Virus record (IMG/VR): IMGVR_UViG_3300042511_000879
Coordinates: 1 to 64,000 of that record
Reading direction: 5' to 3' (one strand)
DNA length: 64,000 nucleotides
In this document: positions 1 to 64,000 of the stretch, in pieces
Position numbering within the stretch: position 1 is the stretch's first letter
How the letters are laid out: every line of letters starts with the position of its first letter
The notes under the pieces: generated by a model
What the model was told of the DNA's origin: nothing
Database searches by the model: none
What the model saw: only the letters and a program-made list of their open reading frames with translations
Translations under genes and position numbers: made by a program

Positions 1-1027
1 TTGCTTTTAGAATTCCACCAGGTATCGTATTAAAGTGAAGTAACATTAAGTCTAGATTTTGATTGAATCGCAAACGGATTTCATCAATTGTAGATTTACC
101 AACAACATCATGAATCATATTAACTATAGTTTTAACCTGTTCCTCAGAGAAAAAATGGTCGATGTGGAAGTTACCTTCAATTTCACGATATTTTTCTAGG
201 ATTTGAATTGCCTGTTTTTCAGTTATTGAATAGTTTCGGATAGAACCAGTACTAGTTCTTTTAGTCCATGAAACGACTGATTGAATGTTATCGCTTTTAT
301 CACCTTGTAAGATTTTAGAGAAGATAAAATCATCGCAATTAATCTCTTCTATTTCTACGCCGTTTTTAGCAATCCAACTGATAAAATCACCTTTAAGTTG
401 GTTATTTAGCACATCAGCAGAACCCATGTTAAATAATAAGTCATCATTTGAAATTTCTACCTCATTAGGTTTGTTAATAAGGTTTTCGAAACCTTCGAAT
501 GCTAACAATCTACGCTTAGAATTATAGTACCATAAGGTATATGCATCTGTTGCTTCATTATAATTAACTAATTGAATAAGGTCACGGTCACCTGTCCAAA
601 CAATACAATTTTTACCTTCATTGTTTAACTGTGTCGACCAACCGAATAGAATATCATCTGCTTCTGCACCGGGAACTTTATGAATGATTACACCCTGCTT
701 TGCAAGAATATCTTGGAACTCTGTATAAACATTAAATACATTTTCCCAGTTAACTGAACTATCGGCAACTCTGGTACCTTTATATTCTGCGGTTGGGAAT
801 AGGTCTTTACGCCATGATTTTGAATCGACTGCAACTACGATTTGGTCGACAAAGGGTGTCATCTTTCTGACCTCTGACGCAAAGTCAATACACAATTTTC
901 GCATAAATTGTTCTTGGCCATCTCTGTCTCCTAATAATTGTTCTTTTTTAGGACGTGGAAGTACAAAAAGTCTGCTATGTACGAAATAGTTTCCATCGAT
1001 AATAAGTGTATGTTTTCCTAGTTTCAT
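1..1027 (-). CDS. rnh: RNase H / 5'-3' exonuclease (T4 rnh, FEN-like), runs off the window edge
   Basis: Not in the ORF track; translated by hand from ATG at 1027: MKLGKHTLIIDGNYF...VAVDSKSWRKDLFPTAEYKGTR...GAEADDIL...WTGDRDLIQL, the canonical PIN/FEN acidic motifs. Confidence 0.9.
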   Translation of the reverse strand, partial: MKLGKHTLIIDGNYFVHSRLFVLPRPKKEQLLGDRDGQEQFMRKLCIDFASEVRKMTPFVDQIVVAVDSKSWRKDLFPTAEYKGTRVADSSVNWENVFNVYTEFQDILAKQGVIIHKVPGAEADDILFGWSTQLNNEGKNCIVWTGDRDLIQLVNYNEATDAYTLWYYNSKRRLLAFEGFENLINKPNEVEISNDDLLFNMGSADVLNNQLKGDFISWIAKNGVEIEEINCDDFIFSKILQGDKSDNIQSVVSWTKRTSTGSIRNYSITEKQAIQILEKYREIEGNFHIDHFFSEEQVKTIVNMIHDVVGKSTIDEIRLRFNQNLDLMLLHFNTIPGGILKA

Positions 1028-1095
1028 AGTTCTATAATTTATTTGTAAATATAATCAAAAGTTTTGACACGGGAAAACTTTTATCAATTTATTTT

Positions 1096-2046
1096 TTAAT
1101 TTTTTACAATTTCTTGTATTTTGTACGTGCATGAAAGTAACGTAATAACCGGGTCTATTACCAGGGTTCTTTGAGCCTGGTGTTCTGCAACACAGATTGC
1201 AATTTGTGGAATGTGTCGAGCGTTTTGTGGCTTTTCTGTCTGTATGTATTCGATAAATTCTTGGCCAAGTGTTTGGAGCACATCATCAACTCTATTTGAA
1301 TATTCTCCTACAATATACTTATAATTAGTTACAGGGTCCATTTGATTAAAAATCAGGTCAAACATATCCTTGTAGACTGAGTTAAATTTCTTAACATCAT
1401 CGAGTGTAATATTCTGCGTACCTTGAGTTTTATAACCTTGTAACTTATTAAGAGTTGTTCGAAGGTCTGGAAAGTTTCTTTTAACAAATTCTACCAGGGC
1501 TGGTTTTTCAATTGCCATTCCTTCTTTTCCACAAATATCATAAACCCTTCTAATATATTTCTTAGTCAATTCATTCTCTTCAGATTTATCGAAGTCAAAA
1601 TTGATAACTTCAAACCGTGAAAGAATTGGATCTGGAATTTTATTAACATAATTACAAGTTGCAATAAAACGGGAGTTACTTGCAAACTGCTCCATGGTTG
1701 CACGAAGTGCTTTAAAGAATTGGTCAGATACACCATCAACCTCATCTAATATAACAACCTTAAATTTTCCTTGGTCATCTAGGATTGACATCGTTGAACA
1801 GAAATCAGTGATCCGGGTTCTAATCACGTCGACTGAAGTATCGGTAGATGCATTAATATAAAGGTATGGTAATCCAAATTGATTAACAATAGCCTTTGCA
1901 GTTGAAGTTTTACCAGTACCTGGGCTACCTGCCAATAACATATTCTGTGTTAATCCATTTTCAAATTTCGACATTACACGTTCTGGAAGGATTAAATCTT
2001 CTAGATTTTTAGGACGATATTTTTCTGTAAAAAGTGCTTGAATCAT
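1096..2046 (-). CDS. Clamp loader large subunit (T4 gp44 / RFC-like AAA+)
   Basis: EKYRP N-terminus, Walker A GSPGTGKT, Walker B ILDEVD, sensor ATCNY, ILSRF. Confidence 0.93.
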   Translation of the reverse strand: MIQALFTEKYRPKNLEDLILPERVMSKFENGLTQNMLLAGSPGTGKTSTAKAIVNQFGLPYLYINASTDTSVDVIRTRITDFCSTMSILDDQGKFKVVILDEVDGVSDQFFKALRATMEQFASNSRFIATCNYVNKIPDPILSRFEVINFDFDKSEENELTKKYIRRVYDICGKEGMAIEKPALVEFVKRNFPDLRTTLNKLQGYKTQGTQNITLDDVKKFNSVYKDMFDLIFNQMDPVTNYKYIVGEYSNRVDDVLQTLGQEFIEYIQTEKPQNARHIPQIAICVAEHQAQRTLVIDPVITLLSCTYKIQEIVKN

Positions 2047-2110
2047 TTTTTAGGTTTAAGTTTATAGGTATTATATAAGAAGGTCTCTATAAGTTTCAGA
2101 TAAATATTGT

Positions 2111-2611
2111 ATGGCTTTTAATAACAAATACCCAAAGATTCGTCGTACTGGAGGACCCTATCCAAGGAATAGGTATGGTGTATGTTATGAAGGACTCTCG
2201 CGACAACAGCGTCGATTACTATTAGAGAATCCATTAATGAAAGAAAGGGCTCAATCTGACCAGTTTCTACATATTATCTTTGAGATGTGTAAATATAAAA
2301 ATGATTCGAAGAGGGACAAATATTATTATGATTGGTCTACTGGGGAGCTTATGAAAAGTGAAGAGCTTTCGGATAGTTACGATACAATTGATTGGACTTG
2401 CGCTCTATCTGGAGAACCTATCAGGTCTAATATAAATAACTTTAATGCGGAGAACTTTGTTCATCCTGATTATCACGATACTCTTGGCGGTAAAATGGTG
2501 GATGGTAGAATCCTAAAATCTTCTGTTGCCTTCCAACAGCACGTAAAAAAACTCCTATTGAATCAACAAAAGGAGTTTTTAAATATTGCTAGAAAAAATT
2601 CGAAATTATAG
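2111..2611 (+). CDS. Hypothetical protein (the only convincing plus-strand gene)
   Basis: 166-aa ORF filling the gap between two minus-strand genes, preceded by GATAAATA. Confidence 0.7.
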   Translation: MAFNNKYPKIRRTGGPYPRNRYGVCYEGLSRQQRRLLLENPLMKERAQSDQFLHIIFEMCKYKNDSKRDKYYYDWSTGELMKSEELSDSYDTIDWTCALSGEPIRSNINNFNAENFVHPDYHDTLGGKMVDGRILKSSVAFQQHVKKLLLNQQKEFLNIARKNSKL

Positions 2612-3715
2612 TAATCTAGAGAATCTATCTTTAACACTTAGATTTTGGTATTTAGATTCATTTAAGGTATTTGAATATTCAGCCTTTTTAATTATTGCAT
2701 CATATTTTTGATACAGTATAGTTCCTTCATCTAATTGCCAATCAAACTTAGAACCAATTTCAGATGCTAATTCATTTAAACCAACTGAGTTTGCTCTATT
2801 AACTAAAGATTCTGAGGATTTTTGTTTTAATGTTTCTAATCTTTTCTTTTTACCTGCAATTGCACCTTTTAATAAATCAATGGCTTTAGTATCTTTTGCT
2901 TCTACTGCATCTGCTAAATTCTTTTCATCACCTGTAATTTCATCTTCTAATGCTTTTACCTTTGGATCTTTTTCAGTTTCTTCTGGAGTTTCAGTTTCTT
3001 CTGGAGTTTCAGTATTGTCTTTTTTAGCAGCTTTAGAAGCAGCTGCATCATCATCTAATTTTTTTTGTGCTGCTTTAGCATCATCAGATTTCTTTTGCTC
3101 TTCTTTCTTTTTTTCAATTTCAGCCTTTTTATCATCTTCCGAAGGTTCAAGTTCTTTAATTGCAGCCTGATCTTCTTTGTATTTATTTTGAAGTTCAGTC
3201 ATTTTTTCTTTATAAGATGCTACCTTTTCCGGGTCATCTTCTAATCCTGAAGCTCTTTTAATTGATGCGATTTGACCAGCTATTTTTGCATTATGAAGTG
3301 CCTTTGCAACTAGTTCACCTTTTGCATTAAATTTATCATCAACCATCTTTTGAAGTTCTCCTGCCTGATCTCTTGCAATTTTTGCTTTTGCATTAATTTT
3401 TGCCTTTTGTTCTGCGTCTGGAGCATCTTCGGCCGCTGATTCCATATCAGTGACATTCAATTTTATTTTATTGACTTTTGACTGTGCTTTTATTGCCTTT
3501 GGCATCCACCAAATCCATTGCCAAACTTTGCTTGGACCTTCAGCATCAGCTTCGTTTAATTCATTAAATTCCGGAGAATCAAGTTCTTCAGTTAATTCTT
3601 TAACAAGACTACCTAAAGAATCTATAATTGTATCGACATCTCTAGATAATGATTTAATAGGAGCTGTTGCAACCTCTTCAAGTATACTTGTATACCAATT
3701 TTCAAATGTTTCCAT
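2606..3715 (-). CDS. Hypothetical coiled-coil, Lys/Glu-rich protein, probable head/internal protein
   Basis: Directly downstream of gp23 with its own late-type promoter; TETPEE repeat; LNE motifs. Confidence 0.7.
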   Translation of the reverse strand: METFENWYTSILEEVATAPIKSLSRDVDTIIDSLGSLVKELTEELDSPEFNELNEADAEGPSKVWQWIWWMPKAIKAQSKVNKIKLNVTDMESAAEDAPDAEQKAKINAKAKIARDQAGELQKMVDDKFNAKGELVAKALHNAKIAGQIASIKRASGLEDDPEKVASYKEKMTELQNKYKEDQAAIKELEPSEDDKKAEIEKKKEEQKKSDDAKAAQKKLDDDAAASKAAKKDNTETPEETETPEETEKDPKVKALEDEITGDEKNLADAVEAKDTKAIDLLKGAIAGKKKRLETLKQKSSESLVNRANSVGLNELASEIGSKFDWQLDEGTILYQKYDAIIKKAEYSNTLNESKYQNLSVKDRFSRLL

Positions 3716-3752
3716 ATTTTAATTTATTTTGTTATGATAGATTATATATCAC

Positions 3753-3783
3753 AAAAAAGGGAACTGATTTCTCAGTTCCCTTT
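3753..3783 (-). terminator. Intrinsic terminator after the major capsid gene
   Basis: GGGAACTGA/TCAGTTCCC stem flanked by A/T tracts. Confidence 0.8.
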
Positions 3784-3818
3784 AAGTATAATTAGAATGT
3801 TAGTTCTAATTTAAAATA

Positions 3819-5351
3819 TTAAGCTAATGTTAACAAGTTACCAGTAGCAGTTCCATTAACAGTTACATTGAACTCAACGTATTGAGTTTCAGGGTGGAAT
3901 CCTGCATCAACTAGAGCGAATCTAGATTTAACAGCTACTTTAGGAGCCATAGTTCCTTCAGCAATTGCTTGAACTGATTCAGCCATTAAGTAAGGCATGA
4001 ATACGATACCAGGTCCGTTTCCGTCTCCTTTTCTACCAACTGCGATTGAATAATCGTACCAGTCCATTGTAGGGTCAGTATAAATGTTAATTCCAGCAAC
4101 AGATCCTAATGGGTAGATAGCTCCAGCAGCTTGTGCGAAAGTATTTGCCATTGGGTTTGCAACGAAACCAGCGATTGATTGTAAAACTGTAGCAGTTTGT
4201 GGTCCACATACTGCGAAGTTACCAGCACCTCTTCTACCTCTGTTAGCGATCAAGTTAGCAGAAGCTAAGATTTGAGAAAGGATTCTTCTGTGAACAGAAG
4301 GTAAAGTTTCTCCACCAGCTAATGCAGATGCAAGAGGTAAGTTTAAGTCAAATGCATTAGCACTGAATGCTCTAGTAACGTTAAGAGCACCTAATGTTCT
4401 GATTCTTCCTAAGATGTATTGGTTAATACCTTGAGTTAATTCATTAGTTAAAACAGCTTCAACTTGAGCAACAGCATCAACTCCGAATTGTTTTAAATCT
4501 TGAACTTGTTCTCTTGTAACGGCAGCAGCAACTTGGAAAGTTTCAGCTGTAACGCTTTTAGAGAATAAAGATAATCCCATGATTTTATCTGGAGTTTGTT
4601 CTCCAGCTTCTCTTGAGAATGGAGTACCAGATGCATTAGAAGCAGCGAATCCTTTAACGTGATCCTCTAAAGCTTTAACTAATTCTACATCAGTCGCAGT
4701 ACATGCATGTGTTAAACCAACAAATGCTAATTTAATATCGTCATTAACGTTAGCGTTAGCAGCGTCAATAGAATTTACTTTAAAAATCATTTTACCATCA
4801 ATTCTAGAAGTTCCTATTAAAGTATAAGAACCATAAGTTCCACCAACAGCTACAATAGTATCATCAGCAAGTGCTTGAATTTCAGCTAATGCAGTTGCAA
4901 ACGTACCAGTTGCAAGACCTACTTTAACATAAGTTGGAGCAGTAGTAGCAGTTACACCATTAAGACCGATTTTACCACCTTCGTAAACAAAGTCTAAGTA
5001 AGACAATAATCCCATTGGACCAGCCATAGGAACTACTGGTACTAAGTCAAGACCGATAGTTTGAGCAGCAACTTGCATTGCTAAAGGAAGTAAAGAAGGA
5101 GCTTTATCACCAGAACCTTTAGTAGTAGACATACCACCTGAGAAAGTATTACCTGGTAAAGTTGTAGCACCCATACCAAAGATGTTACCAGCAGTACCTA
5201 AAGTCATTTGAGAAGCATCTTCGTATAATTTGTGGTTGTGACAGTATTCTGACATCCAAGCTAATTTGCTTGAATCGTTGATACCTGTCGCAGATTCGAT
5301 AATCGGAGCCCACGTTGCTCTGATTTCTGCTTCATTAATTAAATTTGCCAT
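3819..5351 (-). CDS. Major capsid protein (T4 gp23 family)
   Basis: W.PIIE N-terminus, DLVPVVPMAGPMG, RGRRGAGNFAVC, PGIVFMPY, PKVAVKSRFAL; follows the portal and protease genes. Confidence 0.93.
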   Translation of the reverse strand: MANLINEAEIRATWAPIIESATGINDSSKLAWMSEYCHNHKLYEDASQMTLGTAGNIFGMGATTLPGNTFSGGMSTTKGSGDKAPSLLPLAMQVAAQTIGLDLVPVVPMAGPMGLLSYLDFVYEGGKIGLNGVTATTAPTYVKVGLATGTFATALAEIQALADDTIVAVGGTYGSYTLIGTSRIDGKMIFKVNSIDAANANVNDDIKLAFVGLTHACTATDVELVKALEDHVKGFAASNASGTPFSREAGEQTPDKIMGLSLFSKSVTAETFQVAAAVTREQVQDLKQFGVDAVAQVEAVLTNELTQGINQYILGRIRTLGALNVTRAFSANAFDLNLPLASALAGGETLPSVHRRILSQILASANLIANRGRRGAGNFAVCGPQTATVLQSIAGFVANPMANTFAQAAGAIYPLGSVAGINIYTDPTMDWYDYSIAVGRKGDGNGPGIVFMPYLMAESVQAIAEGTMAPKVAVKSRFALVDAGFHPETQYVEFNVTVNGTATGNLLTLA

Positions 5352-5461
5352 TTGTAAATTTATTTTTTTTTAATGGTTTTATATTTTCGTATATTACGAG
5401 TTTTCGATATAATTTCAGTTTTTTGCTTCTTAACTGAGCATCGAATATGTTTTAATAGTAT

Positions 5462-5469
5462 TATATATC
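5462..5469 (-). promoter_or_regulatory. Late-type promoter GATATATA (representative copy, upstream of gp23)
   Basis: Same motif at 3743, 7458, 11872, 16068, 25228, 42886, 50554, 54964; AATATATA variants at 9488, 35975, 61847, 63942. Confidence 0.7.
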
Positions 5470-5509
5470 CTTGTTTTTTTGGTTTTTTTAAAAAAACCCA
5501 AAAATAATG

Positions 5510-7432
5510 TTATCTGTTAAATCTTTTTGCAATTTCAGCACCTAATTCAGTAGCGTCATAACCTAGCGTTTGAGTTGTTTCAACCACTGATTCATTTACC
5601 ATAGCGATTTTTTCCATTACTGGAGCAACCTCTCTAAGGTCTCTAGTTTGCCAGAAGTTTGCAACTTGGTAAGCTGTTTCTAATTTATGATATTTAGATT
5701 GTGCTACTATTTGGTTTTTCTTACCTTCAGAACATTTAGCCCAAGTATCATGGTATTCAGTTGGCATTAATTTGATAACATTAGGTGTGTTGTTAGTTTC
5801 TACAACTCCTGATAATGAAGTGTTCCATAGAGCTAAAATTTGTCCTTCAGTAAGGTAACCTCTTCCTTCAACTGCGCTTACAACTTTAGATTTTTCTTCA
5901 ATAGTTAATGTATTAAATTCATTTACTTTCTCTTCAGAGATAAATTTAAAGAATGTTGGATTTTCTGATTTTTTAGAATTTACCTTTTCAACAATTGCTT
6001 CTAATTTAGAAGTAATTGAATTTTTGTAAGCTTCCATTTGGTCAACTTGTTTACCAGCAGCTTCTCCTTCACCTTCAAGGTCTAAGTCTTTTTCTACGTC
6101 TTCTGGTTTTCCAGTGATTACATTACCATCAGCATCAACTACATCAACAGTAACATCTTTAGTAGCAGTTTTAATGTCTTCGGCAGGAATTCCTGCTTCA
6201 GTTCCATCATTTGCTTCTGTAATTTCTTTACCAGCAGCATTTCCTTTACCAGCAAGTTTTATGTCTTTTGCAACATCTTCTGGTTTTCCAGTGATTACAT
6301 TACCATCAGCATCAACTACATCTGGAGAAACATCTTCAGTTTCATCTTTAAGAGCTTCAGCTGGAATTCCTGCTTCGTCTTCTAATAATAGGTTAGTATT
6401 AACTGTTTCTGCAACGTATTCTGCGTATTCAGTTACTTTCTCTAAGTTCTCTCTTAAATATTCAGTATATTTAATTAAGTTGTCATAAGAAGTAGAACCT
6501 TCATTGTAAGATTCAGCTAAATAGTTAGTGTAATTTTTGATAGCATCAACGCTTTCAGCGATATGCTCAGAATATTGAATACCTTGATCAACTTTTTCTG
6601 CAAGTGTTTCTGCATATTGAATACCTTGGTCTGCTTTTTCAGCAACGTGTTCTGAATATGCGATTGATTCTTCTAATTTCTTAGCTAAATAATCGGTATA
6701 TTCTTTTAATGATTGTACTTGAGAACTAGTAGACTCTGCTTCTGTTAAAGAATTCATACTTTCTTTAATAGATTTGATTTCTTCAGAAAGATATTTAGAG
6801 TATTTATTAAAATCCTCAGTCGTAATAAATTTAGACTCTGCCATTTTTGTTTCGTTTATATTTTCGATTGATTGTTTTTTGTTTTCTTTATTTATCTCGT
6901 AAATAAATAGGTCGTTTCCTTCATTAACAAAACCATAAGCTTCATTAACTCTTTTCAATTCAGCGTTTTCAAACCCAGGGTCTGCAACTAAATCGTAAGT
7001 AAACAATTGTTTGATTTTTACAGTTCCATTAGATTCAACTGCACCAGCTGCTCTACTTGAAATTTGTAATGGAACTCCAGCATCTACAAGAGCTTTTGCC
7101 TGTCTTCCTGCATCAGTATCTAATAGTCTGATACGTCCTTTAACTTGTTTTGTCTCTGTATCATAAGTAAGTTCTTCAATAATATGTGATACATTTTTTA
7201 AAGAAACATCAAATGTTTGTGGGTGGTCTAATTCACCTAATAGCTTAGATGATTTAATTTTGGCCTGTAGAGCTTCAATTTGCGGTAAGTATTCAGATTC
7301 AGTATAGATTCGGTTATTACGATTTTTCTTATCGATTTCTCCAAAGATACCCTCTAGAACATAAGTCCCACCTTCTTGTTTAAACTCTAATTCCGTTGAC
7401 GATCTTTCTAAGATCAGTAAGTTATTAGTCAT
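5510..7432 (-). CDS. Prohead protease (gp21) fused to a scaffold/core-like domain (gp22-like)
   Basis: N-terminal LEGIF..NRNNRIY, GELDHP, ISSRAAG, TYDLVADPG; long acidic helical repeat C-terminal region. Confidence 0.88.
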   Translation of the reverse strand: MTNNLLILERSSTELEFKQEGGTYVLEGIFGEIDKKNRNNRIYTESEYLPQIEALQAKIKSSKLLGELDHPQTFDVSLKNVSHIIEELTYDTETKQVKGRIRLLDTDAGRQAKALVDAGVPLQISSRAAGAVESNGTVKIKQLFTYDLVADPGFENAELKRVNEAYGFVNEGNDLFIYEINKENKKQSIENINETKMAESKFITTEDFNKYSKYLSEEIKSIKESMNSLTEAESTSSQVQSLKEYTDYLAKKLEESIAYSEHVAEKADQGIQYAETLAEKVDQGIQYSEHIAESVDAIKNYTNYLAESYNEGSTSYDNLIKYTEYLRENLEKVTEYAEYVAETVNTNLLLEDEAGIPAEALKDETEDVSPDVVDADGNVITGKPEDVAKDIKLAGKGNAAGKEITEANDGTEAGIPAEDIKTATKDVTVDVVDADGNVITGKPEDVEKDLDLEGEGEAAGKQVDQMEAYKNSITSKLEAIVEKVNSKKSENPTFFKFISEEKVNEFNTLTIEEKSKVVSAVEGRGYLTEGQILALWNTSLSGVVETNNTPNVIKLMPTEYHDTWAKCSEGKKNQIVAQSKYHKLETAYQVANFWQTRDLREVAPVMEKIAMVNESVVETTQTLGYDATELGAEIAKRFNR

Positions 7433-7502
7433 AATTATTATTTTATTATATTTCTATTATATATCCAGTTAATTTTTGAAGATTTTTAAAAATTTTAAAT
7501 TT

Positions 7503-7853
7503 TTATAGACCGGCTAACGGATCCTCTTCTTCTCCACCTGCATCGCCTTCTGAATCTTTTTCAGCGTCCTTTTCTTTTTGAGCCACTTCTTCTTGATAAT
7601 CGTTAAAAAATTTAACTAGAGTAAACATATCCTCTTCGGTAAACGCTGTATTTCCGTATTCTTTATAGAAATATTCTTTAAATTCTTTTTCACTTTTTGA
7701 GGACAATATAGTCCCTAAAATTTCAGTAGATTTAATTTCTTTTCCTGAGTCAAGAGTTACATCATCAACTACTACTTTTGAATCTTCTCCTGCATCAATT
7801 GCATCTTCTTGAAGAGAGCTAGTAAATTCTTCAAATGTTTTAATTATTTTCAT
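7503..7853 (-). CDS. Small acidic prohead/internal protein with CTS-like leader
   Basis: MKIIKTFEEF leader; lies between portal and protease, the T4 gp67/68 position. Confidence 0.65.
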   Translation of the reverse strand: MKIIKTFEEFTSSLQEDAIDAGEDSKVVVDDVTLDSGKEIKSTEILGTILSSKSEKEFKEYFYKEYGNTAFTEEDMFTLVKFFNDYQEEVAQKEKDAEKDSEGDAGGEEEDPLAGL

Positions 7854-7874
7854 TTTATTTATATTTTTATTTAA

Positions 7875-9464
7875 TTACATTCCCATCATTGGATTTTCCT
7901 CTTCTGGTTCGGCAGCTTTCTTTGCAGCAGTTCTGGCTTTATATGCATCATTAGCTGCTTTATCATCTGGAGAGAGTTTAAGGTATCTATCAACTAAGAA
8001 GTCCATATCAAAATATGGAGTTTCTTCCATTGTCATTGGATCTGTTTTAACCAGTGAATCTTTCATCGTACTAATAAAATCAAGTCGCTTTTGCATGATT
8101 TCCATTGTCTTTAATTCAGAGAACATATTATCCTCATTAAATCTTAGTGCAATTTGAGTTCTAAATCCTGCATCCTCTTTAAATTCTGGAAATTTAAGAC
8201 ACATTTGAATCCAAAGGGGTTTAATCAATATCTCTTGGAATGAACTACGTAAACGATTAATAAATTTACTGAATTTAATCTCATCTCTAATCATACCATC
8301 AGCAGCTAGATTGAAATCTCCACCTCCATCTTCATACATGAATCTATTGTAAGGAATTTTTGAAACTGCTTTAAGTTTATCTGAGAAGTATTTTAATGAT
8401 TCAGTGTCGCTTAATTCTGGACCTTCTCCACCCAAGGTTTCAATCTCAGGTTGTTCTCCATCCTTGCTAGGTAACCAATATTCTTTGTTAAATTGTAACA
8501 TTGGTTTACCGTTAGTTGTAAGAGATGCACTATCCCAATCAAAATCTACAACTTCTTTATAGTTATTCATTAACTGAGCAAGGGATTGCTTTGCTCTTGT
8601 TTTAGATTTACCACCAACTGGTATAATAAATTTCATTCTATAAGATGAATTTGTAACAGCCCAAATAACTCTGGTATGCTCCATAATTCTCATTAAGTTG
8701 AATGCTCTTACAAGTCGCTCAAGGTAAGAAACCCTTGATGCTGTAGTAATCGAAGAGTATGATATGTACACAATCTGTGAATCATACAATTTTCTCTGTT
8801 TAACTGGATCGTCTTTAAACTGAATCCAAACTTTTTTACCATCTTCATGGTTATATCCTGGAACCAATGTGATTGGATCAATTTCTTTAAATCCAATAAC
8901 ATCTGACATTTCAGGATTATAAATAATCTCAAATGATAGATAACCATCAATTAACCATTTTCTAAAAAAATACCATGCTGATTGGTCTAGATTGAATCCA
9001 AAATATTGATAGAGGTCTCTATATGCTTTATTAAGATATTTCTGCACATCTTCAGAAACTTCCATACCGATAATCTCTGGATTGGCCATGAAGTTTTTGC
9101 TATCATACACAATTGACTCATCGCAAAGTATATCTAAGATGTCTTCAATTTCATCATGTTGTGCAAATGCTCTAAGTTCATCTCTTTTACCACGGTATGC
9201 TTGGTCAAAAAATGGAATATTTTTACGCATTGTAGTATCAGCCATCGAAAGGGCTGCAAATGCGCCATACATGTCATCACTATCAAGACCTGTTGGGTTC
9301 ATTTGGCCATAACCAATTGCATCTTCTACCGGTCCGATTGCTTGAGATTGTCTAAGCACCAAATCGTCATAGTACATACCAAAAGAAGATAACTTCTTAA
9401 GAGTACTACTTAGGTTAAAAGGTCGCTTAGTCAATGGACCATTTCTTTGTACAAATCCTGCCAT
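7875..9464 (-). CDS. Portal protein (T4 gp20)
   Basis: FRKWLIDG, SYLERL, MEHTRVIWAV, EYWLP..DG..PEIETLGG, RDEIKFSKFINRLR. Confidence 0.93.
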   Translation of the reverse strand: MAGFVQRNGPLTKRPFNLSSTLKKLSSFGMYYDDLVLRQSQAIGPVEDAIGYGQMNPTGLDSDDMYGAFAALSMADTTMRKNIPFFDQAYRGKRDELRAFAQHDEIEDILDILCDESIVYDSKNFMANPEIIGMEVSEDVQKYLNKAYRDLYQYFGFNLDQSAWYFFRKWLIDGYLSFEIIYNPEMSDVIGFKEIDPITLVPGYNHEDGKKVWIQFKDDPVKQRKLYDSQIVYISYSSITTASRVSYLERLVRAFNLMRIMEHTRVIWAVTNSSYRMKFIIPVGGKSKTRAKQSLAQLMNNYKEVVDFDWDSASLTTNGKPMLQFNKEYWLPSKDGEQPEIETLGGEGPELSDTESLKYFSDKLKAVSKIPYNRFMYEDGGGDFNLAADGMIRDEIKFSKFINRLRSSFQEILIKPLWIQMCLKFPEFKEDAGFRTQIALRFNEDNMFSELKTMEIMQKRLDFISTMKDSLVKTDPMTMEETPYFDMDFLVDRYLKLSPDDKAANDAYKARTAAKKAAEPEEENPMMGM

Positions 9465-9486
9465 TATATTATTATATTAATTTAAG

Positions 9487-10122
9487 TTATATATTCTTTT
9501 TTAAATAGTCATTAAACATTAATCTGACCTTCATTACATTTGTTTTGTTAAAGTCCATAAAATCACATAGTGCTATTTCTGGCCATTTTGAATAACTAAC
9601 AACTGCTTGGTCCCTCTTTCTTGAAGGTATATATTGCCTTAAGGCAAACTCATATCCATCCTTTTTAAGGTATGCTTTGATTCCTTCATAAGTTATCCGG
9701 AGAGGTTTTTCTTTAAGTGCATTATTCTTACTAGGAGTTTCAATTCCTAAAATTTCTGAAATTATGTCTGTTTCTTGTTTATCTACCTTAATATTCATAC
9801 GGGTAAATAATTCATCTAGCAATTTTTCTTTGTAAAGAACCGGCAGTAGGTTTAAATTAATTCCTAAGTCATTATTATTAACTTGTTCAATTGCCAATAC
9901 TACTGGATTTGCATCAAACCATGGAAGTTCTTTCTTGTATTTTGGATCGTATTTAAAAACATAAATCTTTCCAGGTTGAAAACGTGTCCGGGTTATTTTA
10001 GCCTCATTTTGGGTTTTAGATTTAATTCCAGCTTCATACCAATCCATGCATGCCATAGAAGCCTTTACTTTACCTCCAAATTCCTTGCTTAATTCATCTA
10101 TTCTTTGTTTAATGTAACCCAT
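9487..10122 (-). CDS. DNA end protector protein (T4 gp2-like)
   Basis: PGKIYVFKYDPKYKKELPWFDANP..LGINLNLLP motif; adjacent to gp4. Confidence 0.75.
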   Translation of the reverse strand: MGYIKQRIDELSKEFGGKVKASMACMDWYEAGIKSKTQNEAKITRTRFQPGKIYVFKYDPKYKKELPWFDANPVVLAIEQVNNNDLGINLNLLPVLYKEKLLDELFTRMNIKVDKQETDIISEILGIETPSKNNALKEKPLRITYEGIKAYLKKDGYEFALRQYIPSRKRDQAVVSYSKWPEIALCDFMDFNKTNVMKVRLMFNDYLKKNI

Positions 10123-10597
10123 TTTTAATAGTATCTTCAGTTAGGACAATAAATCGCCAATAACGACTAGCCGCATATTCTTTAGCAGCATTATATTTAT
10201 CCATATTTTTTATATATTGTTCCGTAAGAAATTTATAGGATGCAAGACTTTTTTTAGTTGGATTTGCCGGAGGTTTTGGCTTTTGTATTTGATTTTTTGG
10301 TTTGATTTCAGCAAGAAACTCTTCGCTGGAGCCATCTTGCTTTAGTATTTTAAAGTAAAAGTCTGGGTGATATGTTCTTTGTTTGTTTCCCTGACGCGAC
10401 CAATATTTAATCTCAACAGGTTCGCTTGACCAGCAAAGGACTTTGTCATTAATATCACACCAAATCATAAACTTATATTCCCAAGAGCTTCTGTAAATAA
10501 TAGGCAATGGACCTACATATTTTTCAGGGTTCTTGGGATTAAAATATCCTTGGTTAAATCCGGACTTTTTAGTTGGTTTTAAATTCTTAATTGACAT
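10109..10597 (-). CDS. Head completion nuclease (T4 gp4, TnsA-like)
   Basis: QGYFNPKNPEKY, YRSSWE, WSSE, YHPDF, EIKP, F.VLTE. Confidence 0.88.
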   Translation of the reverse strand: MSIKNLKPTKKSGFNQGYFNPKNPEKYVGPLPIIYRSSWEYKFMIWCDINDKVLCWSSEPVEIKYWSRQGNKQRTYHPDFYFKILKQDGSSEEFLAEIKPKNQIQKPKPPANPTKKSLASYKFLTEQYIKNMDKYNAAKEYAASRYWRFIVLTEDTIKNGLH

Positions 10598-10968
10598 TAA
10601 ATAGAATAAATTCCGCCACTATCATCATCGCCCGATGTTCTACTCATAGAAATAGTACCTTTGTATTTTTGTGGGTGAATTTTATTCCAACCTTTGGCAT
10701 ATCCTCTTTTAGCAATTTCTGTAAAGTATGCAAAGGCATTTGGATAGACTGGGTTAAATCCTCTCCAGTATTTTAAGAGGTCTAACATTGCAAACTGAAG
10801 ACAGTCATCTCTATCATCTTTATTAACGTACGACATTCTATTGATTGCACGTTCTGCTAATAGAATTAACATTTTTTCTGCAGTTGGAGTTAATTTATCC
10901 AAATTCTTAGATTCACTCATTGCATCGTGCAAGTCCTTATTATTTAGATAGTTTTTAGTTTTAGCCAT
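10597..10968 (-). CDS. Late-transcription sigma factor (T4 gp55-like)
   Basis: NYLNNKDL N-terminus and FNP..NAFAYFTEIA motif. Confidence 0.82.
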   Translation of the reverse strand: MAKTKNYLNNKDLHDAMSESKNLDKLTPTAEKMLILLAERAINRMSYVNKDDRDDCLQFAMLDLLKYWRGFNPVYPNAFAYFTEIAKRGYAKGWNKIHPQKYKGTISMSRTSGDDDSGGIYSI

Positions 10969-11035
10969 TTTAATTTATTTAGTTTAACTTTATATAACAA
11001 AATGTTGGTACTGTTTCAATTCCAGTCTAGACACC

Positions 11036-11060
11036 AAAGGGGCTGCTTGGCAACCCCTTT
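11036..11060 (-). terminator. Probable intrinsic terminator
   Basis: AAAGGGG..TGC/GCA..CCCCTTT hairpin after the 253-aa gene. Confidence 0.55.
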
Positions 11061-11085
11061 AATATTAATTTAAAAACTATATAGA

Positions 11086-11847
11086 TTATGCATTTAGGGC
11101 AGTAATCTTGTCTTCCCATGAACGGATTTCTCCATTGATTAAAGACTCAGCCTCTTTAATAGCTTCATCATTTCTATCAGCGTTTGATAGTATTCCTTTT
11201 TGGTCTTTTAAGAAAGAAATCATAGCTTCGTATGTTGCTAGTTTTTCCTCTTTAATTGCTAAGTCAGCAGATTCTCCTTCAACCATTTCTTTTAAGAATA
11301 AAAGAGCAGATTCTCCAGTTTCTTTAGTAACATATTCAGCAGCTTCATTAGCACTGTTTGCTTTAAAGAATTTAGTAATTTTATTTGAATGGTTATTACG
11401 TGCAATGTAAATATCTTCGTTTAGTACAAAAAGATTTACAGTTGTGTTATTTCCTTCAAATGTTGCAGCAAAATCAAGAGTTACAAAATTTTCTAAAAGT
11501 GTAGGAAGTGATTCAAATAATTCAGCAATCGGTTTTTCAGCGTATCTGATATGTCCGGCTGCCATAATATGGTTTGAAAATGTGCTTCCAATAATTTCTG
11601 AATTGTTATGTTGAAAAATACCTTCAGCTAAATTGTAAATAAATTTGCTTGGTCCATGGAACCATCTAACAGAATCTTCAGTAAATTGAAAAGATTCAAA
11701 TGCATTAATTGCATTAATTAAGGTTGAATTTTGGGTTCCTTCAACTTCTTTAATTTCAGTGTCATTCATTTCGAAAAGTCTTCCACTTACATAAAATTGG
11801 AAAGATTCGTCTAATTTAACAAATGGTGCAAGAATATTAGTTGTCAT
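11086..11847 (-). CDS. Hypothetical protein (late promoter, probable virion protein)
   Basis: 253-aa ORF with GATATATA upstream. Confidence 0.7.
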   Translation of the reverse strand: MTTNILAPFVKLDESFQFYVSGRLFEMNDTEIKEVEGTQNSTLINAINAFESFQFTEDSVRWFHGPSKFIYNLAEGIFQHNNSEIIGSTFSNHIMAAGHIRYAEKPIAELFESLPTLLENFVTLDFAATFEGNNTTVNLFVLNEDIYIARNNHSNKITKFFKANSANEAAEYVTKETGESALLFLKEMVEGESADLAIKEEKLATYEAMISFLKDQKGILSNADRNDEAIKEAESLINGEIRSWEDKITALNA

Positions 11848-11882
11848 ATTGTTTTATTATTTTATTTTATTTATATATCTCT

Positions 11883-12062
11883 TTAAATAGGAGCTTCTTC
11901 TATTACATAAGGTTGTTCATCATACCAAGTCCATCCATCTACTGGATATGTATATGTGTCTTTTAATTCTTTCTCTAATGTATAATCCGGCGCACTCACA
12001 AAGTTGGGTGCGTACTGCCAATTATCATCTTCTAATTTGTAAAATCCTGCTGTTGTTTCCAT
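11883..12062 (-). CDS. Small fibre-associated hypothetical protein (59 aa)
   Basis: Hand translation METTAGFYKLEDDNWQYAPNFVSAPDYTLEKELKDTYTYPVDGWTWYDEQPYVIEEAPI; fills the gap after the LRR gene and is below the ORF-track cutoff. Confidence 0.7.
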   Translation of the reverse strand: METTAGFYKLEDDNWQYAPNFVSAPDYTLEKELKDTYTYPVDGWTWYDEQPYVIEEAPI

Positions 12063-12066
12063 GTTA

Positions 12067-14241
12067 TTATCCTGTTACGGTCCATCCTTTAGCAGTTGCT
12101 ATAGACCTTGTGCAACCTGCTGCTCCAGTGCAACCTGTTATATTTATTGTTTTTGATGTTACTGTAGTTAAATCTGTAAATAATTGGTCTAATGCTGCTA
12201 TTCCTAAATCACAGTAAGATACGTTTATTTGCGGAGAACTTCCTACCCATTGTCCTATTGATGTATTTAATAATCTTAGACTATTAAGCTTATTAAAACG
12301 TGAATTAAATGAGCCATTTACAGCTAATTGAGAGAATGGACAATTAAAACTTAGTGATGTTAGTGCATATGTTTGGGATGTAAAAAATGATCCATTAACT
12401 AAAGGAGTAGCTACTAAACTTCCTATTTTGTCTAAATTATTTACTGTTGTTAATACTCCGCATTGAGTTAACATGTTTGAAATAGTATTTATTGCAATCA
12501 TTTGCGTTGTTGGAAGTGTTATAGTTTTTAAATTAGTACATCCAAGAAATGTTTGTTGAAAACTGGAAATTGCTCCTGCTGTTGTAGGTAGCGTGATTGT
12601 TTCTATCTTAATGCAGTTGGTAAATGCTAAGGCTGCACTAGTAAGAGATGTTGTGCTTATAGGTAATGTAAGAGATGTTAAATTGAAACAGTTTAGAAAC
12701 GTATTTGCCATTGTAGTTAAAGAAGGCATTGATGCTGGAAACACTACAGAGGATATTCTTATGCAGTTAGAAAATGTATTTTGCAGTGTATTGACTGAAG
12801 TTAAGCTTGTAGGTAGTGTAATAGATTCTAATTTATAACAGTTGTTAAATGTACCTAACATTGTAGTTATACTATCCTGGGTGTTATTTGGTAAAACAAC
12901 TGTTTTTAAACTAATACAGTTGTTGAAAGCGTTATTTAATGCGCCTAGTGTCCATGCAGATGGAATTGTTATAGATTTTAATGCATAACAACTATTAAAC
13001 GTAGATTGCATGCTAACAGATGCTCCAACAGTAACTGGTAATGTTACTGACGTTAACAAATAACAAGTTTGGAAAGTCTGATCCATCATTGTTAGATTAG
13101 GCATTGGTGATTGAAATATAACGCTTATTAAACTATTACAATTACTAAAAGTATTAACTAGCGTATTGGCGTTGAAGTTTATAGGAAATACTATATTTTT
13201 TAAATTGAAACAACTATTAAAAGCAGAGCTTATATTATAAAAAGCCGTGCTCGAACATTCTGAAGGAAAGTACACATGTTGAAGAGATGAGCACTGAGAA
13301 AACATGCTTGCCGCATTAACAGCAGTCAACCCGGATGAAAACACAGGAAAAGATGTAAATCTAACCCATTGTAATGATTGACATAGTTGAAAAATAGAAC
13401 CTAGATCTATGCATATATTAATACTTGGTAAAGTTACATTTTTTAAAGAAATACAATTCGAAAACGCTGCTTGGAGGGCAGTAACACTATTTAATGTTGT
13501 AGGAAAAGATACAGTTCTTAAAGACCTACAACTAGAAAATGTAGTCTGTAAACTAGCTATTGATGTAGCATTTAATGGTAATGTTATATCTAATAAATTT
13601 ACACATCCATTAAATGTACTTACTAATGTGACTAGAGAACTAGCGGATGTAGGCATAACAACTTTATGCAAATTTACACAGTTTTGAAACATATATTGCA
13701 TTTGAGTAGTCCAAGTAACAACTGCAGGTAATTTTACATATTCTAACTCTGTAAAACTTGCAAAGGAATTAATACCTCCAATAGATGAAAATAAAGATTG
13801 AGATATTTCTTCCATTGTACCATCTCCAAAATAAGCTTCTAATACACCTACACTATAGGATGGATTTCCTCCTGTAACAGAGAAATTAGGAACATGTTTT
13901 ACATTTGTAATTACGCACGTTGCATCTCCATATATTCTAATTTTAAATGTATTATATCCACGCGAGCAAGGAGTACCTCCTGTACTATAAACATGGTTTG
14001 TTGTTTGTACTGTAGGTATAGTTATAGTGTCTATTACACCATCACCCCAATCTATATAGATATTAGCTCCACTATTTTGTGTGAATGTAGTTTCAATAGC
14101 AAATGCTTTTAATCCCGTATCGGCAACTAAAAATTGAACTTCATTTGCTACATCTGTAATTGTTATCCAATCTACAGGTCTTACCCAATCTGCAGGAGTT
14201 GGGTGAGGTGCTATTGAATTTATTGGTATATTAAATGCCAT
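12067..14241 (-). CDS. BspA/TpLRR-type leucine-rich-repeat protein with N-terminal IDWGDG (PKD-like) module, putative adhesin
   Basis: About 15 repeats of F..C..L..(V/I).(L/F)P at ~24-aa spacing; IDWGDG; C-terminal IATAKGWTV. Confidence 0.8.
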   Translation of the reverse strand: MAFNIPINSIAPHPTPADWVRPVDWITITDVANEVQFLVADTGLKAFAIETTFTQNSGANIYIDWGDGVIDTITIPTVQTTNHVYSTGGTPCSRGYNTFKIRIYGDATCVITNVKHVPNFSVTGGNPSYSVGVLEAYFGDGTMEEISQSLFSSIGGINSFASFTELEYVKLPAVVTWTTQMQYMFQNCVNLHKVVMPTSASSLVTLVSTFNGCVNLLDITLPLNATSIASLQTTFSSCRSLRTVSFPTTLNSVTALQAAFSNCISLKNVTLPSINICIDLGSIFQLCQSLQWVRFTSFPVFSSGLTAVNAASMFSQCSSLQHVYFPSECSSTAFYNISSAFNSCFNLKNIVFPINFNANTLVNTFSNCNSLISVIFQSPMPNLTMMDQTFQTCYLLTSVTLPVTVGASVSMQSTFNSCYALKSITIPSAWTLGALNNAFNNCISLKTVVLPNNTQDSITTMLGTFNNCYKLESITLPTSLTSVNTLQNTFSNCIRISSVVFPASMPSLTTMANTFLNCFNLTSLTLPISTTSLTSAALAFTNCIKIETITLPTTAGAISSFQQTFLGCTNLKTITLPTTQMIAINTISNMLTQCGVLTTVNNLDKIGSLVATPLVNGSFFTSQTYALTSLSFNCPFSQLAVNGSFNSRFNKLNSLRLLNTSIGQWVGSSPQINVSYCDLGIAALDQLFTDLTTVTSKTINITGCTGAAGCTRSIATAKGWTVTG

Positions 14242-14245
14242 TGAT

Positions 14246-16063
14246 TTATGTGGTTTGTGTTATTATTATATCTACTACAATATCTGCTTCCGGAGGAAAT
14301 TGAGAGAAAAATATTGCTACAGTATATCCGGTTGATATGTATGGAAGTATTTGTGCGTTATATGCCGTTTGATAACTTTCATTTTGTGGTGTTATTGATA
14401 AATCAGTATTAGGAGTTATATTTGTATTAGAAAATGTATAAGTATAATATAGGCCATTTAATGTCCAAGAGGCAGCATTTAATGTTTGTGAATATAATTT
14501 TATAAATGCAGATGCACCTTGGAAACCTTGAGCACCTTGAGCACCTTGGAAACCTTGAGCACCTTGAAAACCTTGAGCACCTTGAAAACCTTGGACACCT
14601 TGTGCACCTTGGAATCCTTGAAAACCTTGTGCACCTTGGAATCCTTGAAAACCTTGGAAACCTTGAGCACCTTGGAATCCTTGAACTCCTTGCGCACCTT
14701 GGAATCCTTGAGGTCCAAGATCACCAATATCTCCTGTTCTTTGAAACGTAATGTAGACTAATTGGTCAGGTGGCGCACTTCCAGCAACAGGGCTAGAAAG
14801 AAATGCAACTGGTACATCATAATGGTCATTATGTTCTGTATGATTACCAGTAATGCTAAAAAACGCGTAAAGAAGTGGATCGGCCTGTGATGTTATTTTA
14901 AACGTACCTTTGATCTGAGAAGATGAATCATCAATTGTTTGTAAAAATGATTGAATGTTTTCAGAGTTAGAATCTGAATATGAAATGTACATCATTGTAC
15001 CAAATTCATTAATCCTTACATGTCCTGCAGTCAAATTTGTAGGATCAACTGTAATATCATCATAATAGAACTCAAATGTTGCACCACCAAAAGTTCCTGG
15101 TTCACCTTTTTCTCCTTGAGCACCTTGGTATCCTTGAAGTCCTTGGTAACCTTGAGTTCCTTGGTAACCTTGGTAACCTTGGTAACCCTGAGCTCCTTGG
15201 TAACCCTGAGCTCCAAATAAAGAAATTCCAGGAGGTTGGGTTGGCGTAGGTACCTGTATAATATCTCCAATAAATTTTCCAGAGATTTGATTAACATCTT
15301 CGGCGTTTACTATATTATTAATCGTAAACATTCTGTTTCCAGCAAATTGTTCAGTAGAAAGCTTGTTGGAGCCAAACCCTTGTTCATTACCTAAATAGAA
15401 AGAAGGTATGAATGAATTGACTTCAATTGGAAATGTTATTTTAAATTGATCTTTGTCTTCGTATGTAAATCCAACTGGTCTATCTAAAGTATAATCGTCC
15501 GGGAGTGCATAATACGATGCAATTCGATAATTACCCTCTTCTAAATGTCCAACTTCAACATTAAAATAGTTGGATTTGTACATTCTTTTAATTATTGATT
15601 CTGTTATTTTAAACGAATCAAGAGTTGAAGATACTAGGATTTCGACATCAAATCCAATAGTGATTGGAATCATGTCAAATTCAGCAACATAGGATTCTAT
15701 GATACCTTCAGAATTCATTTTGGTATAATTACCCATGATTCTTTTGTTAACTAGTTTTCCAGAATCAATAGAAAGTCCTGTAAAGTTTACAATTCCTCTA
15801 GGTACAACATCGTAATTACCATCGGCGCTTGCTTTATCCGGAGTACAATTCGGTCCAGAAGGTGTTGAGAATAGAAAATTGTCTCTTAAGAACTGGTCAT
15901 CCCCTGTTATTGAGTAGTAAAATGGAACATCCACTACTACTCTTTCTTCGTTAGTTATTTGTCGATGAAAATACAATTTAGTATTCAAATCGGCTAAAAA
16001 TCCTATAATAATGTGTCTAACTACACTATCATCTGAATTAAATTTTTGATTGTAACTTGCCAT
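14246..16063 (-). CDS. Tail terminator/sheath stabilizer (gp15-like) fused to collagen-like fibre domains
   Basis: N-terminal VDVPFYY..VPRG...PITIGFDVEI resembles gp15; two G-X-Q collagen tracts follow. Confidence 0.62.
   Translation of the reverse strand: MASYNQKFNSDDSVVRHIIIGFLADLNTKLYFHRQITNEERVVVDVPFYYSITGDDQFLRDNFLFSTPSGPNCTPDKASADGNYDVVPRGIVNFTGLSIDSGKLVNKRIMGNYTKMNSEGIIESYVAEFDMIPITIGFDVEILVSSTLDSFKITESIIKRMYKSNYFNVEVGHLEEGNYRIASYYALPDDYTLDRPVGFTYEDKDQFKITFPIEVNSFIPSFYLGNEQGFGSNKLSTEQFAGNRMFTINNIVNAEDVNQISGKFIGDIIQVPTPTQPPGISLFGAQGYQGAQGYQGYQGYQGTQGYQGLQGYQGAQGEKGEPGTFGGATFEFYYDDITVDPTNLTAGHVRINEFGTMMYISYSDSNSENIQSFLQTIDDSSSQIKGTFKITSQADPLLYAFFSITGNHTEHNDHYDVPVAFLSSPVAGSAPPDQLVYITFQRTGDIGDLGPQGFQGAQGVQGFQGAQGFQGFQGFQGAQGFQGFQGAQGVQGFQGAQGFQGAQGFQGAQGAQGFQGASAFIKLYSQTLNAASWTLNGLYYTYTFSNTNITPNTDLSITPQNESYQTAYNAQILPYISTGYTVAIFFSQFPPEADIVVDIIITQTT
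14515..14715 (-). repeat. 9-bp-period tandem repeat encoding the collagen-like (GFQ/GAQ/GVQ)n tract
   Basis: ccttgagca/ccttggaaa/ccttgaaaa units. Confidence 0.9.
15095..15213 (-). repeat. Second collagen-like tandem repeat (GYQ/GAQ/GTQ)n
   Basis: ccttggtaa units. Confidence 0.85.
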
Positions 16064-16075
16064 GGATTATATATC

Positions 16076-17749
16076 CTATTCTATTAGCTCAATATTAAAT
16101 TTGGAGAATCCATTTTCTCTATAGATTTGAATTTTTTTATCAAAGATTTCATGAGGTAATGGTGTGTGATTAATCACAAAACAATTTATTTTGCTCTCCT
16201 TAATTACTCCACTTAATATTTTTAAAATATTGTGAATTCCATCTTGATCGACAGAACTTAACAACTCATCTAAGAATAACAAGTTTAGTTGTGGGAATCT
16301 TAATTTTAAGATTTTAATAATTGCAATAATAATTATAAAATCTGCCTTCTTTCGCTCTCCTGTTGAAAGGGTCATTGGATTTATTTCTTCTCCTAAGTGA
16401 TTGATAATACAATTGAATTTCTCATCAAACCTGAGGTGGAAGTGAAGGTGCATTGTCTGGGTCATAGCTGCAATATTTGCATTTAGTCCGGGCAATATAG
16501 TCTTGATTGCAAGATTTTTAACTCCATCCTCTCCAAGAACCTCTTCAACCATTTCTAAGAAATTGAAGTCGATAGTTTTAGTATCTTTAAGATTTCCTTT
16601 CTCCAACTCTTGTGTTTCAAAGTCAGAGATAATTTGTTCCATGTGAGAAAAATCAGTTGTACCTTTAATTGAGGCGGCAATTGCTAAGAGTTCAGTTTTA
16701 AAATTTGCAATGTTAATATTTAAGGAAGATACTTTGTCTCGAACAACACTATCTTTATCTCTAAGTCCACTGATTAGGGTTTTAATGTTTGACACTTCTT
16801 GTGTAACTTCTTGAAGTTGATTTGGAATATCTTTTAGTTCGGATTCAAGTTCATCTTTTCTAGAGTTATGGAATTCTCCGGTAAGTTCATGCTCACAAGT
16901 TGGACATGCATTATTTTCATACAATTCCAATTTCTTTTTAAGCTCTGCTATTTTAAACTTTAATTCAGTTTCAGTCGACTGGTTTGATTGTAGGTCCAAA
17001 TTTAAACCTTTAATACTTGCACTAATTTTACCTTGAGCCTCTTCGAGTTTCTTTTTATTCTCATCGTATTTAACAAGAGAATCTTTAAGATGCTGAATTT
17101 TCTTTTTGTCCTTTTCTTGACTTTCAACCATTAACTGGTCCAGTTTAGTCCTAACTGATTGTATATTCTCATTTATTTGGCCTAACTCTCTACCAAATGC
17201 ATCAATATCACTTTTAAGGTTTCTTCTCTCTTCTTTAAGTGCATTTTGCATTTCATTTAAGATAGAGAACCCAAACATTTTATCAATAATTTGTCTTTTG
17301 TCGCTATTACTCATTGTTAAAAAAGACTTAAAGTCATTAACGGAAAGAATAATGATATTTTTAAATACGTGGAATGGAATCCCATAGATTTCCTCTTCAA
17401 GATATTCTTGTACTGAACGTTTACCTGCCTTGTCGAATTCTATTCCATTAAGGAGAACTTTGAATATTCCAGGAGCCAAACCACGCTCAATAACAACCTC
17501 AATACTTTTACATTGTAAGGTTATTCTGACCCAAAGTTCTTTATTAATTCTATTTGGAAGGTCAGATAATTTAACTCCTTCGATTTTGCCGTAAAGCGCA
17601 AAAACTATCGCGTTAGCAATAGTTGTCTTGCCTTCACCATTTTTACCCAGTGTTAAAAATAGTTCAGATTTATCATCTTCAAATCTTATAGTTTGAACTT
17701 GATTACCGTAAGATGCAAAGTTTTTTAGTTCAATACTTTGTATTTTCAT
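16076..17749 (-). CDS. Recombination endonuclease ATPase subunit (gp46, SbcC/Rad50)
   Basis: GKNGEGKTT, CPTC zinc hook, LSTGE signature, LFLDE. Confidence 0.93.
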   Translation of the reverse strand: MKIQSIELKNFASYGNQVQTIRFEDDKSELFLTLGKNGEGKTTIANAIVFALYGKIEGVKLSDLPNRINKELWVRITLQCKSIEVVIERGLAPGIFKVLLNGIEFDKAGKRSVQEYLEEEIYGIPFHVFKNIIILSVNDFKSFLTMSNSDKRQIIDKMFGFSILNEMQNALKEERRNLKSDIDAFGRELGQINENIQSVRTKLDQLMVESQEKDKKKIQHLKDSLVKYDENKKKLEEAQGKISASIKGLNLDLQSNQSTETELKFKIAELKKKLELYENNACPTCEHELTGEFHNSRKDELESELKDIPNQLQEVTQEVSNIKTLISGLRDKDSVVRDKVSSLNINIANFKTELLAIAASIKGTTDFSHMEQIISDFETQELEKGNLKDTKTIDFNFLEMVEEVLGEDGVKNLAIKTILPGLNANIAAMTQTMHLHFHLRFDEKFNCIINHLGEEINPMTLSTGERKKADFIIIIAIIKILKLRFPQLNLLFLDELLSSVDQDGIHNILKILSGVIKESKINCFVINHTPLPHEIFDKKIQIYRENGFSKFNIELIE

Positions 17750-17751
17750 AT

Positions 17752-18864
17752 TTAATCCATTTGATTATTATATGCGTAAAAATCGTGAAGTTTCTTTAAA
17801 CGATCTTTGATTTGTGTTTTAACATCTTCAGCATGTATAGTATTATCAACATAGATATTACAAAGATGCAGAATATTATAGTTCTTGTACAGGTCTTCGA
17901 TCTGGTCCATATCGTATGAATCCTCGTCTAGGAATGTGTCCTGTTCGTAGATATTGGGGTCAATTTTTCTACTTATTGTTTGTACTTTATTTATAAGTCT
18001 TGAAAGAGCAGAGGTCGTTGCAATATTTGATGGGACATAAAGGTCTACAAAATTGTTTCTAATGGCATCTTTAAATTCTCCAAGAGGTGTATTATAAAGA
18101 TTGGTTAGATTAAATTTAACAAACTTTGGTGATATTGTATTCTCAAAGAAAGTTTCTTGCATATCTTCTAAATTAACCAAGTCAAATCCTTTAGTGTTAT
18201 CCATATCAGATCGTGTCAATTCATAAGGTGTACCAACCATTCTCAGTTGGCCTCTTCGCTGTCTATAATGAATATGTCCTGAATAAACTGCGGTAAATCG
18301 GTCATAAGTTGTTGAATCAGTTCCATGGTGATTATCAACCTTCTTATTTAATTTAATACCTCGCACTTCTGAATGGCAAAATACAATTTCAGAGTTTGGA
18401 AACAAATCTAAAGTTTCTACTTCATGTTCAACATCTCTTCTCCATGGCATTAATAAGACTTCTCTTCCACCCCAATTAAAAGTTTGAGGTTCTTTGTAGA
18501 TGCTTACATTTGGAATCCATTTAAGAGCATCAATAGAACTTACATCATTACTTTTCTTTGCCCAAATATCATGGTTTCCACAAATTATATGGGTTGGTAG
18601 AATATTTCCAAGTCTTTCAAATAGATCAATAGCATAATGAAGTACTCTAATGTTTACACTTTGTCTATTATCGAATGCATCTCCAACTTGAACCAATATA
18701 TCTCCATCTTCGTAGTTTTCTAGTAAGGTCGGGATGAATTGATTATCATAAAAATCTTTTTGCATTTCTAACCATTCCAAAGAACTCGAACGGACTCCTA
18801 GATGCATATCACCTAGAATCCAAATTCTTTTTACCGGTTTGTTTAAATTTGCTTGTTGAATCAT
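17752..18864 (-). CDS. Recombination endonuclease nuclease subunit (gp47, SbcD/Mre11)
   Basis: GDMHLG, GDAFD, GNHD, SGHIH metallophosphoesterase motifs. Confidence 0.93.
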   Translation of the reverse strand: MIQQANLNKPVKRIWILGDMHLGVRSSSLEWLEMQKDFYDNQFIPTLLENYEDGDILVQVGDAFDNRQSVNIRVLHYAIDLFERLGNILPTHIICGNHDIWAKKSNDVSSIDALKWIPNVSIYKEPQTFNWGGREVLLMPWRRDVEHEVETLDLFPNSEIVFCHSEVRGIKLNKKVDNHHGTDSTTYDRFTAVYSGHIHYRQRRGQLRMVGTPYELTRSDMDNTKGFDLVNLEDMQETFFENTISPKFVKFNLTNLYNTPLGEFKDAIRNNFVDLYVPSNIATTSALSRLINKVQTISRKIDPNIYEQDTFLDEDSYDMDQIEDLYKNYNILHLCNIYVDNTIHAEDVKTQIKDRLKKLHDFYAYNNQMD

Positions 18865-18867
18865 AAG

Positions 18868-19311
18868 TTAGAATAATCTATTTATATGCTTTTTCTTGAG
18901 TACGTTTGTCTTCTTGTCTAATACCTCGATTAGCTCCTCTTTAAATTTATTTCCTAATGACTGGTAGAATTTGGTTGGATTAACATTAAAGTAATCACAT
19001 AATTCTGAAAATACTTCAATGATTGAATGATTTGGTCGGAGCTCATCTGAAATAAATTCATAGATTTCGTTAATTTCATTCTTTTTTAATTTAACAGTTT
19101 CGTTAAACTCATTAATATTATTGAAGTGTTTGAATCTTGAGGATTCAATTAGCTCATGAATCTTTGTGATTATTATTTGCGTTTCAATTTTGTCCTCTTC
19201 ATCTCGATTGTCTAGATAGCTTGGTGCAATTTCAAAAGAAAATGAAGTGTTTAATTCAAATTCACTCTCTGCAAATGTATTGTCGAATATTTTATCTCTT
19301 TGTGTTCTCAT
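18868..19311 (-). CDS. Hypothetical protein, possibly gp33-like late co-activator
   Basis: C-terminal SIIEVFSELCDYFNVNPTKFYQSLGNKFKEEL loosely resembles the gp33 helical pattern. Confidence 0.4.
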   Translation of the reverse strand: MRTQRDKIFDNTFAESEFELNTSFSFEIAPSYLDNRDEEDKIETQIIITKIHELIESSRFKHFNNINEFNETVKLKKNEINEIYEFISDELRPNHSIIEVFSELCDYFNVNPTKFYQSLGNKFKEELIEVLDKKTNVLKKKHINRLF

Positions 19312-19313
19312 TT

Positions 19314-20627
19314 TTATAAGTTGTGTATGTTTGAATTTGTAACATCGTCAGTTTCAGTAAGTCTCATATATTGATAATTAATATCTAGGCGGCATTTAAC
19401 GCCCTTACCTTCACCATCTCTAATTTTTAGTACTTTAAGCCAGTATTCAAATGATGCTCGCATAATATCATCTTGAATAATTCCAAGCATTAAATCTGCG
19501 GTATGTGAAAGTCCTGCAGATTCTGCAACATCTCCCATTCCAATATCACTTGAATTATAATTGTTTCGATTAATCTGCGTTGCAGTAACTATCAACCAAC
19601 CATTTCTTACTCCCATTGCACGTAAATCTTCAGCGATCTGCTTGATTTTAAGGTACATATTTTCAGAGTTTGGATTTCTATAATTTGCTAAGATATTTAT
19701 GTAGTCAATAACAATAGCTCCTAGCTTTATTTTACGTTCTTCTTCGATTTGTTTTAAATAGGCTTCAATATCTGGTACGGTAGCTTGAGATGTCGGAAAT
19801 TGTTTTACAAAAAGATTTCCAGGTGGTGTTAAACCATCACCTACATTTTCAAGCTTTCTTTTAATTAAATCTTTATTTTGGGCTTTTGCATCATATTCAT
19901 TCATTGGAATTGTAAGTAGGTTTGCTCCAATTCTTTTAAGAACTTTATGAGCTGCCATCTCTGCTGAAACAAATGCAGTGTTAACTCCCATTTTAACAAA
20001 ATTTGCAGCGTCATTTGCTAAGAAAATAGACTTACCAATATTTTGTTCTCCAACATAAACTATTAATGAACCATCTTTGTCATAACCTCCAGAAAGTAAT
20101 CTGTCTAAAAAGTTATATCCAGTTGAAAATTTAGCTCGACCTTCTTGGTAGTGGTCTCCTGCATTAAAGAAATCTAATCCAATATCTGAGTTAAATACAA
20201 TTGAATTTCGGTCATTGATTAAACTTTTAACTTTTGAGATAATAGAATCTGCATTCTCTGGAGTAACTTCAGTAGTCTTAATATATTCAATAGTGTCTAT
20301 TAGGGTAGTATCGAACGTTCTCCATTTAATCCAAGCCTCAGCCGTAGAAACTAGCCATTCCTCATCATATTGAGTAAGGTCAGTTTTATAAACCAATTCA
20401 ATAATTCCTTCATCTACTTTTCCTTTAAATTTAGGACTTTGAGAAAGGATTTTCATCTGATCTGCCTTTGGCGATTCATGGAATTTCTCATAGAACTTCG
20501 TTGCTAAAAAGTGCATCGTATCTATTTCGTCTGAAGTATAAAAGCCTTTATGTATTTTTTCTAAGTACTTTGGTTTTGCCAAAGATAACTTAAAGAATAT
20601 TTTTTCAAAATCTTGTCCGAATTTCAT
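19314..20627 (-). CDS. Replicative DNA helicase (gp41, DnaB-like)
   Basis: GEQNIGKS, SAEM, VIDYINI, TATQINR, AESAGL. Confidence 0.92.
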   Translation of the reverse strand: MKFGQDFEKIFFKLSLAKPKYLEKIHKGFYTSDEIDTMHFLATKFYEKFHESPKADQMKILSQSPKFKGKVDEGIIELVYKTDLTQYDEEWLVSTAEAWIKWRTFDTTLIDTIEYIKTTEVTPENADSIISKVKSLINDRNSIVFNSDIGLDFFNAGDHYQEGRAKFSTGYNFLDRLLSGGYDKDGSLIVYVGEQNIGKSIFLANDAANFVKMGVNTAFVSAEMAAHKVLKRIGANLLTIPMNEYDAKAQNKDLIKRKLENVGDGLTPPGNLFVKQFPTSQATVPDIEAYLKQIEEERKIKLGAIVIDYINILANYRNPNSENMYLKIKQIAEDLRAMGVRNGWLIVTATQINRNNYNSSDIGMGDVAESAGLSHTADLMLGIIQDDIMRASFEYWLKVLKIRDGEGKGVKCRLDINYQYMRLTETDDVTNSNIHNL

Positions 20628-20667
20628 ATATTTTTTTAGATTATAAGCGTATTTAAAAGAAAGTTTC

Positions 20668-20979
20668 TTATTGGAACGGGTTAATTAGTATCTTATAAGC
20701 CTCTTTTCCCTCTTCAAAATTGGTTTGTTCAATTAAACCAAGTCCAATTGCTTGTTGTAAACCTTTCTCCGCATTTTCAATATTACCACATGCATGATAT
20801 GTCATCAATGAGTGTTTTGTAAAATTGTTTCGAGGACGGTCTGGTTTTTTCATAGTTTCGACAACATAAACATGTATAATATCAAAGGCATCCGGAAAAC
20901 TTTCTAGTTGTTCATGGATGCCTAAAATATATTTAATGGGTAGTTTGTCTTCATCTAGTCGATTAAGATTCACTTCCAT
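20668..20979 (-). CDS. Hypothetical protein
   Basis: 103-aa ORF tightly packed in the operon. Confidence 0.65.
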   Translation of the reverse strand: MEVNLNRLDEDKLPIKYILGIHEQLESFPDAFDIIHVYVVETMKKPDRPRNNFTKHSLMTYHACGNIENAEKGLQQAIGLGLIEQTNFEEGKEAYKILINPFQ

Positions 20980-20980
20980 A

Positions 20981-22099
20981 TTATTCAGTATCTAAGTCCT
21001 CGTTTAATAAGTCTCCAATTTCATTATTAAGAGTTTCTGCCGAAGTATTGTAATTAAAAATTGGCTTAAGGTGTGTGTTAATTTGCTCAAGTACCTCTCT
21101 TGTAAATACCTTTTCAGTAAAGAATTCTGCATTAGAAACAGTCTCGTCAAGATGTTTACAAATCCATCCTCTTGCAGTTGCTTTAGGAGTTTTAACACCT
21201 TTCTCGATAGAACCTCTTGTGATTCCACAAATATCCCATGTCGCATATTGTTCTAATCCAACATAAGGATTCATACCTTTGGTAAAATCAAGGTGGAATT
21301 TAATTGGGTGAGGTTTAGCAAAACGATTCTTGTCAGGCTTAGCGGTTACAACGATACCAACTTTTTTATCACCATCTTTCAATTGTGCCTTATTTAACAT
21401 AAGAACTATTGAAGCGGCATACTCTGGTCCTGTACCACCTCCGGCAACTTGTCGTGAGATAAAATCTTGGGTTTGGTATGTGTGATTTGTAAATAAGAAT
21501 GGAATCTTTAAGTCAGCCAATGGAGTCATAATAATTCTAAAGATTGACTTTAACATTTTAGAACGTGTCATATCTGCCTTTTCGCTTCCAGTCGCAGCAT
21601 CATCGATTTCTTTTTGTGTTGCAAGGTTACCGGCACTATCTAATATAATCATTATCTTTTGAATCTCTCCGCCTTTTCTTTTAACCTCTTGCATTCTTTG
21701 AGTAATTGAAGTTACTGAAGTTCTAAATGCTTGTACAGTATTTACAGGCTGGTAGTTTACTTTAGTTACATCAATACCAAATTTTACCATCTGGTCTTTG
21801 TCAACTGCAGCTTCTGAATCATAATAGATTACATAGTAACCCATATTAATTGCTTCTCGAACTGAATTAAGTGTCAAGAAAGTTTTACCTGTTCCTGATG
21901 GTCCAGCAATCGAGCAAGACCTATTGTTAGGCCATCCTCCAAATAAATCTCCAGATAGGCATGCGTTTAAATGATAGTTTCCAGTATGAATCCATTCAGT
22001 AACTTCGGAGAAGTCTGATTTATCCATAACAGATCCTAGTGGGTTTAAACTTGCAAGTTCTGCGTTTAAATCGTCAAATGTAAATCTATTTTTTGCCAT
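20981..22099 (-). CDS. uvsX: RecA-like recombinase UvsX
   Basis: GPSGTGKT, YYDSE, ILDSAGNL, ADMTR, NHTY, GGGTG; start moved to MAKNRF at 22099. Confidence 0.92.
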   Translation of the reverse strand: MAKNRFTFDDLNAELASLNPLGSVMDKSDFSEVTEWIHTGNYHLNACLSGDLFGGWPNNRSCSIAGPSGTGKTFLTLNSVREAINMGYYVIYYDSEAAVDKDQMVKFGIDVTKVNYQPVNTVQAFRTSVTSITQRMQEVKRKGGEIQKIMIILDSAGNLATQKEIDDAATGSEKADMTRSKMLKSIFRIIMTPLADLKIPFLFTNHTYQTQDFISRQVAGGGTGPEYAASIVLMLNKAQLKDGDKKVGIVVTAKPDKNRFAKPHPIKFHLDFTKGMNPYVGLEQYATWDICGITRGSIEKGVKTPKATARGWICKHLDETVSNAEFFTEKVFTREVLEQINTHLKPIFNYNTSAETLNNEIGDLLNEDLDTE

Positions 22100-22277
22100 T
22101 TTTGTATTGTTTTGTTTCTTTTTTTCTAAGGTCTTCAAGCTCTTCTATTAGAACTTTAGTCTCATTTTGTATTATTGACATTTGAGTCATAAGAGATTCA
22201 AGACGTGTGTTGATTCTCTTGTAATGATTGACATAGTCTTTTTGGTCTGCTGTTAGGTCATCGATGTTTATATCCAT
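22086..22277 (-). CDS. Small coiled-coil hypothetical protein
   Basis: 63-aa ORF between polymerase fragment B and uvsX. Confidence 0.6.
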   Translation of the reverse strand: MDINIDDLTADQKDYVNHYKRINTRLESLMTQMSIIQNETKVLIEELEDLRKKETKQYKNGKK

Positions 22278-22280
22278 ATT

Positions 22281-23477
22281 TTAAAATAATGATGTTGAAT
22301 AAATTAAGTTTCTATTTAGTGTATGTAAACCAACTGCGGTTAGAACCCGGTTCAATGGATCTATAACACTCTTTTCGAATTGTGTTTCATAGTCAACGGT
22401 TGGCGCAATTTCATAAGGATGAGCTCCAGGTTGGTATGCAAATATTTCGCAAGTTCCATGTTTACAGTGGTATAGTTTTAACTTTTCACCATTACCAATC
22501 ATCTTGTATTTGTTCTTATACTTTGGATTTTGATTCATTAGGAAATTATAAAATCCTGCAGCTTTAACGTTTGGTGGACATTTTAAACCATATTGAAATT
22601 CTACCGTATCGTCTATGATATATTTTTCAATATTATTAGTTCTTTTATTAAAACATATCTCATCAACACTTGCTAATTGAAATTCTTTTTTACATTGTTT
22701 CAAATAATCTACAAGTCTTTTTAATAAGGACGCTGTAGGTTTTTCTGAAAGAATCAGTTTAAGAATCTCAGTCAACTGCTTTCTTGCAAGAGCTGGAGTT
22801 GAACTTTGAATTGTATCAAATCCGATGGTTTTAACTTTCTTAAGCGAAGGGTAACGTTCTTCGATTCCAATTTTATCTTCCCAAGCAATATTTTGCAAGT
22901 ATTTTTTCTTAGCTAACCAAATTCCAGAGTATGCAATCGTTTCTAATTCAAACTGAAGGAAGTTTTCTGTATTAGTTGCTTCCGCATATTTCTCCATACA
23001 CTTAAAGATATATTCTTTAAGTCTGAAGTTATACAATTTCATAATAAATTGGTCAATCGATACCTTGTCTCCGAGCCATTCAATAGATTCATACATCTCT
23101 TCAAATTGTACGTAACAAGAATCGGTATCAATATAAACAACAGAAGGTCTCACCAACTTGTTTTTAACTTGAATATTAAAAAACTCATGAACTACTTTAT
23201 CTTTAGTCCAAAACTCTTGAAAATACTTATTTAGTATCTTCTCAGAATATAGAATCGCAGACTGTCCCTGTAAGGTAATAGATTCTGCGATGTCTATATT
23301 AAAAAAGTGAAACCATTTGTTACCGAAGGCGCCATAGATCGAGTTAAGCATTACTTTTACTGCTTGTTCATAGGCTCCAAACTTTGCTGACAACATAGAA
23401 TAATGCTCAACCAATGTTTTAATTTCATCTTGTGATAAATCACTTTCTGGTTTTAGTATTAATTCTTCGATTGTCAT
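22281..23477 (-). CDS. Family B DNA polymerase, C-terminal subunit (split gp43, part B)
   Basis: Motif B KVMLNSIYG, ITLQGQ, motif C YIDTDS, KKKY, thumb region; lacks exonuclease domain and motif A. Confidence 0.9.
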   Translation of the reverse strand: MTIEELILKPESDLSQDEIKTLVEHYSMLSAKFGAYEQAVKVMLNSIYGAFGNKWFHFFNIDIAESITLQGQSAILYSEKILNKYFQEFWTKDKVVHEFFNIQVKNKLVRPSVVYIDTDSCYVQFEEMYESIEWLGDKVSIDQFIMKLYNFRLKEYIFKCMEKYAEATNTENFLQFELETIAYSGIWLAKKKYLQNIAWEDKIGIEERYPSLKKVKTIGFDTIQSSTPALARKQLTEILKLILSEKPTASLLKRLVDYLKQCKKEFQLASVDEICFNKRTNNIEKYIIDDTVEFQYGLKCPPNVKAAGFYNFLMNQNPKYKNKYKMIGNGEKLKLYHCKHGTCEIFAYQPGAHPYEIAPTVDYETQFEKSVIDPLNRVLTAVGLHTLNRNLIYSTSLF

Positions 23478-23480
23478 AAA

Positions 23481-24236
23481 TTATTCAGCTGTTTGGCAAG
23501 TAGCGATAGTTAGTAATGTTTCTGAATCTTTTGAGCGTAATACTACCCTGTTATCCATAACATTTGCTGAATAATCTTCTTTGTCTAAAAGGTTTAAATA
23601 TTTTTTGAAAAGAGTTACATTGCCAGGATTATTTCCTTGGAATGAATCAGTTACAAGGTAGTTGTAAGTTTTACCTTTCATTCTAACACCTTCTGCATTA
23701 GTTGAGATAGTGAAAGTCTCTTCTTTGTCCAATCCGAAAAGAGAACGAACTTTTGAAGTTGCAGTATAATCCATGTCAAATACATAGTTTGCTGCGTCAA
23801 TATTAAAGATTCCTGCAATTTGAGCATCTGTAAGGTCTTTATAACCTAATGAAGGCTCAGAACATGCAAGTTTAATTTCCAATTCATTGTTGAAAATACG
23901 GAATTCAGTTGCTACGAAATCCTCGTCATTTTCTACGAATTCAATTTCAGCTTGGATGTTTCCAAATTCAAATTGTTTAAATGCGTCAGTTAAACGACCA
24001 GCATCAAAGAAAGCAATTTTTAATTCTTTTGATGTGTTAATAGCACCGTCTTCCAATTGGAATACTTGCGACACTGGAATTCTGTGATGTTTTACAGCAT
24101 CTCTTTGTGGAAGATAGGCGGATGCCTGTACCACTTCATCCTTGATTTTAAAGTAGATAAAGGTATCGATAACCTTAAGTCTATTCACAAAACCGATGAA
24201 ATTGTTTTGGTCTACTTTGTCAATTTTAATTTTCAT
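23481..24236 (-). CDS. Probable sliding clamp (gp45-like)
   Basis: ~250 aa, two-domain alpha/beta pattern, adjacent to the polymerase gene; LLDKEDYSANV resembles the gp45 C-terminus. Confidence 0.55.
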   Translation of the reverse strand: MKIKIDKVDQNNFIGFVNRLKVIDTFIYFKIKDEVVQASAYLPQRDAVKHHRIPVSQVFQLEDGAINTSKELKIAFFDAGRLTDAFKQFEFGNIQAEIEFVENDEDFVATEFRIFNNELEIKLACSEPSLGYKDLTDAQIAGIFNIDAANYVFDMDYTATSKVRSLFGLDKEETFTISTNAEGVRMKGKTYNYLVTDSFQGNNPGNVTLFKKYLNLLDKEDYSANVMDNRVVLRSKDSETLLTIATCQTAE

Positions 24237-24292
24237 ATTTAGTGTTTAAATTATTTTAATATTATAGACAAAAATTGGGTTTTGTTTCACAT

Positions 24293-24319
24293 AAAAAAAC
24301 CTGTCATTACTGACAGGTT
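24293..24319 (-). terminator. Intrinsic terminator
   Basis: AACCTGTCA/TGACAGGTT stem with T-tract on the minus strand. Confidence 0.75.
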
Positions 24320-24477
24320 AAACTCGTTTGAGTCGGTCCTCTGATTCTATCCTGAGGAGGGGTTCTTATTTAGATTTTCTTAATTCGTCAAAGACAACAA
24401 TTAAAAAAAATAGACCAATTATACCAATAAAGAAAGGTAAGCAATTCGGATCAGAGTTCACTTCATGAAATGATATT

Positions 24478-24870
24478 TTATAATGTTTTTACTAGACGAA
24501 CTGAATAGGCTTGCCCTGCTCCAGTAAAGTATTCTTGTTTTCCTGTACCAAAGTTTTGAACCCAAACTGCATTTTTACCAAATGTTTCAGAAGACATGTA
24601 AAACGCGTTCATTCTAAGGTTAGGTAGTAGGGTAACATTTTGGTACATTGTTTCCAATTCATCTTTAGTCGGTACTCTCCAACCTTTGCCCATTTTTTTG
24701 GCTAAACGATTTGCATTAACCAATTTAAGGTCTGCGCCATTAAGTTCAGTTAAGTCGCGTTCTGCAACTTCTATATTACCAATCGTAACAGGATTTCCTA
24801 TTACGTCTGATGCTGTATATAATCCAGCGATTTCATTAACGAAATCTTCAAATAATTTAATGTGTTTCAT
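24478..24870 (-). CDS. CTS-leader protein with DUF1566/Lcl-like C-type-lectin-fold domain
   Basis: MKHIKLFEDFVNE leader; GWRVPTKDEL..YMSS..VWVQNF..G..SVRLVK. Confidence 0.7.
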   Translation of the reverse strand: MKHIKLFEDFVNEIAGLYTASDVIGNPVTIGNIEVAERDLTELNGADLKLVNANRLAKKMGKGWRVPTKDELETMYQNVTLLPNLRMNAFYMSSETFGKNAVWVQNFGTGKQEYFTGAGQAYSVRLVKTL

Positions 24871-24871
24871 A

Positions 24872-25204
24872 TTATTTGTACTCATTTTCATATTTAGACT
24901 TTAACTCTTCCCATGCAGCTTTATACTTTGCTGGAATTTTATCAGGTCCATAAACTCTAGAATTAGATTTTTTAGATGAACCTACTTTATAGTTTTCACC
25001 TGTGTAGTATTCCATAAATTCATCTCCAACCTTTCTAGAACCATCGTCTTTAACGTAGATACCATAAGTAATATAAGTATCTGAATCTAAATGTCCTTCT
25101 AAAATATCACAAGATGGATTGTGATTTTTATGTGAGTTAAATTGATAATCAAGAAATTTTACGGCTTCGTTGATAAATTGTTCAAATAATTTAATGTGTT
25201 TCAT
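24872..25204 (-). CDS. CTS-leader hypothetical protein
   Basis: MKHIKLFEQFINE leader; late promoter upstream. Confidence 0.75.
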   Translation of the reverse strand: MKHIKLFEQFINEAVKFLDYQFNSHKNHNPSCDILEGHLDSDTYITYGIYVKDDGSRKVGDEFMEYYTGENYKVGSSKKSNSRVYGPDKIPAKYKAAWEELKSKYENEYK

Positions 25205-25248
25205 TATCGTTTTTTATTTTTATTAATTATATATCTGATTTTGATATA

Positions 25249-25285
25249 CAAATATAAACATTAATTTTTAAACCGGAAAACTTTT
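25249..25285 (-). promoter_or_regulatory. Bacteroidota-type (TAnnTTTG) early promoter (representative copy)
   Basis: TATATTTG at 25249-25256; TATATTTA variants at 1046, 35206 and 47371 with similar upstream T-rich/TGTC elements. Confidence 0.55.
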
Positions 25286-25303
25286 TATGTTAAATTTTAA
25301 AAT

Positions 25304-25334
25304 AAAAAAGCAGGGAGTAGCGAATTCCCTGCTT
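25304..25334 (-). terminator. Intrinsic terminator after nrdA
   Basis: AAGCAGGGA/TCCCTGCTT stem plus T-tract. Confidence 0.78.
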
Positions 25335-25394
25335 AACACCTCCGTGAACTAGTCCCGGTCCTAAAATGCAATCATGTTTCAGATTGCCGGTTCA

Positions 25395-27020
25395 TTATGC
25401 CGAACAGCTATCGCATTCAAGAATATCTCTTGCAAATGATTGCGCTGAACTTTGGCTAAATTGGTAGTATAATGTTTTAACCCCTTCCTCGTGAGCATAA
25501 AGATACAATGTATTAATATCTTTAGCGGGTACTGAAGGATGAATCATCAAATTTAGTGACTGTGATTGGTCAATAAAATGTTGTCTTTGAGCCGCTTGCA
25601 GTACAATTTCTTTTGGACTGATTTCAACGAAAGATTTAAAAACTTCTTTGGTTGGAAAGTCTAAATGTTGTACACTTCCGTCTCTCTTTAAGATTCCTTC
25701 CCAAACTTCTGGTGTATTTAAACCATATTTGTCCAGCTCTTGAATTAAGAAAGGATTTTTGTAAATTGTTTTTGACTTGGCCAAATCTTTAATAAAATAA
25801 TTAGATTTGATTGGTTCAATTCCCATACTTACTTGTCCTAAAATAAATGAACTACTTTTGGTTGGAGCAATCGCAACTAGAGTAGTGTTAGCGTATCCTG
25901 GTCGGATTGATTTGTAACCTTTCTCATCATGCAATAATCTAGAAGCCGCTTCACTCTTTTCTTTTAGTGTTGAAAAGATTTCATGATTCAATTGTTTTGC
26001 TTGAAGTGAATCAAAACTGATTAATTTAGATTGAAACAATGAATGATAACCAAGGACTCCAAGTCCTAAGGCTCTGTGGTCATTTGCAAATCTCCATGCT
26101 CTTTTCATTCCAGGCATATTATAAGATTTATTTATGAACTCATTCATAACTGCGTTTAAGAACATTGTATAAACTTCGATAGCATCAGTTTCTTTAATTT
26201 CGTCCCAGTGTAATAGGTTAATAGAACCTAAACAACAAACAAATGAATTGAATGAATCTGTTGGTAATTGAATTTCACTACAAAGGTTACTTGCAGTAAT
26301 ATCAAGTCCTAATTCTTTGTATGGCGAATTATTGTTTGAGTTATCTTTAAACATAATATATGGAAAACCAAACTCATTACGTCTTTGAATTACCTTAGCC
26401 CAAATTTTACGTTTTTCAGCATCTCCTGATTTCATATCAGCGATCCAAGCATCAGTAACAGTAACTCCATATTGTAGGTTTTGAATTGGATTCCCTTCAG
26501 TTCCAATATCTAAGAATTCTAAAATGTCATTATGTTCAACTGGTAACCAAACCGCGCATGCTCCTCTTCGGGCTTCTGATTGTTTACAAACATCAACTGT
26601 TGTATCATATAATCTGGCATAGTGTACTGGACCATCGGCAGTTCCTCCTGTCGAAATCTTAGTACCTCTTGCCCGGATGTTTCCTAAAAATGCAGAAGTT
26701 CCTCCTCCGTATTTTGACATCATTCCAACTTCTCTACTTCCATTTAAGATACTATCTAAAGTATCATCTACATTACTTCCATAACAACTAACCGGAAGTC
26801 CTTTGTCTTTTCCATAATTAATCCAAACTGGAGTTGATAAACTATAGAATCCTCTAGTCATATAGTCCTCAAACTTTTTTGCAAATCCTTCAATTTTTAA
26901 GTCTTTTTCTGCGGTATTTGCTACATCTTTAATTCGCTGCTCTGGAGATTCAGTAATATAACCTCTAGATAAAAATGTTCTACTGTCTTCGTTAAGCCAG
27001 TAATTCTTCTCGTAATCCAT
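25395..27020 (-). CDS. nrdA: Ribonucleotide reductase class Ia alpha subunit (short, no ATP cone)
   Basis: PVSC, GGGTS, SNLCSEI, LGLGVLG, IAPTKSSS, DQSQSLN, KTLYY, C-terminal CDSC. Confidence 0.93.
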   Translation of the reverse strand: MDYEKNYWLNEDSRTFLSRGYITESPEQRIKDVANTAEKDLKIEGFAKKFEDYMTRGFYSLSTPVWINYGKDKGLPVSCYGSNVDDTLDSILNGSREVGMMSKYGGGTSAFLGNIRARGTKISTGGTADGPVHYARLYDTTVDVCKQSEARRGACAVWLPVEHNDILEFLDIGTEGNPIQNLQYGVTVTDAWIADMKSGDAEKRKIWAKVIQRRNEFGFPYIMFKDNSNNNSPYKELGLDITASNLCSEIQLPTDSFNSFVCCLGSINLLHWDEIKETDAIEVYTMFLNAVMNEFINKSYNMPGMKRAWRFANDHRALGLGVLGYHSLFQSKLISFDSLQAKQLNHEIFSTLKEKSEAASRLLHDEKGYKSIRPGYANTTLVAIAPTKSSSFILGQVSMGIEPIKSNYFIKDLAKSKTIYKNPFLIQELDKYGLNTPEVWEGILKRDGSVQHLDFPTKEVFKSFVEISPKEIVLQAAQRQHFIDQSQSLNLMIHPSVPAKDINTLYLYAHEEGVKTLYYQFSQSSAQSFARDILECDSCSA

Positions 27021-27042
27021 TTAGTTTAATTTGTTTTTAATT

Positions 27043-28020
27043 TTAAAATAAGTCGTCTTCGGTAATTGCCTTAGACTTTTTGTTGTAGTCAATTGATTTT
27101 TTGTAGAAGAAATCACCTTCTTTTGTTGAAAGAATCTCAACATCAAACCATAGAGATTTTTCAATTTCTGTAAAATCAACTTCAAATACTGGTTTCATTC
27201 CAATTCGTTGTAGGGAATTATTAAAACGATTTTGAATAAATTGTTTGATAGTTTCTTTTGGTAAGAAATCAAGTTCACCATTTTCAAAGATCCAATCAAG
27301 AATTTTAACCTCTGCTAGGTATGCTTTCTTACATGCAGAATCTATAAGTTGTTCAAATTCCTCATCAAACCATTCTGGATTTTCTCTTCTAATAATGTTA
27401 ATTAATTCAGATCCGAAGTTTCCGTGGATTTCCTCCTCTTTACTTGTCGCTTCAACTACATTTGAAATACCTTTAAATAGATTTTTTTCTTTGTTAAAGG
27501 ACATCATAATAAAGAATTGGCTAAATAGACTAACATGTTCTATAAACAATGAAAATAGCAATACGGATTTCGTATACATTTTATTGTCCTTACTTCTTGT
27601 ACCATCCAAATACTTTGTCAAGTATGCAATTCTATCTTTAATTGCTGGAATCTCTACTACATGTTGGAATTCATCTTCTAATCCTAGGATTCTTAATAAT
27701 TGTGCGTAAGCATCTTTGTGTCGCACTTCACTTTCGGCAAATGTCATACCAACATCTCCAATTTCAGTGATTGGCATTCTTTTGTAAAGATCTGCCCAAA
27801 AAGTTTTAACATTAACTTCAATTTGTGCAATTGCTAGCATCGATCTTTTAATTACTTCACGCTCTGGATCAGTGACTTTAGTCATAAAATCATCGATATC
27901 TGTTGTAAAATTAAATTCGGTGTGAATCCAATATGAGTGACGGATTGCGTCTTTGTATGCTAATAGTGAAGGGTATTCGTAAGGTAAAATATTTACGCGT
28001 TTTTGAAAGATATTGCTCAT
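27043..28020 (-). CDS. nrdB: Ribonucleotide reductase class Ia beta subunit
   Basis: W..TE, ESEVRH..AY, IEHVSLFSQF, EEEIH, DFF. Confidence 0.93.
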   Translation of the reverse strand: MSNIFQKRVNILPYEYPSLLAYKDAIRHSYWIHTEFNFTTDIDDFMTKVTDPEREVIKRSMLAIAQIEVNVKTFWADLYKRMPITEIGDVGMTFAESEVRHKDAYAQLLRILGLEDEFQHVVEIPAIKDRIAYLTKYLDGTRSKDNKMYTKSVLLFSLFIEHVSLFSQFFIMMSFNKEKNLFKGISNVVEATSKEEEIHGNFGSELINIIRRENPEWFDEEFEQLIDSACKKAYLAEVKILDWIFENGELDFLPKETIKQFIQNRFNNSLQRIGMKPVFEVDFTEIEKSLWFDVEILSTKEGDFFYKKSIDYNKKSKAITEDDLF

Positions 28021-28056
28021 TGGTGATAATTTATTTTAGAAGTTTATATATAAGTT

Positions 28057-29454
28057 TTATTGGAGCAGTTTTTTCAACCGGTCAGCTTTTGTGTAATATT
28101 CATAAGAAGTTTTTTTATAATCTTTACGTTGTGCATATAGGTCACTTAATATCTTTCTGAGAATAGAATCTTCGGTCTTATAAACTACGCCATTATCACA
28201 AACGATAACCTCTTTATTTTTTCTGCGCTCTTCAATTTCACTTTTATAAATCTTTTCAATATATGCATCGGGAGATATATTAAATTGTCTCATTATCGAA
28301 GGATATAGTGAAGCAAAATCGAATGCACTTACACCTTCATAGAATCCTAAGATTGGTTCTTTTACAAATGCTCCAGCATATTGGCCATCTTTTTGGCTAT
28401 CAGATTTCTCTTCACTTCCAATTCGCATTCCTTGCTCAGCAAGTTTTCTTGCCATAATTGCTTCAGTAACTGCCACTGGAGAACTTGCTTTGTATAACGG
28501 CATATTTGTAATATTTGCCAGTGTTAGTAGTACCTCCATCGACTTCAACTTCTGGTCAATGTAATATACAAGCACTGAATCGACAACATTGTAATATATG
28601 TACTTGACAAAGTTATCCCGGTATAAGTCCTGTAGTGATCCAGTGAACTTGATTTTGTTAACGTTCAAGACTTGACTTGAAACATAATCTAATGAATTGG
28701 ATTCTTTAACTTTTACAGTTCGGTCATATTTGTCATACAATTGCATATAGTCAAGAATTCCGATATGAAGAGGACGACCATCTGTATGATCGATTGAATG
28801 GGTCATACCAACTTCTTTAATATCGATTTGAAGTCTTTTACATCGATTAACGATATACTGCCAGTCATAGTTGATAAAATTCCACCCAGTCATCATAGGA
28901 AACTTTGGTAAGAATTTCATTAAGAATGTGTAAACCATATCGTACTCAGACTTGAACTTATGGTACTTAAATTCCCAGTCCTGGTCAAAATCTTTGAAGT
29001 ACTCATTAGTATCGTCTTGAATCTTTTGGATTTTATCTGAAGCCATATCTTCCAGTCCAAGCACGATTGCTTTACGGTCTGGAGTAATTATTGAGAATGA
29101 AAGAATTCTACTTTTGGCCTCTTCGGCTTTTGGAAAGCCATCAACAATTTCAGTTTCAATATCGACAAAATAAGTCTTTGGCATATTATATGCTGTTAGG
29201 TCTTTTTTGTCCTTCTCTGAAAGATTATCTAAAAAATAAAGAATTGAAAACTTATTAAATTGTTTTCCATATCCTAATTTAACAGGACGGCCATCCCAGT
29301 TTTTATAGTCTGGACTGGCCGCTCTGTCTTTTTCATCACAAACATACCAATTTTGGAATTTATCCACTGGGTATTGTTTAAATGCTACTTCTCCCTTGTC
29401 ATTATAGTATGAAATGATAACATCTTTTTCACGCTGCTCGATGTCAAGTATCAT
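28057..29454 (-). CDS. Family B DNA polymerase, N-terminal subunit (3'-5' exonuclease + motif A; split gp43, part A)
   Basis: VDIETE, GWNFINYD, YNVVD, YAGAFV, motif A FDFASLYPSI; ends within the fingers at QRKDYKK. Confidence 0.9.
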   Translation of the reverse strand: MILDIEQREKDVIISYYNDKGEVAFKQYPVDKFQNWYVCDEKDRAASPDYKNWDGRPVKLGYGKQFNKFSILYFLDNLSEKDKKDLTAYNMPKTYFVDIETEIVDGFPKAEEAKSRILSFSIITPDRKAIVLGLEDMASDKIQKIQDDTNEYFKDFDQDWEFKYHKFKSEYDMVYTFLMKFLPKFPMMTGWNFINYDWQYIVNRCKRLQIDIKEVGMTHSIDHTDGRPLHIGILDYMQLYDKYDRTVKVKESNSLDYVSSQVLNVNKIKFTGSLQDLYRDNFVKYIYYNVVDSVLVYYIDQKLKSMEVLLTLANITNMPLYKASSPVAVTEAIMARKLAEQGMRIGSEEKSDSQKDGQYAGAFVKEPILGFYEGVSAFDFASLYPSIMRQFNISPDAYIEKIYKSEIEERRKNKEVIVCDNGVVYKTEDSILRKILSDLYAQRKDYKKTSYEYYTKADRLKKLLQ

Positions 29455-29921
29455 TAATAGTTATTTTTCTGACGTTGAACGTTTGCTTCTGCTTTTGCGA
29501 AGTAGTAATTATAGGCTGTTTTGGCATCCAATCCAATCGATGCTGCATAGTTAAATACAAAGTGGATTATGTCGACCCATTCCATATACAATTCTTTTTT
29601 ATCATCTTCCGATAGGTCACTGATTTTCAGGGTTTCATACTTTGAAAAGTCTTTTTTCCAGTATTTCCAAACTGCATTTCCACTACCATCTTTAATACCA
29701 CCAAGAGCATCGGTCATTTCATGAATTTCATCAATAACAGCGTGTGTGTTAACATGCCAAAAGTTCATAATCTCTCTAAGTGTCATATCTTCGAAATTAA
29801 AACCATAGGTTTGCTCTTGCATTTTCTTTTGATTTTCCATGATGTCAGCTAAATGTGTAGTTGATTCATTGTAGAAGTCATTAACTTCCAGGTCTTTACA
29901 TTGATTGTCTATATTTGCCAT
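29454..29921 (-). CDS. Dimeric all-alpha dCTPase/dUTPase (T4 gp56-like)
   Basis: DEIHEM..ALGG, WKYWKK, EWVDIIHF, NVQRQKNNY. Confidence 0.8.
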   Translation of the reverse strand: MANIDNQCKDLEVNDFYNESTTHLADIMENQKKMQEQTYGFNFEDMTLREIMNFWHVNTHAVIDEIHEMTDALGGIKDGSGNAVWKYWKKDFSKYETLKISDLSEDDKKELYMEWVDIIHFVFNYAASIGLDAKTAYNYYFAKAEANVQRQKNNY

Positions 29922-29963
29922 AAGTTTTTTATATAATAGTTTTATAGGTAATTTTGAACTTGT

Positions 29964-31154
29964 TTAAAATAAACATGAACTTTTAAATGATGGAGCTTCA
30001 ATCTCACAAGATTCACCAATTTGTTCTTTTGAAATTGGAGCATTTGCACGGTTTAAGGCCATCTTTTTACTATCTCTCAATCGTAAAAATACACCAAACT
30101 GACAACAACTAATTTCAGTACCAAATGTAGTAAACCTTCCAGTCTCTGTGATTGTTTGTAAGTAGTCAAAATTCTCTCCTGTAAAATCAAAGAATTCATG
30201 TTGAGTGTCCCGGATTTGTCTGATGACTTTAGCTCCAACGTCAGATGAAATTGAAAAACCTAAGTCTTCATAGAACCAGTTGATTGTAATCATCGCACCA
30301 ACTCCGGGTGCAACAAAATCATCATCTTCGTTAAGATTTCCAGATAAACTATTTGGTCGCAATAGATCAGGAGTACCGATTTCAGGCATTCTGGCAAGGT
30401 TGGTACTAAAATGGTAACCATAATAGTTTCCAATTCCTCGATGAGAAGTTAAAAATTCAAAAGACTCTTCCATCGTCGGTTTCTTAGCATAGAATTCTGC
30501 AAAACGTGGACCTAGTAGAGTAAACCAAAAAAACATATCGCTTGTTCGACTCTGTCTGATTGGATCTGGTTCGGCATTTATTAATACATCATAAGGAGTT
30601 TTAAGTACTCGGGCATAGTTTCTTGATTCAGTCTGAAGACTTGTTCGTAATTCAGTAGTGCCATAAATCTTTTCTCCACGTCTTTTTGCATTTTCCATGT
30701 TAACCATACACTGTAGAACATACTTCTCATCATTAACTAATCGGTCATATTTGACAAATGGAAATCCAGTGTCGTGCGTTAATAGACTAATTGTATTTGA
30801 CGGTCCATAGAATTTTACAATCGCTGCATTAATAAGACGGTCTTCAAATGTACAGTCTGGATTGTAGAACACATTTTCATTTAACCAAATAATCTCATCG
30901 TGAAAAGAACGATTTGGATGGAAGTATGGAACTGAACGTCCATCTACTATAAATCCATGTCCAAACGTGTTTTCTTTTCCAGTTCCTTCACGGTGCCGAA
31001 AGGTATCAAAAGTACATGTTTTTGCAAAACGAACCTCATATTCTCTTCGATTCATTTCATGAACAAAATCTCGAATAAGTTGTCTTTTTTCTACAGGAAT
31101 TAAATCCAATAGGGCTTGAGAATCCATCTCAAGCAGTTTTTTGTTTGAAGTCAT
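29964..31154 (-). CDS. Putative amino acid:DNA transferase / aGPT-pyrophosphorylase-like DNA hypermodification enzyme
   Basis: HhH-like LTSHRGIGNYYGYH, FVAPGVGA and TEISCCQF match the aGPT-Pplase pattern (GIG.F..Y, FVV.GPGA, EH.LCEF). Confidence 0.65.
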   Translation of the reverse strand: MTSNKKLLEMDSQALLDLIPVEKRQLIRDFVHEMNRREYEVRFAKTCTFDTFRHREGTGKENTFGHGFIVDGRSVPYFHPNRSFHDEIIWLNENVFYNPDCTFEDRLINAAIVKFYGPSNTISLLTHDTGFPFVKYDRLVNDEKYVLQCMVNMENAKRRGEKIYGTTELRTSLQTESRNYARVLKTPYDVLINAEPDPIRQSRTSDMFFWFTLLGPRFAEFYAKKPTMEESFEFLTSHRGIGNYYGYHFSTNLARMPEIGTPDLLRPNSLSGNLNEDDDFVAPGVGAMITINWFYEDLGFSISSDVGAKVIRQIRDTQHEFFDFTGENFDYLQTITETGRFTTFGTEISCCQFGVFLRLRDSKKMALNRANAPISKEQIGESCEIEAPSFKSSCLF

Positions 31155-31161
31155 TTTAAGT

Positions 31162-31863
31162 TTATTTTTTAAAGAAGCAATCGTGCGCTATTAAATTATC
31201 GGTAAATATAATCAATGGAACTATTCTAGAATGTGAATAAATTGACTGTAGCCTTTCCATTACTTGGTACATTTCAGCTCTGTGTTTTCCAGCGTGTAAT
31301 TCAATAAATAAATATTTAGGTTGATAATCTATTAAGGTATCGATTAGCGTATATTCAGCAGATTCAATATCCATTTTAATTATATCCGGATTGTATTTCT
31401 TTAGTAATTTTTTTAGATGGATATTTTCAACTGAATCATATTCATTAAACTTTACCTTGTTCTCAATTGAAGTTGAGCAATGCGCATTTTGACTTGACGA
31501 TTTGAATATCTTTAGTGTTTTATCAGGAAGTCCAGAAACTGCAGCATATATTAAATCCACATAATCATCATTTTTAAATGTTGATTGTAATTTTTCAAAG
31601 TTTCGGGCATCACATTCTACAGTACAAACTTTGCTTGCTCCGGAATCTATTGCAATTTGAGTAAAAGCACCAATATTGGCTCCAAGGTCTAAACAAACTG
31701 TTCCATTATAATCAATTTCAGGAACTAAGTAATTAGAAATGCTTTCACCAATCATAGTATCGTCAACACCTTCTGATGCACCTAGTATTTTAACATACTT
31801 CTTTTTAAGTCGAGTCCTTTCTAATTTTGAAATTGGAAACTCTGGAAGTTTAACCCTACTCAT
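31162..31863 (-). CDS. FkbM-family SAM-dependent methyltransferase
   Basis: CLDLGANIGAF, VECD..N, IKMDIESAE, IELH. Confidence 0.85.
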   Translation of the reverse strand: MSRVKLPEFPISKLERTRLKKKYVKILGASEGVDDTMIGESISNYLVPEIDYNGTVCLDLGANIGAFTQIAIDSGASKVCTVECDARNFEKLQSTFKNDDYVDLIYAAVSGLPDKTLKIFKSSSQNAHCSTSIENKVKFNEYDSVENIHLKKLLKKYNPDIIKMDIESAEYTLIDTLIDYQPKYLFIELHAGKHRAEMYQVMERLQSIYSHSRIVPLIIFTDNLIAHDCFFKK

Positions 31864-31864
31864 C

Positions 31865-32263
31865 TTATTTTTGTACTAATTTTGATACAATATTAACCAA
31901 TTCTACATCAGGACAATTTTCCTGAAGGATTTGATATTGTATTGGGTCATCTTCAAAAAAACGTGAAACAATAACACCTTCACCCTTTAAACGGTTAATA
32001 GTATGGGCTTTGTGATGCCCAGAATGTCTTCTTGCCGCAACTGTATGATTTCCACGTTCCTCTAGAGTCATTGGATTAAAATACACTTTGCATTTAATTC
32101 CTCTCTCTTTAAGGATTGCGAGAACCTCGTCCTGTTCATCGACACATCTTCCGGTAATAACAAAATCTGTGGTTGCTCTTGGAGTTATTCCAATTGAGAT
32201 TACTCCATCAAAATCGTATCCGTAGATATCGACTGATTTTTTAGTTTTAAATATATTTAACAT
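31865..32263 (-). CDS. Capless HAD-family phosphatase
   Basis: Motif I YDFDGV, motif II ITGR, motif III K (HHK), motif IV FEDD. Confidence 0.8.
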   Translation of the reverse strand: MLNIFKTKKSVDIYGYDFDGVISIGITPRATTDFVITGRCVDEQDEVLAILKERGIKCKVYFNPMTLEERGNHTVAARRHSGHHKAHTINRLKGEGVIVSRFFEDDPIQYQILQENCPDVELVNIVSKLVQK

Positions 32264-32278
32264 GCTAAAAGTTTTGAT

Positions 32279-32308
32279 AAAAAAAGGGAGAGTTATTCTC
32301 TCCCTTTT
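32279..32308 (-). terminator. Intrinsic terminator after ino1
   Basis: AAAAGGGAGAG/CTCTCCCTTTT stem. Confidence 0.72.
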
Positions 32309-32323
32309 GGATTAATTGGATTG

Positions 32324-33514
32324 TTAGTTTTTTGTTTTAGCAACTAACTGGTTTCTTGTAGAATCTGTTAGGCGTCTTGCAGCCAATTCAGTACACTCAT
32401 AAACAGCGTCAGAGAACATCATCTGGTCTGGTGGAGTTTTTTGTGTAAACGCTGAAGGACCTCTTAAGGCTCCTACAACTCCTAATTCTCTTGCAACTCT
32501 TAAGTAACGAACTGCGTCGATTACAACTCCTGCAGAGTTTGGAGAGTCTTGTACACTTAATTGAGCATCAAAAAGAACTGGTGCTCCACCGAATCCTGTA
32601 AGTTCTAAACGGAAGTTAGCAACTTTATTATCACCATAGAATGCGATATATTCAGAAGGACCTGCATGTAAGAATGAATCTTCAGTTGAGATTCCTCTAA
32701 TTTCGTTTTGAGCACGAATAACGTTTTCTTTAGAAATCTTTTTAGATGCTAGACGAGATTTGTCTTCCATGTTTAAGAAATCTGTGTTACCTCCAACGTT
32801 TCTTTGGATGTGCGCTTTTACATGATGTCCTCTTTCAAAGGCAAGTTCTTGTAACATTTGAGAAAGAATACTTGCTCCAAATTGAGAACGCATATCATCT
32901 CCGATAATTGGAATACCTGCATCGATAAATCTTTGCTCCCAAGCTGGGTCAGATGCGATAAAAACTGGAATACAGTTTACTAAAGAGATTCCTGTTTCAA
33001 GACAAATTTCAGCCCAGAATTCAGTTGTTTTTTGTGAACCTACTGGTAAGTAGTTAATAAGTACTTCAACACCGTGGTCTTTTAATTTAGCAATAATTGA
33101 ATCTTTCCACTCACGTGATTTTTTTGGAGTCCAATCAGTACGGTTCATGTCTGTAGAATTTCTTAGTTTTTCGTCAACTAAGAAACGATTTTGCTCTGGA
33201 TAGTTGTCCATAAGAGCTGCGTAACCATCAATAACAGGTGATTCATAAACTGGTGCTGTAGAAGTAATAACATCAACGATGTCATACGCACAGTTTGGTC
33301 TTTGTTTAAGGGCATATCCTAATGTTTGATTAACTTTACGTTCATCAATTTCAAAGGCACATTCAAATTCAATATTTTCTGCCTTGTAACCTCCAATATC
33401 GGACTTCATCATTCCGGTAATATCATTTGGATTTTCTGTGTAATATTGTACACCTTCAACTAATGATTTAGCGCAATTTCCGGCTCCAATAATTCCTACT
33501 TTAATTTTCTTCAT
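32324..33514 (-). CDS. ino1: myo-inositol-1(3)-phosphate synthase
   Basis: GIIGAGNCAKSLVEG, NYLPVGS, NCIPVFIAS, GDDMRSQ, NVGGNTDFLNM, SKKISK, GPSEYI, DSPNSAG. Confidence 0.92.
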   Translation of the reverse strand: MKKIKVGIIGAGNCAKSLVEGVQYYTENPNDITGMMKSDIGGYKAENIEFECAFEIDERKVNQTLGYALKQRPNCAYDIVDVITSTAPVYESPVIDGYAALMDNYPEQNRFLVDEKLRNSTDMNRTDWTPKKSREWKDSIIAKLKDHGVEVLINYLPVGSQKTTEFWAEICLETGISLVNCIPVFIASDPAWEQRFIDAGIPIIGDDMRSQFGASILSQMLQELAFERGHHVKAHIQRNVGGNTDFLNMEDKSRLASKKISKENVIRAQNEIRGISTEDSFLHAGPSEYIAFYGDNKVANFRLELTGFGGAPVLFDAQLSVQDSPNSAGVVIDAVRYLRVARELGVVGALRGPSAFTQKTPPDQMMFSDAVYECTELAARRLTDSTRNQLVAKTKN

Positions 33515-33540
33515 TGTTCTTAAAATTTAATTTATAATTT

Positions 33541-33568
33541 TTATACTTGTTTTATTTAAAAAGTTTCA
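33541..33568 (-). promoter_or_regulatory. TGAAAC-N17-TATAA promoter (representative copy, upstream of ino1)
   Basis: Identical spacing at 2071, 24262, 37433, 37721, 54921; near matches at 20641 and 10990. Confidence 0.7.
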
Positions 33569-34615
33569 AAAAAGAGTATTGATAGTCTTCTTTAGGACAA
33601 CATTTTTTTCGGACGTCTCGAAATCATATTGGTAAAACTCTCTAGATAGGTGAACAGAACCTGGCTTTTCCATGTAAGTATCGGCAAAATATTGAGGTTC
33701 TGCTGAATACCAGTGAATTGGCCATTCGATTACGTTCATATTATATATAGCCGAGAGTTTGTCAACCTCTTCGTTAAATATCTCCATCAATTGAGTCCGT
33801 TCTCGTTGAGTTCCGATAAATGGAGTATTTTTGTAGTACCCAGTTTTTGGGATTCTACGACCTTCGAATTCGATTGGCAATAATTTTACAATGGTATTCT
33901 TTTGGATTCCTAAAGATTTAAGGTGTTCAAAGTAATTTGTTACTAGACTTTTAACTGCATCAATAGGTTTTTCTTGTCGACATAGGTGATGTCGAACATC
34001 AATGTTTCCAAAGTATGTAATTAGGTGCTCGGTTCCTTCAGGAATATATGAGGCCATTCCTTCTTTCAAGACTCCAAATAGTGTTTTACCATCATTTCGA
34101 CTAATATTTGCACCAGGATGGTACACTGAAACTGAATGAGAATCTCCCAATACAAATGTTTTTGAATCTAATTTTAATTCAATTGTTTGGGTTTCTAAAC
34201 TTCTTTTGGTAAGCTCTGCTGTATTAAGAGATGCCCATAAAGGAGAACATGATTTCATTCGACTTTCGGCAAATTGGCCAACATTTGGCATTTCTCGATT
34301 CAAACAATATATAGTTCCACTAAAATCTAAGAATCTTTTAATTCTCTCTGCTGGTTCATCAGTAGCTCCACCAAATAGATTATAAGAACCTTGGAATTCC
34401 ATTGGAAGCGCTACTAGCCAGATATCATATTGGTGAATATCTTCTGACTTTGTAAGTACTTCAACTTCTAATCCTAGAGACCTCAATTGATTAGCTAATA
34501 AGAAGGCCCATGCACTTTTATGAGAGGCCTTCTTTGAGCTATAAGTTGTTACAACATCATCAATTGCAATCTTCTTTCCCTTTAATGATTCTAAAACTTC
34601 GTAAATATTAACCAT
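33566..34615 (-). CDS. Two-domain protein: beta-glucosyltransferase-like N-terminus plus SGNH-like C-terminus
   Basis: KIAI...LGLEVEVL..DIHQYDIWLV..NLFGG resembles the T4 BGT N-domain; LGDSHS, GNID, SVHLS are SGNH blocks. Confidence 0.5.
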   Translation of the reverse strand: MVNIYEVLESLKGKKIAIDDVVTTYSSKKASHKSAWAFLLANQLRSLGLEVEVLTKSEDIHQYDIWLVALPMEFQGSYNLFGGATDEPAERIKRFLDFSGTIYCLNREMPNVGQFAESRMKSCSPLWASLNTAELTKRSLETQTIELKLDSKTFVLGDSHSVSVYHPGANISRNDGKTLFGVLKEGMASYIPEGTEHLITYFGNIDVRHHLCRQEKPIDAVKSLVTNYFEHLKSLGIQKNTIVKLLPIEFEGRRIPKTGYYKNTPFIGTQRERTQLMEIFNEEVDKLSAIYNMNVIEWPIHWYSAEPQYFADTYMEKPGSVHLSREFYQYDFETSEKNVVLKKTINTLF

Positions 34616-34901
34616 TGAAAGCGTCATCTATATCGTTTCTATTTTCTTCAATGTAATTGTCTAATCCTTGGATATATGCAACTGCATCTAATAAATTATC
34701 ACGCTTGTGATTGTATGATTCTCTCGAGAATTTAAGTGCAACTAGCGCTTTAAACATGTGTTCACCAGTAACTTCAAGTCCGGTCATACCTTTAAAAATC
34801 ATTGCAGCTCGATCCATACCTTCTGAGAAAGGACCATAATTTCTGTCTGCTTCTTCTGAGCGGTTGTTTACAATTCCGCTTGCTTCATCTAAAATATTCA
34901 T
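34608..34901 (-). CDS. DUF6378-like small helical protein (nucleotide-modification associated)
   Basis: ILDEA..IVN.R...YG..., LVALKFSRE..HKRDNLLDAVAY. Confidence 0.7.
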   Translation of the reverse strand: MNILDEASGIVNNRSEEADRNYGPFSEGMDRAAMIFKGMTGLEVTGEHMFKALVALKFSRESYNHKRDNLLDAVAYIQGLDNYIEENRNDIDDAFNG

Positions 34902-34955
34902 AAATTGTGTTTAGTTATTATATGTTATATATTGGTTTTGTTTTTTATGCACTTA

Positions 34956-35180
34956 TTAACGACCAGTTTCCATTTCAAACTGACGTTTTTCATGGTCATG
35001 CTCACTATAAACATTACAGTTTAAGTAAGCTCCATATTTTGAATAATCTCCAATATATGAAGTCGATGTGCGAACTTCTGATGGGTTAATATTAAAACAA
35101 AAATCATACTCTTCTTGGGTCAAGTATGTTTGGTTATTCATAATTTGATTGTAACGTTCTTGCGTTGAAATTGAAGTCAT
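34956..35180 (-). CDS. Small hypothetical early protein
   Basis: Likely start MTSIST at 35180, just downstream of an early-type promoter. Confidence 0.55.
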   Translation of the reverse strand: MTSISTQERYNQIMNNQTYLTQEEYDFCFNINPSEVRTSTSYIGDYSKYGAYLNCNVYSEHDHEKRQFEMETGR

Positions 35181-35230
35181 AATATGTTTGTTTAAATTAG
35201 ATATGTAAATATAATACAAAAAATCGACAT

Positions 35231-35276
35231 AAAAAAATCCTGACTAAAAAAGTTATTAACAATTTTGTCAGGATTA
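35231..35276 (-). terminator. Probable terminator closing the non-coding RNA region
   Basis: AATCCTGAC/GTCAGGATT stem with T-tract on the minus strand. Confidence 0.55.
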
Positions 35277-35286
35277 AATTATTACG

Positions 35287-35582
35287 GGATCGTTTTTCGT
35301 GATTTTCTTCCCGGCGGAATAACCCATTTTATAGTCTTCGGCATTTACTTTCGCGAGCGTCTACTAAACTTCGACCCATCCTACCGGTTACCTATTGGGG
35401 TGGTGTGACTTGCGATCCATTTTTTATCCTGGTTAAACTTCCATTTGCCTGTTATACTTGATACTATCTCTGTAATACATCTGGCTATCATAGCTGTGTT
35501 TGTACTTTTTGCTGTACCGATCCACCTGGTTCCAATGTTTGCGTAGTTTATAATTGCTTGTATCGTTTGCTGTAAGGAACCA
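35287..35582 (-). ncRNA. Two candidate structured ncRNAs (35527-35582 and 35287-35523), Y-RNA-like candidates
   Basis: GC-richer ORF-free region; each unit is a terminal 6-7 bp stem + 1 nt + TACAGCAAA; lies downstream of the Ro60/TROVE-like gene. Confidence 0.5.
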
Positions 35583-35589
35583 ATTATTT

Positions 35590-35955
35590 TTATTTAATTA
35601 TTACGAATAAACCTCCTCTAGATGACGCAGATTCAGTGTTACCATTAGCTAAAGTAACTTTAGATAGTACTTCACCACCTAATTCTTTAGCAACTTCTTC
35701 TGCTACTGAATTTACTTCAAAGAAAACAACACTACCTCCATTATCTGCTAGTATGTTATATCCATCGCCTTCTACTACATTTGGCTTTTTAATCATTTTA
35801 TTGATAGGACCATTTACTGATTTACTATCAATGTTAATAATGTAAGTACCACTGCGACTTTTATAAGCTTTTGGACTTTGAGCATTTTCTATAGGCTCAT
35901 ATACATTATGGTCCGATTCATTTACAAAATCTTCGAATAGTTTAATGTGTTTCAT
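35590..35955 (-). CDS. CTS-leader hypothetical protein
   Basis: MKHIKLFEDFVNE leader. Confidence 0.75.
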   Translation of the reverse strand: MKHIKLFEDFVNESDHNVYEPIENAQSPKAYKSRSGTYIINIDSKSVNGPINKMIKKPNVVEGDGYNILADNGGSVVFFEVNSVAEEVAKELGGEVLSKVTLANGNTESASSRGGLFVIIK

Positions 35956-35983
35956 CTTTGAGATATATTTCTTTTATATATTC

Positions 35984-37408
35984 TTATACAATTGGAGCGT
36001 ATCTCTCACTCAAAATTGTTTTATCCATTATTTGTTGTGGAGATTCGATATCTCCACCAAGTAAACTTGTCATAATTGCTGGAGAGAATCCAGAAACTAA
36101 TGCAGTTCCTTTAGCATCAAATGCAACTGGTACTCCTCCGTTTCGGGATTGAATATTCCAGTAAACAATTTGAGGTACCCTGTAACCTGCATCGGCATAA
36201 AGGGTTTCAATCATCTTCTGAGCAGTTGGATTCCAGTGGCTTTCTCTACCGTAACCTTTTCCTGTTGCCGAATTAAATTCCATATCCGATAGGATTAAGA
36301 TTTTGTTTGGCATTTTGTCTTGAGACAATTTGTGCTTAGTGGCCTGATCTAGGATCAGTTTGAATGTAGCCTCAAGATCTGTTGACATTCCCCAATCAGA
36401 GTCTGACATCTGTGTGTAGCGATCATTCAGTGAGCCACTTAATACTTGTAACTGTGGTTTACTTGAGAATGTGATAAATGCATCTTTGAAAAGACCTTCA
36501 TTTCTTTCAGAAATATAAAGACCTAAAGAGATTGCAACATTCATACAAGTTACAGTTTTACTTCCACCAGCTGGAGTTGACATAGAACCTGAAACATCTA
36601 CTACTGGTAAAATCATATCGTTTGCACCTTCCAAATAGTTTGGTAAGGCTTTCCATTGTTCGTTTGCTACGGTTGCATTTCCACGTTCTAATGATGTAAT
36701 AACGTCATAAGGATAAACTGCACCTGCATTAATTTTAGCCTCACCTTTTACAAGAGAAGCAATGTACGCTGAATAACTTTCGTATGCATTTTTACCAAAG
36801 GCTTTTTGGTATCTAGCCGAAGCAACTGAAGGTAATTTACCAAAATCAATAGAATTCCAGTCTTTAGCACACATTTTAGTTTCAACTACATTAGTTAAAC
36901 CTACAAGAGATTTTCTGTATTGTTTTGGGGACATTCCAGTAAATTTACGTAACTTTTCAGCTATTGGACCTTTACGTGGCATCCATTTAGCACATAAACC
37001 GTTTTCGTTGATTAATGCATCAGAGATTAGGGTGAATGCATCTTTTTCAAGATATGTTCCTGATAGGGCTAATAAGTCATCCCAACGACCATACTCTGAG
37101 ATTAAGTGTAAGTTTGGTTTAAGTACTAAGTCGTGGTTTTCTGCTAAATAAACTAAAATGTCCTTGAAAACTTGACGTTCTCCAGCTCCACCTCGAACAT
37201 CTCTGGCCCAGAAAAGTAGTTTCATAGCACGCTTCGGATCTTCATTAAATGCTTTAGAGAAAGTTGCAATCAAACGTTGCTTGTCTTGTCCTCTCATAGC
37301 TCCAATGTTAAAGAAAAGGTCAACGCAAGCATTCAATGAACTCGAGTTTGTCGCCATTCCATTTTCAGTTACTATATCTTCTTGTCTTAATGCGTCTAAG
37401 AATTCCAT
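35984..37408 (-). CDS. Ro60/TROVE-like protein with C-terminal vWA domain (DUF2828 family)
   Basis: TENG, RDVRGGAGER, YGRWDDL, AKWMPR, MIDAS VVDVSGSM, ILSDMEFN, IVYWN, VSGFS. Confidence 0.85.
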   Translation of the reverse strand: MEFLDALRQEDIVTENGMATNSSSLNACVDLFFNIGAMRGQDKQRLIATFSKAFNEDPKRAMKLLFWARDVRGGAGERQVFKDILVYLAENHDLVLKPNLHLISEYGRWDDLLALSGTYLEKDAFTLISDALINENGLCAKWMPRKGPIAEKLRKFTGMSPKQYRKSLVGLTNVVETKMCAKDWNSIDFGKLPSVASARYQKAFGKNAYESYSAYIASLVKGEAKINAGAVYPYDVITSLERGNATVANEQWKALPNYLEGANDMILPVVDVSGSMSTPAGGSKTVTCMNVAISLGLYISERNEGLFKDAFITFSSKPQLQVLSGSLNDRYTQMSDSDWGMSTDLEATFKLILDQATKHKLSQDKMPNKILILSDMEFNSATGKGYGRESHWNPTAQKMIETLYADAGYRVPQIVYWNIQSRNGGVPVAFDAKGTALVSGFSPAIMTSLLGGDIESPQQIMDKTILSERYAPIV

Positions 37409-37419
37409 TTTGTTTATTT

Positions 37420-37695
37420 TTAAGTTCTTAATTTATACTTAGGATTTTTAATTTGTTTCAAAATAATTTGTTTTTTTAAAATTATTCTTAGCCAATAGAG
37501 ATTTACAATCCATTCTAGCTCCTCTGTTTGAATATTGTCTTCGAGAGCAGTAATCATTATGAATGTGTCGATCATCTGTTTGGCTGATTCTAGTTGCCTC
37601 AGAGTATCACATGATTCGATAGTCACATTTATCTTTTCAGTGGCCAGTTCTGACCATCTAACATAATTGTCTGGTTTAAAAAAATATTGCATCAT
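37420..37695 (-). CDS. Hypothetical protein
   Basis: 91-aa ORF downstream of a TGAAAC-N17-TATAA promoter. Confidence 0.55.
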   Translation of the reverse strand: MMQYFFKPDNYVRWSELATEKINVTIESCDTLRQLESAKQMIDTFIMITALEDNIQTEELEWIVNLYWLRIILKKQIILKQIKNPKYKLRT

Positions 37696-37704
37696 TGTTA
37701 AATT

Positions 37705-37735
37705 AAAAAAACCTCAGTAGTTATACTGAGGTTTT
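37705..37735 (-). terminator. Intrinsic terminator ending the internal-protein block
   Basis: AAAACCTCAGTA/TACTGAGGTTTT stem. Confidence 0.75.
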
Positions 37736-37761
37736 AAATATTGTTTCAATTTTATTATTTG

Positions 37762-38538
37762 TTACTTTAAATAACCATAATCATCTAATTTTCCATTATG
37801 ACGAAGTTCTTGGTATCTACTACCTAAATCAAAAAGAGTACCAAAATGATTTCCATTTTTATCAAAGAAATAAATGGTATCTCCATCTTCTTTATATTCG
37901 TATCTTTCTTTCATATTTCGCAAAAGATCAGTTTTTAAACCAACTAAAATTTTACTTTTAGAATTACTATAATCTACGATTTTTTGCACAGATTCATTAA
38001 TAAATTGTTCAAAGGATTTAAACTTCTTTAAGAACTCTTTACGTCTCTTTTTTTCCTCTTCCTCATCCTCTTTGTCATCTTTCCCAAAATTTGGAATGTC
38101 TCCAGAACCGACTTCAGTTTGTGAAGGTAGAGCAGTTGCTCCCATTCCTCCAATACTTTCAGGAGAAACCATCTCATCTAATTCATGATAACCGTCGTTT
38201 GCCTGTTTAATATAATTATAAGACTGTGAAATATGGTCTTGCAACCATCCTGGTAAGTCCTTTTCTTCTCTTCCAATTTTCTGAAGTAATTCACCAACTG
38301 CTTTTGAAATTGCATTAAGTTGACTCATTGCCATTCCAACTTCATGGTCTTCAGCTTCTTTAACATATTCAGGAAGTCCTTCGTGTTTTGTACTTGCAAA
38401 ATCTTTCAATTGTTGAAGTGTCATAGAATCTGCAAGGTCTTTAACCTCTTGGCTTGCATCTTTAGGGTCCATATCTCCTTTTTTAAGAGCGTATGCCATT
38501 CCCATTAATTGTTGTTGTGCTTTACTCGTACTTGGCAT
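37762..38538 (-). CDS. Multi-module protein with DUF3008-like N-terminus and an internal CTS-like motif
   Basis: MPSTSKAQQQLMGMA...LKDFASTKHEGLP; internal KSFEQFINES. Confidence 0.65.
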   Translation of the reverse strand: MPSTSKAQQQLMGMAYALKKGDMDPKDASQEVKDLADSMTLQQLKDFASTKHEGLPEYVKEAEDHEVGMAMSQLNAISKAVGELLQKIGREEKDLPGWLQDHISQSYNYIKQANDGYHELDEMVSPESIGGMGATALPSQTEVGSGDIPNFGKDDKEDEEEEKKRRKEFLKKFKSFEQFINESVQKIVDYSNSKSKILVGLKTDLLRNMKERYEYKEDGDTIYFFDKNGNHFGTLFDLGSRYQELRHNGKLDDYGYLK

Positions 38539-38539
38539 A

Positions 38540-39076
38540 TTACTTTTGGTCTATTTGTATGATTTCAGAACCTCTGATTTCAACGTTATTTTCTCCAATT
38601 TCGGCATCATATCCACCGTAAATGTCTTCTCCACCTGCAATTGCAGTATTTAACATACCTCCTAATTTGTTCTTAAATTTAGAACCATCAACATCATCCA
38701 TAAAACCAATATTAATTACAAAGTCTCCGGGAATTCTAATATGTAAAGGAGCACCATCTCTATTCAATCTATTAATAGTATCTGGTTCCCATGAAAGATT
38801 TAGTCCTTTGACGTGTACATATACAACTTGGTCCATATCTTTTACAACCTTTTTAATTTCATCTAGGATGATTTTTTCGGCAGTTTTGGTAAAATCCCAC
38901 CATGCACCATTAACCTCTTCTAAAGTATCTGCTGCATCTCCTTCAAAAGTGGCAGTTTCAATTTCTTTTTTAAAAGCCTGCATAACTTTACCAATAATAC
39001 CTTTAGAGGTATAAGGTCCAGTCATTCTGTATGCTTTTTCATTTAAGAAATCTTCAAATAATTTTATGTGTTTCAT
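38540..39076 (-). CDS. CTS-leader hypothetical protein
   Basis: MKHIKLFEDFLNE. Confidence 0.75.
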   Translation of the reverse strand: MKHIKLFEDFLNEKAYRMTGPYTSKGIIGKVMQAFKKEIETATFEGDAADTLEEVNGAWWDFTKTAEKIILDEIKKVVKDMDQVVYVHVKGLNLSWEPDTINRLNRDGAPLHIRIPGDFVINIGFMDDVDGSKFKNKLGGMLNTAIAGGEDIYGGYDAEIGENNVEIRGSEIIQIDQK

Positions 39077-39522
39077 TATTTTATAGGATTTTTATTCATT
39101 GCAGCGTCTTGGTTTTTCTCTTGCCAATTGTAAGATACTTTGTCTTCAGTAATAGGTCCACCTTTTGCCCATGTGTAACATGTTCGAGCTGAATGGCATT
39201 TAAAATGATGCATCCAACAGTATCCTAATTTACCATCGTCGTCACTAATCTCGCCAGGCATACAGTCTAACATTCTTGGTGATATGTCGAAAGCAACACA
39301 ATTTCCACATGTTGATTTTTTAGCAGCTTCAACACTAGTATTCCAATGATCAGCTATATGCTCCCAAAAACCTGCAGGTTCATCAACATTAAGAGGTCCA
39401 TATTCAATAAAGTCTGCTTTAATTGCGCGGTCTCTATTATTAGTGTTAACCTTTAAGTCCTTTGTCGGTACAGGGCAACTAGTTGCTTCTTTAAATTCTT
39501 CGAAAAGTTTTATAGTTTTCAT
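39076..39522 (-). CDS. CTS-leader Cys-rich protein, HiPIP-like metal-binding motif
   Basis: MKTIKLFEEFKE; CGNC..F...GYC..H.FKC...TC..W. Confidence 0.65.
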   Translation of the reverse strand: MKTIKLFEEFKEATSCPVPTKDLKVNTNNRDRAIKADFIEYGPLNVDEPAGFWEHIADHWNTSVEAAKKSTCGNCVAFDISPRMLDCMPGEISDDDGKLGYCWMHHFKCHSARTCYTWAKGGPITEDKVSYNWQEKNQDAAMNKNPIK

Positions 39523-39523
39523 A

Positions 39524-40117
39524 TTATTTTACCTTAGGGTATTTAGTCTTAATTTCTTTATAGAATTTCTTGTAATTAGTAGCATTCATGTGGTCTTCAG
39601 CTGCTCTAAGCAAATCATCTAAAGAAGTCCATTGAACATCCGCTAATTGATCTTGTGTTGTTGAAACTTGAGCCATACGATCTAAAATTCCAAAAATAAT
39701 ATCATCTGTTAATTTTGTTTCGGTACTTGGTTTTTCTTTACCTGCTGCTCTTTTAAGTGTCCACCAATCAACTTTCTTTGGAATTTGATATGATACAATT
39801 CCTCTTTGTTGGTCATTGGGACTAGTTTCTCCAGGTTTACCAATATTACTTTTAATATTATCCAGGTCTAAGTTATCATCAAATCCTTTTAATGCCTTTT
39901 GAATATCTTTAGTTGAATCTATATCTGCCATATCTGGTTCACTCCTAAGAAACATTCTATCAGTTGAACTCATATTAAAATAAATTCCTTTAACAGGTGA
40001 AATAGCTTTGATAAATTGTTTTTGATACTCATCAGAATCTAGACCATTGTTATATCCTGGAAAGGTTTGCATCCTAGCTTCACCTACAAATTGTTCAAAT
40101 AATTTGATATGTTTCAT
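39524..40117 (-). CDS. CTS-leader hypothetical protein
   Basis: MKHIKLFEQFVGE. Confidence 0.75.
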   Translation of the reverse strand: MKHIKLFEQFVGEARMQTFPGYNNGLDSDEYQKQFIKAISPVKGIYFNMSSTDRMFLRSEPDMADIDSTKDIQKALKGFDDNLDLDNIKSNIGKPGETSPNDQQRGIVSYQIPKKVDWWTLKRAAGKEKPSTETKLTDDIIFGILDRMAQVSTTQDQLADVQWTSLDDLLRAAEDHMNATNYKKFYKEIKTKYPKVK

Positions 40118-40118
40118 C

Positions 40119-42860
40119 TTACCAAGCGTAATTTTTAGCGTCTACTTTCTTAACGTAGTCAACGATTGTTTTAGAACTTTCTTTCATTCTACCTTCATAG
40201 AATTTTCCGCTATAACCAGATGCAGCCTCTTTTTCAATATCTACAGCGTATGCAACATATCTGTTATATTCATCTAGGATGTTTTTCATTAAGTTAGAAG
40301 CATCGCTCATTTTGATTTCTCTACCTCTAGGGTCTAGTCCAATAATAAGTTCTCCATATTTTCCTTTTTCAGCTTTAGTTAGGGCATCTTTGATTTGTGT
40401 AGCAAGAGTATCAATAGCTCCTAATACAATTGAATCCATCGGCATTTCTGAAGCTTTTTGGGCTAATATTTGGTTATAACGGGCTTTGTTTTCTGCTTTA
40501 AAGTCTTTATCACTTTTAAAAGCAGTAGCTCCACGTTTATCATCGGCTCTTTTTGATACTAATGACGTTGTAGAATATCTTGCTTTAAGGACATCTAAGT
40601 CAATAACATAAACAGTATCGGCTAATTCAGCTACTTTAGTAAGTGAAGTGATTCCAGAACCATCGTATCTTTTACTGTCTCTTTTGTCAAATCCTGCTGC
40701 ATCTTCTCTAGAACTTGCTTTTGATATAGTTTCAGTTTTTGAGTATCTATTATATCCGGTAGAGTACCATTCATTTTGTCCATTAGTCATTGCTAATAGG
40801 GTGTTTGATTGGATAATTCCATTATTGTATCTACTTGGAATTCTACCAGCTTCAATATATGGATTCTCTTTTTGGTTAGTTACTATATAGAAGTAAATTG
40901 CGTTAGCTCTTTTTTCTTTACGAGCAGTTTGAGGGTCCATTTCAATAATGTCATAATCTTCGATTTGGTCAATTGCCAATTTTGAGAAGTTATAGAATGC
41001 TCCTGCAAGGTCTTTAGTACCTGCACTTCCTACAGAGAAAAGGTTAGATAATTTAGCACTTTTAAATGCCTCGTTTAATGTACCTTCATTTAATTTGTTT
41101 TCAACAAATTCTGCGAAAGATTCGTAAATAAATTTTGTTTTCATATCGTTGTTATTTTTGTTTTCGTCTAAGTCAATAACCCAAGCATATTCAACGTACT
41201 TGATAGCGTCTTCAGGATTTACATCCCATTTAAGTGCCGCATCTAATACGATTTTTCTTGTAATTTTGCTATTTGGGTATTTTGCAATTTCTTTTTCAAA
41301 TCCTCCAGGAACCCAAATCTTAGGTGCCTTAGTAGTAGCTTCAAATATTTGCTTTAATCTTCCTTTTAATAGTTTTTTAACCTCTATTGACATATTGGTT
41401 TTATTATTATCGAATTCTTTAGAATTTCCTAATTCTTCTCTATTAAAAGCATTTAATTTATCATCAAAATACTCATCAGCATCAAGGTCTTCTATATTAT
41501 CGTCAACATCTAACCATTCATCATCTACAAATTGTTTAGCTAATTTTTTATAGTTTAATCCTTCATTCATAGTAGCTTCAGAAACCATAACATTTTTAAG
41601 GATTCTTGAACCTGTTTTTGATAGGGTAATTCCATCTTCAGATACATTAAAACACTGAGCGTTTCTTCTCAACCATCTTTTAGAATCTGTAGTCATTTCT
41701 TTAAGAATATTATTAAAATCTTCTTGAGAAAGTTTACCATCTTTAATAGCTTCTAGCATTTTGTTACGAACTTTAGCAGCTTTACCTACAGTAACTGCAG
41801 GATTTTTATCAGTATAATGCCTTTTGATTGTGATGTTTCTTTCATTAACTACTGATTCTTTAATAGCATTTTTAACATCGCCTAATGTAGATATTTCCAT
41901 GTTGGTTGCAACTGTTAAAAAATCAAATGCATCTTCATATTCTCCACGATCCCAGAGTTTGTCAAATTCTTCAATATCATCTTCATCACCGATTAGAGCA
42001 TATCCTGGATCAATTCCAATTTCTTTATTAATAAAGTCGATAGTTTTTTTAATGTCAGATTTTTTAAATCCAGTTTCATTAACTACTGATTCATTTAAAC
42101 CAAACTCTCTGATATCGTTTTGTCCATTGTCAAATGATTTTTGAATAGCCGCTAATGCTTCTTTTCTATCGCTTGCAGATTCAAACCCAATTTCGTCATC
42201 GCTAAATGCTTTTGAATATTTTTTCCATGAGTCTTTTGATAAATCAGCAACTTTTCTTAAGTTGATTACTGTAGATTCTATACGGTATTTTGAAGCAGTT
42301 CCGGATGGGTAATTGTTAGTTGATAAACCTAAAACTAAATTAGCCTCATCTAAAGAAGATTCTTTAATAATTTTATCATCTTTATGGAAAATGTATTCCA
42401 TTTTCTTACCAGTTTTCTTAAATTCACCGCTATAAGAAACTTCTCCATCTTTATTTTTAAAAACTTTATCAACTACAAATTCTCCATCAGATGAAGCGTA
42501 AGGAATTACAATACTTCCTTTTTTAACAGTAGCTTCATTTGTAACTGATTCTGATAATTTATTAAGATTTTTAACAATAGTATCTACTGAATCATTCCAT
42601 TTACCATAAACAGGACTTCCAGGTACGGCATTGTTTACAACATCACCATTTGCATGTATAGTATAAGAACCTCCATCGAACTCTTCTCCATTACAATCGA
42701 TGTCGAATGAATCCTCTTCTAATGTTCTAGTGTTAACGGTGCATTTGCTACCATCTGCCTTTGAAAGGGCTTTAGCATAAAGTTCTGCAACTTTTTTAGT
42801 TTTTTCTACAGATAACCCCATCGGTTTAGAGCTTTCGTTTAAGAATTGATCAAAATTCAT
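40119..42860 (-). CDS. Modular internal-head polyprotein (913 aa)
   Basis: MNFDQFLNE leader; repeated ESVTNE/ESVVNE linkers; late promoter. Confidence 0.65.
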   Translation of the reverse strand: MNFDQFLNESSKPMGLSVEKTKKVAELYAKALSKADGSKCTVNTRTLEEDSFDIDCNGEEFDGGSYTIHANGDVVNNAVPGSPVYGKWNDSVDTIVKNLNKLSESVTNEATVKKGSIVIPYASSDGEFVVDKVFKNKDGEVSYSGEFKKTGKKMEYIFHKDDKIIKESSLDEANLVLGLSTNNYPSGTASKYRIESTVINLRKVADLSKDSWKKYSKAFSDDEIGFESASDRKEALAAIQKSFDNGQNDIREFGLNESVVNETGFKKSDIKKTIDFINKEIGIDPGYALIGDEDDIEEFDKLWDRGEYEDAFDFLTVATNMEISTLGDVKNAIKESVVNERNITIKRHYTDKNPAVTVGKAAKVRNKMLEAIKDGKLSQEDFNNILKEMTTDSKRWLRRNAQCFNVSEDGITLSKTGSRILKNVMVSEATMNEGLNYKKLAKQFVDDEWLDVDDNIEDLDADEYFDDKLNAFNREELGNSKEFDNNKTNMSIEVKKLLKGRLKQIFEATTKAPKIWVPGGFEKEIAKYPNSKITRKIVLDAALKWDVNPEDAIKYVEYAWVIDLDENKNNNDMKTKFIYESFAEFVENKLNEGTLNEAFKSAKLSNLFSVGSAGTKDLAGAFYNFSKLAIDQIEDYDIIEMDPQTARKEKRANAIYFYIVTNQKENPYIEAGRIPSRYNNGIIQSNTLLAMTNGQNEWYSTGYNRYSKTETISKASSREDAAGFDKRDSKRYDGSGITSLTKVAELADTVYVIDLDVLKARYSTTSLVSKRADDKRGATAFKSDKDFKAENKARYNQILAQKASEMPMDSIVLGAIDTLATQIKDALTKAEKGKYGELIIGLDPRGREIKMSDASNLMKNILDEYNRYVAYAVDIEKEAASGYSGKFYEGRMKESSKTIVDYVKKVDAKNYAW

Positions 42861-42884
42861 ATGATTTTTATATTTATTTATGTT

Positions 42885-44756
42885 TTATATATCTTTGTTA
42901 ATAAATTGTTCGAATGTCATGATTTCATTAGTAACTGATTCTGTAACAACTCCCATTGCATCTTCAATTTTAGATTTAAGTTCATTATACATCGAATGAA
43001 CTGCCTTTGGTGTTAGATTGTTAAATTGTTTTTCATTACCATCTAATAGAGCATTTCTAACTGCAGTAGCCGAAATATCATCGTCAGTTCTTGGAATTTC
43101 AAAAAGTCCAAAATCAGCTCTACAATTTAATTGGTCTCTATAAGAATCATTATTAACTTGATAACCATAGCTTGTCATTCTATCACTTCCCGTTCCCCAA
43201 AGTACTGGCTCATATTTAGGTCTCATTTCATTAAACATGATATCGATACCTCCAGTTGGAACTACAAATATTTCTTTTAAGAATGGATATTGTTTTTTAA
43301 CATGATTGAACATATCGATTTGGGTCTTTTCATCGTATGGTCTGCTAAATTCATCACCTTTCTTTTTGGTTTTTGATTTAACTAGGAATACAACTACTGG
43401 AAATCCATTCTCTTTATGTATAGTTTCTAAAACTTTTGCATGGCCTAATGTAAACGGCTGGAATCTTCCAACAAACATATTTACTGGTTGTTTTCCTTGT
43501 TCAACATGAGTAAGTTTAAGTGCCTCGTTTAAATTAACTGAAGATTTGATTTTATCACGCAACATAAAATTTTGGTAGTCATAGATTGCATTTTCATCAG
43601 TGTTTTCAACAAATATTTTATCGTTGATTTTTTCAATAATTTCGTTTAAACGTTCCATAGTATCTTGGTCTATTAAATCTGAAGTTTTAGTTCTTTTCTT
43701 TCTAAAAGAACCTAAAATCATTTTAAAAAGTTCTGCTAGAATATCGTTAGAAACATATTTTAAGGTTTTTTCATCGGTAATATACTTTGAGTTTAATTTA
43801 AAAGATTCTGCTGATGAAAATTCAGCGCTTTCAAAATTAACTCCAATATATTTTGAAGAGTTCTTGTCAACATATTCATTAAATATAATTGACATTATTT
43901 CAAGATATCGATAATCTGCTCGGTCATCTTCAAGCTGTACTTCATCGATCTTAAATTGAGTTATAAATTCTAAAAAGTCGGTGACTGCAATTTGATACAT
44001 GTGACTTGAAGAGTTATCAATTGGATTTTTTCTTGTAAAATCTTCTAATTTAAAAGATTTTATAGATTTTTCATCGATAAAATTAACAACCAATCCATCG
44101 AATTCCTCATCAATATCAGAATTTAGGGCAGTTTCAAAAGCACTAGGATTAAAAAGTTTAACTATTTTACTGGTAAAACTTAATTTGTCCTTTGTTTCTG
44201 GTAAATAGTCGAATGATTCACTAAATTCTCTATCACTCATTCCAAGCAATTCTAGTAACTCATCTCTTTGTAATTGAGATAAATAGCCATCAAATAATAT
44301 GCTTGGCTGTTGAACATCAAGAATTTTTGCCCATTTATTTAAGATTACCGGGTCATTAATAGTTTTCTTAACTTTATTACCTTCTCCAAGTTGTTGGATA
44401 TGCGTTAAGATTAAATTATTTTTTGGAGTTTTTATGTATTTAATTTTAGATACATTAACTTCTGGTAGGTATTCAAAACCAAATCTCCAATCAATTGGCA
44501 TTTGATTTTTAGTAGCACTTGGTAAACTTTGCATGTAGTTGATTGCAATCTCATATAGAGATATAATTGTTCTATCAACTAAATTTAGTTTGTCTGAATT
44601 TGAAGATTTAAAATATTCAAATCCATCAAGATTTCTTTTAACAAGAAATGTAGGCGCAGAAACTTTCTCAGTTACTAACACCCTATTTTTTAACATCTCA
44701 ATAAAGGTTTCTCTATTGGTTTCGTTAAAATACTCTCTTAATTTTTGTAATGCCAT
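42885..44756 (-). CDS. Cytidyltransferase-like (HIGH nucleotidyltransferase) protein with degenerate ligase-like N-terminal domain
   Basis: FVGRFQPFTLGH, GSDR, ISATAVR; N-terminal VTEKVSA...FDGLVV. Confidence 0.75.
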   Translation of the reverse strand: MALQKLREYFNETNRETFIEMLKNRVLVTEKVSAPTFLVKRNLDGFEYFKSSNSDKLNLVDRTIISLYEIAINYMQSLPSATKNQMPIDWRFGFEYLPEVNVSKIKYIKTPKNNLILTHIQQLGEGNKVKKTINDPVILNKWAKILDVQQPSILFDGYLSQLQRDELLELLGMSDREFSESFDYLPETKDKLSFTSKIVKLFNPSAFETALNSDIDEEFDGLVVNFIDEKSIKSFKLEDFTRKNPIDNSSSHMYQIAVTDFLEFITQFKIDEVQLEDDRADYRYLEIMSIIFNEYVDKNSSKYIGVNFESAEFSSAESFKLNSKYITDEKTLKYVSNDILAELFKMILGSFRKKRTKTSDLIDQDTMERLNEIIEKINDKIFVENTDENAIYDYQNFMLRDKIKSSVNLNEALKLTHVEQGKQPVNMFVGRFQPFTLGHAKVLETIHKENGFPVVVFLVKSKTKKKGDEFSRPYDEKTQIDMFNHVKKQYPFLKEIFVVPTGGIDIMFNEMRPKYEPVLWGTGSDRMTSYGYQVNNDSYRDQLNCRADFGLFEIPRTDDDISATAVRNALLDGNEKQFNNLTPKAVHSMYNELKSKIEDAMGVVTESVTNEIMTFEQFINKDI

Positions 44757-44777
44757 CTCTTTGTTTTTATTAATTAA

Positions 44778-45245
44778 TTATGATGAACTTTTTGATACTT
44801 CAAATACTCTTCGTTGTTCGTCTAAATAAACTTTAGTATCTACCCAAATAGAACCTAACTTTGTTTCTTTCTTAGGGTCAGTTATATCAGTAAATGTCAA
44901 TAGGGTTACATTAACCTCTTCTCCTCTTTTAGACTGTAGTGCTAATTGATAATCATTCAACCAATACTGTGAATTGTGAATTCTGTATTTTGGAGTATCG
45001 ATGATATTTCCATGTGGTTTTACTTCAAAATATTGATAGTGAACAAACATAGTTTCTCCTTCAAAATCCCAAATCCATTCCATTGCCGTATCTGTTGTTT
45101 TTGCAGTAAGTGGCATTAATTTCTTAAAGAATGTTTCGTCTAATGAATTAGATTTCTTTAATACTTCAGGTTTAAAGTTATTAATTGTTGATTCATATAG
45201 TTGTCTAGTTTCAACAAATTTTTCGAATAGTTTTACGTGTTTCAT
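44778..45245 (-). CDS. CTS-leader hypothetical protein
   Basis: MKHVKLFEKFVE at 45245. Confidence 0.7.
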   Translation of the reverse strand: MKHVKLFEKFVETRQLYESTINNFKPEVLKKSNSLDETFFKKLMPLTAKTTDTAMEWIWDFEGETMFVHYQYFEVKPHGNIIDTPKYRIHNSQYWLNDYQLALQSKRGEEVNVTLLTFTDITDPKKETKLGSIWVDTKVYLDEQRRVFEVSKSSS

Positions 45246-45246
45246 T

Positions 45247-46536
45247 TTATCTTCCATATTTTATAATTCCCATCAACTGATTAATCGCAGCGAATGTTCC
45301 TGTTAATTTGTACATGTGTCCTTTGTATGAAAATACAATACCTTCAGTCGGTATAATAGATTGGATTCCTCCAATTCTTTCAAGTCTATCAAGTTCTTTT
45401 GCAACTTTCTCGATTTGAGTAAGGTCTCCATTTAGTTTAATTTTATCGGCTTCAGTTCTGATTTCATTATGTAGCCTTTGCATTTCTTTTTCAGGAGAAG
45501 CAGCAACAAAGTTACTTGCATTCTTTAAGATAACACTTCCAAGTTCTAAGAAAAGGTCTTCAAATGGTCTAATGTTTTCTTTGAATTTTACTTTAAAGTC
45601 TTCTTTGTCAAATTTCTTAACAGCATCTGATTGTTGTTTTGTTAATTCTTTGTCTAAAGAGCGCATGTTTAATGTTTTCTTATCATCATATGCCCATCTA
45701 AGTAATAATCCTTCTTTAATATTTTGTGGATATTCTCCGAATAAATTTTCAATTTGCTCTCTCCACCACATTTCATGGTATCTTGCAACTGCATCAGCAT
45801 CTGTTAATTTATAACGATTTTTAAGAGCATCAAGTTTTCCTAGGAATTTAGACTGATTCTCTTCAAAATTCATATCTTTTTGTAGTTTAATAACCTGCGG
45901 AGGGATTATTGTAAATGTTTTTCCAATATCAGCGTTTAGGGATTTAAGTACTCCAGTAACACTTTTTGCCGCACTATTGTCATCTCCAACTATATTTCCT
46001 GCACCATCAGTTTTCTTGATACCATGGAATTGAATTACATCAACATCGTAGTGAATTACATTAGGATTTGCAGAATATATCAACTCCATGTTCATGAAGT
46101 TTAGGCCATTCTGGAACACTTCCTCTTGTGTTTTTGCCGGCAACTTTATAAGCAGGGTTGCTAAATCAGCGGCTGCAAATTGGAAAGTATCTTGTACTAA
46201 TTTGCTAGCATGTCCCTCAAATTTATTTTGGAAATCCTTAAGGCTCATAGGATTTTGCAACTCAGTTTTATTTCTGGCAAATTTAACTTCACCATTTTGA
46301 ATAGTTGCAAATACGTTTTGACCGTCTGTTTTTTCAGTAGGTTCCTCTTCAAAGTTCAATTCACCTTGAAGTCCACCAATAATCATATTCTTGAAGTCTC
46401 CGAATGTTAGGTCATTATTATCGAATGGATGGGACATGTGTCCAGCAGCTCCACCTTCTAATAGTAACTGTTCATTCAATTTAACTTCATACTTTTCAGT
46501 TATGAATCGATTAAAATTAAGGATTCTTGTTTTCAT
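45247..46536 (-). CDS. Polynucleotide-ligase-fold nucleotidyltransferase (DUF6267-like)
   Basis: EGGAAGHMSHPFD, motif I TEKTDG, motif IV PTEGIVF, YKLTG.F..INQ. Confidence 0.65.
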   Translation of the reverse strand: MKTRILNFNRFITEKYEVKLNEQLLLEGGAAGHMSHPFDNNDLTFGDFKNMIIGGLQGELNFEEEPTEKTDGQNVFATIQNGEVKFARNKTELQNPMSLKDFQNKFEGHASKLVQDTFQFAAADLATLLIKLPAKTQEEVFQNGLNFMNMELIYSANPNVIHYDVDVIQFHGIKKTDGAGNIVGDDNSAAKSVTGVLKSLNADIGKTFTIIPPQVIKLQKDMNFEENQSKFLGKLDALKNRYKLTDADAVARYHEMWWREQIENLFGEYPQNIKEGLLLRWAYDDKKTLNMRSLDKELTKQQSDAVKKFDKEDFKVKFKENIRPFEDLFLELGSVILKNASNFVAASPEKEMQRLHNEIRTEADKIKLNGDLTQIEKVAKELDRLERIGGIQSIIPTEGIVFSYKGHMYKLTGTFAAINQLMGIIKYGR

Positions 46537-46543
46537 ATTTTAA

Positions 46544-47092
46544 TTACTTTGCAACTCTGTTGCTTTTAATGTTTTCCATTGCGATATCATCAATCAATCT
46601 TGTAAAAGAACTTAGGGTTGCAGCGGTATAAAATCCATCTTCACCAGGACCTGCATTGTTTGCTCCTACTTTATAAGCTTGAATGTGTCCAGCAAGTTCT
46701 AATGCTGCATCTCCCCATCCGGTGTCATTTCCTCCATTAGATTTAGCACGTTTAATTGCATCATTAGTAAGTGCTACTAAATCGTTTGCACCTCTAAATG
46801 CTTCGGGTTTTTTACTACTTTTCTTACCAGAAACGTTATTGTGTTCAATATCATCAAGGCCCATATTATTAACCAGTTCTTGGAATAATGATGGTGTTTG
46901 TGGACCATACCATTTGTCTGCCTTTGGGTCAATAGTACTATCAATATATTTTCCAAGGTCTGTTAGGTAATCAAGTACATTTTGACCATTACCGCCACGT
47001 GCAAATATTTTTTTAGAGGCGTCTTTTACGTATTTTACGTAGTCATTTTTTCCTTCGTTAATAAATTGTTCGAATAATTGTATGTGTTTCAT
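46544..47092 (-). CDS. CTS-leader hypothetical protein
   Basis: MKHIQLFEQFINE. Confidence 0.75.
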   Translation of the reverse strand: MKHIQLFEQFINEGKNDYVKYVKDASKKIFARGGNGQNVLDYLTDLGKYIDSTIDPKADKWYGPQTPSLFQELVNNMGLDDIEHNNVSGKKSSKKPEAFRGANDLVALTNDAIKRAKSNGGNDTGWGDAALELAGHIQAYKVGANNAGPGEDGFYTAATLSSFTRLIDDIAMENIKSNRVAK

Positions 47093-47093
47093 A

Positions 47094-47366
47094 TTATAAA
47101 TTGCTTAGTTTATTGTTTAAATCAAGTATTGCAGAATTAATTTTTATTTTCTGATTATCAAGTTCAAGAAGTGACATTTTAAGAGTTGCTATTTGCGCTT
47201 GAATTGCAGATTTTGGGTCATCTACCTTTTGATTCAAATCATTTACTTTATTTCTAAGTTCTTTTCTTTTTAGGAATATGTCGTGTGATTTAGCCGACAA
47301 ATCAGATCTTGCATCTGTATAGTCAGATTCATTTAAGAACTCTTCAAATAAGTTAATGTGTTTCAT
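47094..47366 (-). CDS. CTS-leader coiled-coil protein
   Basis: MKHINLFEEFLNE at 47366. Confidence 0.72.
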   Translation of the reverse strand: MKHINLFEEFLNESDYTDARSDLSAKSHDIFLKRKELRNKVNDLNQKVDDPKSAIQAQIATLKMSLLELDNQKIKINSAILDLNNKLSNL

Positions 47367-47430
47367 AGTGTAAATATAATAAAAATACCTGACATGGTAA
47401 AACATCAGGTATTATTTATTTGAATTATTT

Positions 47431-50400
47431 TTAAGATTCTTGAGCTATCATTGCATCGATAACATCAGATGAAATCCATCCTTTTGCTTTAACAAATTCT
47501 TTTGCAAGTTTTAAAACTTTCTTTTCTCCAGCAGATGTTACCTCATTTTCTTTACCGTTTTCATTATTATCATTCCAATCTTCAACGCAACCTTCTACTT
47601 CTTGCTGTAGTTGAAAATTACCTGGATTTTTACTTTTTGTAGAATCTTCATGATAATCTTCCCAGTAGTTTGCATCAAATGCTTCAGTAACAACTGATTC
47701 TCCAAGAGAACTTGTTAGCATTCCAACCGCAGCTCCATAATCTCCATCACATTTTTTAAGAATTCCATCAACTACTTCTCCAGCTTTAGCTTCATCAAAG
47801 TCTTCTCCGAATGCTTTTTTCAAAACAGCCATCGCATATTCTTTAAATTCGTCATCAGATTTAACTTCAGCTTCATTAACCGTAGATTCAAATACTAACG
47901 TAACATCCTTAACGTTAAGAGTTTTAACTAAATCTCCTAATTTATCATATAAATCATTTAATTCATCTTCAGTGTGGTGTTTATATCCTTTCTTTAAGTT
48001 TATATTTGCACTACCAAATTTAGCCATATAATCATCTTTTCCTTCAGTAACTACTGATTCTTTAGCAGATCCAGCGGCTTTAGCTCTTTTTAATTGGGCT
48101 TTTTTGATTCTGTCCGTTTCTTCTCTATGGTCTCTTAATTTCTTTAATTTCTTTAATTGCTCAGCTTTACGAGTTGCTTCAGCACTTGGACCAGAACGTT
48201 GATAACCACTTTCAGTTACTGTAGATTCAGCAACATTGTTTTCCCACCATGTTTTAAGTTCATTAAAATCAGATTTACCCATGTTAGAAATCATGTATTC
48301 GATAATATCATTGTCGTAATCTTCAGCCTCATCTCTGTAACCTCCTGGAGTATCGATATAATCTTTACCCATGATTCTTTTGATTCTTTGTTCTGGCATA
48401 CCATCGATTTCCTCACAGAATTCTTCAAAGTCTTTAGTTGATTTGAATTTTTCAGCTTCATTAACTACTGATTCATTTGCGTAAGCTCCTAATTCGCTGA
48501 ATTTAACTTTTTTACCTGCTTTTTCTTCATCATTTTCATCAGAATGCGCTAATAAACCTGCATCAAATAATCTTTTAAGAACTTCTCCTTTAACCAGACT
48601 ATAGTCGATAGCATTACTTGAATTTTCCCAAGTATCACCTACATATTCTGGATCGATCCAACCATAACCTGATTTAATATCTTTAATTAAGGTCTGTACA
48701 TCTTTGTCAAATTGCTTAGTACCTTCATTAACTACTGACTCGATCAATTCCATATTATATGCATTTGAAATGTCAGTTTTAATTTCTCCAGTTTCTTTTG
48801 AATGCAACTTCATAGTTTTACCATCAGGATTTAATTTAATGAATGTAACTTCACCGTAGTCTGATGTGTATTTGTGGTTTGGCTTTAAGTCTTTTGCTTT
48901 ACCTTCGTAAACAGTTCCAGCAACCTCATCATAATTGTTAAATTTCTTAGCAGATTTTTTAACAGTGTTTAATTGTTTAATGATAGAATCAATTACTCCA
49001 GGGTCAATATCATTTCCAGCATTTGCACTATTAAATAAGTTGGTTAAATTTTTAGATGCTAAGTATAATTCGTTACCAATAACATCTTTTGGTAATCGGT
49101 TGAATGCTTCAGAAACGGTAGATTCATTACATAATGAATAAAGTTCTTGCGCAATCTTTTTTGCTTTTGAACCAGAATGTCCGTAAGTTTCTACAGTATC
49201 TAATGCATCTTCCATCGACATACCATGTAGTTCTTCCATATCACCATCTCTTTCATCTAAAAGATCGTCTAGTATATTTGAAGCCTCATCAGCCTCTTTT
49301 GATTCAGAAACTACCAATTCTAGGTCTTTATCTTTATCAGCAATTGTTGCATCAAGTTCAGCTTCTAGGGCTTTCTTTTGAGCAGTCATTTCTTTTAATT
49401 TTCCAAGTAATGATTCTTTAGCAGAACCTTCAGCAACTTTCCAATTTTGTGCGGTAGCTTGCATTGAAGTTGTTAACTTAGACCAGTCATATTGAATTTT
49501 AGCAATTGAACGAGCTTCATCAATAGATTCTACTGATTCATTTTTCTTTTGAGATGCTTTTAAATCTTCAAGTTCTTTTTTCAATTTAGGGTCTAATTGT
49601 CTTTCAATTCCCCAGTTAAAACTTGCATTTATTAACATATTCAATGGTAAGTTTTCATTTTTCTTACCGAATACGGATGTTTTAATCCAGTTTAAATAAT
49701 GTTCAGCTAAATCTTTTGATAATTTAATACCTTCTGCTCTTGAAGAATCTCCATCAACAATAGATTGAAGTATCTTTTTAGCCATTCCGTGTGAACCTTC
49801 ATTAACTACAGATTCTTGTATAAAACTAATATCTTTAAGATATAATTCATAGTCAGAACCATCTTGTGTATATCCAGTAAAAGAATCTCCTTTGTCATCT
49901 TTTAATTCTTTAGGGTCAACTGAATACCAGTCATTTCCAACAAAAACTTCTACAGGTTTTCCACTAGTTTGAGTATATAAGTCATGTGCAGTTTTACCTG
50001 TGAATTTGGTTCTTTTAGCCTCTTCGACTTTGTAAGTTTCACCATCAACTTCGAATTCATCTTCGTCATCTTCTTTTGCTTTTTTAACAGCAGCTCCGAA
50101 CGCATTACCTTCGTTTTTTTCGCTTTCGCTAAGACCAGTGTCTTTCTTAATGGTTACTTTATATTTTTTACCATTAAATTCAAACTCAGATTTTCCATCT
50201 TGTTTAGCTTTACTGGCTGCAAAAATAAATGCATTTCCCTCTTCTAGTTTTTTAGGTTCTCCTAATTTATTAAGCTCATCTTCAATATCTTCTGCCTCAT
50301 CTTCTGAAACTGTTCCAAACATTTTGTTAATTAGGGCTTGTTTTTTCTCTTCATCTAACTCAGATAGAGAAGTTAAACCCATTTCATCAAGGATTGCTCC

Positions 50401-50520
50401 AATTTTACCAACAGTTTCCTGTCTTTTTGCATTGTTTGTTTCTCTTAGTTTCATTGTATTTTCCTGATTCTTAACTTCAGTAAAACTCTTAAATGAAGAG
50501 ATTTTGTTAACTTGTGCCAT
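47431..50520 (-). CDS. Modular internal-head polyprotein (1029 aa)
   Basis: KISSFKSFTE leader; about 9 ES[V/T]V[N/T/S]E linkers separating 60-100-aa modules; late promoter. Confidence 0.65.
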   Translation of the reverse strand: MAQVNKISSFKSFTEVKNQENTMKLRETNNAKRQETVGKIGAILDEMGLTSLSELDEEKKQALINKMFGTVSEDEAEDIEDELNKLGEPKKLEEGNAFIFAASKAKQDGKSEFEFNGKKYKVTIKKDTGLSESEKNEGNAFGAAVKKAKEDDEDEFEVDGETYKVEEAKRTKFTGKTAHDLYTQTSGKPVEVFVGNDWYSVDPKELKDDKGDSFTGYTQDGSDYELYLKDISFIQESVVNEGSHGMAKKILQSIVDGDSSRAEGIKLSKDLAEHYLNWIKTSVFGKKNENLPLNMLINASFNWGIERQLDPKLKKELEDLKASQKKNESVESIDEARSIAKIQYDWSKLTTSMQATAQNWKVAEGSAKESLLGKLKEMTAQKKALEAELDATIADKDKDLELVVSESKEADEASNILDDLLDERDGDMEELHGMSMEDALDTVETYGHSGSKAKKIAQELYSLCNESTVSEAFNRLPKDVIGNELYLASKNLTNLFNSANAGNDIDPGVIDSIIKQLNTVKKSAKKFNNYDEVAGTVYEGKAKDLKPNHKYTSDYGEVTFIKLNPDGKTMKLHSKETGEIKTDISNAYNMELIESVVNEGTKQFDKDVQTLIKDIKSGYGWIDPEYVGDTWENSSNAIDYSLVKGEVLKRLFDAGLLAHSDENDEEKAGKKVKFSELGAYANESVVNEAEKFKSTKDFEEFCEEIDGMPEQRIKRIMGKDYIDTPGGYRDEAEDYDNDIIEYMISNMGKSDFNELKTWWENNVAESTVTESGYQRSGPSAEATRKAEQLKKLKKLRDHREETDRIKKAQLKRAKAAGSAKESVVTEGKDDYMAKFGSANINLKKGYKHHTEDELNDLYDKLGDLVKTLNVKDVTLVFESTVNEAEVKSDDEFKEYAMAVLKKAFGEDFDEAKAGEVVDGILKKCDGDYGAAVGMLTSSLGESVVTEAFDANYWEDYHEDSTKSKNPGNFQLQQEVEGCVEDWNDNNENGKENEVTSAGEKKVLKLAKEFVKAKGWISSDVIDAMIAQES

Positions 50521-50552
50521 ATTTGATATGTTTTTTTATTACGTTATTATGT

Positions 50553-52061
50553 TTATATATCTCCATCAAAATCCACTTTCTTTACAGTGTATTCAAATTT
50601 CTCTTGTTTATATATAGATTGTCGCACCTTTCCGTGCTTGTATAGATAATTATCCCATTCAACTGTTCTAATATCATCGACGAAATCAACAATTAATACT
50701 TTGTCTTTTGAGTGATGTTGTCGAAGTCCACGTCCAATTGATTGTCTAATAATTACCTCTGATTTGAATGATTCGGTAAAAAATATGTTGTGAATTTTCT
50801 TAATTGAAATACCTGTAGAAAATGTTCCAAAACTTGCAACAATTACAATTTCATCACCAGCCTCCATTTTCTTTTTGTATTCCTCTCTAATTTCTGAAGC
50901 AGTTCCACCATCAACATAAAATACTCGTTTGTTACTCTCTTGTCGCAGCTTTTCATAAAGTCGCTGTCCATGTTCTATTCGATGAAAAAGTACTAATGAG
51001 TTTCTAGGTACTCTTGCAATTACATTTGAAATAAAATTAAGTCTGGCTTCGCTTGTGATTACAAAGTTTTGCTCCAATGAGAACACATCTTTATTTTCAT
51101 ATCGGTTTTGGGCCAATTCCATAAAGGCAGTTCGCTGTTTTGGAGTTGCATAGTTCATTTCAATAACTTTAACTACGCATTGAGCAATATGCCCCTGCTC
51201 TTGTAAGAAACTTGCCTTAACTTCACTAATAACAGGTCCAGTTTGGCTCATTAGGGTTAATTTGTCAAGTGTACCATCTTTAGGTATTGTACCTGAAAGT
51301 CCAAATCTATATTTTGCATTAACACATTTACTCAGGATTTCTTTGATACTGGCTCCTTTTGCTTTGTGAGTTTCATCAACAATAACTGCGTCGAATTCTG
51401 CAAAATAGGCAGCATCTTTTTTAATTAGTGATTGATAGGTCCCAATAATTATATTTTTATTCTTTTTAACCTCTTGTCCTGCAAATATTTGTTGGATTCG
51501 TAGATCAATTCTATTTTTACAATTATATTCATGGAAATCTTCATGGGCTTGGACTACTAATGAAACGTTTGGAACAATGAAAAGAATCTTTTGAGCATGT
51601 CCCTTTTCAAGCATATATGCAACGGTCATGAAGCTAATCAATGTCTTACCTGCTGAAGTTGCAAGTTCTGCTAGACACTTTCTAAATTTTAAAATGTTAT
51701 ATGCAGTTTCTATTTGATAATCACGTGGAGTAAATTGTGAACCTTTAAAGAATTCTAGTGCCCATTCCTCAAACTGTTCTGCATTAATGTTGGAGTCAAT
51801 AAGTCTCTTAATACCCTCGATTTTAAGTTCGTATCGGTATTCTTTACATATTGTCATAACATGACGCCAAAGTCCGGCTGGAATCCATTTATCATCTTTA
51901 ATATATGATACGTATCCATCCCAAACTCCGCGTTTTACTAGAGGGTGAAACCTCCAACTTTCTATTCTTTTGGTCAGAGAGATTCGAATCTGCTCTAACT
52001 CAATTTCGGTAGCTTCATCAATTCTTAAAAATTGATTATCATCCGTTAATGTTAAAATCAA
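50553..52061 (-). CDS. uvsW: SF2 DNA helicase UvsW
   Basis: PRDYQ, ATSAGKT, VDETH, GLSGT, STGISI, QSIGRGLR. Confidence 0.92.
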   Translation of the reverse strand: MILTLTDDNQFLRIDEATEIELEQIRISLTKRIESWRFHPLVKRGVWDGYVSYIKDDKWIPAGLWRHVMTICKEYRYELKIEGIKRLIDSNINAEQFEEWALEFFKGSQFTPRDYQIETAYNILKFRKCLAELATSAGKTLISFMTVAYMLEKGHAQKILFIVPNVSLVVQAHEDFHEYNCKNRIDLRIQQIFAGQEVKKNKNIIIGTYQSLIKKDAAYFAEFDAVIVDETHKAKGASIKEILSKCVNAKYRFGLSGTIPKDGTLDKLTLMSQTGPVISEVKASFLQEQGHIAQCVVKVIEMNYATPKQRTAFMELAQNRYENKDVFSLEQNFVITSEARLNFISNVIARVPRNSLVLFHRIEHGQRLYEKLRQESNKRVFYVDGGTASEIREEYKKKMEAGDEIVIVASFGTFSTGISIKKIHNIFFTESFKSEVIIRQSIGRGLRQHHSKDKVLIVDFVDDIRTVEWDNYLYKHGKVRQSIYKQEKFEYTVKKVDFDGDI

Positions 52062-52077
52062 ATCTCATTTGATATTT

Positions 52078-52506
52078 TTATAAACGACTAATGTCCAACC
52101 TATTTTTGATTGCAAAGCCCATGTTGTCGAGTGTTTTAATTGATCCCTCAAAAAAACCTTTTTGAGTCACTAATAACTCAAGGATGTTTGTATCGTCTGC
52201 GATGTCCGCATCAACGAATTTTTCGCGCATTTTATCGGTGAGCTTATAGTCATAACTATAATACTCAATCCATTTATCTTTATACTTTTTATCTACTACT
52301 GATTTTTGGGTTTTGATTCTATTACCCATGGTTGCTAAGTGCTCAACCAATATTTGTCGATAACTTAAAGTGTACGCGCTTACGTCTTCTAGATTATTAC
52401 CTAACTTAAGTTCCTCAGTTAGACCCTTTATTTTTTGGGTCCAATCTTCTCGCTGTTTAATTAAGTATTCGTCAAGTTGTGTTATCTTGTCTTTGACTTC
52501 TGACAT
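52078..52506 (-). CDS. uvsY: Recombination mediator UvsY-like
   Basis: Helical ~140 aa next to uvsW; FVDAD and IKTLDNMGFAIKN pattern. Confidence 0.65.
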   Translation of the reverse strand: MSEVKDKITQLDEYLIKQREDWTQKIKGLTEELKLGNNLEDVSAYTLSYRQILVEHLATMGNRIKTQKSVVDKKYKDKWIEYYSYDYKLTDKMREKFVDADIADDTNILELLVTQKGFFEGSIKTLDNMGFAIKNRLDISRL

Positions 52507-52518
52507 ATATGATGCTTT

Positions 52519-52737
52519 TTAAAAAAGTGAATTTCCTTTATTGTTTTCCTTAATGAAAACTGAACTTTTTAACCGGGCCTTTAATCTTGGCTTAGTCATT
52601 TTAAATTCTTTTTCAGTGTGTGAATATGCTGATGCGCTAAAATCTAGCATCATCTTAATATTCTTTCTTTTGTTTTTTTCGTTTTCAAAATCTTCGAATT
52701 CTTGGGCAACCATTTCTAAAAAATCTATTTTTATCAT
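52519..52737 (-). CDS. Hypothetical protein
   Basis: 72-aa ORF translationally coupled to the primase gene. Confidence 0.55.
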   Translation of the reverse strand: MIKIDFLEMVAQEFEDFENEKNKRKNIKMMLDFSASAYSHTEKEFKMTKPRLKARLKSSVFIKENNKGNSLF

Positions 52738-53858
52738 AGGTAATATGCATCTAGTCGAGAGTTAGTAAAATACTTTTGAATCTGTGCAAGGCATTTATTT
52801 TTTGTTAGCCAAGACGCGATCACCAAATCGTTTAAATCACCTATTTGTTTAGGATATTTATCTCTTTCATCTTTGTTCAATTTTAGCAAGTACTCTTCCC
52901 ATTCCTGGTCAATTTTAGTATCTTTGAAAAACTTTTCCCATGTAAATATTTGTTTGCCTCTTCTAATCTTTTCCATCATCTTCTTTTTACCAGTAGTATC
53001 ATTATCAAACATATATCTAATTGTAGGTATTTCATCAAATTCTAAGGTTGAACGGCCTGCTGTTGCTAATCCAATCGAATTCTGCATAAACATTGCATCA
53101 ATAGGTCCTTCAAACATCGTAACATCACGTTCAAAGTCAACCATCATTACTCCAAATAAGGTTGAAAGTTTCTTAACACCAATCAATTCTTCATCAGTCA
53201 GCACAATCTCCCGTTGAATCTCTTGATACATCTTCTCAATGTCATAAGTTAAATAACGAGAATTAGAACGCTTGTCGATTGAACGAGTTTGAAATCCGAT
53301 AACTTTATCATTTGGAGCTAAATTGAGAACTGCAATTCTTTTATCTCTAGGCGAATACATAAAACGATGCATTTGAGAAGACAATAATCTGTTTTTAAGA
53401 TAGAAAAATGCAGGGTCTCCTGGTTCTACTTCTTTAAATTTAAACCATTCCATTAACTCTTTTCGAGTTGGAGCCATATCATATGTGAGTTTAAAAACAT
53501 CATGCTCTAGGACTTCAATCTCATTAGTTTCCATCTTATGTTCTTGAATATAATCAATAACTTGAATGGAATCATCAGTACTTTGAAATTTTATATGATG
53601 GTCTTTTAATAATTGGTATGCGTTTGAATGGACACTGCAGTTAAAACAATGGTATTGTAAAGTGTCCCAGTAGAGATTTCCTCTCTTCTTTTTATGGTCA
53701 GTTGTTGAGTCACCACAATAAGGACATGCCATCGTAATTCTACCCGGCATCTCTTTAATCATATGCTTGCTAGGCTCATTGTGGGCTTTTACAATTGCTT
53801 GTTTAACCAAGCTCCTGATTTTTATCTTTAAATCTTCTGTGATTTTTTGACTTTGCAT
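52734..53858 (-). CDS. DNA primase (T4 gp61)
   Basis: CPYCGDS..KKRG..YHCFNC zinc finger, TOPRIM FEGPIDAMF, FDND, DLND. Confidence 0.92.
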   Translation of the reverse strand: MQSQKITEDLKIKIRSLVKQAIVKAHNEPSKHMIKEMPGRITMACPYCGDSTTDHKKKRGNLYWDTLQYHCFNCSVHSNAYQLLKDHHIKFQSTDDSIQVIDYIQEHKMETNEIEVLEHDVFKLTYDMAPTRKELMEWFKFKEVEPGDPAFFYLKNRLLSSQMHRFMYSPRDKRIAVLNLAPNDKVIGFQTRSIDKRSNSRYLTYDIEKMYQEIQREIVLTDEELIGVKKLSTLFGVMMVDFERDVTMFEGPIDAMFMQNSIGLATAGRSTLEFDEIPTIRYMFDNDTTGKKKMMEKIRRGKQIFTWEKFFKDTKIDQEWEEYLLKLNKDERDKYPKQIGDLNDLVIASWLTKNKCLAQIQKYFTNSRLDAYYL

Positions 53859-53870
53859 ACTATTATATAG

Positions 53871-53900
53871 AAAAAAAGGGCTAAGTTTAATTAGCCCTTT
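53871..53900 (-). terminator. Intrinsic terminator after the SSB gene
   Basis: AAAGGGCTAA/TTAGCCCTTT stem. Confidence 0.75.
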
Positions 53901-53921
53901 AGTTTATAAAATAACTTTAGA

Positions 53922-54848
53922 TTAAATATCTAAGTCGTTCAAGAATGAATCTAAGTCATCAGATGAATCTACATTAGTAGAACCTCCTGGAGTTCCTACC
54001 ATTTCCGATGGGAATTCAAAATCAGTAGATTCTGAAGTTGGTTCAGATTTTGCTGGAGCTTTTTTAGCTGCAGGTTTATTAACAACTGAATCTATTGAAC
54101 TTCCTGGATTTAAGTAATTTCTAAGAATAGAATTAACAAAATCAAGAGTTTCTCCGTCCCATGCTTTGTATTCGTAAGGCTCTAAACTTGGAGCTGCTTC
54201 CAATTCTGCTTTAATAGCACCCATTGATTCAGGAGTACGTGTTGCACCTTTACCATCAATTTCAACTGGTGAAGTTTTTGAAGAGAACTTTGATTTATCG
54301 TAGTTGTTAAATTCTCCTTGTCTTGTAATAATCAATTCGAAGTTTTTACCTGCAAATAGGTCAAATACTTGAGTTGGTTCTCCAAATGCTGGTTTTAATT
54401 CCTCATCGATTTTCTCTTTGATTTTGTAACCAAATTTAAAAACCTTGTATTGTCCTTCTAATTCAGGGTTTTGTGGGTCTTTAATGATTTTAATAAGTGC
54501 AAAGTATTGTTCACGTCTTTTAAGTTTATCACTCATTTTACGGTCAACTGCTGAGTCACTTTTACGTAACTTAAAGAATACGTCAGCGATAGGACATGGA
54601 GCTCCAACTGTCGATGGAGAATCTACCATTTTACCGTCACCATTAGCATTTGTTAGCCAATGTACGTATTTTTTCACTAAAGAGTTTCTAGGGTTTGTTG
54701 GGTTTGGAACAAAGCGAATCATTGCTTTATAAGTTCCATCTTTACCATCGTCTGCTGTAGGTTTGTAAAGATCGCTTCCAGATGAAGCTTGAGTTTCGTG
54801 TGTGTCGACGTCATTTACGCCAAGATTAAAAATGTCAAATTCTGCCAT
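53922..54848 (-). CDS. Single-stranded DNA-binding protein (T4 gp32)
   Basis: AMIRFVP, CPI, IIKDP.NPELEG, FKFG.KI, NYDKSKF, acidic tail DDLDSFLNDLDI. Confidence 0.9.
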   Translation of the reverse strand: MAEFDIFNLGVNDVDTHETQASSGSDLYKPTADDGKDGTYKAMIRFVPNPTNPRNSLVKKYVHWLTNANGDGKMVDSPSTVGAPCPIADVFFKLRKSDSAVDRKMSDKLKRREQYFALIKIIKDPQNPELEGQYKVFKFGYKIKEKIDEELKPAFGEPTQVFDLFAGKNFELIITRQGEFNNYDKSKFSSKTSPVEIDGKGATRTPESMGAIKAELEAAPSLEPYEYKAWDGETLDFVNSILRNYLNPGSSIDSVVNKPAAKKAPAKSEPTSESTDFEFPSEMVGTPGGSTNVDSSDDLDSFLNDLDI

Positions 54849-55074
54849 GTCTTTAATTGCTTTAATTTTGTTAAACTTTAATTTAATAAGTCTTAAGGGC
54901 CCTTTAATTACTTATGATATTTATATAGAAACTTTCTTTTTTGTTTCAAGAATCTATATTAATTATATATCTTTTTATTAGGAAACATGTCCCTGAAAGC
55001 ATAAAGTTACCTTCTTAAAATATTTTTTAAGATTCTTGAAACAAAAACTCATACGTTGAATATAACTAAAGTCT

Positions 55075-55731
55075 TTAAGCCTCCGGGTAAAATAAACTCC
55101 GAGCTAAGTGGTTTAAAAAATAGGCATCCACCAAATCATCTAAAGGTTTTGGAACTTTTTTAGTCTCTCCGATGTGGGTTTTACAGTATTTAAGCAGTGA
55201 CGAGGTTTCAAGCACTGAATCGTTTAAAACGTTATCCAGGAATTTAACCCAAAGTTCATCCTTCTTCATGTTACCCTTTCCAGCATGCTTCTTAATGGTT
55301 GAAGGCGCGATGGTCATCATATCTAAGACTTTAAGCCTTGACATTAATTCCATCTTTAAGATTGCAGCTCCAGCCGCCATATCAATAATATTATTAGTTC
55401 CGCTAGAAGAACCATAAGAGGAGCCTTCGAAAGCAATCACAAAAGAGGAATCATCGCCTGCAATTTCAATAATCATATTAATAATGTCATTTGCAGTTTG
55501 AGTGTGTCTCTGGATTTTAATCATTTCGCTTTTCGAATAGGCTTCGTTATTCGTCCAATCCGGCTGATGAGAGATCTGGGTATCTTCAAGTAGATGTAAT
55601 TCCTCTTGGAGTTTTTGTTCTGATTTGGTACCTGTGTTTGGTTTTAAATACCCAATAAAATAGTACTTGTTACCTGAGAAGATACAAATACCTGGAGAAT
55701 TTAAGGAAAAGTCAATCGTTACAAAATTCAT
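55075..55731 (-). CDS. RuvC-like Holliday junction resolvase
   Basis: IDFSLNSPG, FEGSSYG, PSTIKKHAGKGN, DDLVDAY. Confidence 0.8.
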   Translation of the reverse strand: MNFVTIDFSLNSPGICIFSGNKYYFIGYLKPNTGTKSEQKLQEELHLLEDTQISHQPDWTNNEAYSKSEMIKIQRHTQTANDIINMIIEIAGDDSSFVIAFEGSSYGSSSGTNNIIDMAAGAAILKMELMSRLKVLDMMTIAPSTIKKHAGKGNMKKDELWVKFLDNVLNDSVLETSSLLKYCKTHIGETKKVPKPLDDLVDAYFLNHLARSLFYPEA

Positions 55732-55733
55732 AT

Positions 55734-56102
55734 TTAGATTTTACTACCAAGAGAAGAACCAAGAGCGGCTCCTACTAGCCTTGAGGTTAACATGTCATAC
55801 ATAATACCACTTTGGATTCCTAAGATATTAGCAATCGTTTTCCCAATAGTTTTACCAAGTGCAAAACCTGCAAGTCCACCAAAGATACTACCTAAAATAC
55901 CTTCATTAGTAATCTCTTCGTTAAAAGCCTGGATGTTATATGTTCCATCCACGTTTTTATAAGTATTTGAAAATTGCTCTAGGGCAGCATCAACTTTTGC
56001 TTCAAGTTCTTCAGTCCATTCGGTTTGAAGAGACTCATTTAATACTTGAAGTTCAGTCTCTGTTATATTTTGTTCTGCTATGTAATCTAAAAATGTTTTC
56101 AT
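55734..56102 (-). CDS. Hypothetical protein with T4-type CTS and glycine-zipper C-terminus
   Basis: MKTFLDYIAE; ITNE followed by GILGSIFGGLAGFALG...GAALGSSLG. Confidence 0.65.
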   Translation of the reverse strand: MKTFLDYIAEQNITETELQVLNESLQTEWTEELEAKVDAALEQFSNTYKNVDGTYNIQAFNEEITNEGILGSIFGGLAGFALGKTIGKTIANILGIQSGIMYDMLTSRLVGAALGSSLGSKI

Positions 56103-56103
56103 G

Positions 56104-56658
56104 TTAGTTATCTATTTCTAATATTATATTGAATTTGTTATAGTAAAAATTAAGGTCAAATGTTGTAAATTCCGCGATGTTCGAACTCATATTTAACTCC
56201 AAATCTGAAATTGAATTAAGTATTGGTTTTTCAAAAACAGCGCTCATTAAGTGAATTCCTTCCGCATCCATTATTTGAAGTTTAATATCATTAATAAAAG
56301 GCTCTTTAACTGTCTTTGAATAATAATATAGTAAAGTATCTTGCATAATCCAATAATTTATATAACCATCTAGGAGCTGCATCGTTACTTTAAACTGTCT
56401 ATCGATAGTATTTTGTATTGGAATTGAACCTCTGTGATATGTTACAGTACCATCATTTGGTGAAACTTCAACAGGGTCAAAACTAATTCCTGGAAGCCCA
56501 ACGCCTTGGATCGAATAGTTTATAAAATCTATAGGTTCTGTAACTAAATTACCTGGCATTCTATTCAAATACTTTCGATACTTGTCAGCTACCTCTTTAG
56601 GAATAAAAGTCCTAGGAAACTTAAAATTGAATAAATTATTTCTGCTATTTAATATCAT
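56104..56658 (-). CDS. Tail-tube-fold protein (gp3/gp19/gp54-like)
   Basis: QGVGLPGISF, F.VTM....INYW, FTTFDLNFYY pattern. Confidence 0.5.
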   Translation of the reverse strand: MILNSRNNLFNFKFPRTFIPKEVADKYRKYLNRMPGNLVTEPIDFINYSIQGVGLPGISFDPVEVSPNDGTVTYHRGSIPIQNTIDRQFKVTMQLLDGYINYWIMQDTLLYYYSKTVKEPFINDIKLQIMDAEGIHLMSAVFEKPILNSISDLELNMSSNIAEFTTFDLNFYYNKFNIILEIDN

Positions 56659-58730
56659 TATATGATGTTTACATTTCCGTAGTACAACAGTGATTCAGTA
56701 CTTCCGTTTTTTATGTTAATATAAAATTTGTCTGCATTCTGATTTGTATCACTTTGGTCAAATCTAACCGCTACGCTTTTTGGTACTTTAAAGAAAACTT
56801 CTCCAACTCCTAAGTCGACTCCTGGAAAACTAGGATCGTGAGATATTTGTTGTTCAATAGTTCCACTTTTAATAATAAGTATCAAATCTTCCGCATTAAC
56901 TAGACTTATACTTTTCATCGAATCTCCATCAGGTTGAGCAATTTTAAATTTAACATAATTATCAGAAACTTTTGAAAGATTAATAATTCCATCCCCTTCT
57001 TTTTTATAATCCATCGATGTTGTATCATTTACTGCTGCTCCATCGACTGTTACTGAAGTACTTCCTGCCATAATTCTATAAGTATCTAAGGCTACAGGAA
57101 CATATTTAGTTTCTCCAACACTAGGTCTGATAGAATTTACAAATTGATTAAGTTCTCTATTAGTACTTGTATTTGGCAGAGTATTATAAACTACGCTTGG
57201 CGCAAAATTAGAATTAAGAGCCAGTTTCAGTAATTTCTTACCATATTTTTTAGGTTGAGCATATATTAAAGAAGCAGTCTTTACGATTTGAGTATTATCT
57301 GTTTCATTGTAAATTCTTAAATTAACCGATAATAAAAAGTTACTTGATACTGAAGAGTTTAAAATAACCGGGCGAAATACAATGGCTTCATCATAATTTG
57401 AAGTTTGTGTAAACGTATTATTAAAGGTGTTAATATAATTAAGACCTAATTGTTCTGCAACTTGAACCTCATAAAATAAGGTAATGTCATCTCCAGAAGT
57501 TGCGATTCTTCCTGTTATATAATTTTCAAATGCAGGTTGATTTCCATTATAAGTACCATAGATTTTAAAATAATCTCCATCAGTTGCATGTTCAACATGA
57601 ACTGCAATATCAGTGTACTCATCCTCTTGAGCCAGCGTTAATGATTTTCCTTCAGCAACATTAATATAATCATAACCTCCGAGAGTAATTACACTATCGA
57701 TTAATTTAAAATCAAATTCATAATTAGCAGTTGTTGGAATAGAATCAGCCCCAGATACACCAAAGAAAGTATTTTTAAATTTCTCGTTTGGAATATCTAT
57801 AGTTGAAAACATTTCCACTAAAGAAGGAACTTTAATTTCAATATACTTAGAATATGAAGATTCTCCTAATATAAATGGGTTTGGATTTTGAATTTCAAAA
57901 CTTGAAGAGTTTAAATAAACCGTTGAATTAAAATAATTATAGATTCCAGAGTTTCTTTTAATCTTTGTTTGGAATAAGAAACCATCATAACCTCTACCAC
58001 TAAAAGAATATCCTGTTCTTAAATGTAACTTAATTGTATCATAACATACTGCTTCTACATCAATTGTTGGAACTGGCTGTAAACCAGTAGAATCAGTTCC
58101 TAGCCATTCAGTAGAATCTAAATAACTTAAACTATTCTCAAGAAGAGCCATTGTACCTGCAGTATCAGTAGGAACTGCGTAATATCTTCCAGACTGTCCA
58201 GCTCCGGTTCTAATATCATTTCCAGTGTCTGCTAATGGAACTGAAAATAGGGAACTTGCACGGTCTGAAACTTGGATTTCTCCTCCAGTAAATTCGGTAC
58301 TTGCTAAATTAGTATATTCATAAGCATATTTTCCATTAGTTGTCGGTGTATAAATATAAGTAGTTCCAGCTCCTGATAAATAACCATTTCCGCCTGGAAT
58401 ATTAAATCCAGCAGGATTATTAATAGAAACATCGCTCAAGTCAAATTTATAAGTACTTCCATTTTTTAACAATAGCATTCTTGAAGCGAAATTATTAATA
58501 ACTACAAACCCATTAGAAGTTGTAACTACAAACTCTACAACATCTGCTCCTAATTCGTGTATTAAAAATCTTGATGCACTATTATCGGCATCAACTGTGT
58601 TTAAATACTTAATTTGACTTCCATTATTGTCATTTTCGATTTTGACCAAATCAGCGTTTGATTGGTCATGATACATGAATTCTAATAATACGTCGTCGTC
58701 TAATTTAACGAATCTTGATGATTTTGCCAT
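56658..58730 (-). CDS. Hypothetical virion structural protein
   Basis: 690 aa, beta-rich, within the tail gene block. Confidence 0.6.
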   Translation of the reverse strand: MAKSSRFVKLDDDVLLEFMYHDQSNADLVKIENDNNGSQIKYLNTVDADNSASRFLIHELGADVVEFVVTTSNGFVVINNFASRMLLLKNGSTYKFDLSDVSINNPAGFNIPGGNGYLSGAGTTYIYTPTTNGKYAYEYTNLASTEFTGGEIQVSDRASSLFSVPLADTGNDIRTGAGQSGRYYAVPTDTAGTMALLENSLSYLDSTEWLGTDSTGLQPVPTIDVEAVCYDTIKLHLRTGYSFSGRGYDGFLFQTKIKRNSGIYNYFNSTVYLNSSSFEIQNPNPFILGESSYSKYIEIKVPSLVEMFSTIDIPNEKFKNTFFGVSGADSIPTTANYEFDFKLIDSVITLGGYDYINVAEGKSLTLAQEDEYTDIAVHVEHATDGDYFKIYGTYNGNQPAFENYITGRIATSGDDITLFYEVQVAEQLGLNYINTFNNTFTQTSNYDEAIVFRPVILNSSVSSNFLLSVNLRIYNETDNTQIVKTASLIYAQPKKYGKKLLKLALNSNFAPSVVYNTLPNTSTNRELNQFVNSIRPSVGETKYVPVALDTYRIMAGSTSVTVDGAAVNDTTSMDYKKEGDGIINLSKVSDNYVKFKIAQPDGDSMKSISLVNAEDLILIIKSGTIEQQISHDPSFPGVDLGVGEVFFKVPKSVAVRFDQSDTNQNADKFYINIKNGSTESLLYYGNVNII

Positions 58731-58744
58731 TACTCTATAATTTT

Positions 58745-59560
58745 TTAAAACCTAAGCCATTTTGGAGACCATATAAGTCCTACATTTAATGAAGGTCCGA
58801 TACTAACAACTTTATTATTATTTAGGTTAATTCCATAACCAACTCCAACTCCAAGTGACCAACCTGATTTTTTTTCAAGTTTTTGGTTTAATTTGTCGTT
58901 AACTAAATTAATATTTTCAATATTAGTAAATAATACTCCAGGAGAAGGTGATGTAATTTTTAGTTTGTTAACACCTTCTTCGTTTATAATTGCAGCCTTA
59001 AGTTCAATTCCTTGCTCAAAGTTAAATTTATTTGAAAGAACTTTGATATTGTTTGTCTTTTTATTTCTTAAAATGTCAACAGTTCCATTGAACTTCCTCC
59101 AATTATATTTATCCCAATTTTTTTCATCATTAATAGATATTGTCGCAGTTGAATCACTTGTTTGAACAACTAGACTTTGGGCATTAATAATAGAATCTTT
59201 TATTTTAATTTCAGCTCTTAACAATGAATTTACTCCTTTAAGGTCTTTATTAAGACCCAGAGATTTTTGATAATCGCCGATAACTTTTTTATTTTCAGCG
59301 GTTAAGGTATTAATATCAAACTCATACGCCAATTTAATTGCAACTAATTCTCCATTTTTATTTCTTTCGAATTTAATAGTATCTTGAGATGCTTTGAGAT
59401 TGTTATAATTTCTGTTTGAAACCTTTTGCGCAATTTCAGCATCATGTTTGAGCGTTGAATTTCTATCACATTGATGCAATAATAATAAAACAATAATCAC
59501 TAAAACTATGAATTGGATAGTGTTCTTGTTTGTCGGAATGTATTTTTTAAAGTCTATCAT
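58745..59560 (-). CDS. Membrane-anchored coiled-coil protein (spanin-like candidate)
   Basis: N-terminal TM FIVLVIIVLLLLHQC, coiled coil, C-terminal beta-hairpin WSLGVGVGYG...KWLRF. Confidence 0.5.
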   Translation of the reverse strand: MIDFKKYIPTNKNTIQFIVLVIIVLLLLHQCDRNSTLKHDAEIAQKVSNRNYNNLKASQDTIKFERNKNGELVAIKLAYEFDINTLTAENKKVIGDYQKSLGLNKDLKGVNSLLRAEIKIKDSIINAQSLVVQTSDSTATISINDEKNWDKYNWRKFNGTVDILRNKKTNNIKVLSNKFNFEQGIELKAAIINEEGVNKLKITSPSPGVLFTNIENINLVNDKLNQKLEKKSGWSLGVGVGYGINLNNNKVVSIGPSLNVGLIWSPKWLRF

Positions 59561-59584
59561 AATTAATCGTATTTATACTTGGTT

Positions 59585-61828
59585 TTAGTATGGTGCGCAA
59601 TTATTTGTAATTGTGCTTTCTTGATAGATAATAGTGCCTACAAATGTAGTCACTATATATTGATATCCGGTACCAAATTCAGGTTGATTATATTGATCAA
59701 AATAATACCAGTTTATATTTTCCGCAGATTCATATGAGTTACTATTGGGATTAAACCACCAATAATATGCCACAGGACTAGAACTATTTGTATATATTAC
59801 GTATGGGTAACCGCATGCTCCTCCTAAACCAGCTTCCATACCTTTTATATATATTTCCGGTAAAGATTCATACGTTCCAGTATCTGGTATAATTATTGCA
59901 GTACCACTCCACATTATAGTAGTAGATCCTCCACTTGGAAAATTAGTATCACTTAACGTTACTTCAATTGTAGTTGAATCAACTAAAGTTTTACTAATTA
60001 TTTGAATTCTACTCGGTGAGCCAGGTTGAAGAGTTAAGTTATCAACTTGAGTTTGTGTAAAATAATATCCACCATTAGCAGTTATTGTAACTGGAAAGGA
60101 ATATGTCGATCCTTGAATTTGAGATGCTTGTTTAATGGAATCCAATGTTCCATCAGTTCCATCATCTACTGCAGTTGCATACGCAGGGCGGTACTCAGGG
60201 GTCGATAATAAATAAGAATGTTGTACTGTTAAAGGACTAATATATGCTGCCGTATTAATATTTAAAGTTGCGGTTTCTGAAGTGGCAGGATGTGAACTTA
60301 TATTAATAACTATAGAAATTGTAGTTGGATCGCCCGGAGCTACAGTTATACCTCCTTCTAGAATCGTAGCATATGCTGGTAATCCGGTAATACTTTCCGG
60401 AGTAACAACTGCCGACCAATAATATCCAGCCGGAAGAGTAACGGTCGACGTGAATGAATATGAATCACCAACTACATGATCAGTTATTGTATTTAACGGA
60501 TGTGGATTTGGTACAAGATTTTCCATCGCATCATCCAATAAAAATGTTAGTATAATTGGTGGATTTTGGCTTCCACCTCCATCGAACCAATATAAATCAG
60601 TTTTCCCTAAATAAATAATTTGAGGTAGTTGTTTGATTTTAAAAGTTGTTCCAGTACCAGTACCTACATTACCTGAAGATGTATCCACTGTAGAAGTAAT
60701 ATTATAAACTAATGTGGAAACTGAAGTTGCAGTCATATTTATGTTTGAACCTCCGGTGATATGTCTTCTAAAATTTGATGTAATTGCACTACCCTGTCCT
60801 GCTGGATTTTCAGAAAACGGGTTGTCATCTATAATGTAATTAAATTGACCTATCGAAGGAACTTGATGAGTATCAACTCCATTTGTCCATTGTTTCCCAT
60901 GACAAAGATACCATCCTTTGTAGTTTCCTACTCCTTTACCTGCCGATATACGTATCGGACTTGTATCACCTTGTGATGTTATACTTTCAGTATTTATAAA
61001 CTTAGTGTTATCCGCAAATATAGAAGGTAAAATTGAAACTATAGTACCAAAAGGAACGGTTCCTCCAAGTTCTTGTACACTTTTAAATGTAACCCTTCCA
61101 GTATTATCTGCTGAAATGGCAATTTCATTAATATCTGCACCTTGATTTCCAATAATTAAACCATTTATAATTGAAGCAGGAGAATCAAATGTTGTTTTAG
61201 TTTTAAAGAATGTTCCACTTAAATTAATTAATAAACTATCTGGAGATGAAATTGAACTACGAAAACTAGTGCTTGCAGATCTATATGTACTTATTGAATT
61301 CTCAATTTCGAGAAATCCCATTGTCATTTGATCTTTTCCACCGAATTTTTCTAATCTAAAATCATAAGCGTTGCCAGGGATATCCCCATTTAAAAATCTT
61401 AAATTAGAAATAGAATACGGTTGTCTATAGATATTCCATTGATACTGTGTTTTTCCTCCAACTAATTCAGATTTTGTCCCGGATTCCGGATCGCTTTCAA
61501 CATAACCAATACTTACAACTGGAGCGGGATAGGAGTTGTTTCCAGAATGAATAGGTATTAAAGTATCTGCATCAATATTTCCAGGAGCGATCTTTTTCCA
61601 ATAGTTACTAGAAATTGGACTTTGAGGTCCTTGGAATCCAGCATCTCCTATAGGTCCTTGGAATCCCGGCTGCCCAGTAGTACCTTGAGTTCCGGTCTGT
61701 CCAATAGGACCTTGAGGACCTCGAGGTCCTCCTCCATTTGCAACAAGTTGATCAAAATTATAATTGACATTGTCAAGTTTAATATTGTCAGAATCTGAAG
61801 TGTTTATATGTTTAAGACTAATTGGCAT
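59585..61828 (-). CDS. Tail fibre / baseplate fibre protein with short collagen and tail-collar-like domain
   Basis: GPRGPQGPIGQ collagen, VPFGTIV...GWYLCHG, KIKQLPQIIYLG; paralog of 62546-63934. Confidence 0.7.
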   Translation of the reverse strand: MPISLKHINTSDSDNIKLDNVNYNFDQLVANGGGPRGPQGPIGQTGTQGTTGQPGFQGPIGDAGFQGPQSPISSNYWKKIAPGNIDADTLIPIHSGNNSYPAPVVSIGYVESDPESGTKSELVGGKTQYQWNIYRQPYSISNLRFLNGDIPGNAYDFRLEKFGGKDQMTMGFLEIENSISTYRSASTSFRSSISSPDSLLINLSGTFFKTKTTFDSPASIINGLIIGNQGADINEIAISADNTGRVTFKSVQELGGTVPFGTIVSILPSIFADNTKFINTESITSQGDTSPIRISAGKGVGNYKGWYLCHGKQWTNGVDTHQVPSIGQFNYIIDDNPFSENPAGQGSAITSNFRRHITGGSNINMTATSVSTLVYNITSTVDTSSGNVGTGTGTTFKIKQLPQIIYLGKTDLYWFDGGGSQNPPIILTFLLDDAMENLVPNPHPLNTITDHVVGDSYSFTSTVTLPAGYYWSAVVTPESITGLPAYATILEGGITVAPGDPTTISIVINISSHPATSETATLNINTAAYISPLTVQHSYLLSTPEYRPAYATAVDDGTDGTLDSIKQASQIQGSTYSFPVTITANGGYYFTQTQVDNLTLQPGSPSRIQIISKTLVDSTTIEVTLSDTNFPSGGSTTIMWSGTAIIIPDTGTYESLPEIYIKGMEAGLGGACGYPYVIYTNSSSPVAYYWWFNPNSNSYESAENINWYYFDQYNQPEFGTGYQYIVTTFVGTIIYQESTITNNCAPY

Positions 61829-61876
61829 ACCTATCTATATTTAGATTATATATTCTAATTTTTAGAGAGTATACTA

Positions 61877-62527
61877 TTATAGTTTTTGAATAAACAAGGT
61901 AACTATAGATGGTTGAGCATTATTATGTGCTGATCCACCGCCTATCGGTCTTGTAGAAAACTCCTTATTAGGCTTTGAAGTACTTCCGGGCCTATCAGTA
62001 AGTTGAACATTTAAAGCAGCAGGAGGTCCGTCTGTATATAGAGGTGGTACATTACTAGAATGCGAATATATATTTCCAGCCCATCCTCCACCGTCATTAC
62101 CGTGTGTTGGATATTTATGTCCATGCTCCGGCATTTCACCAGTAGTTAAAATATGTGTTTTTTCACCAAAAGTAACTGGTACGCCATTAGCATACATATT
62201 CGGTTGAGCAATACTAGTACCATTATCGTCGGTAGCTGTAGTTCCCCAACCAACAGAAACTCTACCTGTTCGGTTTTTTGTTAAACCATTATATCCGTTA
62301 CAAATCGCCCATCCTAATCTTTCATTAGTTCCTATTCCATTTGCATCGAAGTTATTCGAAATATATGCATCAGTGCAGTCAATTTCTTTTATGTCTCCGG
62401 TTAGCCATTGGCTGTTTGCAAAAGCTAAAATAGCTTCTTCAGCATCTATATGCCTCTCTGCTGTTATATTACTTCCAGGAGCTAGCTTTTCGGAAATAAT
62501 TTGTAATACTTCATTATATGTCGCCAT
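61877..62527 (-). CDS. Tail-collar / short-fibre-like protein
   Basis: GDIKE, GWAICNG.NG, GRVSVG, GEKTHILTTGEMPEHGH, GGSAHNNAQPSIVTLFIQKL. Confidence 0.78.
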   Translation of the reverse strand: MATYNEVLQIISEKLAPGSNITAERHIDAEEAILAFANSQWLTGDIKEIDCTDAYISNNFDANGIGTNERLGWAICNGYNGLTKNRTGRVSVGWGTTATDDNGTSIAQPNMYANGVPVTFGEKTHILTTGEMPEHGHKYPTHGNDGGGWAGNIYSHSSNVPPLYTDGPPAALNVQLTDRPGSTSKPNKEFSTRPIGGGSAHNNAQPSIVTLFIQKL

Positions 62528-62545
62528 AATTTATTTTTATTTTTA

Positions 62546-63934
62546 TTAACCTGCATTATAATCTGATAATGCATAGTCAGTTTGATTATAGTCTGTTGTT
62601 ATAAGTTGTCCTTCGCCTAATTGTGACCAATATAAATTACTTACTCCTAAATAAACAATTTGAGGTAGTTTTTTAATTTTAAATTGTATACCTGAATTAT
62701 TTGATGAGATTTGTGGATCATTTGAATCATTTGAAAGATCAATATCATACAAAGCGCTACTCTCTCCGGATTCATCTGCATCCACAAAAATAAGAGCTCC
62801 TCCAATTAATTGAATTTCATCATTAGTTACACTTTTATATCCTTGACTATTAGGATCCGCAGACTGTGGATTATTAATAATTTGATATGAATATGAATTA
62901 AGATCAGGAACTTGCCATTTGTAAAAATCAGGATTATTAGGATCAGTAATAACACCATCTGTCCACCTTTGTCCATTACAAACATACCAACCTAGATAAT
63001 CTCCAATTCCAGCTCCCATTTTTATTTTTATAGGATTATTTAGATCTGAATTTGTATCGATGATTTGACTATAAACAAATCTAGACGGGTCACTAAATAT
63101 TGAAGGTAATATAGAAATAATAGTACCTATTTTAACACTACCTCCTAATTCTTCTGTCGTTTTAAAAGTTACATTACCAGCACTGTTAATTGCAGTTACT
63201 ATTTTATTTACATCTGCGCCTTGATTCCCAATACGTAATGCTGCATTAAAAGTAACCTGTTTTTCAAAAAAAGTATTTCCTAGAGTTGATCCACCAGATG
63301 TTGAAATATTAAATAAATCAACTGCAGTATTTCCAGTACTTTTAATAATATGAGATTTTGCTTTTAAATTTAACTGTGAATTTTGATTATCAATAAAACC
63401 TAGATATAATTTAGATAATCCATCAGAATTATCCATGGTAATATCAAACGCATTACCAAAAACACCTGAACTTTTAAATCTTAAATTAGAAGCAACATTG
63501 CTACTACGTCTATTAACAACCCATTGATATTTTGGTAAACCATTGGGTTGCTGCTGTGCTTCATATCCAGTATCTTCATCTGTGTAGCCGGCAGCAATAA
63601 CAGAAGCATATAATGGAGCAGGATCGATATTGTCAATAGGATGCTTTGAAAACATAGTTGCCATTACATTTCCACCATCTATTAAATTCTGAGAAACGAC
63701 TACCCAATATGAATCAGAACCTCCTACGTCCGGTCCTTTGGTTCCTTGACTTCCTCTACCACCCTGAACTCCTAATGCTCCTTTAAATCCTTGAGCACCA
63801 TCATTTCCATTTGATCCTATATAACCTTTAGGACCTCCACCATTTGCAATAAGCTGATCAAAATTATAGTTAATTTTGTCCAGCTTAATATTATCAGTAT
63901 CGAGTACTCTTATCTGTTTAAGGTTAATTGTCAT
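62546..63934 (-). CDS. Tail fibre / baseplate fibre protein, paralog of 59585-61828
   Basis: Shared DNIKLD..NYNFDQL.ANGGGP, collagen tract, GWYVCNG, FKIKKLPQIVYLG. Confidence 0.7.
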   Translation of the reverse strand: MTINLKQIRVLDTDNIKLDKINYNFDQLIANGGGPKGYIGSNGNDGAQGFKGALGVQGGRGSQGTKGPDVGGSDSYWVVVSQNLIDGGNVMATMFSKHPIDNIDPAPLYASVIAAGYTDEDTGYEAQQQPNGLPKYQWVVNRRSSNVASNLRFKSSGVFGNAFDITMDNSDGLSKLYLGFIDNQNSQLNLKAKSHIIKSTGNTAVDLFNISTSGGSTLGNTFFEKQVTFNAALRIGNQGADVNKIVTAINSAGNVTFKTTEELGGSVKIGTIISILPSIFSDPSRFVYSQIIDTNSDLNNPIKIKMGAGIGDYLGWYVCNGQRWTDGVITDPNNPDFYKWQVPDLNSYSYQIINNPQSADPNSQGYKSVTNDEIQLIGGALIFVDADESGESSALYDIDLSNDSNDPQISSNNSGIQFKIKKLPQIVYLGVSNLYWSQLGEGQLITTDYNQTDYALSDYNAG

Positions 63935-64000
63935 TTAGATTTATATATTATTTTAATTATAACTAACATTCCAATACGTCTATTATTTGACCAGTTGCCG

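What the first reader, a model, noticed from the sequence alone, without database searches (positions are those of the whole stretch)
35287..37408. Ro60/TROVE-like gene with two stem-closed TACAGCAAA non-coding units: candidate phage Ro-RNP
Seen on the minus strand: unit 1 (35582-35527) TGGTTCC-T-TACAGCAAA...GGAACCA and unit 2 (35523-35287) GGATCG-G-TACAGCAAA...CGATCC. Both have a terminal helix of different sequence but preserved pairing, one spacer base and an identical 9-mer, then a variable interior (56 vs ~237 nt total, the longer with internal hairpins), followed by a terminator. They lie ~400 bp downstream of a DUF2828/TROVE-vWA gene, separated by one small ORF. Established: Ro60 proteins bind Y RNAs at a stem formed by the paired 5' and 3' ends, and bacterial Y RNA genes are usually adjacent to the Ro gene. 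Inference: this is a distinct RNA partner class for the DUF2828 branch.
Basis: partly seen in the sequence, partly recalled or inferred. Interest (0 to 1): 0.8.

Follow-up and report, generated by a model that had tools for sequence, protein, structure and literature searches.

The report
Phage Ro-like protein with mini-Y RNAs
A lake-water phage encodes a Ro60-like RNA-binding protein next to two abundant small RNAs that share a closing stem and a UACAGCAA tag; the same RNA design recurs beside this protein family in very different phages and matches the 'Class I' RNAs thought unique to social amoebae.

Summary
On the minus strand, unit 1 (35582-35527, 56 nt) and unit 2 (35523-35287, 237 nt) each have a terminal helix, one spacer base and UACAGCAA, and a terminator follows.

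The 8-mer count in this window is not above chance. The evidence is comparative:
- About 58 of 80 related viral loci carry the same pair on the gene strand.
- Both terminal helices covary.
- Metatranscriptome contigs cover the RNA region at about 10-20 times the depth of the coding region, with adapter-defined ends.

The 474-aa protein is Pfam DUF2828+DUF7788. Its model matches only Ro60 structures over its full length.

The same design (6-10 bp stem, 1-2 nt, NNCAGCAA, G-poor loop, often AG...CU-GU termini) forms same-strand arrays beside DUF2828 genes in eight of nine cultured phage lineages examined, often next to tRNA genes. Some longer units carry the known YrlA tRNA-like domain.

So this is a Ro-Y RNA type RNP with a different protein-proximal module. 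Binding itself is untested.

The short units also repeatedly hit Rfam's Dictyostelium Class I RNA family below threshold, and share its stem and 11-mer. Relatives also share its size range and termini. I could not check whether Dictyostelium has a DUF2828 protein.

The parts
35984..37408 (-). Ro60-like RNA-binding protein gene (474 aa; alpha-helical repeat N-terminal part plus vWA domain with a DVSGSM MIDAS motif)
   Evidence: Pfam DUF2828 plus DUF7788. PHROG 850 'RNA-binding protein', E 6e-153. AlphaFold model, pLDDT 76. The top four Foldseek PDB hits are all Ro60 over the full length. DxSxS is invariant in 21 homologs.
35590..35955 (-). 121-aa ORF of unknown function; a variable insertion between the gene and the RNAs
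   Evidence: No Pfam or PHROG hit. Absent in many relatives, where the motif pair starts about 25-40 nt after the gene. One RNA-run contig joins 35582 to 35967, skipping 384 nt.
35527..35582 (-). Unit 1: 56-nt stem-closed small RNA (7-bp terminal helix, U spacer, UACAGCAA, G-poor interior with two further GCAA repeats)
   Evidence: Sequence. Covariation in 31 homologs. Covariance model R1. Weak full-length hit to Rfam RF01414. It contains the exact 11-mer CCUUACAGCAA.
35567..35574 (-). UACAGCAA motif of unit 1
   Evidence: Invariant in 31 homologs. CAGCAA is the core shared by units with 101 different stems.
35287..35523 (-). Unit 2: 237-nt stem-closed RNA (6-bp terminal helix, G spacer, UACAGCAA, variable structured interior)
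   Evidence: Sequence. Alignment of 22 homologs of 168-263 nt, with covarying terminal helix. Abundant in RNA-run contigs.
35509..35516 (-). UACAGCAA motif of unit 2
   Evidence: Invariant in 22 homologs.
35308..35319 (-). Conserved hairpin UUCC-GCCG-GGAA near the 3' end of unit 2
   Evidence: All 4 pairs show compensatory changes (UUCU/AGAA, AGCU/AGCU, UCCC/GGGA, CUAC/GUAG).
35336..35342 (-). GCCGAAG inside unit 2; fits the GNCGAAN0-1G motif of bacterial YrlA/YrlB
   Evidence: Sequence. Conserved in the closer homologs. Motif definition from PMC4201824. Its position is internal here, not at the 5' end, so its meaning is uncertain.
35231..35275 (-). Intrinsic terminator (9-bp stem, 22-nt loop, U-run) ending the gene-RNA transcription unit
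   Evidence: Sequence. Every homologous locus has a hairpin plus U-run 10-20 nt after unit 2, with different stem sequences.
35266..35532 (-). Extent of the abundant RNA seen in metatranscriptomes (relatives about 93% identical)
   Evidence: Contigs at word depth 223, 107 and 82. In run X20 there are adapters at both ends. Runs X20 and X21 share the same end at 35266. The first mate reads the plus strand.

Best explanation
The locus encodes a phage Ro60-type ribonucleoprotein.

The DUF2828+DUF7788 protein is a helical-repeat ring plus a vWA/MIDAS domain, like Ro60. It is transcribed together with two non-coding RNAs, which are cut out and accumulate far above the mRNA.

Each RNA pairs its 5' and 3' ends into a short helix of fixed length (6-8 bp). 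Directly after the 5' strand comes 1-2 spacer bases and the single-stranded tag (U)NCAGCAA.

I infer that this helix-plus-tag is the handle the protein grips. It would play the role that the GGUCCGA / GNCGAA helix plays for canonical Ro60 and Y RNAs. The variable interior is the working part:
- nearly unstructured and G-poor in the short unit;
- a 216-nt structured body in the long unit;
- a tRNA-like domain in some relatives.

By analogy with Ro60-Y RNA, the RNAs would gate the protein's RNA-binding surfaces, or tether it to host RNA-processing enzymes or substrates. The frequent placement next to phage tRNA clusters points to tRNA or structured-RNA surveillance during infection.

Shown: the gene, the fold, RNA conservation and covariation, RNA abundance with discrete ends, and the genomic association across phage lineages.

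Inferred: binding, processing from a common precursor, and the function.
For: Fold. The only full-length structural matches are Ro60 (9L5Y/9KOP from Thermus phage phiLo, 2NVO, 9NEP). The MIDAS motif is invariant.

RNA genes.
- Compensatory changes in both terminal helices and in an internal hairpin.
- An invariant 8-mer.
- A terminator after unit 2 in all homologs.

Expression. The RNA region has word depth 223 and 107 in two RNA runs, against 5-12 over most of the coding region. Adapter-flanked ends lie at 35266 and 35532, and the orientation fits a minus-strand RNA.

Association.
- 121 versus 3 strand bias of the 8-mer in 80 loci.
- Same-strand arrays next to the DUF2828 gene in Mycobacterium, Salmonella, Campylobacter, Listeria, Staphylococcus, Enterococcus, Bacillus and Aeromonas phages.
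- In those loci, 28 of 39 CAGCAA sites are stem-closed on the gene strand, against 1 of 10 on the other strand and 8% in shuffles.
- In 50 kb of Aeromonas phage LAh_9, all 9 units are on the gene strand within 4 kb upstream of the gene.
- 37 of 48 independent loci from genome assemblies have units.
- Model R1, built from one lineage, finds units in Aeromonas, Staphylococcus and Campylobacter phages, down to E 1.9e-9.

Continuity with known Y RNAs.
- In mycobacteriophage MAckerman a unit that scores as YrlA (39.8 bits, below the family threshold of 69) carries the same stem-plus-CAGCAA end.
- In Enterococcus phage EfV12 a YrlA-scoring stretch (34.3 bits) lies inside such a unit.
- Phage Ro60 binding phage-encoded Y-like RNAs is experimentally established for phiLo (PMC12135203).
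- Y RNAs next to Ro60 genes are the rule in bacteria (PMC4201824).
Against: - No binding data exist for any DUF2828 protein.
- The protein does not match Pfam TROVE. It matches Ro60 only weakly by sequence (E 0.79), and structural TM-scores are moderate (0.33-0.60).
- The canonical Ro-binding motif is not at the RNA ends.
- Unit 2 has no detectable tRNA-like domain.
- A KVP40-like Vibrio phage with a close homolog has no unit within 3 kb. Several loci at 58-62% identity carry only diverged motifs such as UUCUGCAA.
- The RNA evidence comes from assembled contigs of about 93%-identical relatives in metagenomes, not from this exact phage. Contig depths are means over whole contigs.
- No RNA-repair or exonuclease gene lies next to the locus in the window.
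Confidence: 0.72

Rival explanations
1. The units are real, stable phage small RNAs, but they do not work with the DUF2828 protein. They would belong to the phage tRNA-cluster transcription and processing units, acting for example as decoys or sponges for host nucleases or RNA-binding proteins. They would sit near DUF2828 only because both are early, co-expressed RNA-metabolism functions.
For: Units lie among or just after tRNA genes in Salmonella phage SP116, Bacillus phage KoopaTroopa, Campylobacter phage PC14 and Aeromonas phage LAh_9. In LAh_9, three units lie 1-4 kb from the gene, beside tRNA-Met and tRNA-Cys. In Dictyostelium the directly binding protein shown so far is an RRM protein, Rnp1A/CIBP (PMC7919456).
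Against: In the window and its roughly 58 relatives there are no tRNA genes, yet the RNAs stay attached to the DUF2828 gene. Adjacency holds on either side of the gene, always on the same strand, across Actinobacteria, Firmicutes and Proteobacteria phages. That is the pattern known for Ro60 and Y RNAs.
Confidence: 0.13
2. The stem-plus-CAGCAA elements are cis-acting sites in the untranslated regions of the DUF2828 mRNA. They would act as autoregulatory protein-binding sites or processing and stability signals, not as independent RNAs.
For: They are co-oriented with the gene and share its terminator. No promoter-like site above chance lies directly upstream of unit 1. One RNA-run contig runs from the gene through both units.
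Against: The RNA region is about 10-20 times deeper than the coding region, and one contig is bounded by adapters on both sides, so a separate species accumulates. Arrays of up to 6-9 different units, some kilobases from the gene or beside tRNAs, are hard to explain as UTR sites. Related units carry a tRNA-like domain typical of free Y RNAs.
Confidence: 0.1
3. Chance resemblance: two unrelated hairpins, or a duplicated repeat, that happen to share an 8-mer.
For: Within the window the 8-mer count (3) equals the chance expectation (2.44). The minimum-free-energy fold of the region is no more stable than shuffles (z = 0.63).
Against: Conservation, strand bias, covariation, expression and recurrence in unrelated phage lineages.
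Confidence: 0.02

Closest known systems
Ro60 (Rsr) with Y RNAs (YrlA/YrlB) of bacteria and phages, including Thermus phage phiLo Ro60 with Yrl1/Yrl2
   Same: - A helical-repeat ring plus vWA/MIDAS protein.
- One to several small RNAs encoded next to it on the same strand.
- RNA 5' and 3' ends pair into a terminal helix.
- A short and a long RNA species occur side by side.
- Some relatives' long units contain the YrlA tRNA-like domain.
- RNAs are processed from a common transcript in M. smegmatis (PMC4201824).
   Different: - The protein belongs to Pfam DUF2828+DUF7788, not TROVE.
- The conserved RNA element is a single-stranded (U)NCAGCAA just 3' of the 5' strand of a short 6-8 bp helix. Canonical Y RNAs have GGUCCGA / GNCGAAN0-1G inside the helix.
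- Units 1 and 2 have no tRNA-like domain and do not hit Rfam YrlA or Y_RNA.
- Arrays can hold up to nine units.
Dictyostelium Class I RNAs (Rfam RF01414)
   Same: - Length 42-65 nt; a terminal helix of about 6 bp whose structure but not sequence is kept.
- The 11-mer CCUUACAGCAA next to the 5' strand; unit 1 contains it exactly.
- A variable interior.
- 5' AG and 3' CUGU termini, which recur in many phage units though not in the window's own (PMC7919456).
- The motif variants seen in Acytostelium (CACAGCAA, AACAGCAA) also occur in phages.
- RF01414 was the only family hitting the short units, at full length, in 12 cases and nowhere else in the sequence scanned.
   Different: - All hits are below the family's gathering score (17.8-29.6 against 41.5 bits).
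- Class I genes are eukaryotic, dispersed and driven by the DUSE promoter.
- The one protein shown to bind them directly is an RRM protein.
- No link to a DUF2828 protein is known, and I could not test for one.
- The window's own units end in CCAGGU and CCCGU rather than CUGU.
Small stable RNAs embedded in phage tRNA clusters
   Same: In several cultured phages the units sit between or right after tRNA genes, and so are probably released by the same processing.
   Different: They are not tRNA-like by ARAGORN or Rfam. They carry their own conserved tag. In the window they occur without any tRNA gene.

Membership tests
Ro60/TROVE - Y RNA ribonucleoprotein | Protein with a TROVE helical-repeat ring followed by a vWA domain with MIDAS | tested here: met
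   Met at the fold level only. The Foldseek top four are Ro60 over the full length (E 2.6e-8 to 5e-6, TM 0.33-0.60). DxSxS is invariant. The sequence family is DUF2828+DUF7788; Pfam TROVE is not matched.
Ro60/TROVE - Y RNA ribonucleoprotein | Partner RNA genes adjacent to the protein gene, on the same strand | tested here: met
   Window; 80 viral loci; cultured phages; genome assemblies.
Ro60/TROVE - Y RNA ribonucleoprotein | Terminal helix formed by the RNA's 5' and 3' ends | tested here: met
   Covariation in units 1 and 2.
Ro60/TROVE - Y RNA ribonucleoprotein | Conserved Ro-binding sequence (GGUCCGA or GNCGAAN0-1G) in the 5' strand of that helix | tested here: not met
   The helix sequence is free to vary. 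The conserved element is single-stranded UACAGCAA after the helix. A GCCGAAG exists, but deep inside unit 2.
Ro60/TROVE - Y RNA ribonucleoprotein | At least one RNA with a tRNA-like domain (YrlA type) | tested here: not met
   No tRNA or YrlA match in the window, even at E<=10. Seen only as sub-threshold YrlA hits in relatives: MAckerman 39.8 bits, EfV12 45.2 and 34.3 bits, against a threshold of 69.
Ro60/TROVE - Y RNA ribonucleoprotein | Physical binding of the RNA by the protein | not testable with these tools
   Needs EMSA, RIP or a structure.
Dictyostelium Class I RNA (RF01414) | Score at or above Rfam's gathering threshold (41.5 bits) | tested here: not met
   Unit 1 scores 17.8 bits. Homologous units score 22.8-29.6 bits.
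Dictyostelium Class I RNA (RF01414) | 42-65 nt, a ~6-bp terminal helix and the 11-nt motif CCUUACAGCAA beside the 5' strand | tested here: met
   Unit 1 is 56 nt with a 7-bp helix and the exact 11-mer; here its two C's are part of the helix. Definition from PMC7919456. Unit 2 (237 nt) fails the size criterion.
Dictyostelium Class I RNA (RF01414) | Conserved termini: 5' (A)AG and 3' CUGU | tested here: inconclusive
   The window's units end in ...CCAGGU and ...CCCGU, so the feature is not met there. Relatives L052-L060 end in CCUGU. Across 101 distinct stems, AG(G/A) starts and CU-GU ends are the commonest. They are near-uniform in Aeromonas phage LAh_9.
Dictyostelium Class I RNA (RF01414) | Eukaryotic gene with a DUSE promoter about 60 nt upstream; restricted to Dictyostelia | tested here: not met
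   This is a phage locus, a contig of about 234 kb from lake water.
Pfam DUF2828 / DUF7788 (PHROG 850 'RNA-binding protein') | Scores above the curated cut-offs for both domains | tested here: met
   118.9 bits against a cut-off of 29, and 177 bits against 27.1. PHROG 850, E 6e-153.

The most novel reading that the evidence does not exclude
The stem-plus-(U)NCAGCAA RNAs are the cognate partners of the whole DUF2828 branch of Ro60-like proteins, and Dictyostelium Class I RNAs are eukaryotic members of this class. Class I RNAs are abundant, developmentally important, of unknown mechanism and reported as unique to dictyostelids.

On this reading a dictyostelid DUF2828-type protein binds them. One candidate is DDB_G0281243, the protein of unknown function pulled down with Class I RNA DdR-21. 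The protein-RNA module may have passed between phages or giant viruses and amoebae.

DUF2828 proteins are reported in plants and in mimivirus-like sequences, so the family does reach eukaryotes and their viruses.
Probability: 0.35. Interest if true: 0.92.

Novelty: new variant of a known kind. Interest (0 to 1): 0.85.

Why it matters
DUF2828 proteins are common. The family is found in 711 of 50,697 deposited phage genomes, gives at least 8000 protein clusters at 90% identity, and is reported in plants and in mimivirus-like sequences. Nothing is known about what these proteins bind.

A simple, searchable RNA signature beside the gene gives the family a testable ligand. It also adds a second, sequence-distinct solution to the Ro60-Y RNA theme. 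It would correct phage annotations in which the units are called as tiny ORFs or fall under extended start codons.

The signature predicts many uncharacterised small RNAs in well-studied phages such as Listeria A511 and the Felix O1-like, Campylobacter and Staphylococcus phages. Those phages can be used directly for RIP-seq and deletion experiments.

If the link to Dictyostelium Class I RNAs is real, it offers a mechanism and an evolutionary origin for an RNA class that has been unexplained since 2004.

Tried and rejected
- **Rfam at gathering thresholds:** no hit in the window.
- **ARAGORN:** no tRNA or tmRNA in the window.
- **Single-sequence folding of the region:** no more stable than shuffles (z = 0.63). 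Thermodynamics alone would have missed the RNAs.
- **Sequence searches of the PDB:** no significant Ro60 match with the protein or with a 21-sequence profile. Only the fold comparison showed the relationship.
- **Megablast of 20 kb of the window against deposited phages:** nothing found.
- **Promoter scan:** not above chance.
- **Third TACAGCAA at 47609, and descriptor hits at 23.3-23.8 kb:** both lie inside coding sequence and were dismissed as chance. The same applies to extra copies about 2 kb downstream in L055-L060.
- **Extended pairing in the mature unit 2 RNA:** I considered 5' CAGG (35528-35525) pairing with 3' CCUG (35272-35269). It does not covary in L018-type relatives, so I dropped it.
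- **NsiR1 near-threshold hit in L060** (38.6 against 39 bits): it sits on the terminator hairpin and is taken as spurious.
- **Obtaining a Dictyostelium DUF2828 protein or DDB_G0281243:** all attempts failed.
  - A full-text search finds the gene name only in the Class I preprint.
  - The Avesson 2011 and Aspegren 2004 papers are not held.
  - The proteome files in the Kjellin supplement are truncated. They contain neither the gene nor conserved DUF2828 peptides.
  - The homology search returns only the 120 closest phage proteins.
- **Literature search for the motif itself:** only unrelated siRNA sequences turned up.
Full report
**1. What is in the window**

On the minus strand the order is:
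- a 474-aa ORF, 35984-37408;
- a 121-aa ORF, 35590-35955;
- unit 1, 35582-35527;
- unit 2, 35523-35287;
- a hairpin plus U-run, 35275-35231.

Unit 1 reads UGGUUCC-U-UACAGCAA, then 33 nt, then GGAACCA. Unit 2 reads GGAUCG-G-UACAGCAA, then about 216 nt, then CGAUCC.

The window alone gives no statistical support. The 8-mer occurs 3 times against 2.44 expected. The third copy lies inside a gene. The region does not fold better than shuffled sequence. No tRNA gene and no Rfam family above threshold is present.

**2. The protein**

Pfam assigns DUF2828 (N-terminal) and DUF7788 (C-terminal). PHROGs assigns family 850, 'RNA-binding protein'.

Sequence searches of the PDB give nothing significant. The best relevant match is the Thermus phage Ro60, at E 0.79 over the MIDAS region.

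An AlphaFold model built on 21 homologs (pLDDT 76) has four full-length Foldseek matches, all Ro60:
- Thermus phage phiLo Ro60 (9L5Y, 9KOP);
- Deinococcus Rsr (2NVO);
- a Ro60/pre-5S rRNA complex (9NEP).

These have E 2.6e-8 to 5e-6 and TM 0.33-0.60. All later hits cover only the vWA domain. DVSGSM (DxSxS) is invariant. 'Ro60-like' is therefore supported at the fold level, while the protein belongs to a separate sequence family.

**3. The RNAs are conserved genes**

A scan of viral contigs returned 80 loci with homologs at 58-100% identity. TACAGCAA occurs 121 times on the gene strand and 3 times on the other. In about 58 loci it forms a pair 53-67 nt apart just downstream of the gene.

In many loci the pair starts 25-40 nt after the stop codon. 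The 121-aa ORF is therefore an insertion. An RNA-run contig that joins 35582 to 35967 shows the form without it.

Unit 1's helix changes in a compensatory way (GGUUCC/GGAACC, GGUUCU/AGAACC, GAUUCC/GGAAUC, GGUUUC/GAAACC, GAGUGG/CCACUC):
- 98.6% of cells are paired;
- 5 of 7 pairs have double changes;
- no shuffle or slid register comes close.

Unit 2's closing helix also covaries (GGAUCG, GGAUAG, GGAACG, GGAUGG). So does a 3'-proximal hairpin, UUCY-GCCG-RGAA. The interior gains and loses hairpins, and total length ranges from 168 to 263 nt. A hairpin plus U-run follows unit 2 in all loci listed, with differing stems.

**4. The RNAs are made and accumulate**

Freshwater metatranscriptomes hold relatives about 93% identical to the window. 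Laid on the window:
- Contigs covering 35266/35291 to 35532/35534 have word depth 223 (X19) and 107 (X20).
- Contigs over the DUF2828 coding region have depth 5-12 in most bins.
- Depth is 0 over the 121-aa ORF and over the downstream flank.

The X20 contig is bounded by Illumina adapter sequence at both ends (35266 and 35532). X21, from a different study, has the same adapter junction at 35266. The adapter orientation puts the first mate on the plus strand, as expected for a minus-strand RNA in a stranded library.

The X19 contig runs on for 63 nt of a diverged unit 1. DNA carry-over cannot explain a 10-20-fold excess over the neighbouring gene.

Caveats: these are assembled contigs, their depths are contig means, and they come from close relatives rather than this exact genome.

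**5. The design is general for the DUF2828 family**

By tblastn, 711 of 50,697 deposited phage genomes encode a homolog. I fetched nine cultured phages. I scanned them with a descriptor requiring a stem of at least 6 bp, 1-2 nt, NNC[AU]GCAA, and the partner strand within 330 nt.

Eight of the nine have same-strand arrays beside the gene:

| Phage | Units and position |
|---|---|
| Mycobacterium phage MAckerman | 3 downstream |
| Salmonella phage SP116 (Felixounavirus) | 3 among the tRNA genes that follow the gene |
| Campylobacter phage PC14 | 2 between a tRNA trio and the gene |
| Listeria phage A511 | 3 upstream |
| Staphylococcus phage S-CoN_Ph3 | 3 downstream |
| Enterococcus phage EfV12-phi1 | 3 upstream |
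| Bacillus phage KoopaTroopa | 4 in or after the tRNA cluster |
| Aeromonas phage LAh_9 | 8 upstream |

The KVP40-like Vibrio phage has none within 3 kb.

A stricter rule (CAGCAA, at least 7 bp, within 140 nt) gave 28 of 39 sites closed on the gene strand. The other strand gave 1 of 10, and shuffles gave 8%.

In the first 50 kb of LAh_9, all nine units are on the gene strand. Six lie directly upstream of the gene and three lie just after tRNA-Met and tRNA-Cys. Only two weak hits fall on the other strand.

In 48 further loci from bacterial and archaeal genome assemblies, probably phage-derived contigs, 37 have same-strand units. Model R1, trained only on the window's lineage, recovers units in Aeromonas, Staphylococcus and Campylobacter phages at E 1.9e-9 to 3e-4.

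Across 101 distinct stems:
- the consensus around the tag is ..C-U-U-A-CAGCAA-A;
- the loop is G-poor (3-9% G);
- median length is 64 nt;
- the outermost pairs are most often 5' AG(G/A) with (C/U)CU 3', followed by GU.

More distant relatives of the window carry degenerate tags: UGCAGCAA, UCCAGCAA, UUCAGCAA, CCUGCAA and UUCUGCAA.

**6. Relation to known Y RNAs**

The mycobacteriophage 'Ro-like RNA binding protein' (MAckerman gp53) and Listeria A511 gp57 are DUF2828+DUF7788 by Pfam, not TROVE.

Downstream of gp53 lie three units: GUGAGCGC-A-GACAGCAA..., GGACUC-U-AGCAGCAA... and GGUCAC-G-AACAGCAA.... The middle one scores as Rfam YrlA through its tRNA-like domain (39.8 bits, below the threshold of 69).

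In Enterococcus phage EfV12, a YrlA-scoring stretch (34.3 bits) likewise lies inside a unit closed by AAGAACGC/GCGUUCUU with CACAGCAA.

Chen et al. 2014 (PMC4201824) reported YrlA-like RNAs next to Ro60 genes in 22 phages. They defined the presumed Ro-binding motif as GNCGAAN0-1G near the 5' end, and in the Rfam YrlA consensus it lies within the terminal helix. The DUF2828-associated RNAs instead have a free-varying short helix followed by a single-stranded CAGCAA tag.

So the RNA bodies overlap with known Y RNA types: a short YrlB-like form, and a tRNA-like YrlA form in some relatives. The protein-proximal module is different.

I found no paper describing this module. Full-text searches for the motif and for DUF2828 returned nothing relevant. 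That covers only the library held here.

**7. Resemblance to Dictyostelium Class I RNAs**

The only Rfam family that touches the short units is RF01414. It always matches at full length (model positions 1-56 of 56):
- 17.8 bits for the window's unit 1;
- 22.8-28.9 bits in six of nine related loci;
- 23.1-29.6 bits for five units in Aeromonas and Listeria phages.

RF01414 hit nowhere else in those scans. All scores are below the gathering score of 41.5.

Kjellin et al. 2021 (PMC7919456) define Class I RNAs as follows:
- 42-65 nt;
- a ~6-bp terminal helix whose structure, not sequence, is conserved;
- the 11-mer CCUUACAGCAA beside the 5' strand, with invariant U3, C6, C9, A10 and A11;
- a variable interior;
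- conserved AAG start and CUGU end.

They conclude the class is unique to Dictyostelia.

The sequences in their supplement fit the phage descriptor by inspection: DdR-21 is GUUGAC-CU-UACAGCAA...GUCAAC-UG. Acytostelium variants (AUCACAGCAA, UUAACAGCAA) are the same variants seen in phages. Unit 1 contains the exact 11-mer.

Several features therefore coincide between Class I RNAs and the phage units as a group: helix, tag and spacing, size, a variable G-poor interior, and termini. The window's own units lack the CUGU end.

The preprint version lists the proteins pulled down with DdR-21: Rnp1A/CIBP (direct binder), GuaB, NdkC and DDB_G0281243, of unknown function.

I could not obtain that protein, or any dictyostelid DUF2828 sequence. 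DUF2828 proteins are reported in plants and in mimivirus-like sequences. The link is a lead with specific, cheap tests, not a finding.

**8. Mechanism**

Shown: a Ro60-fold protein gene, adjacent co-oriented RNA genes with a conserved helix-plus-tag, RNA accumulation with discrete ends, and family-wide association.

Inferred:
- The protein binds the short helix and the flanking single-stranded tag, and possibly the GU 3' overhang.
- The variable interior is displayed as a gate or tether, as in Ro60-Y RNA complexes.
- The RNAs are released from the gene's transcript, or from tRNA-cluster transcripts, by host processing enzymes.

The recurrent tRNA neighbourhood and the tRNA-like domains suggest a role in handling tRNAs or other structured RNAs during infection. 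An RNA ligase 2 gene lies about 4 kb away in LAh_9. No RNA-repair gene lies next to the locus in the window.

**9. Verdict**

This is a Ro-Y RNA type system with a distinct RNA handle. It is widespread in phages and, as far as I could find in the library held here, undescribed. It may also extend to an unexplained eukaryotic RNA class.

Noticed in passing
window 35583-35966: The 121-aa ORF between the gene and the RNAs is a presence/absence polymorphism of about 384 nt among close relatives. It has no family match.
   Followed up: partly
L082 (Salmonella phage SP116) 4374-7303; L088 (Bacillus phage KoopaTroopa) 1-2498; L084 (Campylobacter phage PC14) 1925-2501; L087 (Enterococcus phage EfV12-phi1) 278-2501: DUF2828 genes sit directly beside the phage tRNA gene cluster in several unrelated phage families. 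The stem-plus-CAGCAA units are interleaved with the tRNAs or fill the gap between the tRNAs and the gene.
   Followed up: partly
L086 (Staphylococcus phage S-CoN_Ph3) 4010-4357; L089 (Aeromonas phage LAh_9) 2336-2452: Deposited annotations call tiny 'hypothetical proteins' over the RNA units in the Staphylococcus phage. The annotated start of the LAh_9 gene (2360) lies 141 nt before the homology begins (2501) and overlaps two units. These are probable mis-annotations.
   Followed up: no
L081 (Mycobacterium phage MAckerman) 1194-2072; L089 (Aeromonas phage LAh_9) 4016-4924: An SPFH/band-7 family gene lies near the DUF2828 gene in both phages. An RNA ligase 2 gene lies about 4 kb downstream in LAh_9 (L138 35133-36056).
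   Followed up: no
window 35527-35582 (unit 1 interior): Besides the tag, unit 1 contains two more GCAA repeats (AAGCAAUU and ACGCAAAC). They are kept in most homologs in alignment A1 and could be extra binding sites.
   Followed up: no
L063, L069, L072, L073 (about 4470-4650): Loci at roughly 61% protein identity have a single long unit with a diverged tag (UUCUGCAA, UGCAGCAA or UACUGCAA). It shares an internal element, AGAAGUAAAUGCC, with the window's unit 2 (GUAAAUGCC at 35348-35340).
   Followed up: partly
L060 4967-5021: Near-threshold Rfam hit to the cyanobacterial NsiR1 (38.6 against 39 bits) on the terminator hairpin after unit 2. Probably spurious.
   Followed up: no
window 32324-33514: A phage gene with a myo-inositol-1-phosphate synthase domain (Pfam E 1.5e-22) lies about 1.8 kb downstream of the RNAs. 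It may be an auxiliary metabolic gene.
   Followed up: no
L138 (Aeromonas phage LAh_9) 8118-13732: A 5.6-kb stretch without any annotated feature. The descriptor found no units and ARAGORN found no tRNAs there.
   Followed up: no
Supplement of PMC7919456: Outgroup candidates that the authors dismissed have the stem-plus-CUUACAGCAA layout, for example Arabidopsis ath_can_4 and Capsaspora cow_can_1. Plants do encode DUF2828 proteins.
   Followed up: no

What the first reader, a model, noticed from the sequence alone, without database searches (positions are those of the whole stretch)
40119..42860. Second polyprotein and an exact 18-bp linker repeat shared between the two polyprotein genes
The 913-aa protein has SESVTNE, KESSLDE, NESVVNE, KESVVNE, EATMNE and EGTLNE linkers, and an internal leader-like segment (MKTKFIYESFAEFVENKLNE) that looks like a fused former gene start. 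The DNA 18-mer ttcattaactactgattc is identical at 41841, 42075 and 48457, with 1-3-mismatch copies elsewhere in both genes. Identity at synonymous positions suggests modules may be inserted or excised by recombination at the linker, like a cassette array within a reading frame.
Basis: partly seen in the sequence, partly recalled or inferred. Interest (0 to 1): 0.68.

Follow-up and report, generated by a model that had tools for sequence, protein, structure and literature searches.

The report
Shuffled cargo polyproteins in jumbo phage
Two long genes of a 234-kb freshwater phage encode strings of small unrelated protein modules joined by a repeated six-residue motif that looks like a cutting site for the phage's T4-type head protease; related phages gain, lose and swap whole modules exactly at these joints, which may let the lineage reshuffle the proteins it probably packs into its head and injects with its DNA.

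Summary
The 913-aa ORF, its six linkers, the internal leader-like segment and the exact 18-mer at 41841, 42075 and 48457 are all present. Codon bias explains the 18-mer identity poorly (p about 0.001-0.01).

The window lies in a 234-kb lake-water jumbo phage with a T4-type head operon: portal, S77 protease, gp23-like capsid protein. At least 21 of its genes start with MKHIKLFEQFVNE, which resembles the T4 capsid-targeting sequence MKTYQEFIAE. The E-S-V-V-N-E linkers share the ending of that leader and fit the gp21 cleavage rule (L/I-x-E). They occur only in leader-bearing proteins.

In more than 40 related contigs, module content differs and whole modules are present or absent. DNA identity jumps from about 55% to 97% exactly at a linker. 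The two exact 18-mers flank module D, which some relatives lack. Modules also appear in the other polyprotein or as stand-alone leader-bearing genes. The internal leader aligns with the N-terminal leader of stand-alone relatives.

Cleavage and packaging are inferred, not shown. I rate this a new variant of the T4 internal-protein system.

The parts
40119..42860 (-). Polyprotein gene P0001 (913 aa): short leader MNFDQFLNE followed by modules A-B-C-D-E-F-G
   Evidence: no Pfam or PHROG family for the whole protein or its modules
42834..42860 (-). N-terminal leader MNFDQFLNE, conserved as MNF[NDE][QE]FLNE in almost all homologues; a short form of the genome-wide leader
42534..42833 (-). Module A (residues 10-109), ending in linker ESVTNE. 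Only about 50% identical to A' of relatives whose other modules are 83-98% identical
42345..42533 (-). Module B (110-172), ending in ESSLDE. Present in L009 and L010, absent from L005-L008, L011 and L013
   Evidence: loose end at 42349 in run X11
42075..42344 (-). Module C (173-262). Its last six codons are the exact 18-mer at 42075-42092. Also found directly behind a canonical leader in a 187-aa gene of L168
41841..42074 (-). Module D (263-340), bracketed by the two exact 18-mers (42075-42092 and 41841-41858). Absent from L007, L008 and L009. A 41%-identical copy sits in a P0002-type protein of L056
41562..41840 (-). Module E (341-433), conserved in all homologues. The predicted fold is winged-helix-like, on weak matches
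41333..41569 (-). F1: a 237-bp in-frame insertion found only in this phage and its identical copies, flanked by the 10-bp direct repeat GAAGCTACTA (41570-41579 and 41333-41342). It creates the EATMNE site
   Evidence: the F1-less joint 41332->41570 is seen in lake runs X7 and X11
41070..41144 (-). Internal leader MKTKFIYESFAEFVENKLNE-GTLNE (573-597), conserved in all homologues down to 40% identity. It aligns with the N-terminal leader of stand-alone G genes. Relatives L011 and L035 carry extra modules inserted within it
40122..41069 (-). Module G (598-913), the conserved C-terminal anchor. AF2 model has pLDDT 82; no known fold or family was found
47431..50520 (-). Polyprotein gene P0002 (1029 aa), nine modules. 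Linker 18-mer copies at 49798, 48724, 48457 (exact), 48043 and 47683
42885..44756 (-). P0003 (623 aa): leader-like N-terminus (MALQKLREYFNE), a cytidylyltransferase-like domain, then C-terminal ESVTNE plus the conserved tail IMTFEQFINKDI
38540..40117 (-). Three small leader-bearing genes: 38540-39076 (MKHIKLFEDFLNE), 39076-39522 (MKTIKLFEEF) and 39524-40117 (MKHIKLFEQFVGE)
44778..47092 (-). Further leader-bearing genes between the two polyproteins: a leader at 45216-45245 (MKHVKLFEKF), 45247-46536 (MKTRILNFNRFITE) and 46544-47092 (MKHIQLFEQFINE)
5510..7432 (-). Prohead protease of the T4 gp21 family (Peptidase_S77) fused to a scaffold-like acidic coiled-coil region. It carries its own VNE and VVE sites
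3819..5351 (-). Major capsid protein, gp23 family. Its N-terminus MANLINE|AEI is conserved as MIKLINE|AEI in the 52%-identical LR756500 protein
7503..7853 (-). 116-aa leader-bearing protein (MKIIKTFEEF...) between the portal and protease genes, at the position of T4 core proteins gp67/gp68
   Evidence: T4 gene order from established knowledge
7875..9464 (-). Portal protein, T4 gp20 type

Best explanation
P0001 and P0002 are capsid-targeted polyproteins of a T4-like-headed jumbo phage.

Step 1 (inferred). An N-terminal F-x-x-F-hydrophobic-N-E leader takes the whole chain into the prohead core. This leader is the lineage's counterpart of the T4 capsid-targeting sequence.

Step 2 (inferred). The gp21-family prohead protease cuts after the Glu of each E-S-V/T-V/T-N-E linker and after the leader. 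This releases 7-9 small, mutually unrelated proteins that stay in the head and enter the host with the DNA. One conserved module looks like a winged-helix DNA binder.

Step 3 (shown by comparison). The linkers are the joints at which evolution edits the genes. Whole modules are inserted, deleted, replaced and moved between the two polyproteins and stand-alone leader-bearing genes, always in frame and always at a linker or leader.

Step 4 (inferred). The short, near-identical linker-coding DNA (18-mer GAATCAGTAGTTAATGAA, core GAATC...AATGAA) supplies microhomology for recombination. Selection keeps only junctions that preserve a cleavable site on both sides.

Step 5 (shown). The internal segment MKTKFIYESFAEFVENKLNEGTLNE is homologous to a gene-start leader, now fused in frame in front of module G.
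For: Phage context.
- 234-kb virus record.
- Peptidase_S77 hit of 46 bits, above the cut-off.
- gp23 family hit at E 2e-42.
- gp20-type portal.
- Gene order is portal, small leader protein, protease/scaffold, capsid protein.

Leader.
- 21 exact-pattern hits, all on the coding strand, none in the control.
- The peptide is conserved while its codons vary.
- At least 117 stretches in IMG/VR carry it.
- T4 CTS is MKTYQEFIAE. The T4 gp21 motif is L/I-x-E, and the CTS is a 10-19-aa propeptide.

Linker-leader link.
- All 18 linker motifs in the genome lie in 6 proteins, and all 6 have leader-like N-termini.
- Modules begin right after ...NE whether they follow a linker or a leader. Examples are G in L054, P0039 and P0040; C in L168; and m5 in L121.
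- The capsid protein starts MANLINE|AEI, and this is conserved in a 52%-identical relative.

Shuffling.
- Module architectures differ among relatives.
- DNA identity steps from about 55% to about 97% at the linker, and L010 diverges inside the next linker.
- Module D is bracketed by exact 18-mers.
- m5 sits in P0001-type genes of L012, L106 and L169; D sits in a P0002-type gene of L056.
- Lake metagenome contigs carry alternative junctions at 41332/41570, 42075 and 42349.

Codon identity among linker copies exceeds the codon-bias expectation.
Against: - No protein-level data exist. Cleavage, packaging and ejection are all inferred from motif similarity.
- The polyprotein genes lie among replication genes, not in the head operon.
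- P0002's N-terminus (MAQVNKISSFKSFTE) is only loosely leader-like.
- Some relatives have Asp instead of Glu at the P0003 C-terminal site.
- The closest huge-phage relative, LR756500, lacks the leader pattern, so the system is lineage-specific.
- Orthologous linkers show no extra synonymous conservation.
- F1 was inserted at a 10-bp microhomology outside a linker. DNA identity of linkers may therefore be a by-product of shared ancestry rather than the cause of recombination.
- No module has an assigned function.
Confidence: 0.6

Rival explanations
1. The proteins are uncleaved multi-domain 'beads on a string'. ESVVNE would be only a conserved flexible inter-domain linker. Module shuffling is real, but there is no proteolysis and no packaging.
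For: No direct evidence of cleavage exists. Pfam and PHROG are silent on function. The genes lie among replication genes.
Against: The linker shares its hydrophobic-N-E ending with the N-terminal leaders and fits the gp21 rule. Linkers occur only in leader-bearing proteins. The same module starts right after NE behind either a leader or a linker. A plain flexible linker has no reason to keep an invariant terminal Glu and a hydrophobic P3 residue across 40%-identical homologues.
Confidence: 0.2
2. The DNA 18-mer plays no mechanistic role. Illegitimate or microhomology recombination happens anywhere, and selection keeps only in-frame junctions at cleavable linkers. The exact repeats would be residual shared ancestry plus codon bias.
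For: Orthologous synonymous identity is no higher in linkers than in modules. F1 was inserted at a 10-bp non-linker microhomology. With the polyprotein genes' own codon usage, the excess is only p = 0.01-0.08 for some statistics. Linker codons differ among relatives.
Against: ESVVNE copies share 87% of their codons against 50-57% expected (p <= 0.0012). Module D is flanked by two perfect 18-mers, and its absence in relatives leaves one copy. Crossovers fall within the shared GAATC... stretch.
Confidence: 0.3
3. The apparent module variation is a metagenome assembly artefact: chimeric contigs joined at the short repeat.
For: All relatives are metagenomic contigs. One apparent stand-alone gene (P0022) proved to be an artefact of a scaffold gap.
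Against: 18 bp is shorter than the usual assembly k-mers. Identical architectures recur in independent samples: L003 = L004; L014 = L015 = L016 = L029; L026 = L027. Reading frames stay open across all junctions. Novel modules X and Y occur in several contigs and in an independent run.
Confidence: 0.03
4. A dedicated site-specific recombination system (integron-, shufflon- or DGR-like) uses the linker as its recombination site.
For: The arrangement is cassette-like, with a short conserved repeat at every junction.
Against: Nothing I scanned around the locus looked like a dedicated recombinase; the only recombination-type hit was a RuvC-like resolvase. I did not scan every neighbouring ORF. The linkers are coding, variable and lack inverted symmetry. 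Junctions also occur at leaders and at an unrelated 10-bp microhomology.
Confidence: 0.03

Closest known systems
T4 internal proteins IPI/IPII/IPIII and Alt with the capsid-targeting sequence (CTS), processed by prohead protease gp21
   Same: A short N-terminal leader of similar composition (MKTYQEFIAE against MKHIKLFEQFVNE) ends in a hydrophobic-x-Glu site. The phage has a gp21-family protease and a gp20/gp23 head. Many otherwise unrelated small proteins share only the leader. Alt-like processing at both ends is mirrored by P0003.
   Different: T4 IPs are single-module genes cut once. Here, up to nine modules are strung in one reading frame with internal sites. The leader family has 21 strict matches, or about 30 counting looser forms, in one genome. 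There is no sequence homology to T4 IPs, and nothing has been shown experimentally.
Polymorphic IP loci of T-even phages (IP genes identified by their shared signal sequence; cited as ref. 27 in PMC12373910)
   Same: A variable set of injected proteins shares a conserved leader and sits in an accessory-gene hotspot.
   Different: There, whole genes differ between phages. Here the exchange unit is an in-frame module inside a gene, and the joint is a cleavage-site linker as well as the leader.
phiKZ / 201phi2-1 / SPN3US inner-body and ejection proteins cut by a gp21-like protease
   Same: These are jumbo phages with many head-internal proteins. Cleavage is C-terminal to Glu after a short motif, sometimes at multiple sites per protein.
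   Different: The motif there is S/A-x-E, and the cuts mainly remove propeptides. There is no repeated six-residue linker, and no report of module cassettes or a uniform N-terminal leader.
Polyvalent proteins of phages and conjugative elements (Iyer et al. 2017, PMC5512222)
   Same: Many disparate domains sit in one polypeptide that is thought to be delivered with the DNA and possibly released by proteolysis. The authors themselves draw the analogy to RNA-virus polyproteins.
   Different: Polyvalent proteins carry recognisable enzymatic domains and usually an embedded peptidase (zincin-like MPTase and others). P0001 and P0002 have no Pfam domain and no embedded peptidase. Their release would depend on the separate prohead protease acting at uniform linkers.
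Polymorphic toxin loci with exchangeable C-terminal cassettes (Rhs, CDI, MuF)
   Same: Conserved anchor regions are combined with exchangeable modules, and recombination occurs at a conserved junction motif.
   Different: In those systems only the C-terminal tip is swapped, from silent downstream cassettes. Here, internal modules of an expressed reading frame are gained and lost, and no toxin or immunity pairs are evident.

Membership tests
T4-type CTS-bearing head-internal (ejected) proteins | N-terminal propeptide of about 10-19 residues ending in a gp21-type site (hydrophobic-x-Glu) | tested here: met
   MNFDQFLNE in P0001 and MKHIKLFEQFVNE in at least 21 genes. The T4 rule comes from PMC9026906. 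This is a test at sequence-pattern level only.
T4-type CTS-bearing head-internal (ejected) proteins | The phage encodes a gp21-family prohead protease and a T4-type prohead (gp20, gp23) | tested here: met
   PF03420 at 46 bits against a cut-off of 27. PF07068 at E 2e-42. Portal tblastn hits to gp20-type portals.
T4-type CTS-bearing head-internal (ejected) proteins | Protein physically incorporated into the prohead core and cleaved there | not testable with these tools
   This needs virion proteomics or a protease assay. No cultured relative carries the genes.
T4-type CTS-bearing head-internal (ejected) proteins | Ejected into the host with the DNA | not testable with these tools
   No experimental system is available.
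T4-type CTS-bearing head-internal (ejected) proteins | Single mature protein per gene (one cut after the CTS) | tested here: not met
   P0001 has 7 and P0002 at least 8 internal linker sites. This is the respect in which the genes depart from the known kind.
Polyvalent proteins (Iyer et al. 2017) | Two to fifteen recognisable conflict-related domains in one polypeptide | tested here: inconclusive
   The proteins are clearly modular (7-9 units), but no module matches any Pfam or PHROG family. One module is winged-helix-like on weak fold matches.
Polyvalent proteins (Iyer et al. 2017) | Embedded peptidase domain (MPTase, assemblin-like, LonC or DD) for self-processing. This is frequent rather than universal. 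| tested here: not met
   No peptidase domain in P0001 or P0002. The only S77 domains are in separate genes.
Site-specific cassette systems (integron-like) | Dedicated recombinase plus a structured recombination site | tested here: not met
   Nothing I scanned around the locus looked like a dedicated recombinase; the only recombination-type hit was a RuvC-like resolvase. I did not scan every neighbouring ORF. The linkers are variable coding sequence.

The most novel reading that the evidence does not exclude
A widespread lineage of freshwater phages runs an in-frame 'cargo cassette' system. Any small protein bounded by hydrophobic-N-E protease sites can be plugged in behind the MKHIKLFEQFVNE capsid-targeting leader or into one of two polyprotein scaffolds. 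The roughly 18-nt linker-coding sequence would serve both as the protease site and as the portable homology that mediates exchange. One targeting signal could then deliver a rapidly reshuffled arsenal of a dozen or more injected (probably anti-defence or DNA-binding) proteins. This organisation has not been described for any phage.
Probability: 0.35. Interest if true: 0.8.

Novelty: new variant of a known kind. Interest (0 to 1): 0.62.

Why it matters
Injected head proteins are a phage's first line against host defences. In T4 each is a separate gene, and only three have known targets.

If these polyproteins are processed as proposed, three things follow:
- The capsid-targeting and gp21-cleavage logic would extend far outside the enterobacterial T-even phages.
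- A single targeting signal could load many different proteins.
- The exchange of such proteins would be seen to occur at the level of in-frame modules.

The work also yields two simple sequence signatures, a leader and a linker. These could be used to mine thousands of candidate injected proteins from metagenomes. They also suggest a design principle for loading multiple foreign proteins into T4-like capsids.

Tried and rejected
- blastn and tblastn of P0001 against 50,697 phage records found nothing.
- Pfam and PHROG scans of the whole proteins and of ten separate modules found nothing above cut-off. DUF4168 at 17-19 bits is below its cut-off.
- A PDB profile search with the G alignment returned nothing.
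- Fold searches with the G model (Foldseek PDB, BFVD, VIA wide) gave only generic helical-bundle matches. No fold is assigned.
- My first automatic clustering of modules collapsed into one family, because unsplit segments bridged modules. I replaced it with module-by-module tblastn.
- No paralogues of any module exist elsewhere in this genome.
- I tested whether linker DNA is under nucleotide-level purifying selection. It is not: 72% against 77%.
- The leader pattern is absent from the closest huge phage, LR756500.
- P0022 looked like a stand-alone G gene starting at the internal leader, but it is an artefact of an N-gap in its scaffold.
- Laying lake-metagenome contigs gave no joint that deletes D between the two 18-mers. 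Only the F1-less joint and loose ends at two linkers appeared, all from diverged co-occurring strains. Within-strain excision is therefore not shown.
- A literature search for the leader strings found no paper.
- No complex prediction was run.
Full report
1. What is there

A second ORF, 47431-50520, encodes 1029 aa with eight similar linkers. The ORF between them, 42885-44756, is a 623-aa cytidylyltransferase-like protein ending ...ESVTNE-IMTFEQFINKDI.

The 18-mer TTCATTAACTACTGATTC is exact at 41841, 42075 and 48457, with six further copies at 1-3 mismatches. That is 9 matches against 0.18 expected. On the coding strand it reads GAA TCA GTA GTT AAT GAA, which is E-S-V-V-N-E. Similarity does not extend into the flanks.

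2. Is the DNA identity more than codon bias?

I resampled codons for the real linker peptides using the genome's codon usage, and separately using the polyprotein genes' own usage. The five ESVVNE sites share 87% of their codons against 50-57% expected (p <= 0.0012). Three or more identical 18-mers has p = 0.001-0.01.

Between orthologous genes, synonymous identity in linkers (72%, n = 154) is no higher than in modules (77%, n = 4258; not significant). The within-genome identity is therefore not maintained by nucleotide-level selection. It is better read as shared recent origin of the linker copies.

3. Context

The window is bases 134133-198132 of a 234,467-bp IMG/VR virus record with about 32% GC. 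It occurs in lake-water metagenomes.

The window starts with a T4-type head operon:
- a gp20-type portal at 7875-9464;
- a 116-aa protein starting MKIIKTFEEF at 7503-7853;
- a Peptidase_S77 (gp21 family) protease fused to a scaffold-like region at 5510-7432;
- a gp23-family capsid protein at 3819-5351.

This is the order of T4 genes 20, 67/68, 21, 22, 23 (established knowledge). The closest relatives of these proteins are huge uncultured phages (LR756500, 38-58% identity), Lak megaphages and Tenacibaculum phages.

4. A genome-wide leader

At least 21 genes start with M-K-x-[IV]-[KQ]-L-[FY]-E-x-[FY], typically MKHIKLFEQFVNE. All lie on the coding strand, and the reversed-pattern control gives none. 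Several more have looser versions, including P0001 (MNFDQFLNE), P0003 (MALQKLREYFNE) and the small protein in the head operon.

The peptide is conserved while its codons vary, so selection acts on the peptide. The same leader is found in at least 117 stretches of IMG/VR. It is absent from LR756500, and no paper in the library holds the string.

It resembles the T4 capsid-targeting sequence MKTYQEFIAE. In T4 that sequence is a 10-19-residue propeptide that targets internal proteins to the prohead core, and gp21 removes it at L/I-x-E.

Almost every gene between window 38.5 and 50.5 kb carries such a leader. The polyproteins therefore sit in a cluster of putative head-cargo genes.

5. Linker equals leader end

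The linkers (E-S-V/T-V/T-N-E, and variants ending LDE, MNE, LNE, VSE or VTE) have the same hydrophobic-x-Glu ending as the leaders.

All 18 strict linker motifs in the genome fall in six proteins, and all six have leader-like N-termini.

The capsid protein starts MANLINE|AEI. This is conserved as MIKLINE|AEI in a 52%-identical relative. The protease/scaffold protein has VNE and VVE sites after its protease domain and near its C-terminus.

Where a module exists both inside a polyprotein and as the first unit of a stand-alone leader gene, it begins at the same residue, right after ...NE:
- G: TLNE|AFKSAKLS here, against MKHIKLFEQFINESDSSLNE|AFASTKLA in L054 (37% identity, E 1e-68) and in P0039 and P0040.
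- C: ESSLDE|ANLVLGLS here, against MKHIHTFESFLNENLNE|AKMDLGLS in L168.
- m5: ESVVNE|AEKFKSTKDF here, against MKHIKLFEQFINVNE|GFKNTKDF in L121.

This equivalence is my main argument that the linkers are processing sites. It remains an inference.

6. Modules come and go at the linkers

I cut P0001 at its linkers into a leader plus A (10-109), B (110-172), C (173-262), D (263-340), E (341-433), F (434-597) and G (598-913).

Thirty-five IMG/VR loci encode homologues of 437-982 aa. Among those with 83-98% identity in shared modules, the architectures are:
- A'-C-D-E-F-G (L006)
- A'-C-E-F-G (L007, L008)
- A'-B-C-E-F-G (L009)
- A'-B-X-E-F-G (L010)
- A'-X-E-F-G (L005)
- A'-X-D-E-F-[119 aa]-G (L011)
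- A'-C-Y-E-F-G (L013)

Every shared module is matched over its full length. More distant homologues consist of leader-E-(internal leader)-G only.

The two exact 18-mers at 42075 and 41841 bracket module D, which is 234 bp. L007, L008 and L009 look like the product of recombination between them, or this genome looks like the insertion product.

At nucleotide level, identity between this genome and L009 or L010 is about 55% through module A and switches to about 97% exactly at GAATCAGTTACAAATGA. L010 leaves the B-to-C path inside the next linker, after AAAGAATC, and continues into module X.

P0002 behaves the same way. m4 is absent in L009 and L040, and various subsets occur in L006, L008, L013 and L043-L046. 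In L042, m4 is inserted within m2.

Modules also change genes. m5 of P0002 lies inside the P0001-type gene of L012, L106 and L169. A D-like module lies in a P0002-type gene of L056. No module has a paralogue elsewhere in this genome.

7. An exception that informs the mechanism

This genome has a 237-bp in-frame insertion (F1, window 41333-41569) that all relatives lack; they read ...VMVSEATTKAPKIW. It is flanked by a 10-bp direct repeat, GAAGCTACTA, and it creates the EATMNE site. Microhomology-mediated insertion therefore does occur outside linkers, and the survivor carries a new site.

In relatives L011 and L035, extra modules sit between the tandem sites of the internal leader.

8. Population data

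I laid Logan contigs of four lake runs on the gene (2742 bases, within the operators' limit). The results were:
- the F1-less joint (41332->41570, 10-11 shared letters) in two runs;
- in one run, a contig that matches up to the 18-mer at 42075 and then continues into module X (reverse complement reads EYDVSG...);
- another contig that joins the A' end (…KKMMNESVV) to C at 42349, without B.

These contigs are 5-10% diverged, so they come from co-occurring strains. They are not excision products of one strain. No joint deleting D was seen.

9. The internal leader

(M)KTKFIYESFSEFVxxLNE...LNE|AF[KA]S is conserved in every homologue down to 40% identity. It aligns with the canonical leader of stand-alone G genes. 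It is preceded by an A-rich stretch (ENKNNND) that resembles the upstream regions of leader genes.

The 'fused gene start' reading is supported, and the fusion is old. Internal initiation at Met573 remains possible and was not tested.

10. Function of the modules

No Pfam, PHROG or PDB sequence match was found. All 54 database relatives of G are 'hypothetical'.

G folds confidently (pLDDT 82) into an alpha/beta domain plus a helical bundle, with no specific structural match. The conserved E module has helix-helix-helix-strand-strand topology, and its best, though weak, matches are all winged-helix DNA binders (E 0.02-0.3, probability up to 0.99).

Small, fast-evolving orphan modules are what one expects of injected accessory proteins, but no function is shown.

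11. Verdict

My best explanation adds that the joints are gp21-type cleavage sites and that the proteins are capsid-targeted cargo polyproteins. The shuffling is shown. Cleavage, packaging and the causal role of the 18-mer are inferred.

Compared with the known systems, this shares the logic of T4 IP/CTS and of polyvalent proteins. It differs in stringing many modules between uniform protease-site linkers and in exchanging them in frame. I therefore rate it a new variant of a known kind.

Noticed in passing
whole genome G000; in the window e.g. 24872-25204, 35590-35955, 38540-39076, 39524-40117, 46544-47092: At least 21 genes begin with the near-identical peptide MKHIKLFEQFVNE. It is conserved as protein, not as DNA. 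The same leader occurs in at least 117 IMG/VR stretches, and no paper in the library holds the string.
   Followed up: partly
window 42885-44756 (-): P0003 is a 623-aa protein with a cytidylyltransferase-like domain (residues 427-567) and a leader-like N-terminus. Its C-terminal tail IMTFEQFINKDI follows an ESVTNE site and is identical in all close relatives, while the site itself varies (TNE or TND). It may be an enzyme packaged and processed at both ends, like T4 Alt.
   Followed up: partly
G000:C1:1-1246 and 233191-234467 (outside the window): The first ~1.25 kb of the contig matches its last ~1.28 kb at 90-96% identity. This is an imperfect terminal direct repeat, so the record probably spans the whole genome although CheckV rates it 77% complete.
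   Followed up: partly
G000:C1:57227-57625 (-) (outside the window): A second, short (132-aa) ORF matches Peptidase_S77 (31 bits, above the cut-off), in addition to the 640-aa protease/scaffold gene.
   Followed up: no
window 29964-31154 and 33566-34627 (-): Two separate ORFs match the C-terminal (375-784) and N-terminal (12-349) halves of one PHROG family (phrog_17781, 795 positions). About 2.4 kb with two other ORFs lies between them. This may be a split gene or one interrupted by an insertion.
   Followed up: no
window 49800-50520 (-), P0002 residues ~90-165: The first module of P0002 contains an internal tandem duplication (EGNAFIFAASKAKQDGKSEFEFNGKKYKV / EGNAFGAAVKKAKEDDEDEFEVDGETYKV). 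Each copy is preceded by an x-x-E site (KLEE, EKNE).
   Followed up: no
window 35984-37408 (-): A 474-aa protein gives a very strong match to phrog_850, annotated 'RNA-binding protein' (E 6e-153). The homologue in L169 carries DUF2828/DUF7788. It lies just downstream of the cargo-gene cluster.
   Followed up: no
window 54075-54092: The three-mismatch copy of the 18-mer here lies in the ssDNA-binding protein gene and encodes DSVVNK. It is a chance resemblance, not a linker.
   Followed up: yes
G000:C1:48489-52444 (-) (outside the window): A second cluster of six leader-bearing genes lies here. Three of them contain one internal ESVTNE, ESTVNE or ESLTNE linker, so they are two-module mini-polyproteins.
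   Followed up: partly

What the first reader, a model, noticed from the sequence alone, without database searches (positions are those of the whole stretch)
42885..46536. Ligase-fold plus HIGH-nucleotidyltransferase pair embedded among packaged proteins
45247-46536 has intact ligase-type motifs (EKTDG, EGIV, YK) behind a CTS-like leader ending LNEQLLLE. 42885-44756 has a degenerate copy of that fold (EKVSA in place of KxDG), then an LNE site, an NMNAT/cytidyltransferase-like domain (GRFQPFTLGH) and a C-terminal ESVTNE + TFEQFIN tag. Inference: a virion-delivered enzyme pair, perhaps for NAD+/nucleotide restoration, RNA repair or protein nucleotidylation at the start of infection.
Basis: partly seen in the sequence, partly recalled or inferred. 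Interest (0 to 1): 0.6.

Follow-up and report, generated by a model that had tools for sequence, protein, structure and literature searches.

The report
Capsid-targeted RNA-ligase-fold enzymes with adenylyltransferase
A 234-kb phage carries a conserved gene pair encoding two very divergent RNA-ligase-fold enzymes and an NMNAT-like adenylyltransferase, marked with T4-style head-targeting and protease-cleavage signals, so they are probably injected with the DNA to repair RNA or restore NAD+.

Summary

- **ORF-A fold.** It has no Pfam, PHROG or PDB sequence match. A confident AF2 model (pLDDT 88) matches only RNA ligases (NgrRnl Z 9.3, REL1, Trl1, T4 Rnl2 and Rnl1). Motifs I, III, IIIa, IV and V are invariant in the family. 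A helical insert of about 170 aa sits between IIIa and IV.
- **ORF-B.** Residues 1-243 are also a ligase fold (T4 Rnl2 Z 11.9, Foldseek E 6e-8). The motif I lysine is kept but DG is lost. Next come a helical domain, a disordered linker with a conserved LNE, a HIGH-superfamily nucleotidyltransferase nearest to NMNATs, then ESVTNE and a conserved TFEQFIN tail.
- **Conservation.** The two genes are adjacent in nearly all of the 80 related contigs.
- **Family.** ORF-A's family has 1,846 clusters. Most members are long fusions with a HIGH domain, and some also carry a Pnk-like kinase or a CCA-adding enzyme.
- **Packaging signals.** The phage has a T4 gp21-type protease, about 20 ORFs with the same N-terminal leader, and one transcription unit that holds the pair.

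Packaging and enzyme activity are inferred, not shown. I read this as a new variant of a known kind.

The parts
45247..46536 (-). ORF-A, 429 aa: leader plus a divergent RNA-ligase-fold nucleotidyltransferase
   Evidence: ORF. AF2 pLDDT 87.9, pTM 0.84. The top 12 VIA matches are all ligases: 5cot Z 9.3, 1xdn 8.7, 9r3w 8.4, 2hvq 8.0, 9do4 7.6. The Foldseek top hits are Trl1-LIG, T4 Rnl1 and Rnl3.
46495..46536 (-). ORF-A residues 1-14 (MKTRILNFNRFITE): capsid-targeting-like leader ending in I-x-E
   Evidence: It follows the same pattern as about 20 ORFs that start MKHIKLFEQF[LIV]NE. The pattern is conserved in orthologues. pLDDT is below 50.
46459..46494 (-). ORF-A residues 15-26: variable linker holding LNE and LLLE, two candidate protease sites just before the module
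   Evidence: The family module starts at LLxEGG. 77% of long relatives have [ILVM]-x-E directly before GG. 28% have [ILVM][NT]E in the 11 aa before it, against 2.3% background.
46426..46455 (-). GGAAGHMSHP (residues 28-37): near-invariant family signature of unknown role
   Evidence: G28, G29, G32, H33 and H36 are at least 90% conserved.
46315..46335 (-). Motif I, EKTDGQN (residues 68-74), with the putative nucleotidyl-acceptor K69
   Evidence: D71 and G72 are invariant; E68, K69 and Q73 are at least 90% conserved. In relative L022 an intein is inserted exactly between K69 and T70.
46009..46101 (-). Motifs III and IIIa on strands 146-153 (E151) and 167-176 (F170, H171)
   Evidence: E151 is invariant; F170 and H171 are at least 90% conserved. 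The strands are in the model.
45352..45867 (-). Helical insert, residues 224-395, lying between motifs IIIa and IV
   Evidence: Secondary structure. The ligase alignments span model residues 30 to about 423, so the C-terminal strands complete the fold.
45298..45351 (-). Motifs IV and V: PTEGIVF ... YKLTG (residues 396-413)
   Evidence: P396, G399, K410, T412 and G413 are invariant; E398 is at least 90% conserved.
42885..44756 (-). ORF-B, 623 aa: ligase-fold domain, helical domain, linker, HIGH nucleotidyltransferase and C-terminal tail
44028..44756 (-). ORF-B residues 1-243: Rnl2-like nucleotidyltransferase fold. Motifs: EKVSAP at 30-35, FGFEYLPE at 92-99, LILTHI, DGLVVNF at 220-226, FKLED at 235-239.
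   Evidence: VIA matches: 1s68 Z 11.9 (190 aa, 3.6 A), 5cot 11.8, 9qw7 11.3, 1xdn 10.9. Foldseek 2hvq E 6.4e-8. Conservation.
43608..44012 (-). ORF-B residues 249-383: helical domain that follows the ligase fold
   Evidence: No informative fold match.
43500..43607 (-). ORF-B residues 384-419: disordered linker with the conserved LNE site (409-411, window 43524-43532)
   Evidence: pLDDT is below 50 for residues 384-410. N410 is at least 90% conserved and E411 and L413 are invariant.
42957..43499 (-). ORF-B residues 420-600: HIGH-superfamily nucleotidyltransferase with GRFQPFTLGH and ISATAVR motifs
   Evidence: PF01467 E 2.8e-7, 31.2 bits against a cut-off of 21. phrog_3041. The nearest solved relatives are NadM 2qjo and M. 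jannaschii NMNAT 1f9a. It is the only PF01467 in the genome.
42888..42941 (-). ESVTNE (606-611) plus the tail IMTFEQFINKDI (612-623): candidate C-terminal propeptide with a leader-like motif
   Evidence: T4 Alt is trimmed at both ends by gp21 (PMC9026906).
37708..47413 (-). Putative transcription unit bounded by two 12-bp hairpin-plus-T-run sites. It holds the ORFs at 47094-47405 and 46544-47092, ORF-A, 44778-45257, ORF-B, the 913-aa polyprotein-like ORF and four more ORFs, three of them starting with the leader.
   Evidence: Terminator-like sites at 47413-47384 and 37735-37708. Genes abut or overlap.
5510..7432 (-). Prohead protease of the T4 gp21 type, the presumed processing enzyme
   Evidence: PF03420 Peptidase_S77 E 1.4e-11. 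phrog_207.

Best explanation
ORF-A and ORF-B are a conserved two-gene module of a jumbo phage. Its capsid is related to those of metagenomic huge phages and the Prevotella Lak phages.

Shown:
- ORF-A is a very divergent member of the covalent (lysine-nucleotidylating) ligase superfamily and is closest in fold to RNA ligases. All five catalytic motifs are conserved, and a helical domain is inserted between motifs IIIa and IV.
- ORF-B joins a second RNA-ligase-fold domain to a HIGH-superfamily nucleotidyltransferase. The ligase-fold domain has an Rnl2-like order of elements, keeps the motif I lysine and has lost DG. The HIGH domain is nearest to archaeal/NadM-type NMN adenylyltransferases.
- The two genes are adjacent in related phages. 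In most other phages the ORF-A-type module is fused to a homologous HIGH domain, sometimes with a Pnk-like P-loop kinase or a CCA-adding enzyme.

Inferred:
- Both proteins are built into the prohead core. ORF-A would be targeted by its N-terminal leader and ORF-B by its C-terminal FEQFIN tail.
- The T4 gp21-type protease then trims them after [ILV]-x-E sites. ORF-A would be cut after ITE-14 and/or LLLE-26. ORF-B would be cut after LNE-411 and SVTNE-611.
- This releases two ligase-type enzymes and one adenylyltransferase, which are ejected with the DNA.
- In the cell they act before any phage gene is expressed, as a multi-activity counter-defence cargo. The ligases would reseal RNA, most likely tRNA, cut by host abortive-infection nucleases. 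The HIGH enzyme would make NAD+ from NMN, or adenylylate another phosphate.
- The fusions probably reflect co-delivery of different activities rather than one metabolic pathway.
For: **Folds**
- ORF-A model pLDDT 87.9. The top 12 of 48,161 chains are all ligases, Z 9.3 to 6.8. The Foldseek top hits are all RNA ligases.
- ORF-B residues 1-243 match T4 Rnl2 at Z 11.9 and Foldseek E 6e-8.

**Active-site conservation**
- Invariant and near-invariant residues are listed.
- A relative has an intein exactly inside EK^TDG.

**HIGH domain**
-.

**Link between the two genes**
- ORF-A sits directly upstream of ORF-B in nearly all of the 80 IMG/VR loci and in LR756500.
- Mel-JY01 encodes a HIGH plus ORF-A-type fusion next to the terminase and prohead protease genes.
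- Among 150 representatives, 51 carry a strict HIGH motif and 35 match ORF-B's HIGH profile over its full length.

**RNA context**
- Fusions carry a Zeta/AAA_33 kinase or PolyA_pol/CCA-adding domains, E 2e-31.
- A leader-bearing LigT-like 2H phosphoesterase lies elsewhere in the genome.
- A TROVE-like gene lies at 35984-37408, about 300 bp beyond the downstream hairpin of the unit.

**NAD+ context**
- The genome has a Nampt, and ORF-B is its only HIGH enzyme.

**Packaging logic**
- An S77 protease is present.
- The leader motif occurs 29 times against 1.7 expected.
- Orthologue leaders keep the pattern.
- Protease-type sites are enriched at the module border, 28% against 2.3%. Related sequences inflate that p-value.
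- LNE lies in a disordered linker.
- The pair shares a transcription unit with other leader-bearing ORFs.
- GATATATAA occurs 9 times, all on the gene strand, against 1.55 expected. It precedes the capsid, protease and tail-fibre genes and the two polyprotein-like ORFs.
- T4 rules for the capsid targeting sequence, L/I-x-E cleavage and two-ended trimming of Alt come from PMC9026906.
Against: - There is no direct evidence of virion presence, cleavage or any enzyme activity.
- Neither ligase-fold domain matches any ligase family by sequence or profile. Fold scores for ORF-A (Z 9.3) are only moderately above the tool's stated noise range.
- ORF-B lacks the DG of motif I.
- Both proteins keep only one lysine in motif V.
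- The phage already has a canonical Pnk-like kinase plus Rnl cassette near its tRNA array, so extra RNA ligases need a separate rationale.
- The HIGH domain scores far below the NMNAT equivalog cut-offs, 33 against 181 bits.
- Nampt is about 95 kb away. It is absent from Mel-JY01 and LR756508, which have ORF-A-type genes.
- Some family members have M or C instead of E before GG, so cleavage there cannot be universal.
Confidence: 0.45

Rival explanations
1. The enzymes are real but are not packaged. They are ordinary cytoplasmic late proteins for RNA repair or nucleotide metabolism. The shared N-terminal peptide would serve another purpose, such as translation, localisation or binding a common partner.
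For: - There are no virion data.
- Leader-bearing ORFs are scattered over several genome regions.
- ORF-B has no N-terminal leader.
- The cluster is flanked by replication genes, a helicase and a TROVE-like gene, rather than by head genes.
Against: - The leader resembles the T4 capsid targeting sequence in length and position and ends in [ILV]-x-E.
- The phage protease is of the gp21 type.
- Neighbouring 913-aa and 1029-aa ORFs carry repeated ESVVNE sites, typical of processed core proteins.
- Protease-type sites mark the domain borders.
- The Mel-JY01 homologue sits among morphogenesis genes.
Confidence: 0.22
2. The module is mainly an NAD+ restoration device. ORF-B's HIGH domain would be the NMNAT partner of the phage Nampt, as in NARP2. 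The ligase-fold domains would use or sense NAD+ or related nucleotides and would not seal RNA.
For: - The HIGH domain's nearest relatives are all NMNATs.
- The genome encodes a Nampt with a NAMPT_N domain and has no other HIGH enzyme and no Nudix.
- Nampt is also present in relatives G001 and LR756500.
- Kinase plus HIGH fusions recall NadR-like NARP3 enzymes (PMC13464706).
Against: - The score is far below the NMNAT equivalog cut-offs.
- The GSAQ-type stretch of archaeal NMNATs is not kept in the alignment.
- Nampt is absent from Mel-JY01 and LR756508.
- The fused kinases match Zeta/AAA_33 (Pnk-like), with no match to the NadR kinase family (AAA_28).
- A CCA-adding enzyme fusion points to tRNA.
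- Nothing explains two ligase folds.
Confidence: 0.18
3. The target is DNA. The delivered ligase-fold enzymes would seal nicks or join genome ends on entry, or take part in DNA hypermodification inside the capsid.
For: - DNA ligases also appear in the fold lists.
- A 5-hmdU DNA kinase-like gene and partners lie 8-13 kb downstream.
Against: - RNA ligases outrank DNA ligases in all four fold searches.
- No OB or DNA-binding domain typical of DNA ligases was found.
- The fusion partners are RNA enzymes.
Confidence: 0.08
4. One or both ligase-fold domains are catalytically dead and serve as structural or DNA-binding core proteins.
For: - ORF-B motif I lacks DG.
- Motif V has a single lysine in both proteins.
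- There is no sequence similarity to active ligases.
Against: - The putative catalytic residues are invariant over 1,846 clusters and over ORF-B orthologues down to 48-50% identity.
- An intein is inserted at motif I.
Confidence: 0.07

Closest known systems
ATP-dependent RNA ligases: T4 Rnl2 and TbREL1 (Rnl2), NgrRnl (Rnl5), T4 Rnl1 and fungal Trl1-LIG (Rnl1)
   Same: They share the nucleotidyltransferase fold. The motif order I, III, IIIa, IV, V is the same. ORF-A has an EKxDGxN-type motif I. ORF-B has a helical domain after the fold, as Rnl1 and Rnl2 do.
   Different: There is no sequence or profile similarity. ORF-A has a helical insert of about 170 aa between IIIa and IV and a GGxxGHxxHP signature. 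ORF-B reads EKxxAP. Both have one lysine in motif V. Both are tied to a HIGH domain and carry head-targeting-type signals.
Archaeal/NadM-type NMN adenylyltransferases and the phage NAD+ reconstitution pathways NARP2 and NARP3
   Same: The HIGH fold is shared. GRFQPF-x-x-GH and ISxTxxR motifs are present. A Nampt is encoded in the same genome.
   Different: The score is 33 bits against a cut-off of 181. The first His of HxGH is Thr. It is fused behind a ligase fold rather than to a Nudix or NadR-type kinase. It is not next to Nampt.
T4 internal head proteins and Alt (capsid targeting sequence, gp21 processing)
   Same: There is a short N-terminal leader ending in [ILV]-x-E and a gp21-type S77 protease. 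Trimming at both ends, as for Alt, is possible. The cargo would be an enzyme delivered with the DNA.
   Different: The cargo would be nucleic-acid or nucleotide enzymes, not an ADP-ribosyltransferase or an anti-restriction protein. The preferred site here looks like [VLI]-N-E. Nothing has been shown experimentally.
Polyvalent proteins of phages and conjugative elements (Iyer et al. 2017, PMC5512222)
   Same: Long relatives combine several unrelated enzymatic domains in one polypeptide that is predicted to be injected early.
   Different: The passages of that paper returned by the term search mention no RNA ligases or HIGH domains in polyvalent proteins. Its hub domains (zincin peptidase, MuF, ArdC) were not seen in the relatives scanned here. 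Processing would be by the prohead protease.
T4 Pnkp-Rnl1 and jumbo-phage RNA repair sets (PMC7824862)
   Same: The domain types found together are a kinase, a ligase, a 2H phosphoesterase, a CCA-type nucleotidyltransferase and a TROVE-like protein.
   Different: Those systems are cytoplasmic and use recognisable Rnl1, Rnl2 or RtcB families. This phage has such a canonical cassette as well.

Membership tests
Covalent nucleotidyltransferase (ligase/capping) superfamily, ORF-A | Nucleotidyltransferase fold | tested here: met
   AF2 pLDDT 87.9. The top 12 VIA hits are all ligases, Z 9.3-6.8, with 160-200 aligned residues. The Foldseek top hits are all RNA ligases, though E is only 2.7e-3.
Covalent nucleotidyltransferase (ligase/capping) superfamily, ORF-A | Motif I KxDG lysine, plus motifs III (E), IIIa (aromatic), IV (EG) and V (K) in that order | tested here: met
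   The residues are K69-T-D71-G72, E151, F170, E398-G399 and K410, all invariant or at least 90% conserved. Residue-by-residue structural equivalence was not checked, because no coordinates were available.
Covalent nucleotidyltransferase (ligase/capping) superfamily, ORF-A | Match to a curated ligase family model (PF09414, PF09511, PF01068) | tested here: not met
   ORF-A has no Pfam hit at E up to 0.1. Only 2 of 50 relatives touch PF09414, at E about 1e-3. The PDB profile search finds no ligase.
Covalent nucleotidyltransferase (ligase/capping) superfamily, ORF-A | Lysine self-nucleotidylation and strand sealing | not testable with these tools
   This needs biochemistry.
Rnl2-like RNA ligase, ORF-B residues 1-383 | Fold of the adenylyltransferase domain | tested here: met
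   1s68 Z 11.9 and 2hvq Z 11.7. Foldseek E 6.4e-8, probability 1.0. The model is of medium confidence, pLDDT 74.9.
Rnl2-like RNA ligase, ORF-B residues 1-383 | Motif I EKxHG/EKxDG | tested here: inconclusive
   E30 and K31 are conserved, but the next positions read V-S-A-P, so there is no D/H-G.
Rnl2-like RNA ligase, ORF-B residues 1-383 | Match to PF09414 or a sequence relation to a known Rnl | tested here: not met
HIGH-superfamily nucleotidyltransferase (PF01467), ORF-B residues 420-600 | Family model above the gathering score, plus (H/T)xGH and ISxTxxR motifs | tested here: met
   31.2 bits against 21. TLGH is at 436-439 and ISATAVR at 561-567, both conserved.
NMN adenylyltransferase (archaeal/NadM type) | Equivalog-level score | tested here: not met
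   TIGR01527 gives 33.1 bits against a cut-off of 181.2. NF003791 gives 29.8 against 409.
NMN adenylyltransferase (archaeal/NadM type) | Pathway partner (Nampt) in the genome | tested here: inconclusive
   Nampt is present here and in 2 of 5 other records with the module. It is absent from the complete Mel-JY01 genome.
T4-type capsid-targeted, gp21-processed head proteins | gp21-type (S77) prohead protease in the genome | tested here: met
   PF03420 E 1.4e-11 at 5510-7432.
T4-type capsid-targeted, gp21-processed head proteins | Short shared N-terminal propeptide ending in [LI]-x-E | tested here: met
   This applies to ORF-A. ORF-B has only a C-terminal leader-like tail.
T4-type capsid-targeted, gp21-processed head proteins | Presence in virions and cleavage at the predicted sites | not testable with these tools
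   This needs virion mass spectrometry or N-terminal mapping.
Polyvalent proteins (Iyer et al. 2017) | Several unrelated enzymatic domains in one polypeptide of a phage | tested here: met
   This holds for relatives only: kinase + HIGH + module, and HIGH + CCA-adding + module. In the window the domains are spread over two genes.
Polyvalent proteins (Iyer et al. 2017) | Link to hub domains (zincin peptidase, MuF, ArdC-N) | tested here: not met
   None was found in the 15 long relatives scanned.

The most novel reading that the evidence does not exclude
The HIGH nucleotidyltransferase and the ligase-fold domains form one new catalytic system that is delivered inside the capsid. One possibility is that the HIGH domain adenylylates an RNA 5'-phosphate, or supplies NAD+ as the AMP donor, and the motif-I-divergent ligase domain does the sealing. 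That would split the classical three-step ligase reaction between two folds. It would also be the first virion-injected RNA repair machine, acting before any phage gene is expressed.
Probability: 0.12. Interest if true: 0.85.

Novelty: new variant of a known kind. Interest (0 to 1): 0.63.

Why it matters
- It would assign a fold and a testable chemistry to a very large, virus-only protein family with no annotation: 1,846 clusters at 50% identity. I know of no curated Pfam model that detects the window's own protein.
- If the packaging inference holds, RNA repair and/or NAD+ restoration would join the short list of activities that phages inject with their DNA, alongside Alt, IPI, Dar proteins and virion RNA polymerases. 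That would let a phage meet tRNA-cleaving or NAD+-depleting abortive-infection systems at time zero.
- The unusual ligase topology and the recurrent ligase-HIGH fusion are of interest to enzymologists.
- The short leader and [VLI]-N-E sites could become a cargo-loading tag for phages of Bacteroidota-type hosts.

Tried and rejected
- BLASTP of ORF-A against ORF-B gave nothing (E 2.2).
- hhalign of the two family profiles, as whole profiles and as sub-profiles, gave nothing significant. I also re-ordered ORF-A's columns to mimic ORF-B's topology. The best result was E 0.14, which aligned the two motif I stretches. Recent paralogy is therefore not supported.
- hhalign of either family against the phage's own canonical Rnl was not significant. 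The only local match was motif IV.
- Sequence and profile searches of the PDB found no ligase for either protein.
- DNA similarity to known phages gave only an 88-bp match.
- I modelled a complex of ORF-A (27-429) with ORF-B's HIGH domain (412-611). The result was no answer (score 0.01), which is not evidence either way.
- Tpt1, Nudix and T4 Rnl1 families were not found in the genome. The Rnl1 control also found nothing anywhere, so that blank is uninformative.
- Pfam DUF6267 was suggested by the Atlas look-alike search but was not confirmed by hmmscan. No paper mentions it.
- No paper on Mel-JY01 is held.
- No alternative genetic code was needed.

Full report
**Setting.** The window is bases 134133-198132 of a single 234,467-bp virus record. 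GC content is about 33% and nearly all genes lie on the minus strand. The window encodes:
- a major capsid protein, a T4 gp21-type prohead protease (Peptidase_S77) and a portal protein;
- tail fibres;
- a split family-B DNA polymerase, helicases, a primase and an SSB;
- a ribonucleotide reductase.

The capsid protein is closest to a 462-kb metagenomic huge phage (LR756500, 52% identity). More distant matches are the Prevotella Lak phages, Sphingomonas phage PAU and Tenacibaculum phage PTm1. Table 11 reads all genes without trouble.

**The observation.** ORF-A is 45247-46536 (minus strand, 429 aa). ORF-B is 42885-44756 (minus strand, 623 aa). Both have many metagenomic homologues annotated only as hypothetical or 'cytidyltransferase-like'. 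These come from contigs of up to about 260 kb.

**ORF-A.**
- It has no hit in Pfam, PHROGs, NCBIfam or PDB sequences.
- An exhaustive search finds 1,846 clusters at 50% identity.
- A 50-sequence alignment shows these invariant residues: D71, G72, R88, D124, E151, R280, P396, G399, K410, T412 and G413. Near-invariant are G28-G29-x-x-G32-H33-x-x-H36, E68, K69 and E398.
- AF2 gives a confident model (pLDDT 87.9, pTM 0.84) with residues 1-31 disordered.
- Foldseek returns only RNA ligases at the top, with weak E-values.
- The Foldseek-independent search of 48,161 chains puts twelve ligases first: NgrRnl Z 9.3, TbREL1 8.7, Trl1 8.4, T4 Rnl2 8.0 and T4 Rnl1 7.6. The alignments run from residue 30 to about 423.
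- The final two strands (EGIVF, YKLTG) therefore complete the fold after a helical excursion of about 170 residues (224-395).
- The motif order is canonical: I (EKTDGQN), III (E151), IIIa (F170-H171), IV (E398-G399), V (K410).
- Independent support that EKTDG is a working site comes from relative L022. There the gene is broken exactly between K69 and T70 by an intein (Cys1 ... His-Asn, then Thr+1). The intein is itself split by a separate endonuclease-like ORF.

**ORF-B.**
- Residues 427-567 match PF01467 above the cut-off, and phrog_3041 also matches.
- The nearest solved and curated relatives are NadM and archaeal NMNATs, but far below equivalog level.
- TLGH and ISATAVR are conserved.
- I folded residues 1-410 with 39 homologues down to 48% identity. 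Mean pLDDT was 74.9.
- Residues 1-243 are a ligase nucleotidyltransferase fold: T4 Rnl2 Z 11.9, NgrRnl 11.8, Trl1 11.3 and Foldseek E 6e-8.
- The N-terminus is structured, so it is not a leader.
- Conserved positions fit motifs I (E30-K31, then V-S-A-P), III (FGFEYLPE), IIIa (LILTHI), IV (D220-G221) and V (K236).
- Here motifs IV and V follow directly, and a helical domain (249-383) comes afterwards, as in Rnl1 and Rnl2.
- Residues 384-410 are disordered and hold the conserved LNE.
- The tail ESVTNE plus IMTFEQFINKDI is conserved at the protein level.
- ORF-A and ORF-B's N-domain share the fold but no detectable sequence relation.

**Link between the genes.**
- In nearly all of the 80 related IMG/VR loci, with ORF-B identity down to 52%, the ORF-A orthologue ends a few bases before ORF-B starts. 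The 159-aa ORF between them in the window occurs only in the closest relatives.
- The same order holds in LR756500.
- Outside this clade the ORF-A module is nearly always the C-terminus of a longer protein.
- Of 150 representatives, 51 carry a strict HIGH motif, and more do so by eye. 35 match a profile of ORF-B's HIGH domain over its whole length.
- Some add a Zeta/AAA_33 P-loop kinase. One adds PolyA_pol head and RNA-binding domains, which make a CCA-adding-type enzyme (E 2e-31).
- Microcystis phage Mel-JY01 encodes a 639-aa HIGH plus module fusion between structural genes, the terminase and the prohead protease.

**Packaging signals.**
- About 20 ORFs in the genome start with MKHIKLFEQF[LIV]NE. 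The motif occurs 29 times against 1.7 expected.
- ORF-A orthologues keep the same pattern (MK..ILNFNQF[IL]TE, MKIYNTFEQFLTE, MKPILSLKDFIVE), while the linker that follows varies.
- The pattern resembles the 10-residue T4 capsid targeting sequence. It ends in the L/I-x-E that gp21 cuts. T4 Alt is trimmed at both ends (PMC9026906).
- The 913-aa and 1029-aa neighbours carry three and five ES-V-[VT]-[NT]-E sites.
- In 129 long relatives, 77% have [ILVM]-x-E directly before the module's GG. 28% have [ILVM][NT]E in the preceding 11 residues, against 2.3% elsewhere. The sequences are related, so the p-value is inflated.
- The genes from 47366 down to 37762 abut or overlap. They lie between two 12-bp hairpin-plus-T-run sites.
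- GATATATAA occurs nine times, all on the gene strand (1.55 expected). It precedes the capsid, protease and tail-fibre genes and both polyprotein-like ORFs.
- Another leader-bearing ORF outside the window is a LigT-like 2H phosphoesterase with two HxT motifs that matches phrog_755.

**Function.**
- RNA repair is favoured by the fold ranking and by the kinase and CCA-enzyme fusions. The leader-bearing 2H enzyme and the TROVE-like gene beside the cluster also favour it.
- Jumbo phages commonly carry several RNA ligases (PMC7824862).
- NAD+ restoration is favoured by the HIGH domain's nearest relatives and by a genomic Nampt with no other HIGH enzyme.
- However, Nampt is distant in the genome and is absent from Mel-JY01 and LR756508.
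- The phage also has a canonical kinase-Rnl cassette and a CCA-adding enzyme elsewhere.
- I therefore read the module as injected, protease-matured cargo that combines RNA-sealing and adenylyl-transfer activities. This follows the logic of polyvalent proteins (PMC5512222). The fusions would then reflect co-delivery.
- A single joint chemistry remains possible but is untested.
- The complex prediction gave no answer.

**Limits.**
- No coordinates could be inspected, so residue equivalences rest on motif order, secondary structure and conservation.
- No virion or expression data could be obtained.
- The record is estimated to be 77% complete, so absences from the genome are provisional.

Noticed in passing
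L022:505-3012 (IMGVR_UViG_3300036668_000307): The ORF-A orthologue is 'fractured' inside motif I. The N-extein ends ...EPTEK and is followed by an intein N-part (CLSENT...). Next comes a separate 287-aa endonuclease-like ORF (990-1853). Then an intein C-part ends ...GILVHN, followed by TDGQN.... This is a split-intein-plus-homing-endonuclease arrangement.
   Followed up: partly
window 29964-34627: This looks like a possible thymidine hypermodification cluster. There is a 5-hmdU DNA kinase helical domain (PF18723) at 29964-31154. Two ORFs match phrog_17781 (29964-31154 and 33566-34627). A myo-inositol-1-phosphate-synthase-like ORF lies at 32324-33514.
   Followed up: no
window 35984-37408: A 474-aa protein carries DUF2828 plus DUF7788 and matches phrog_850 'RNA-binding protein'. 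It is probably a TROVE/Ro-like RNA repair platform. It lies about 300 bp beyond the downstream hairpin of the leader-gene unit.
   Followed up: no
window 40119-42860 and 47431-50520: Two long ORFs (913 and 1029 aa) have no family match but carry 3 and 5 repeats of ES-V-[VT]-[NT]-E. They look like polyproteins cut into several pieces by the prohead protease. Each is preceded by GATATATAA.
   Followed up: partly
window, 9 sites (3742, 5461, 7457, 11871, 16067, 25227, 42885, 50553, 54963): GATATATAA occurs only on the gene strand (9 found, 1.55 expected). It lies 20-110 nt upstream of the capsid, protease and tail-fibre genes and other genes. It is a candidate late-promoter element reminiscent of T4 TATAAATA.
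   Followed up: partly
window 22281-23477 and 28057-29454: The family-B DNA polymerase is split into two ORFs about 4.6 kb apart. The ribonucleotide reductase large subunit and two leader-bearing ORFs lie between them.
   Followed up: no
G000:C1:105915-106481 (outside the window): A 188-aa ORF has the leader MKRIKLFEEFLNE followed by a LigT-like 2H phosphoesterase (HCTL and HMTV motifs, phrog_755). This is a second RNA-end enzyme that looks capsid-targeted. It lies about 1.9 kb from a canonical Rnl (PHA02142 OB + PF09414) and AAA_33 kinase pair.
   Followed up: partly
G000:C1:65401-104512 (outside the window): There are 29 tRNA genes, most in one array. One 90-nt gene has an 8-nt anticodon loop, read by ARAGORN as 'ttga'. 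A Nampt gene (C1:81811-83340) and a short CCA-adding enzyme (C1:79545-80285) lie nearby.
   Followed up: no
window 47384-47413: A 12-bp hairpin with a T run lies just upstream of the real start (MKHINLFEEF...) of ORF 47094-47405. The longer reading MFYHVRYFYYIYT..., also seen in some database entries for ORF-A orthologues, is probably translated terminator or promoter DNA.
   Followed up: partly
window 37762-38538: A 258-aa ORF with an N-terminal DUF3008 carries an internal copy of the leader motif (KSFEQFINES at about residue 176). This suggests that the motif also works inside a polypeptide.
   Followed up: no
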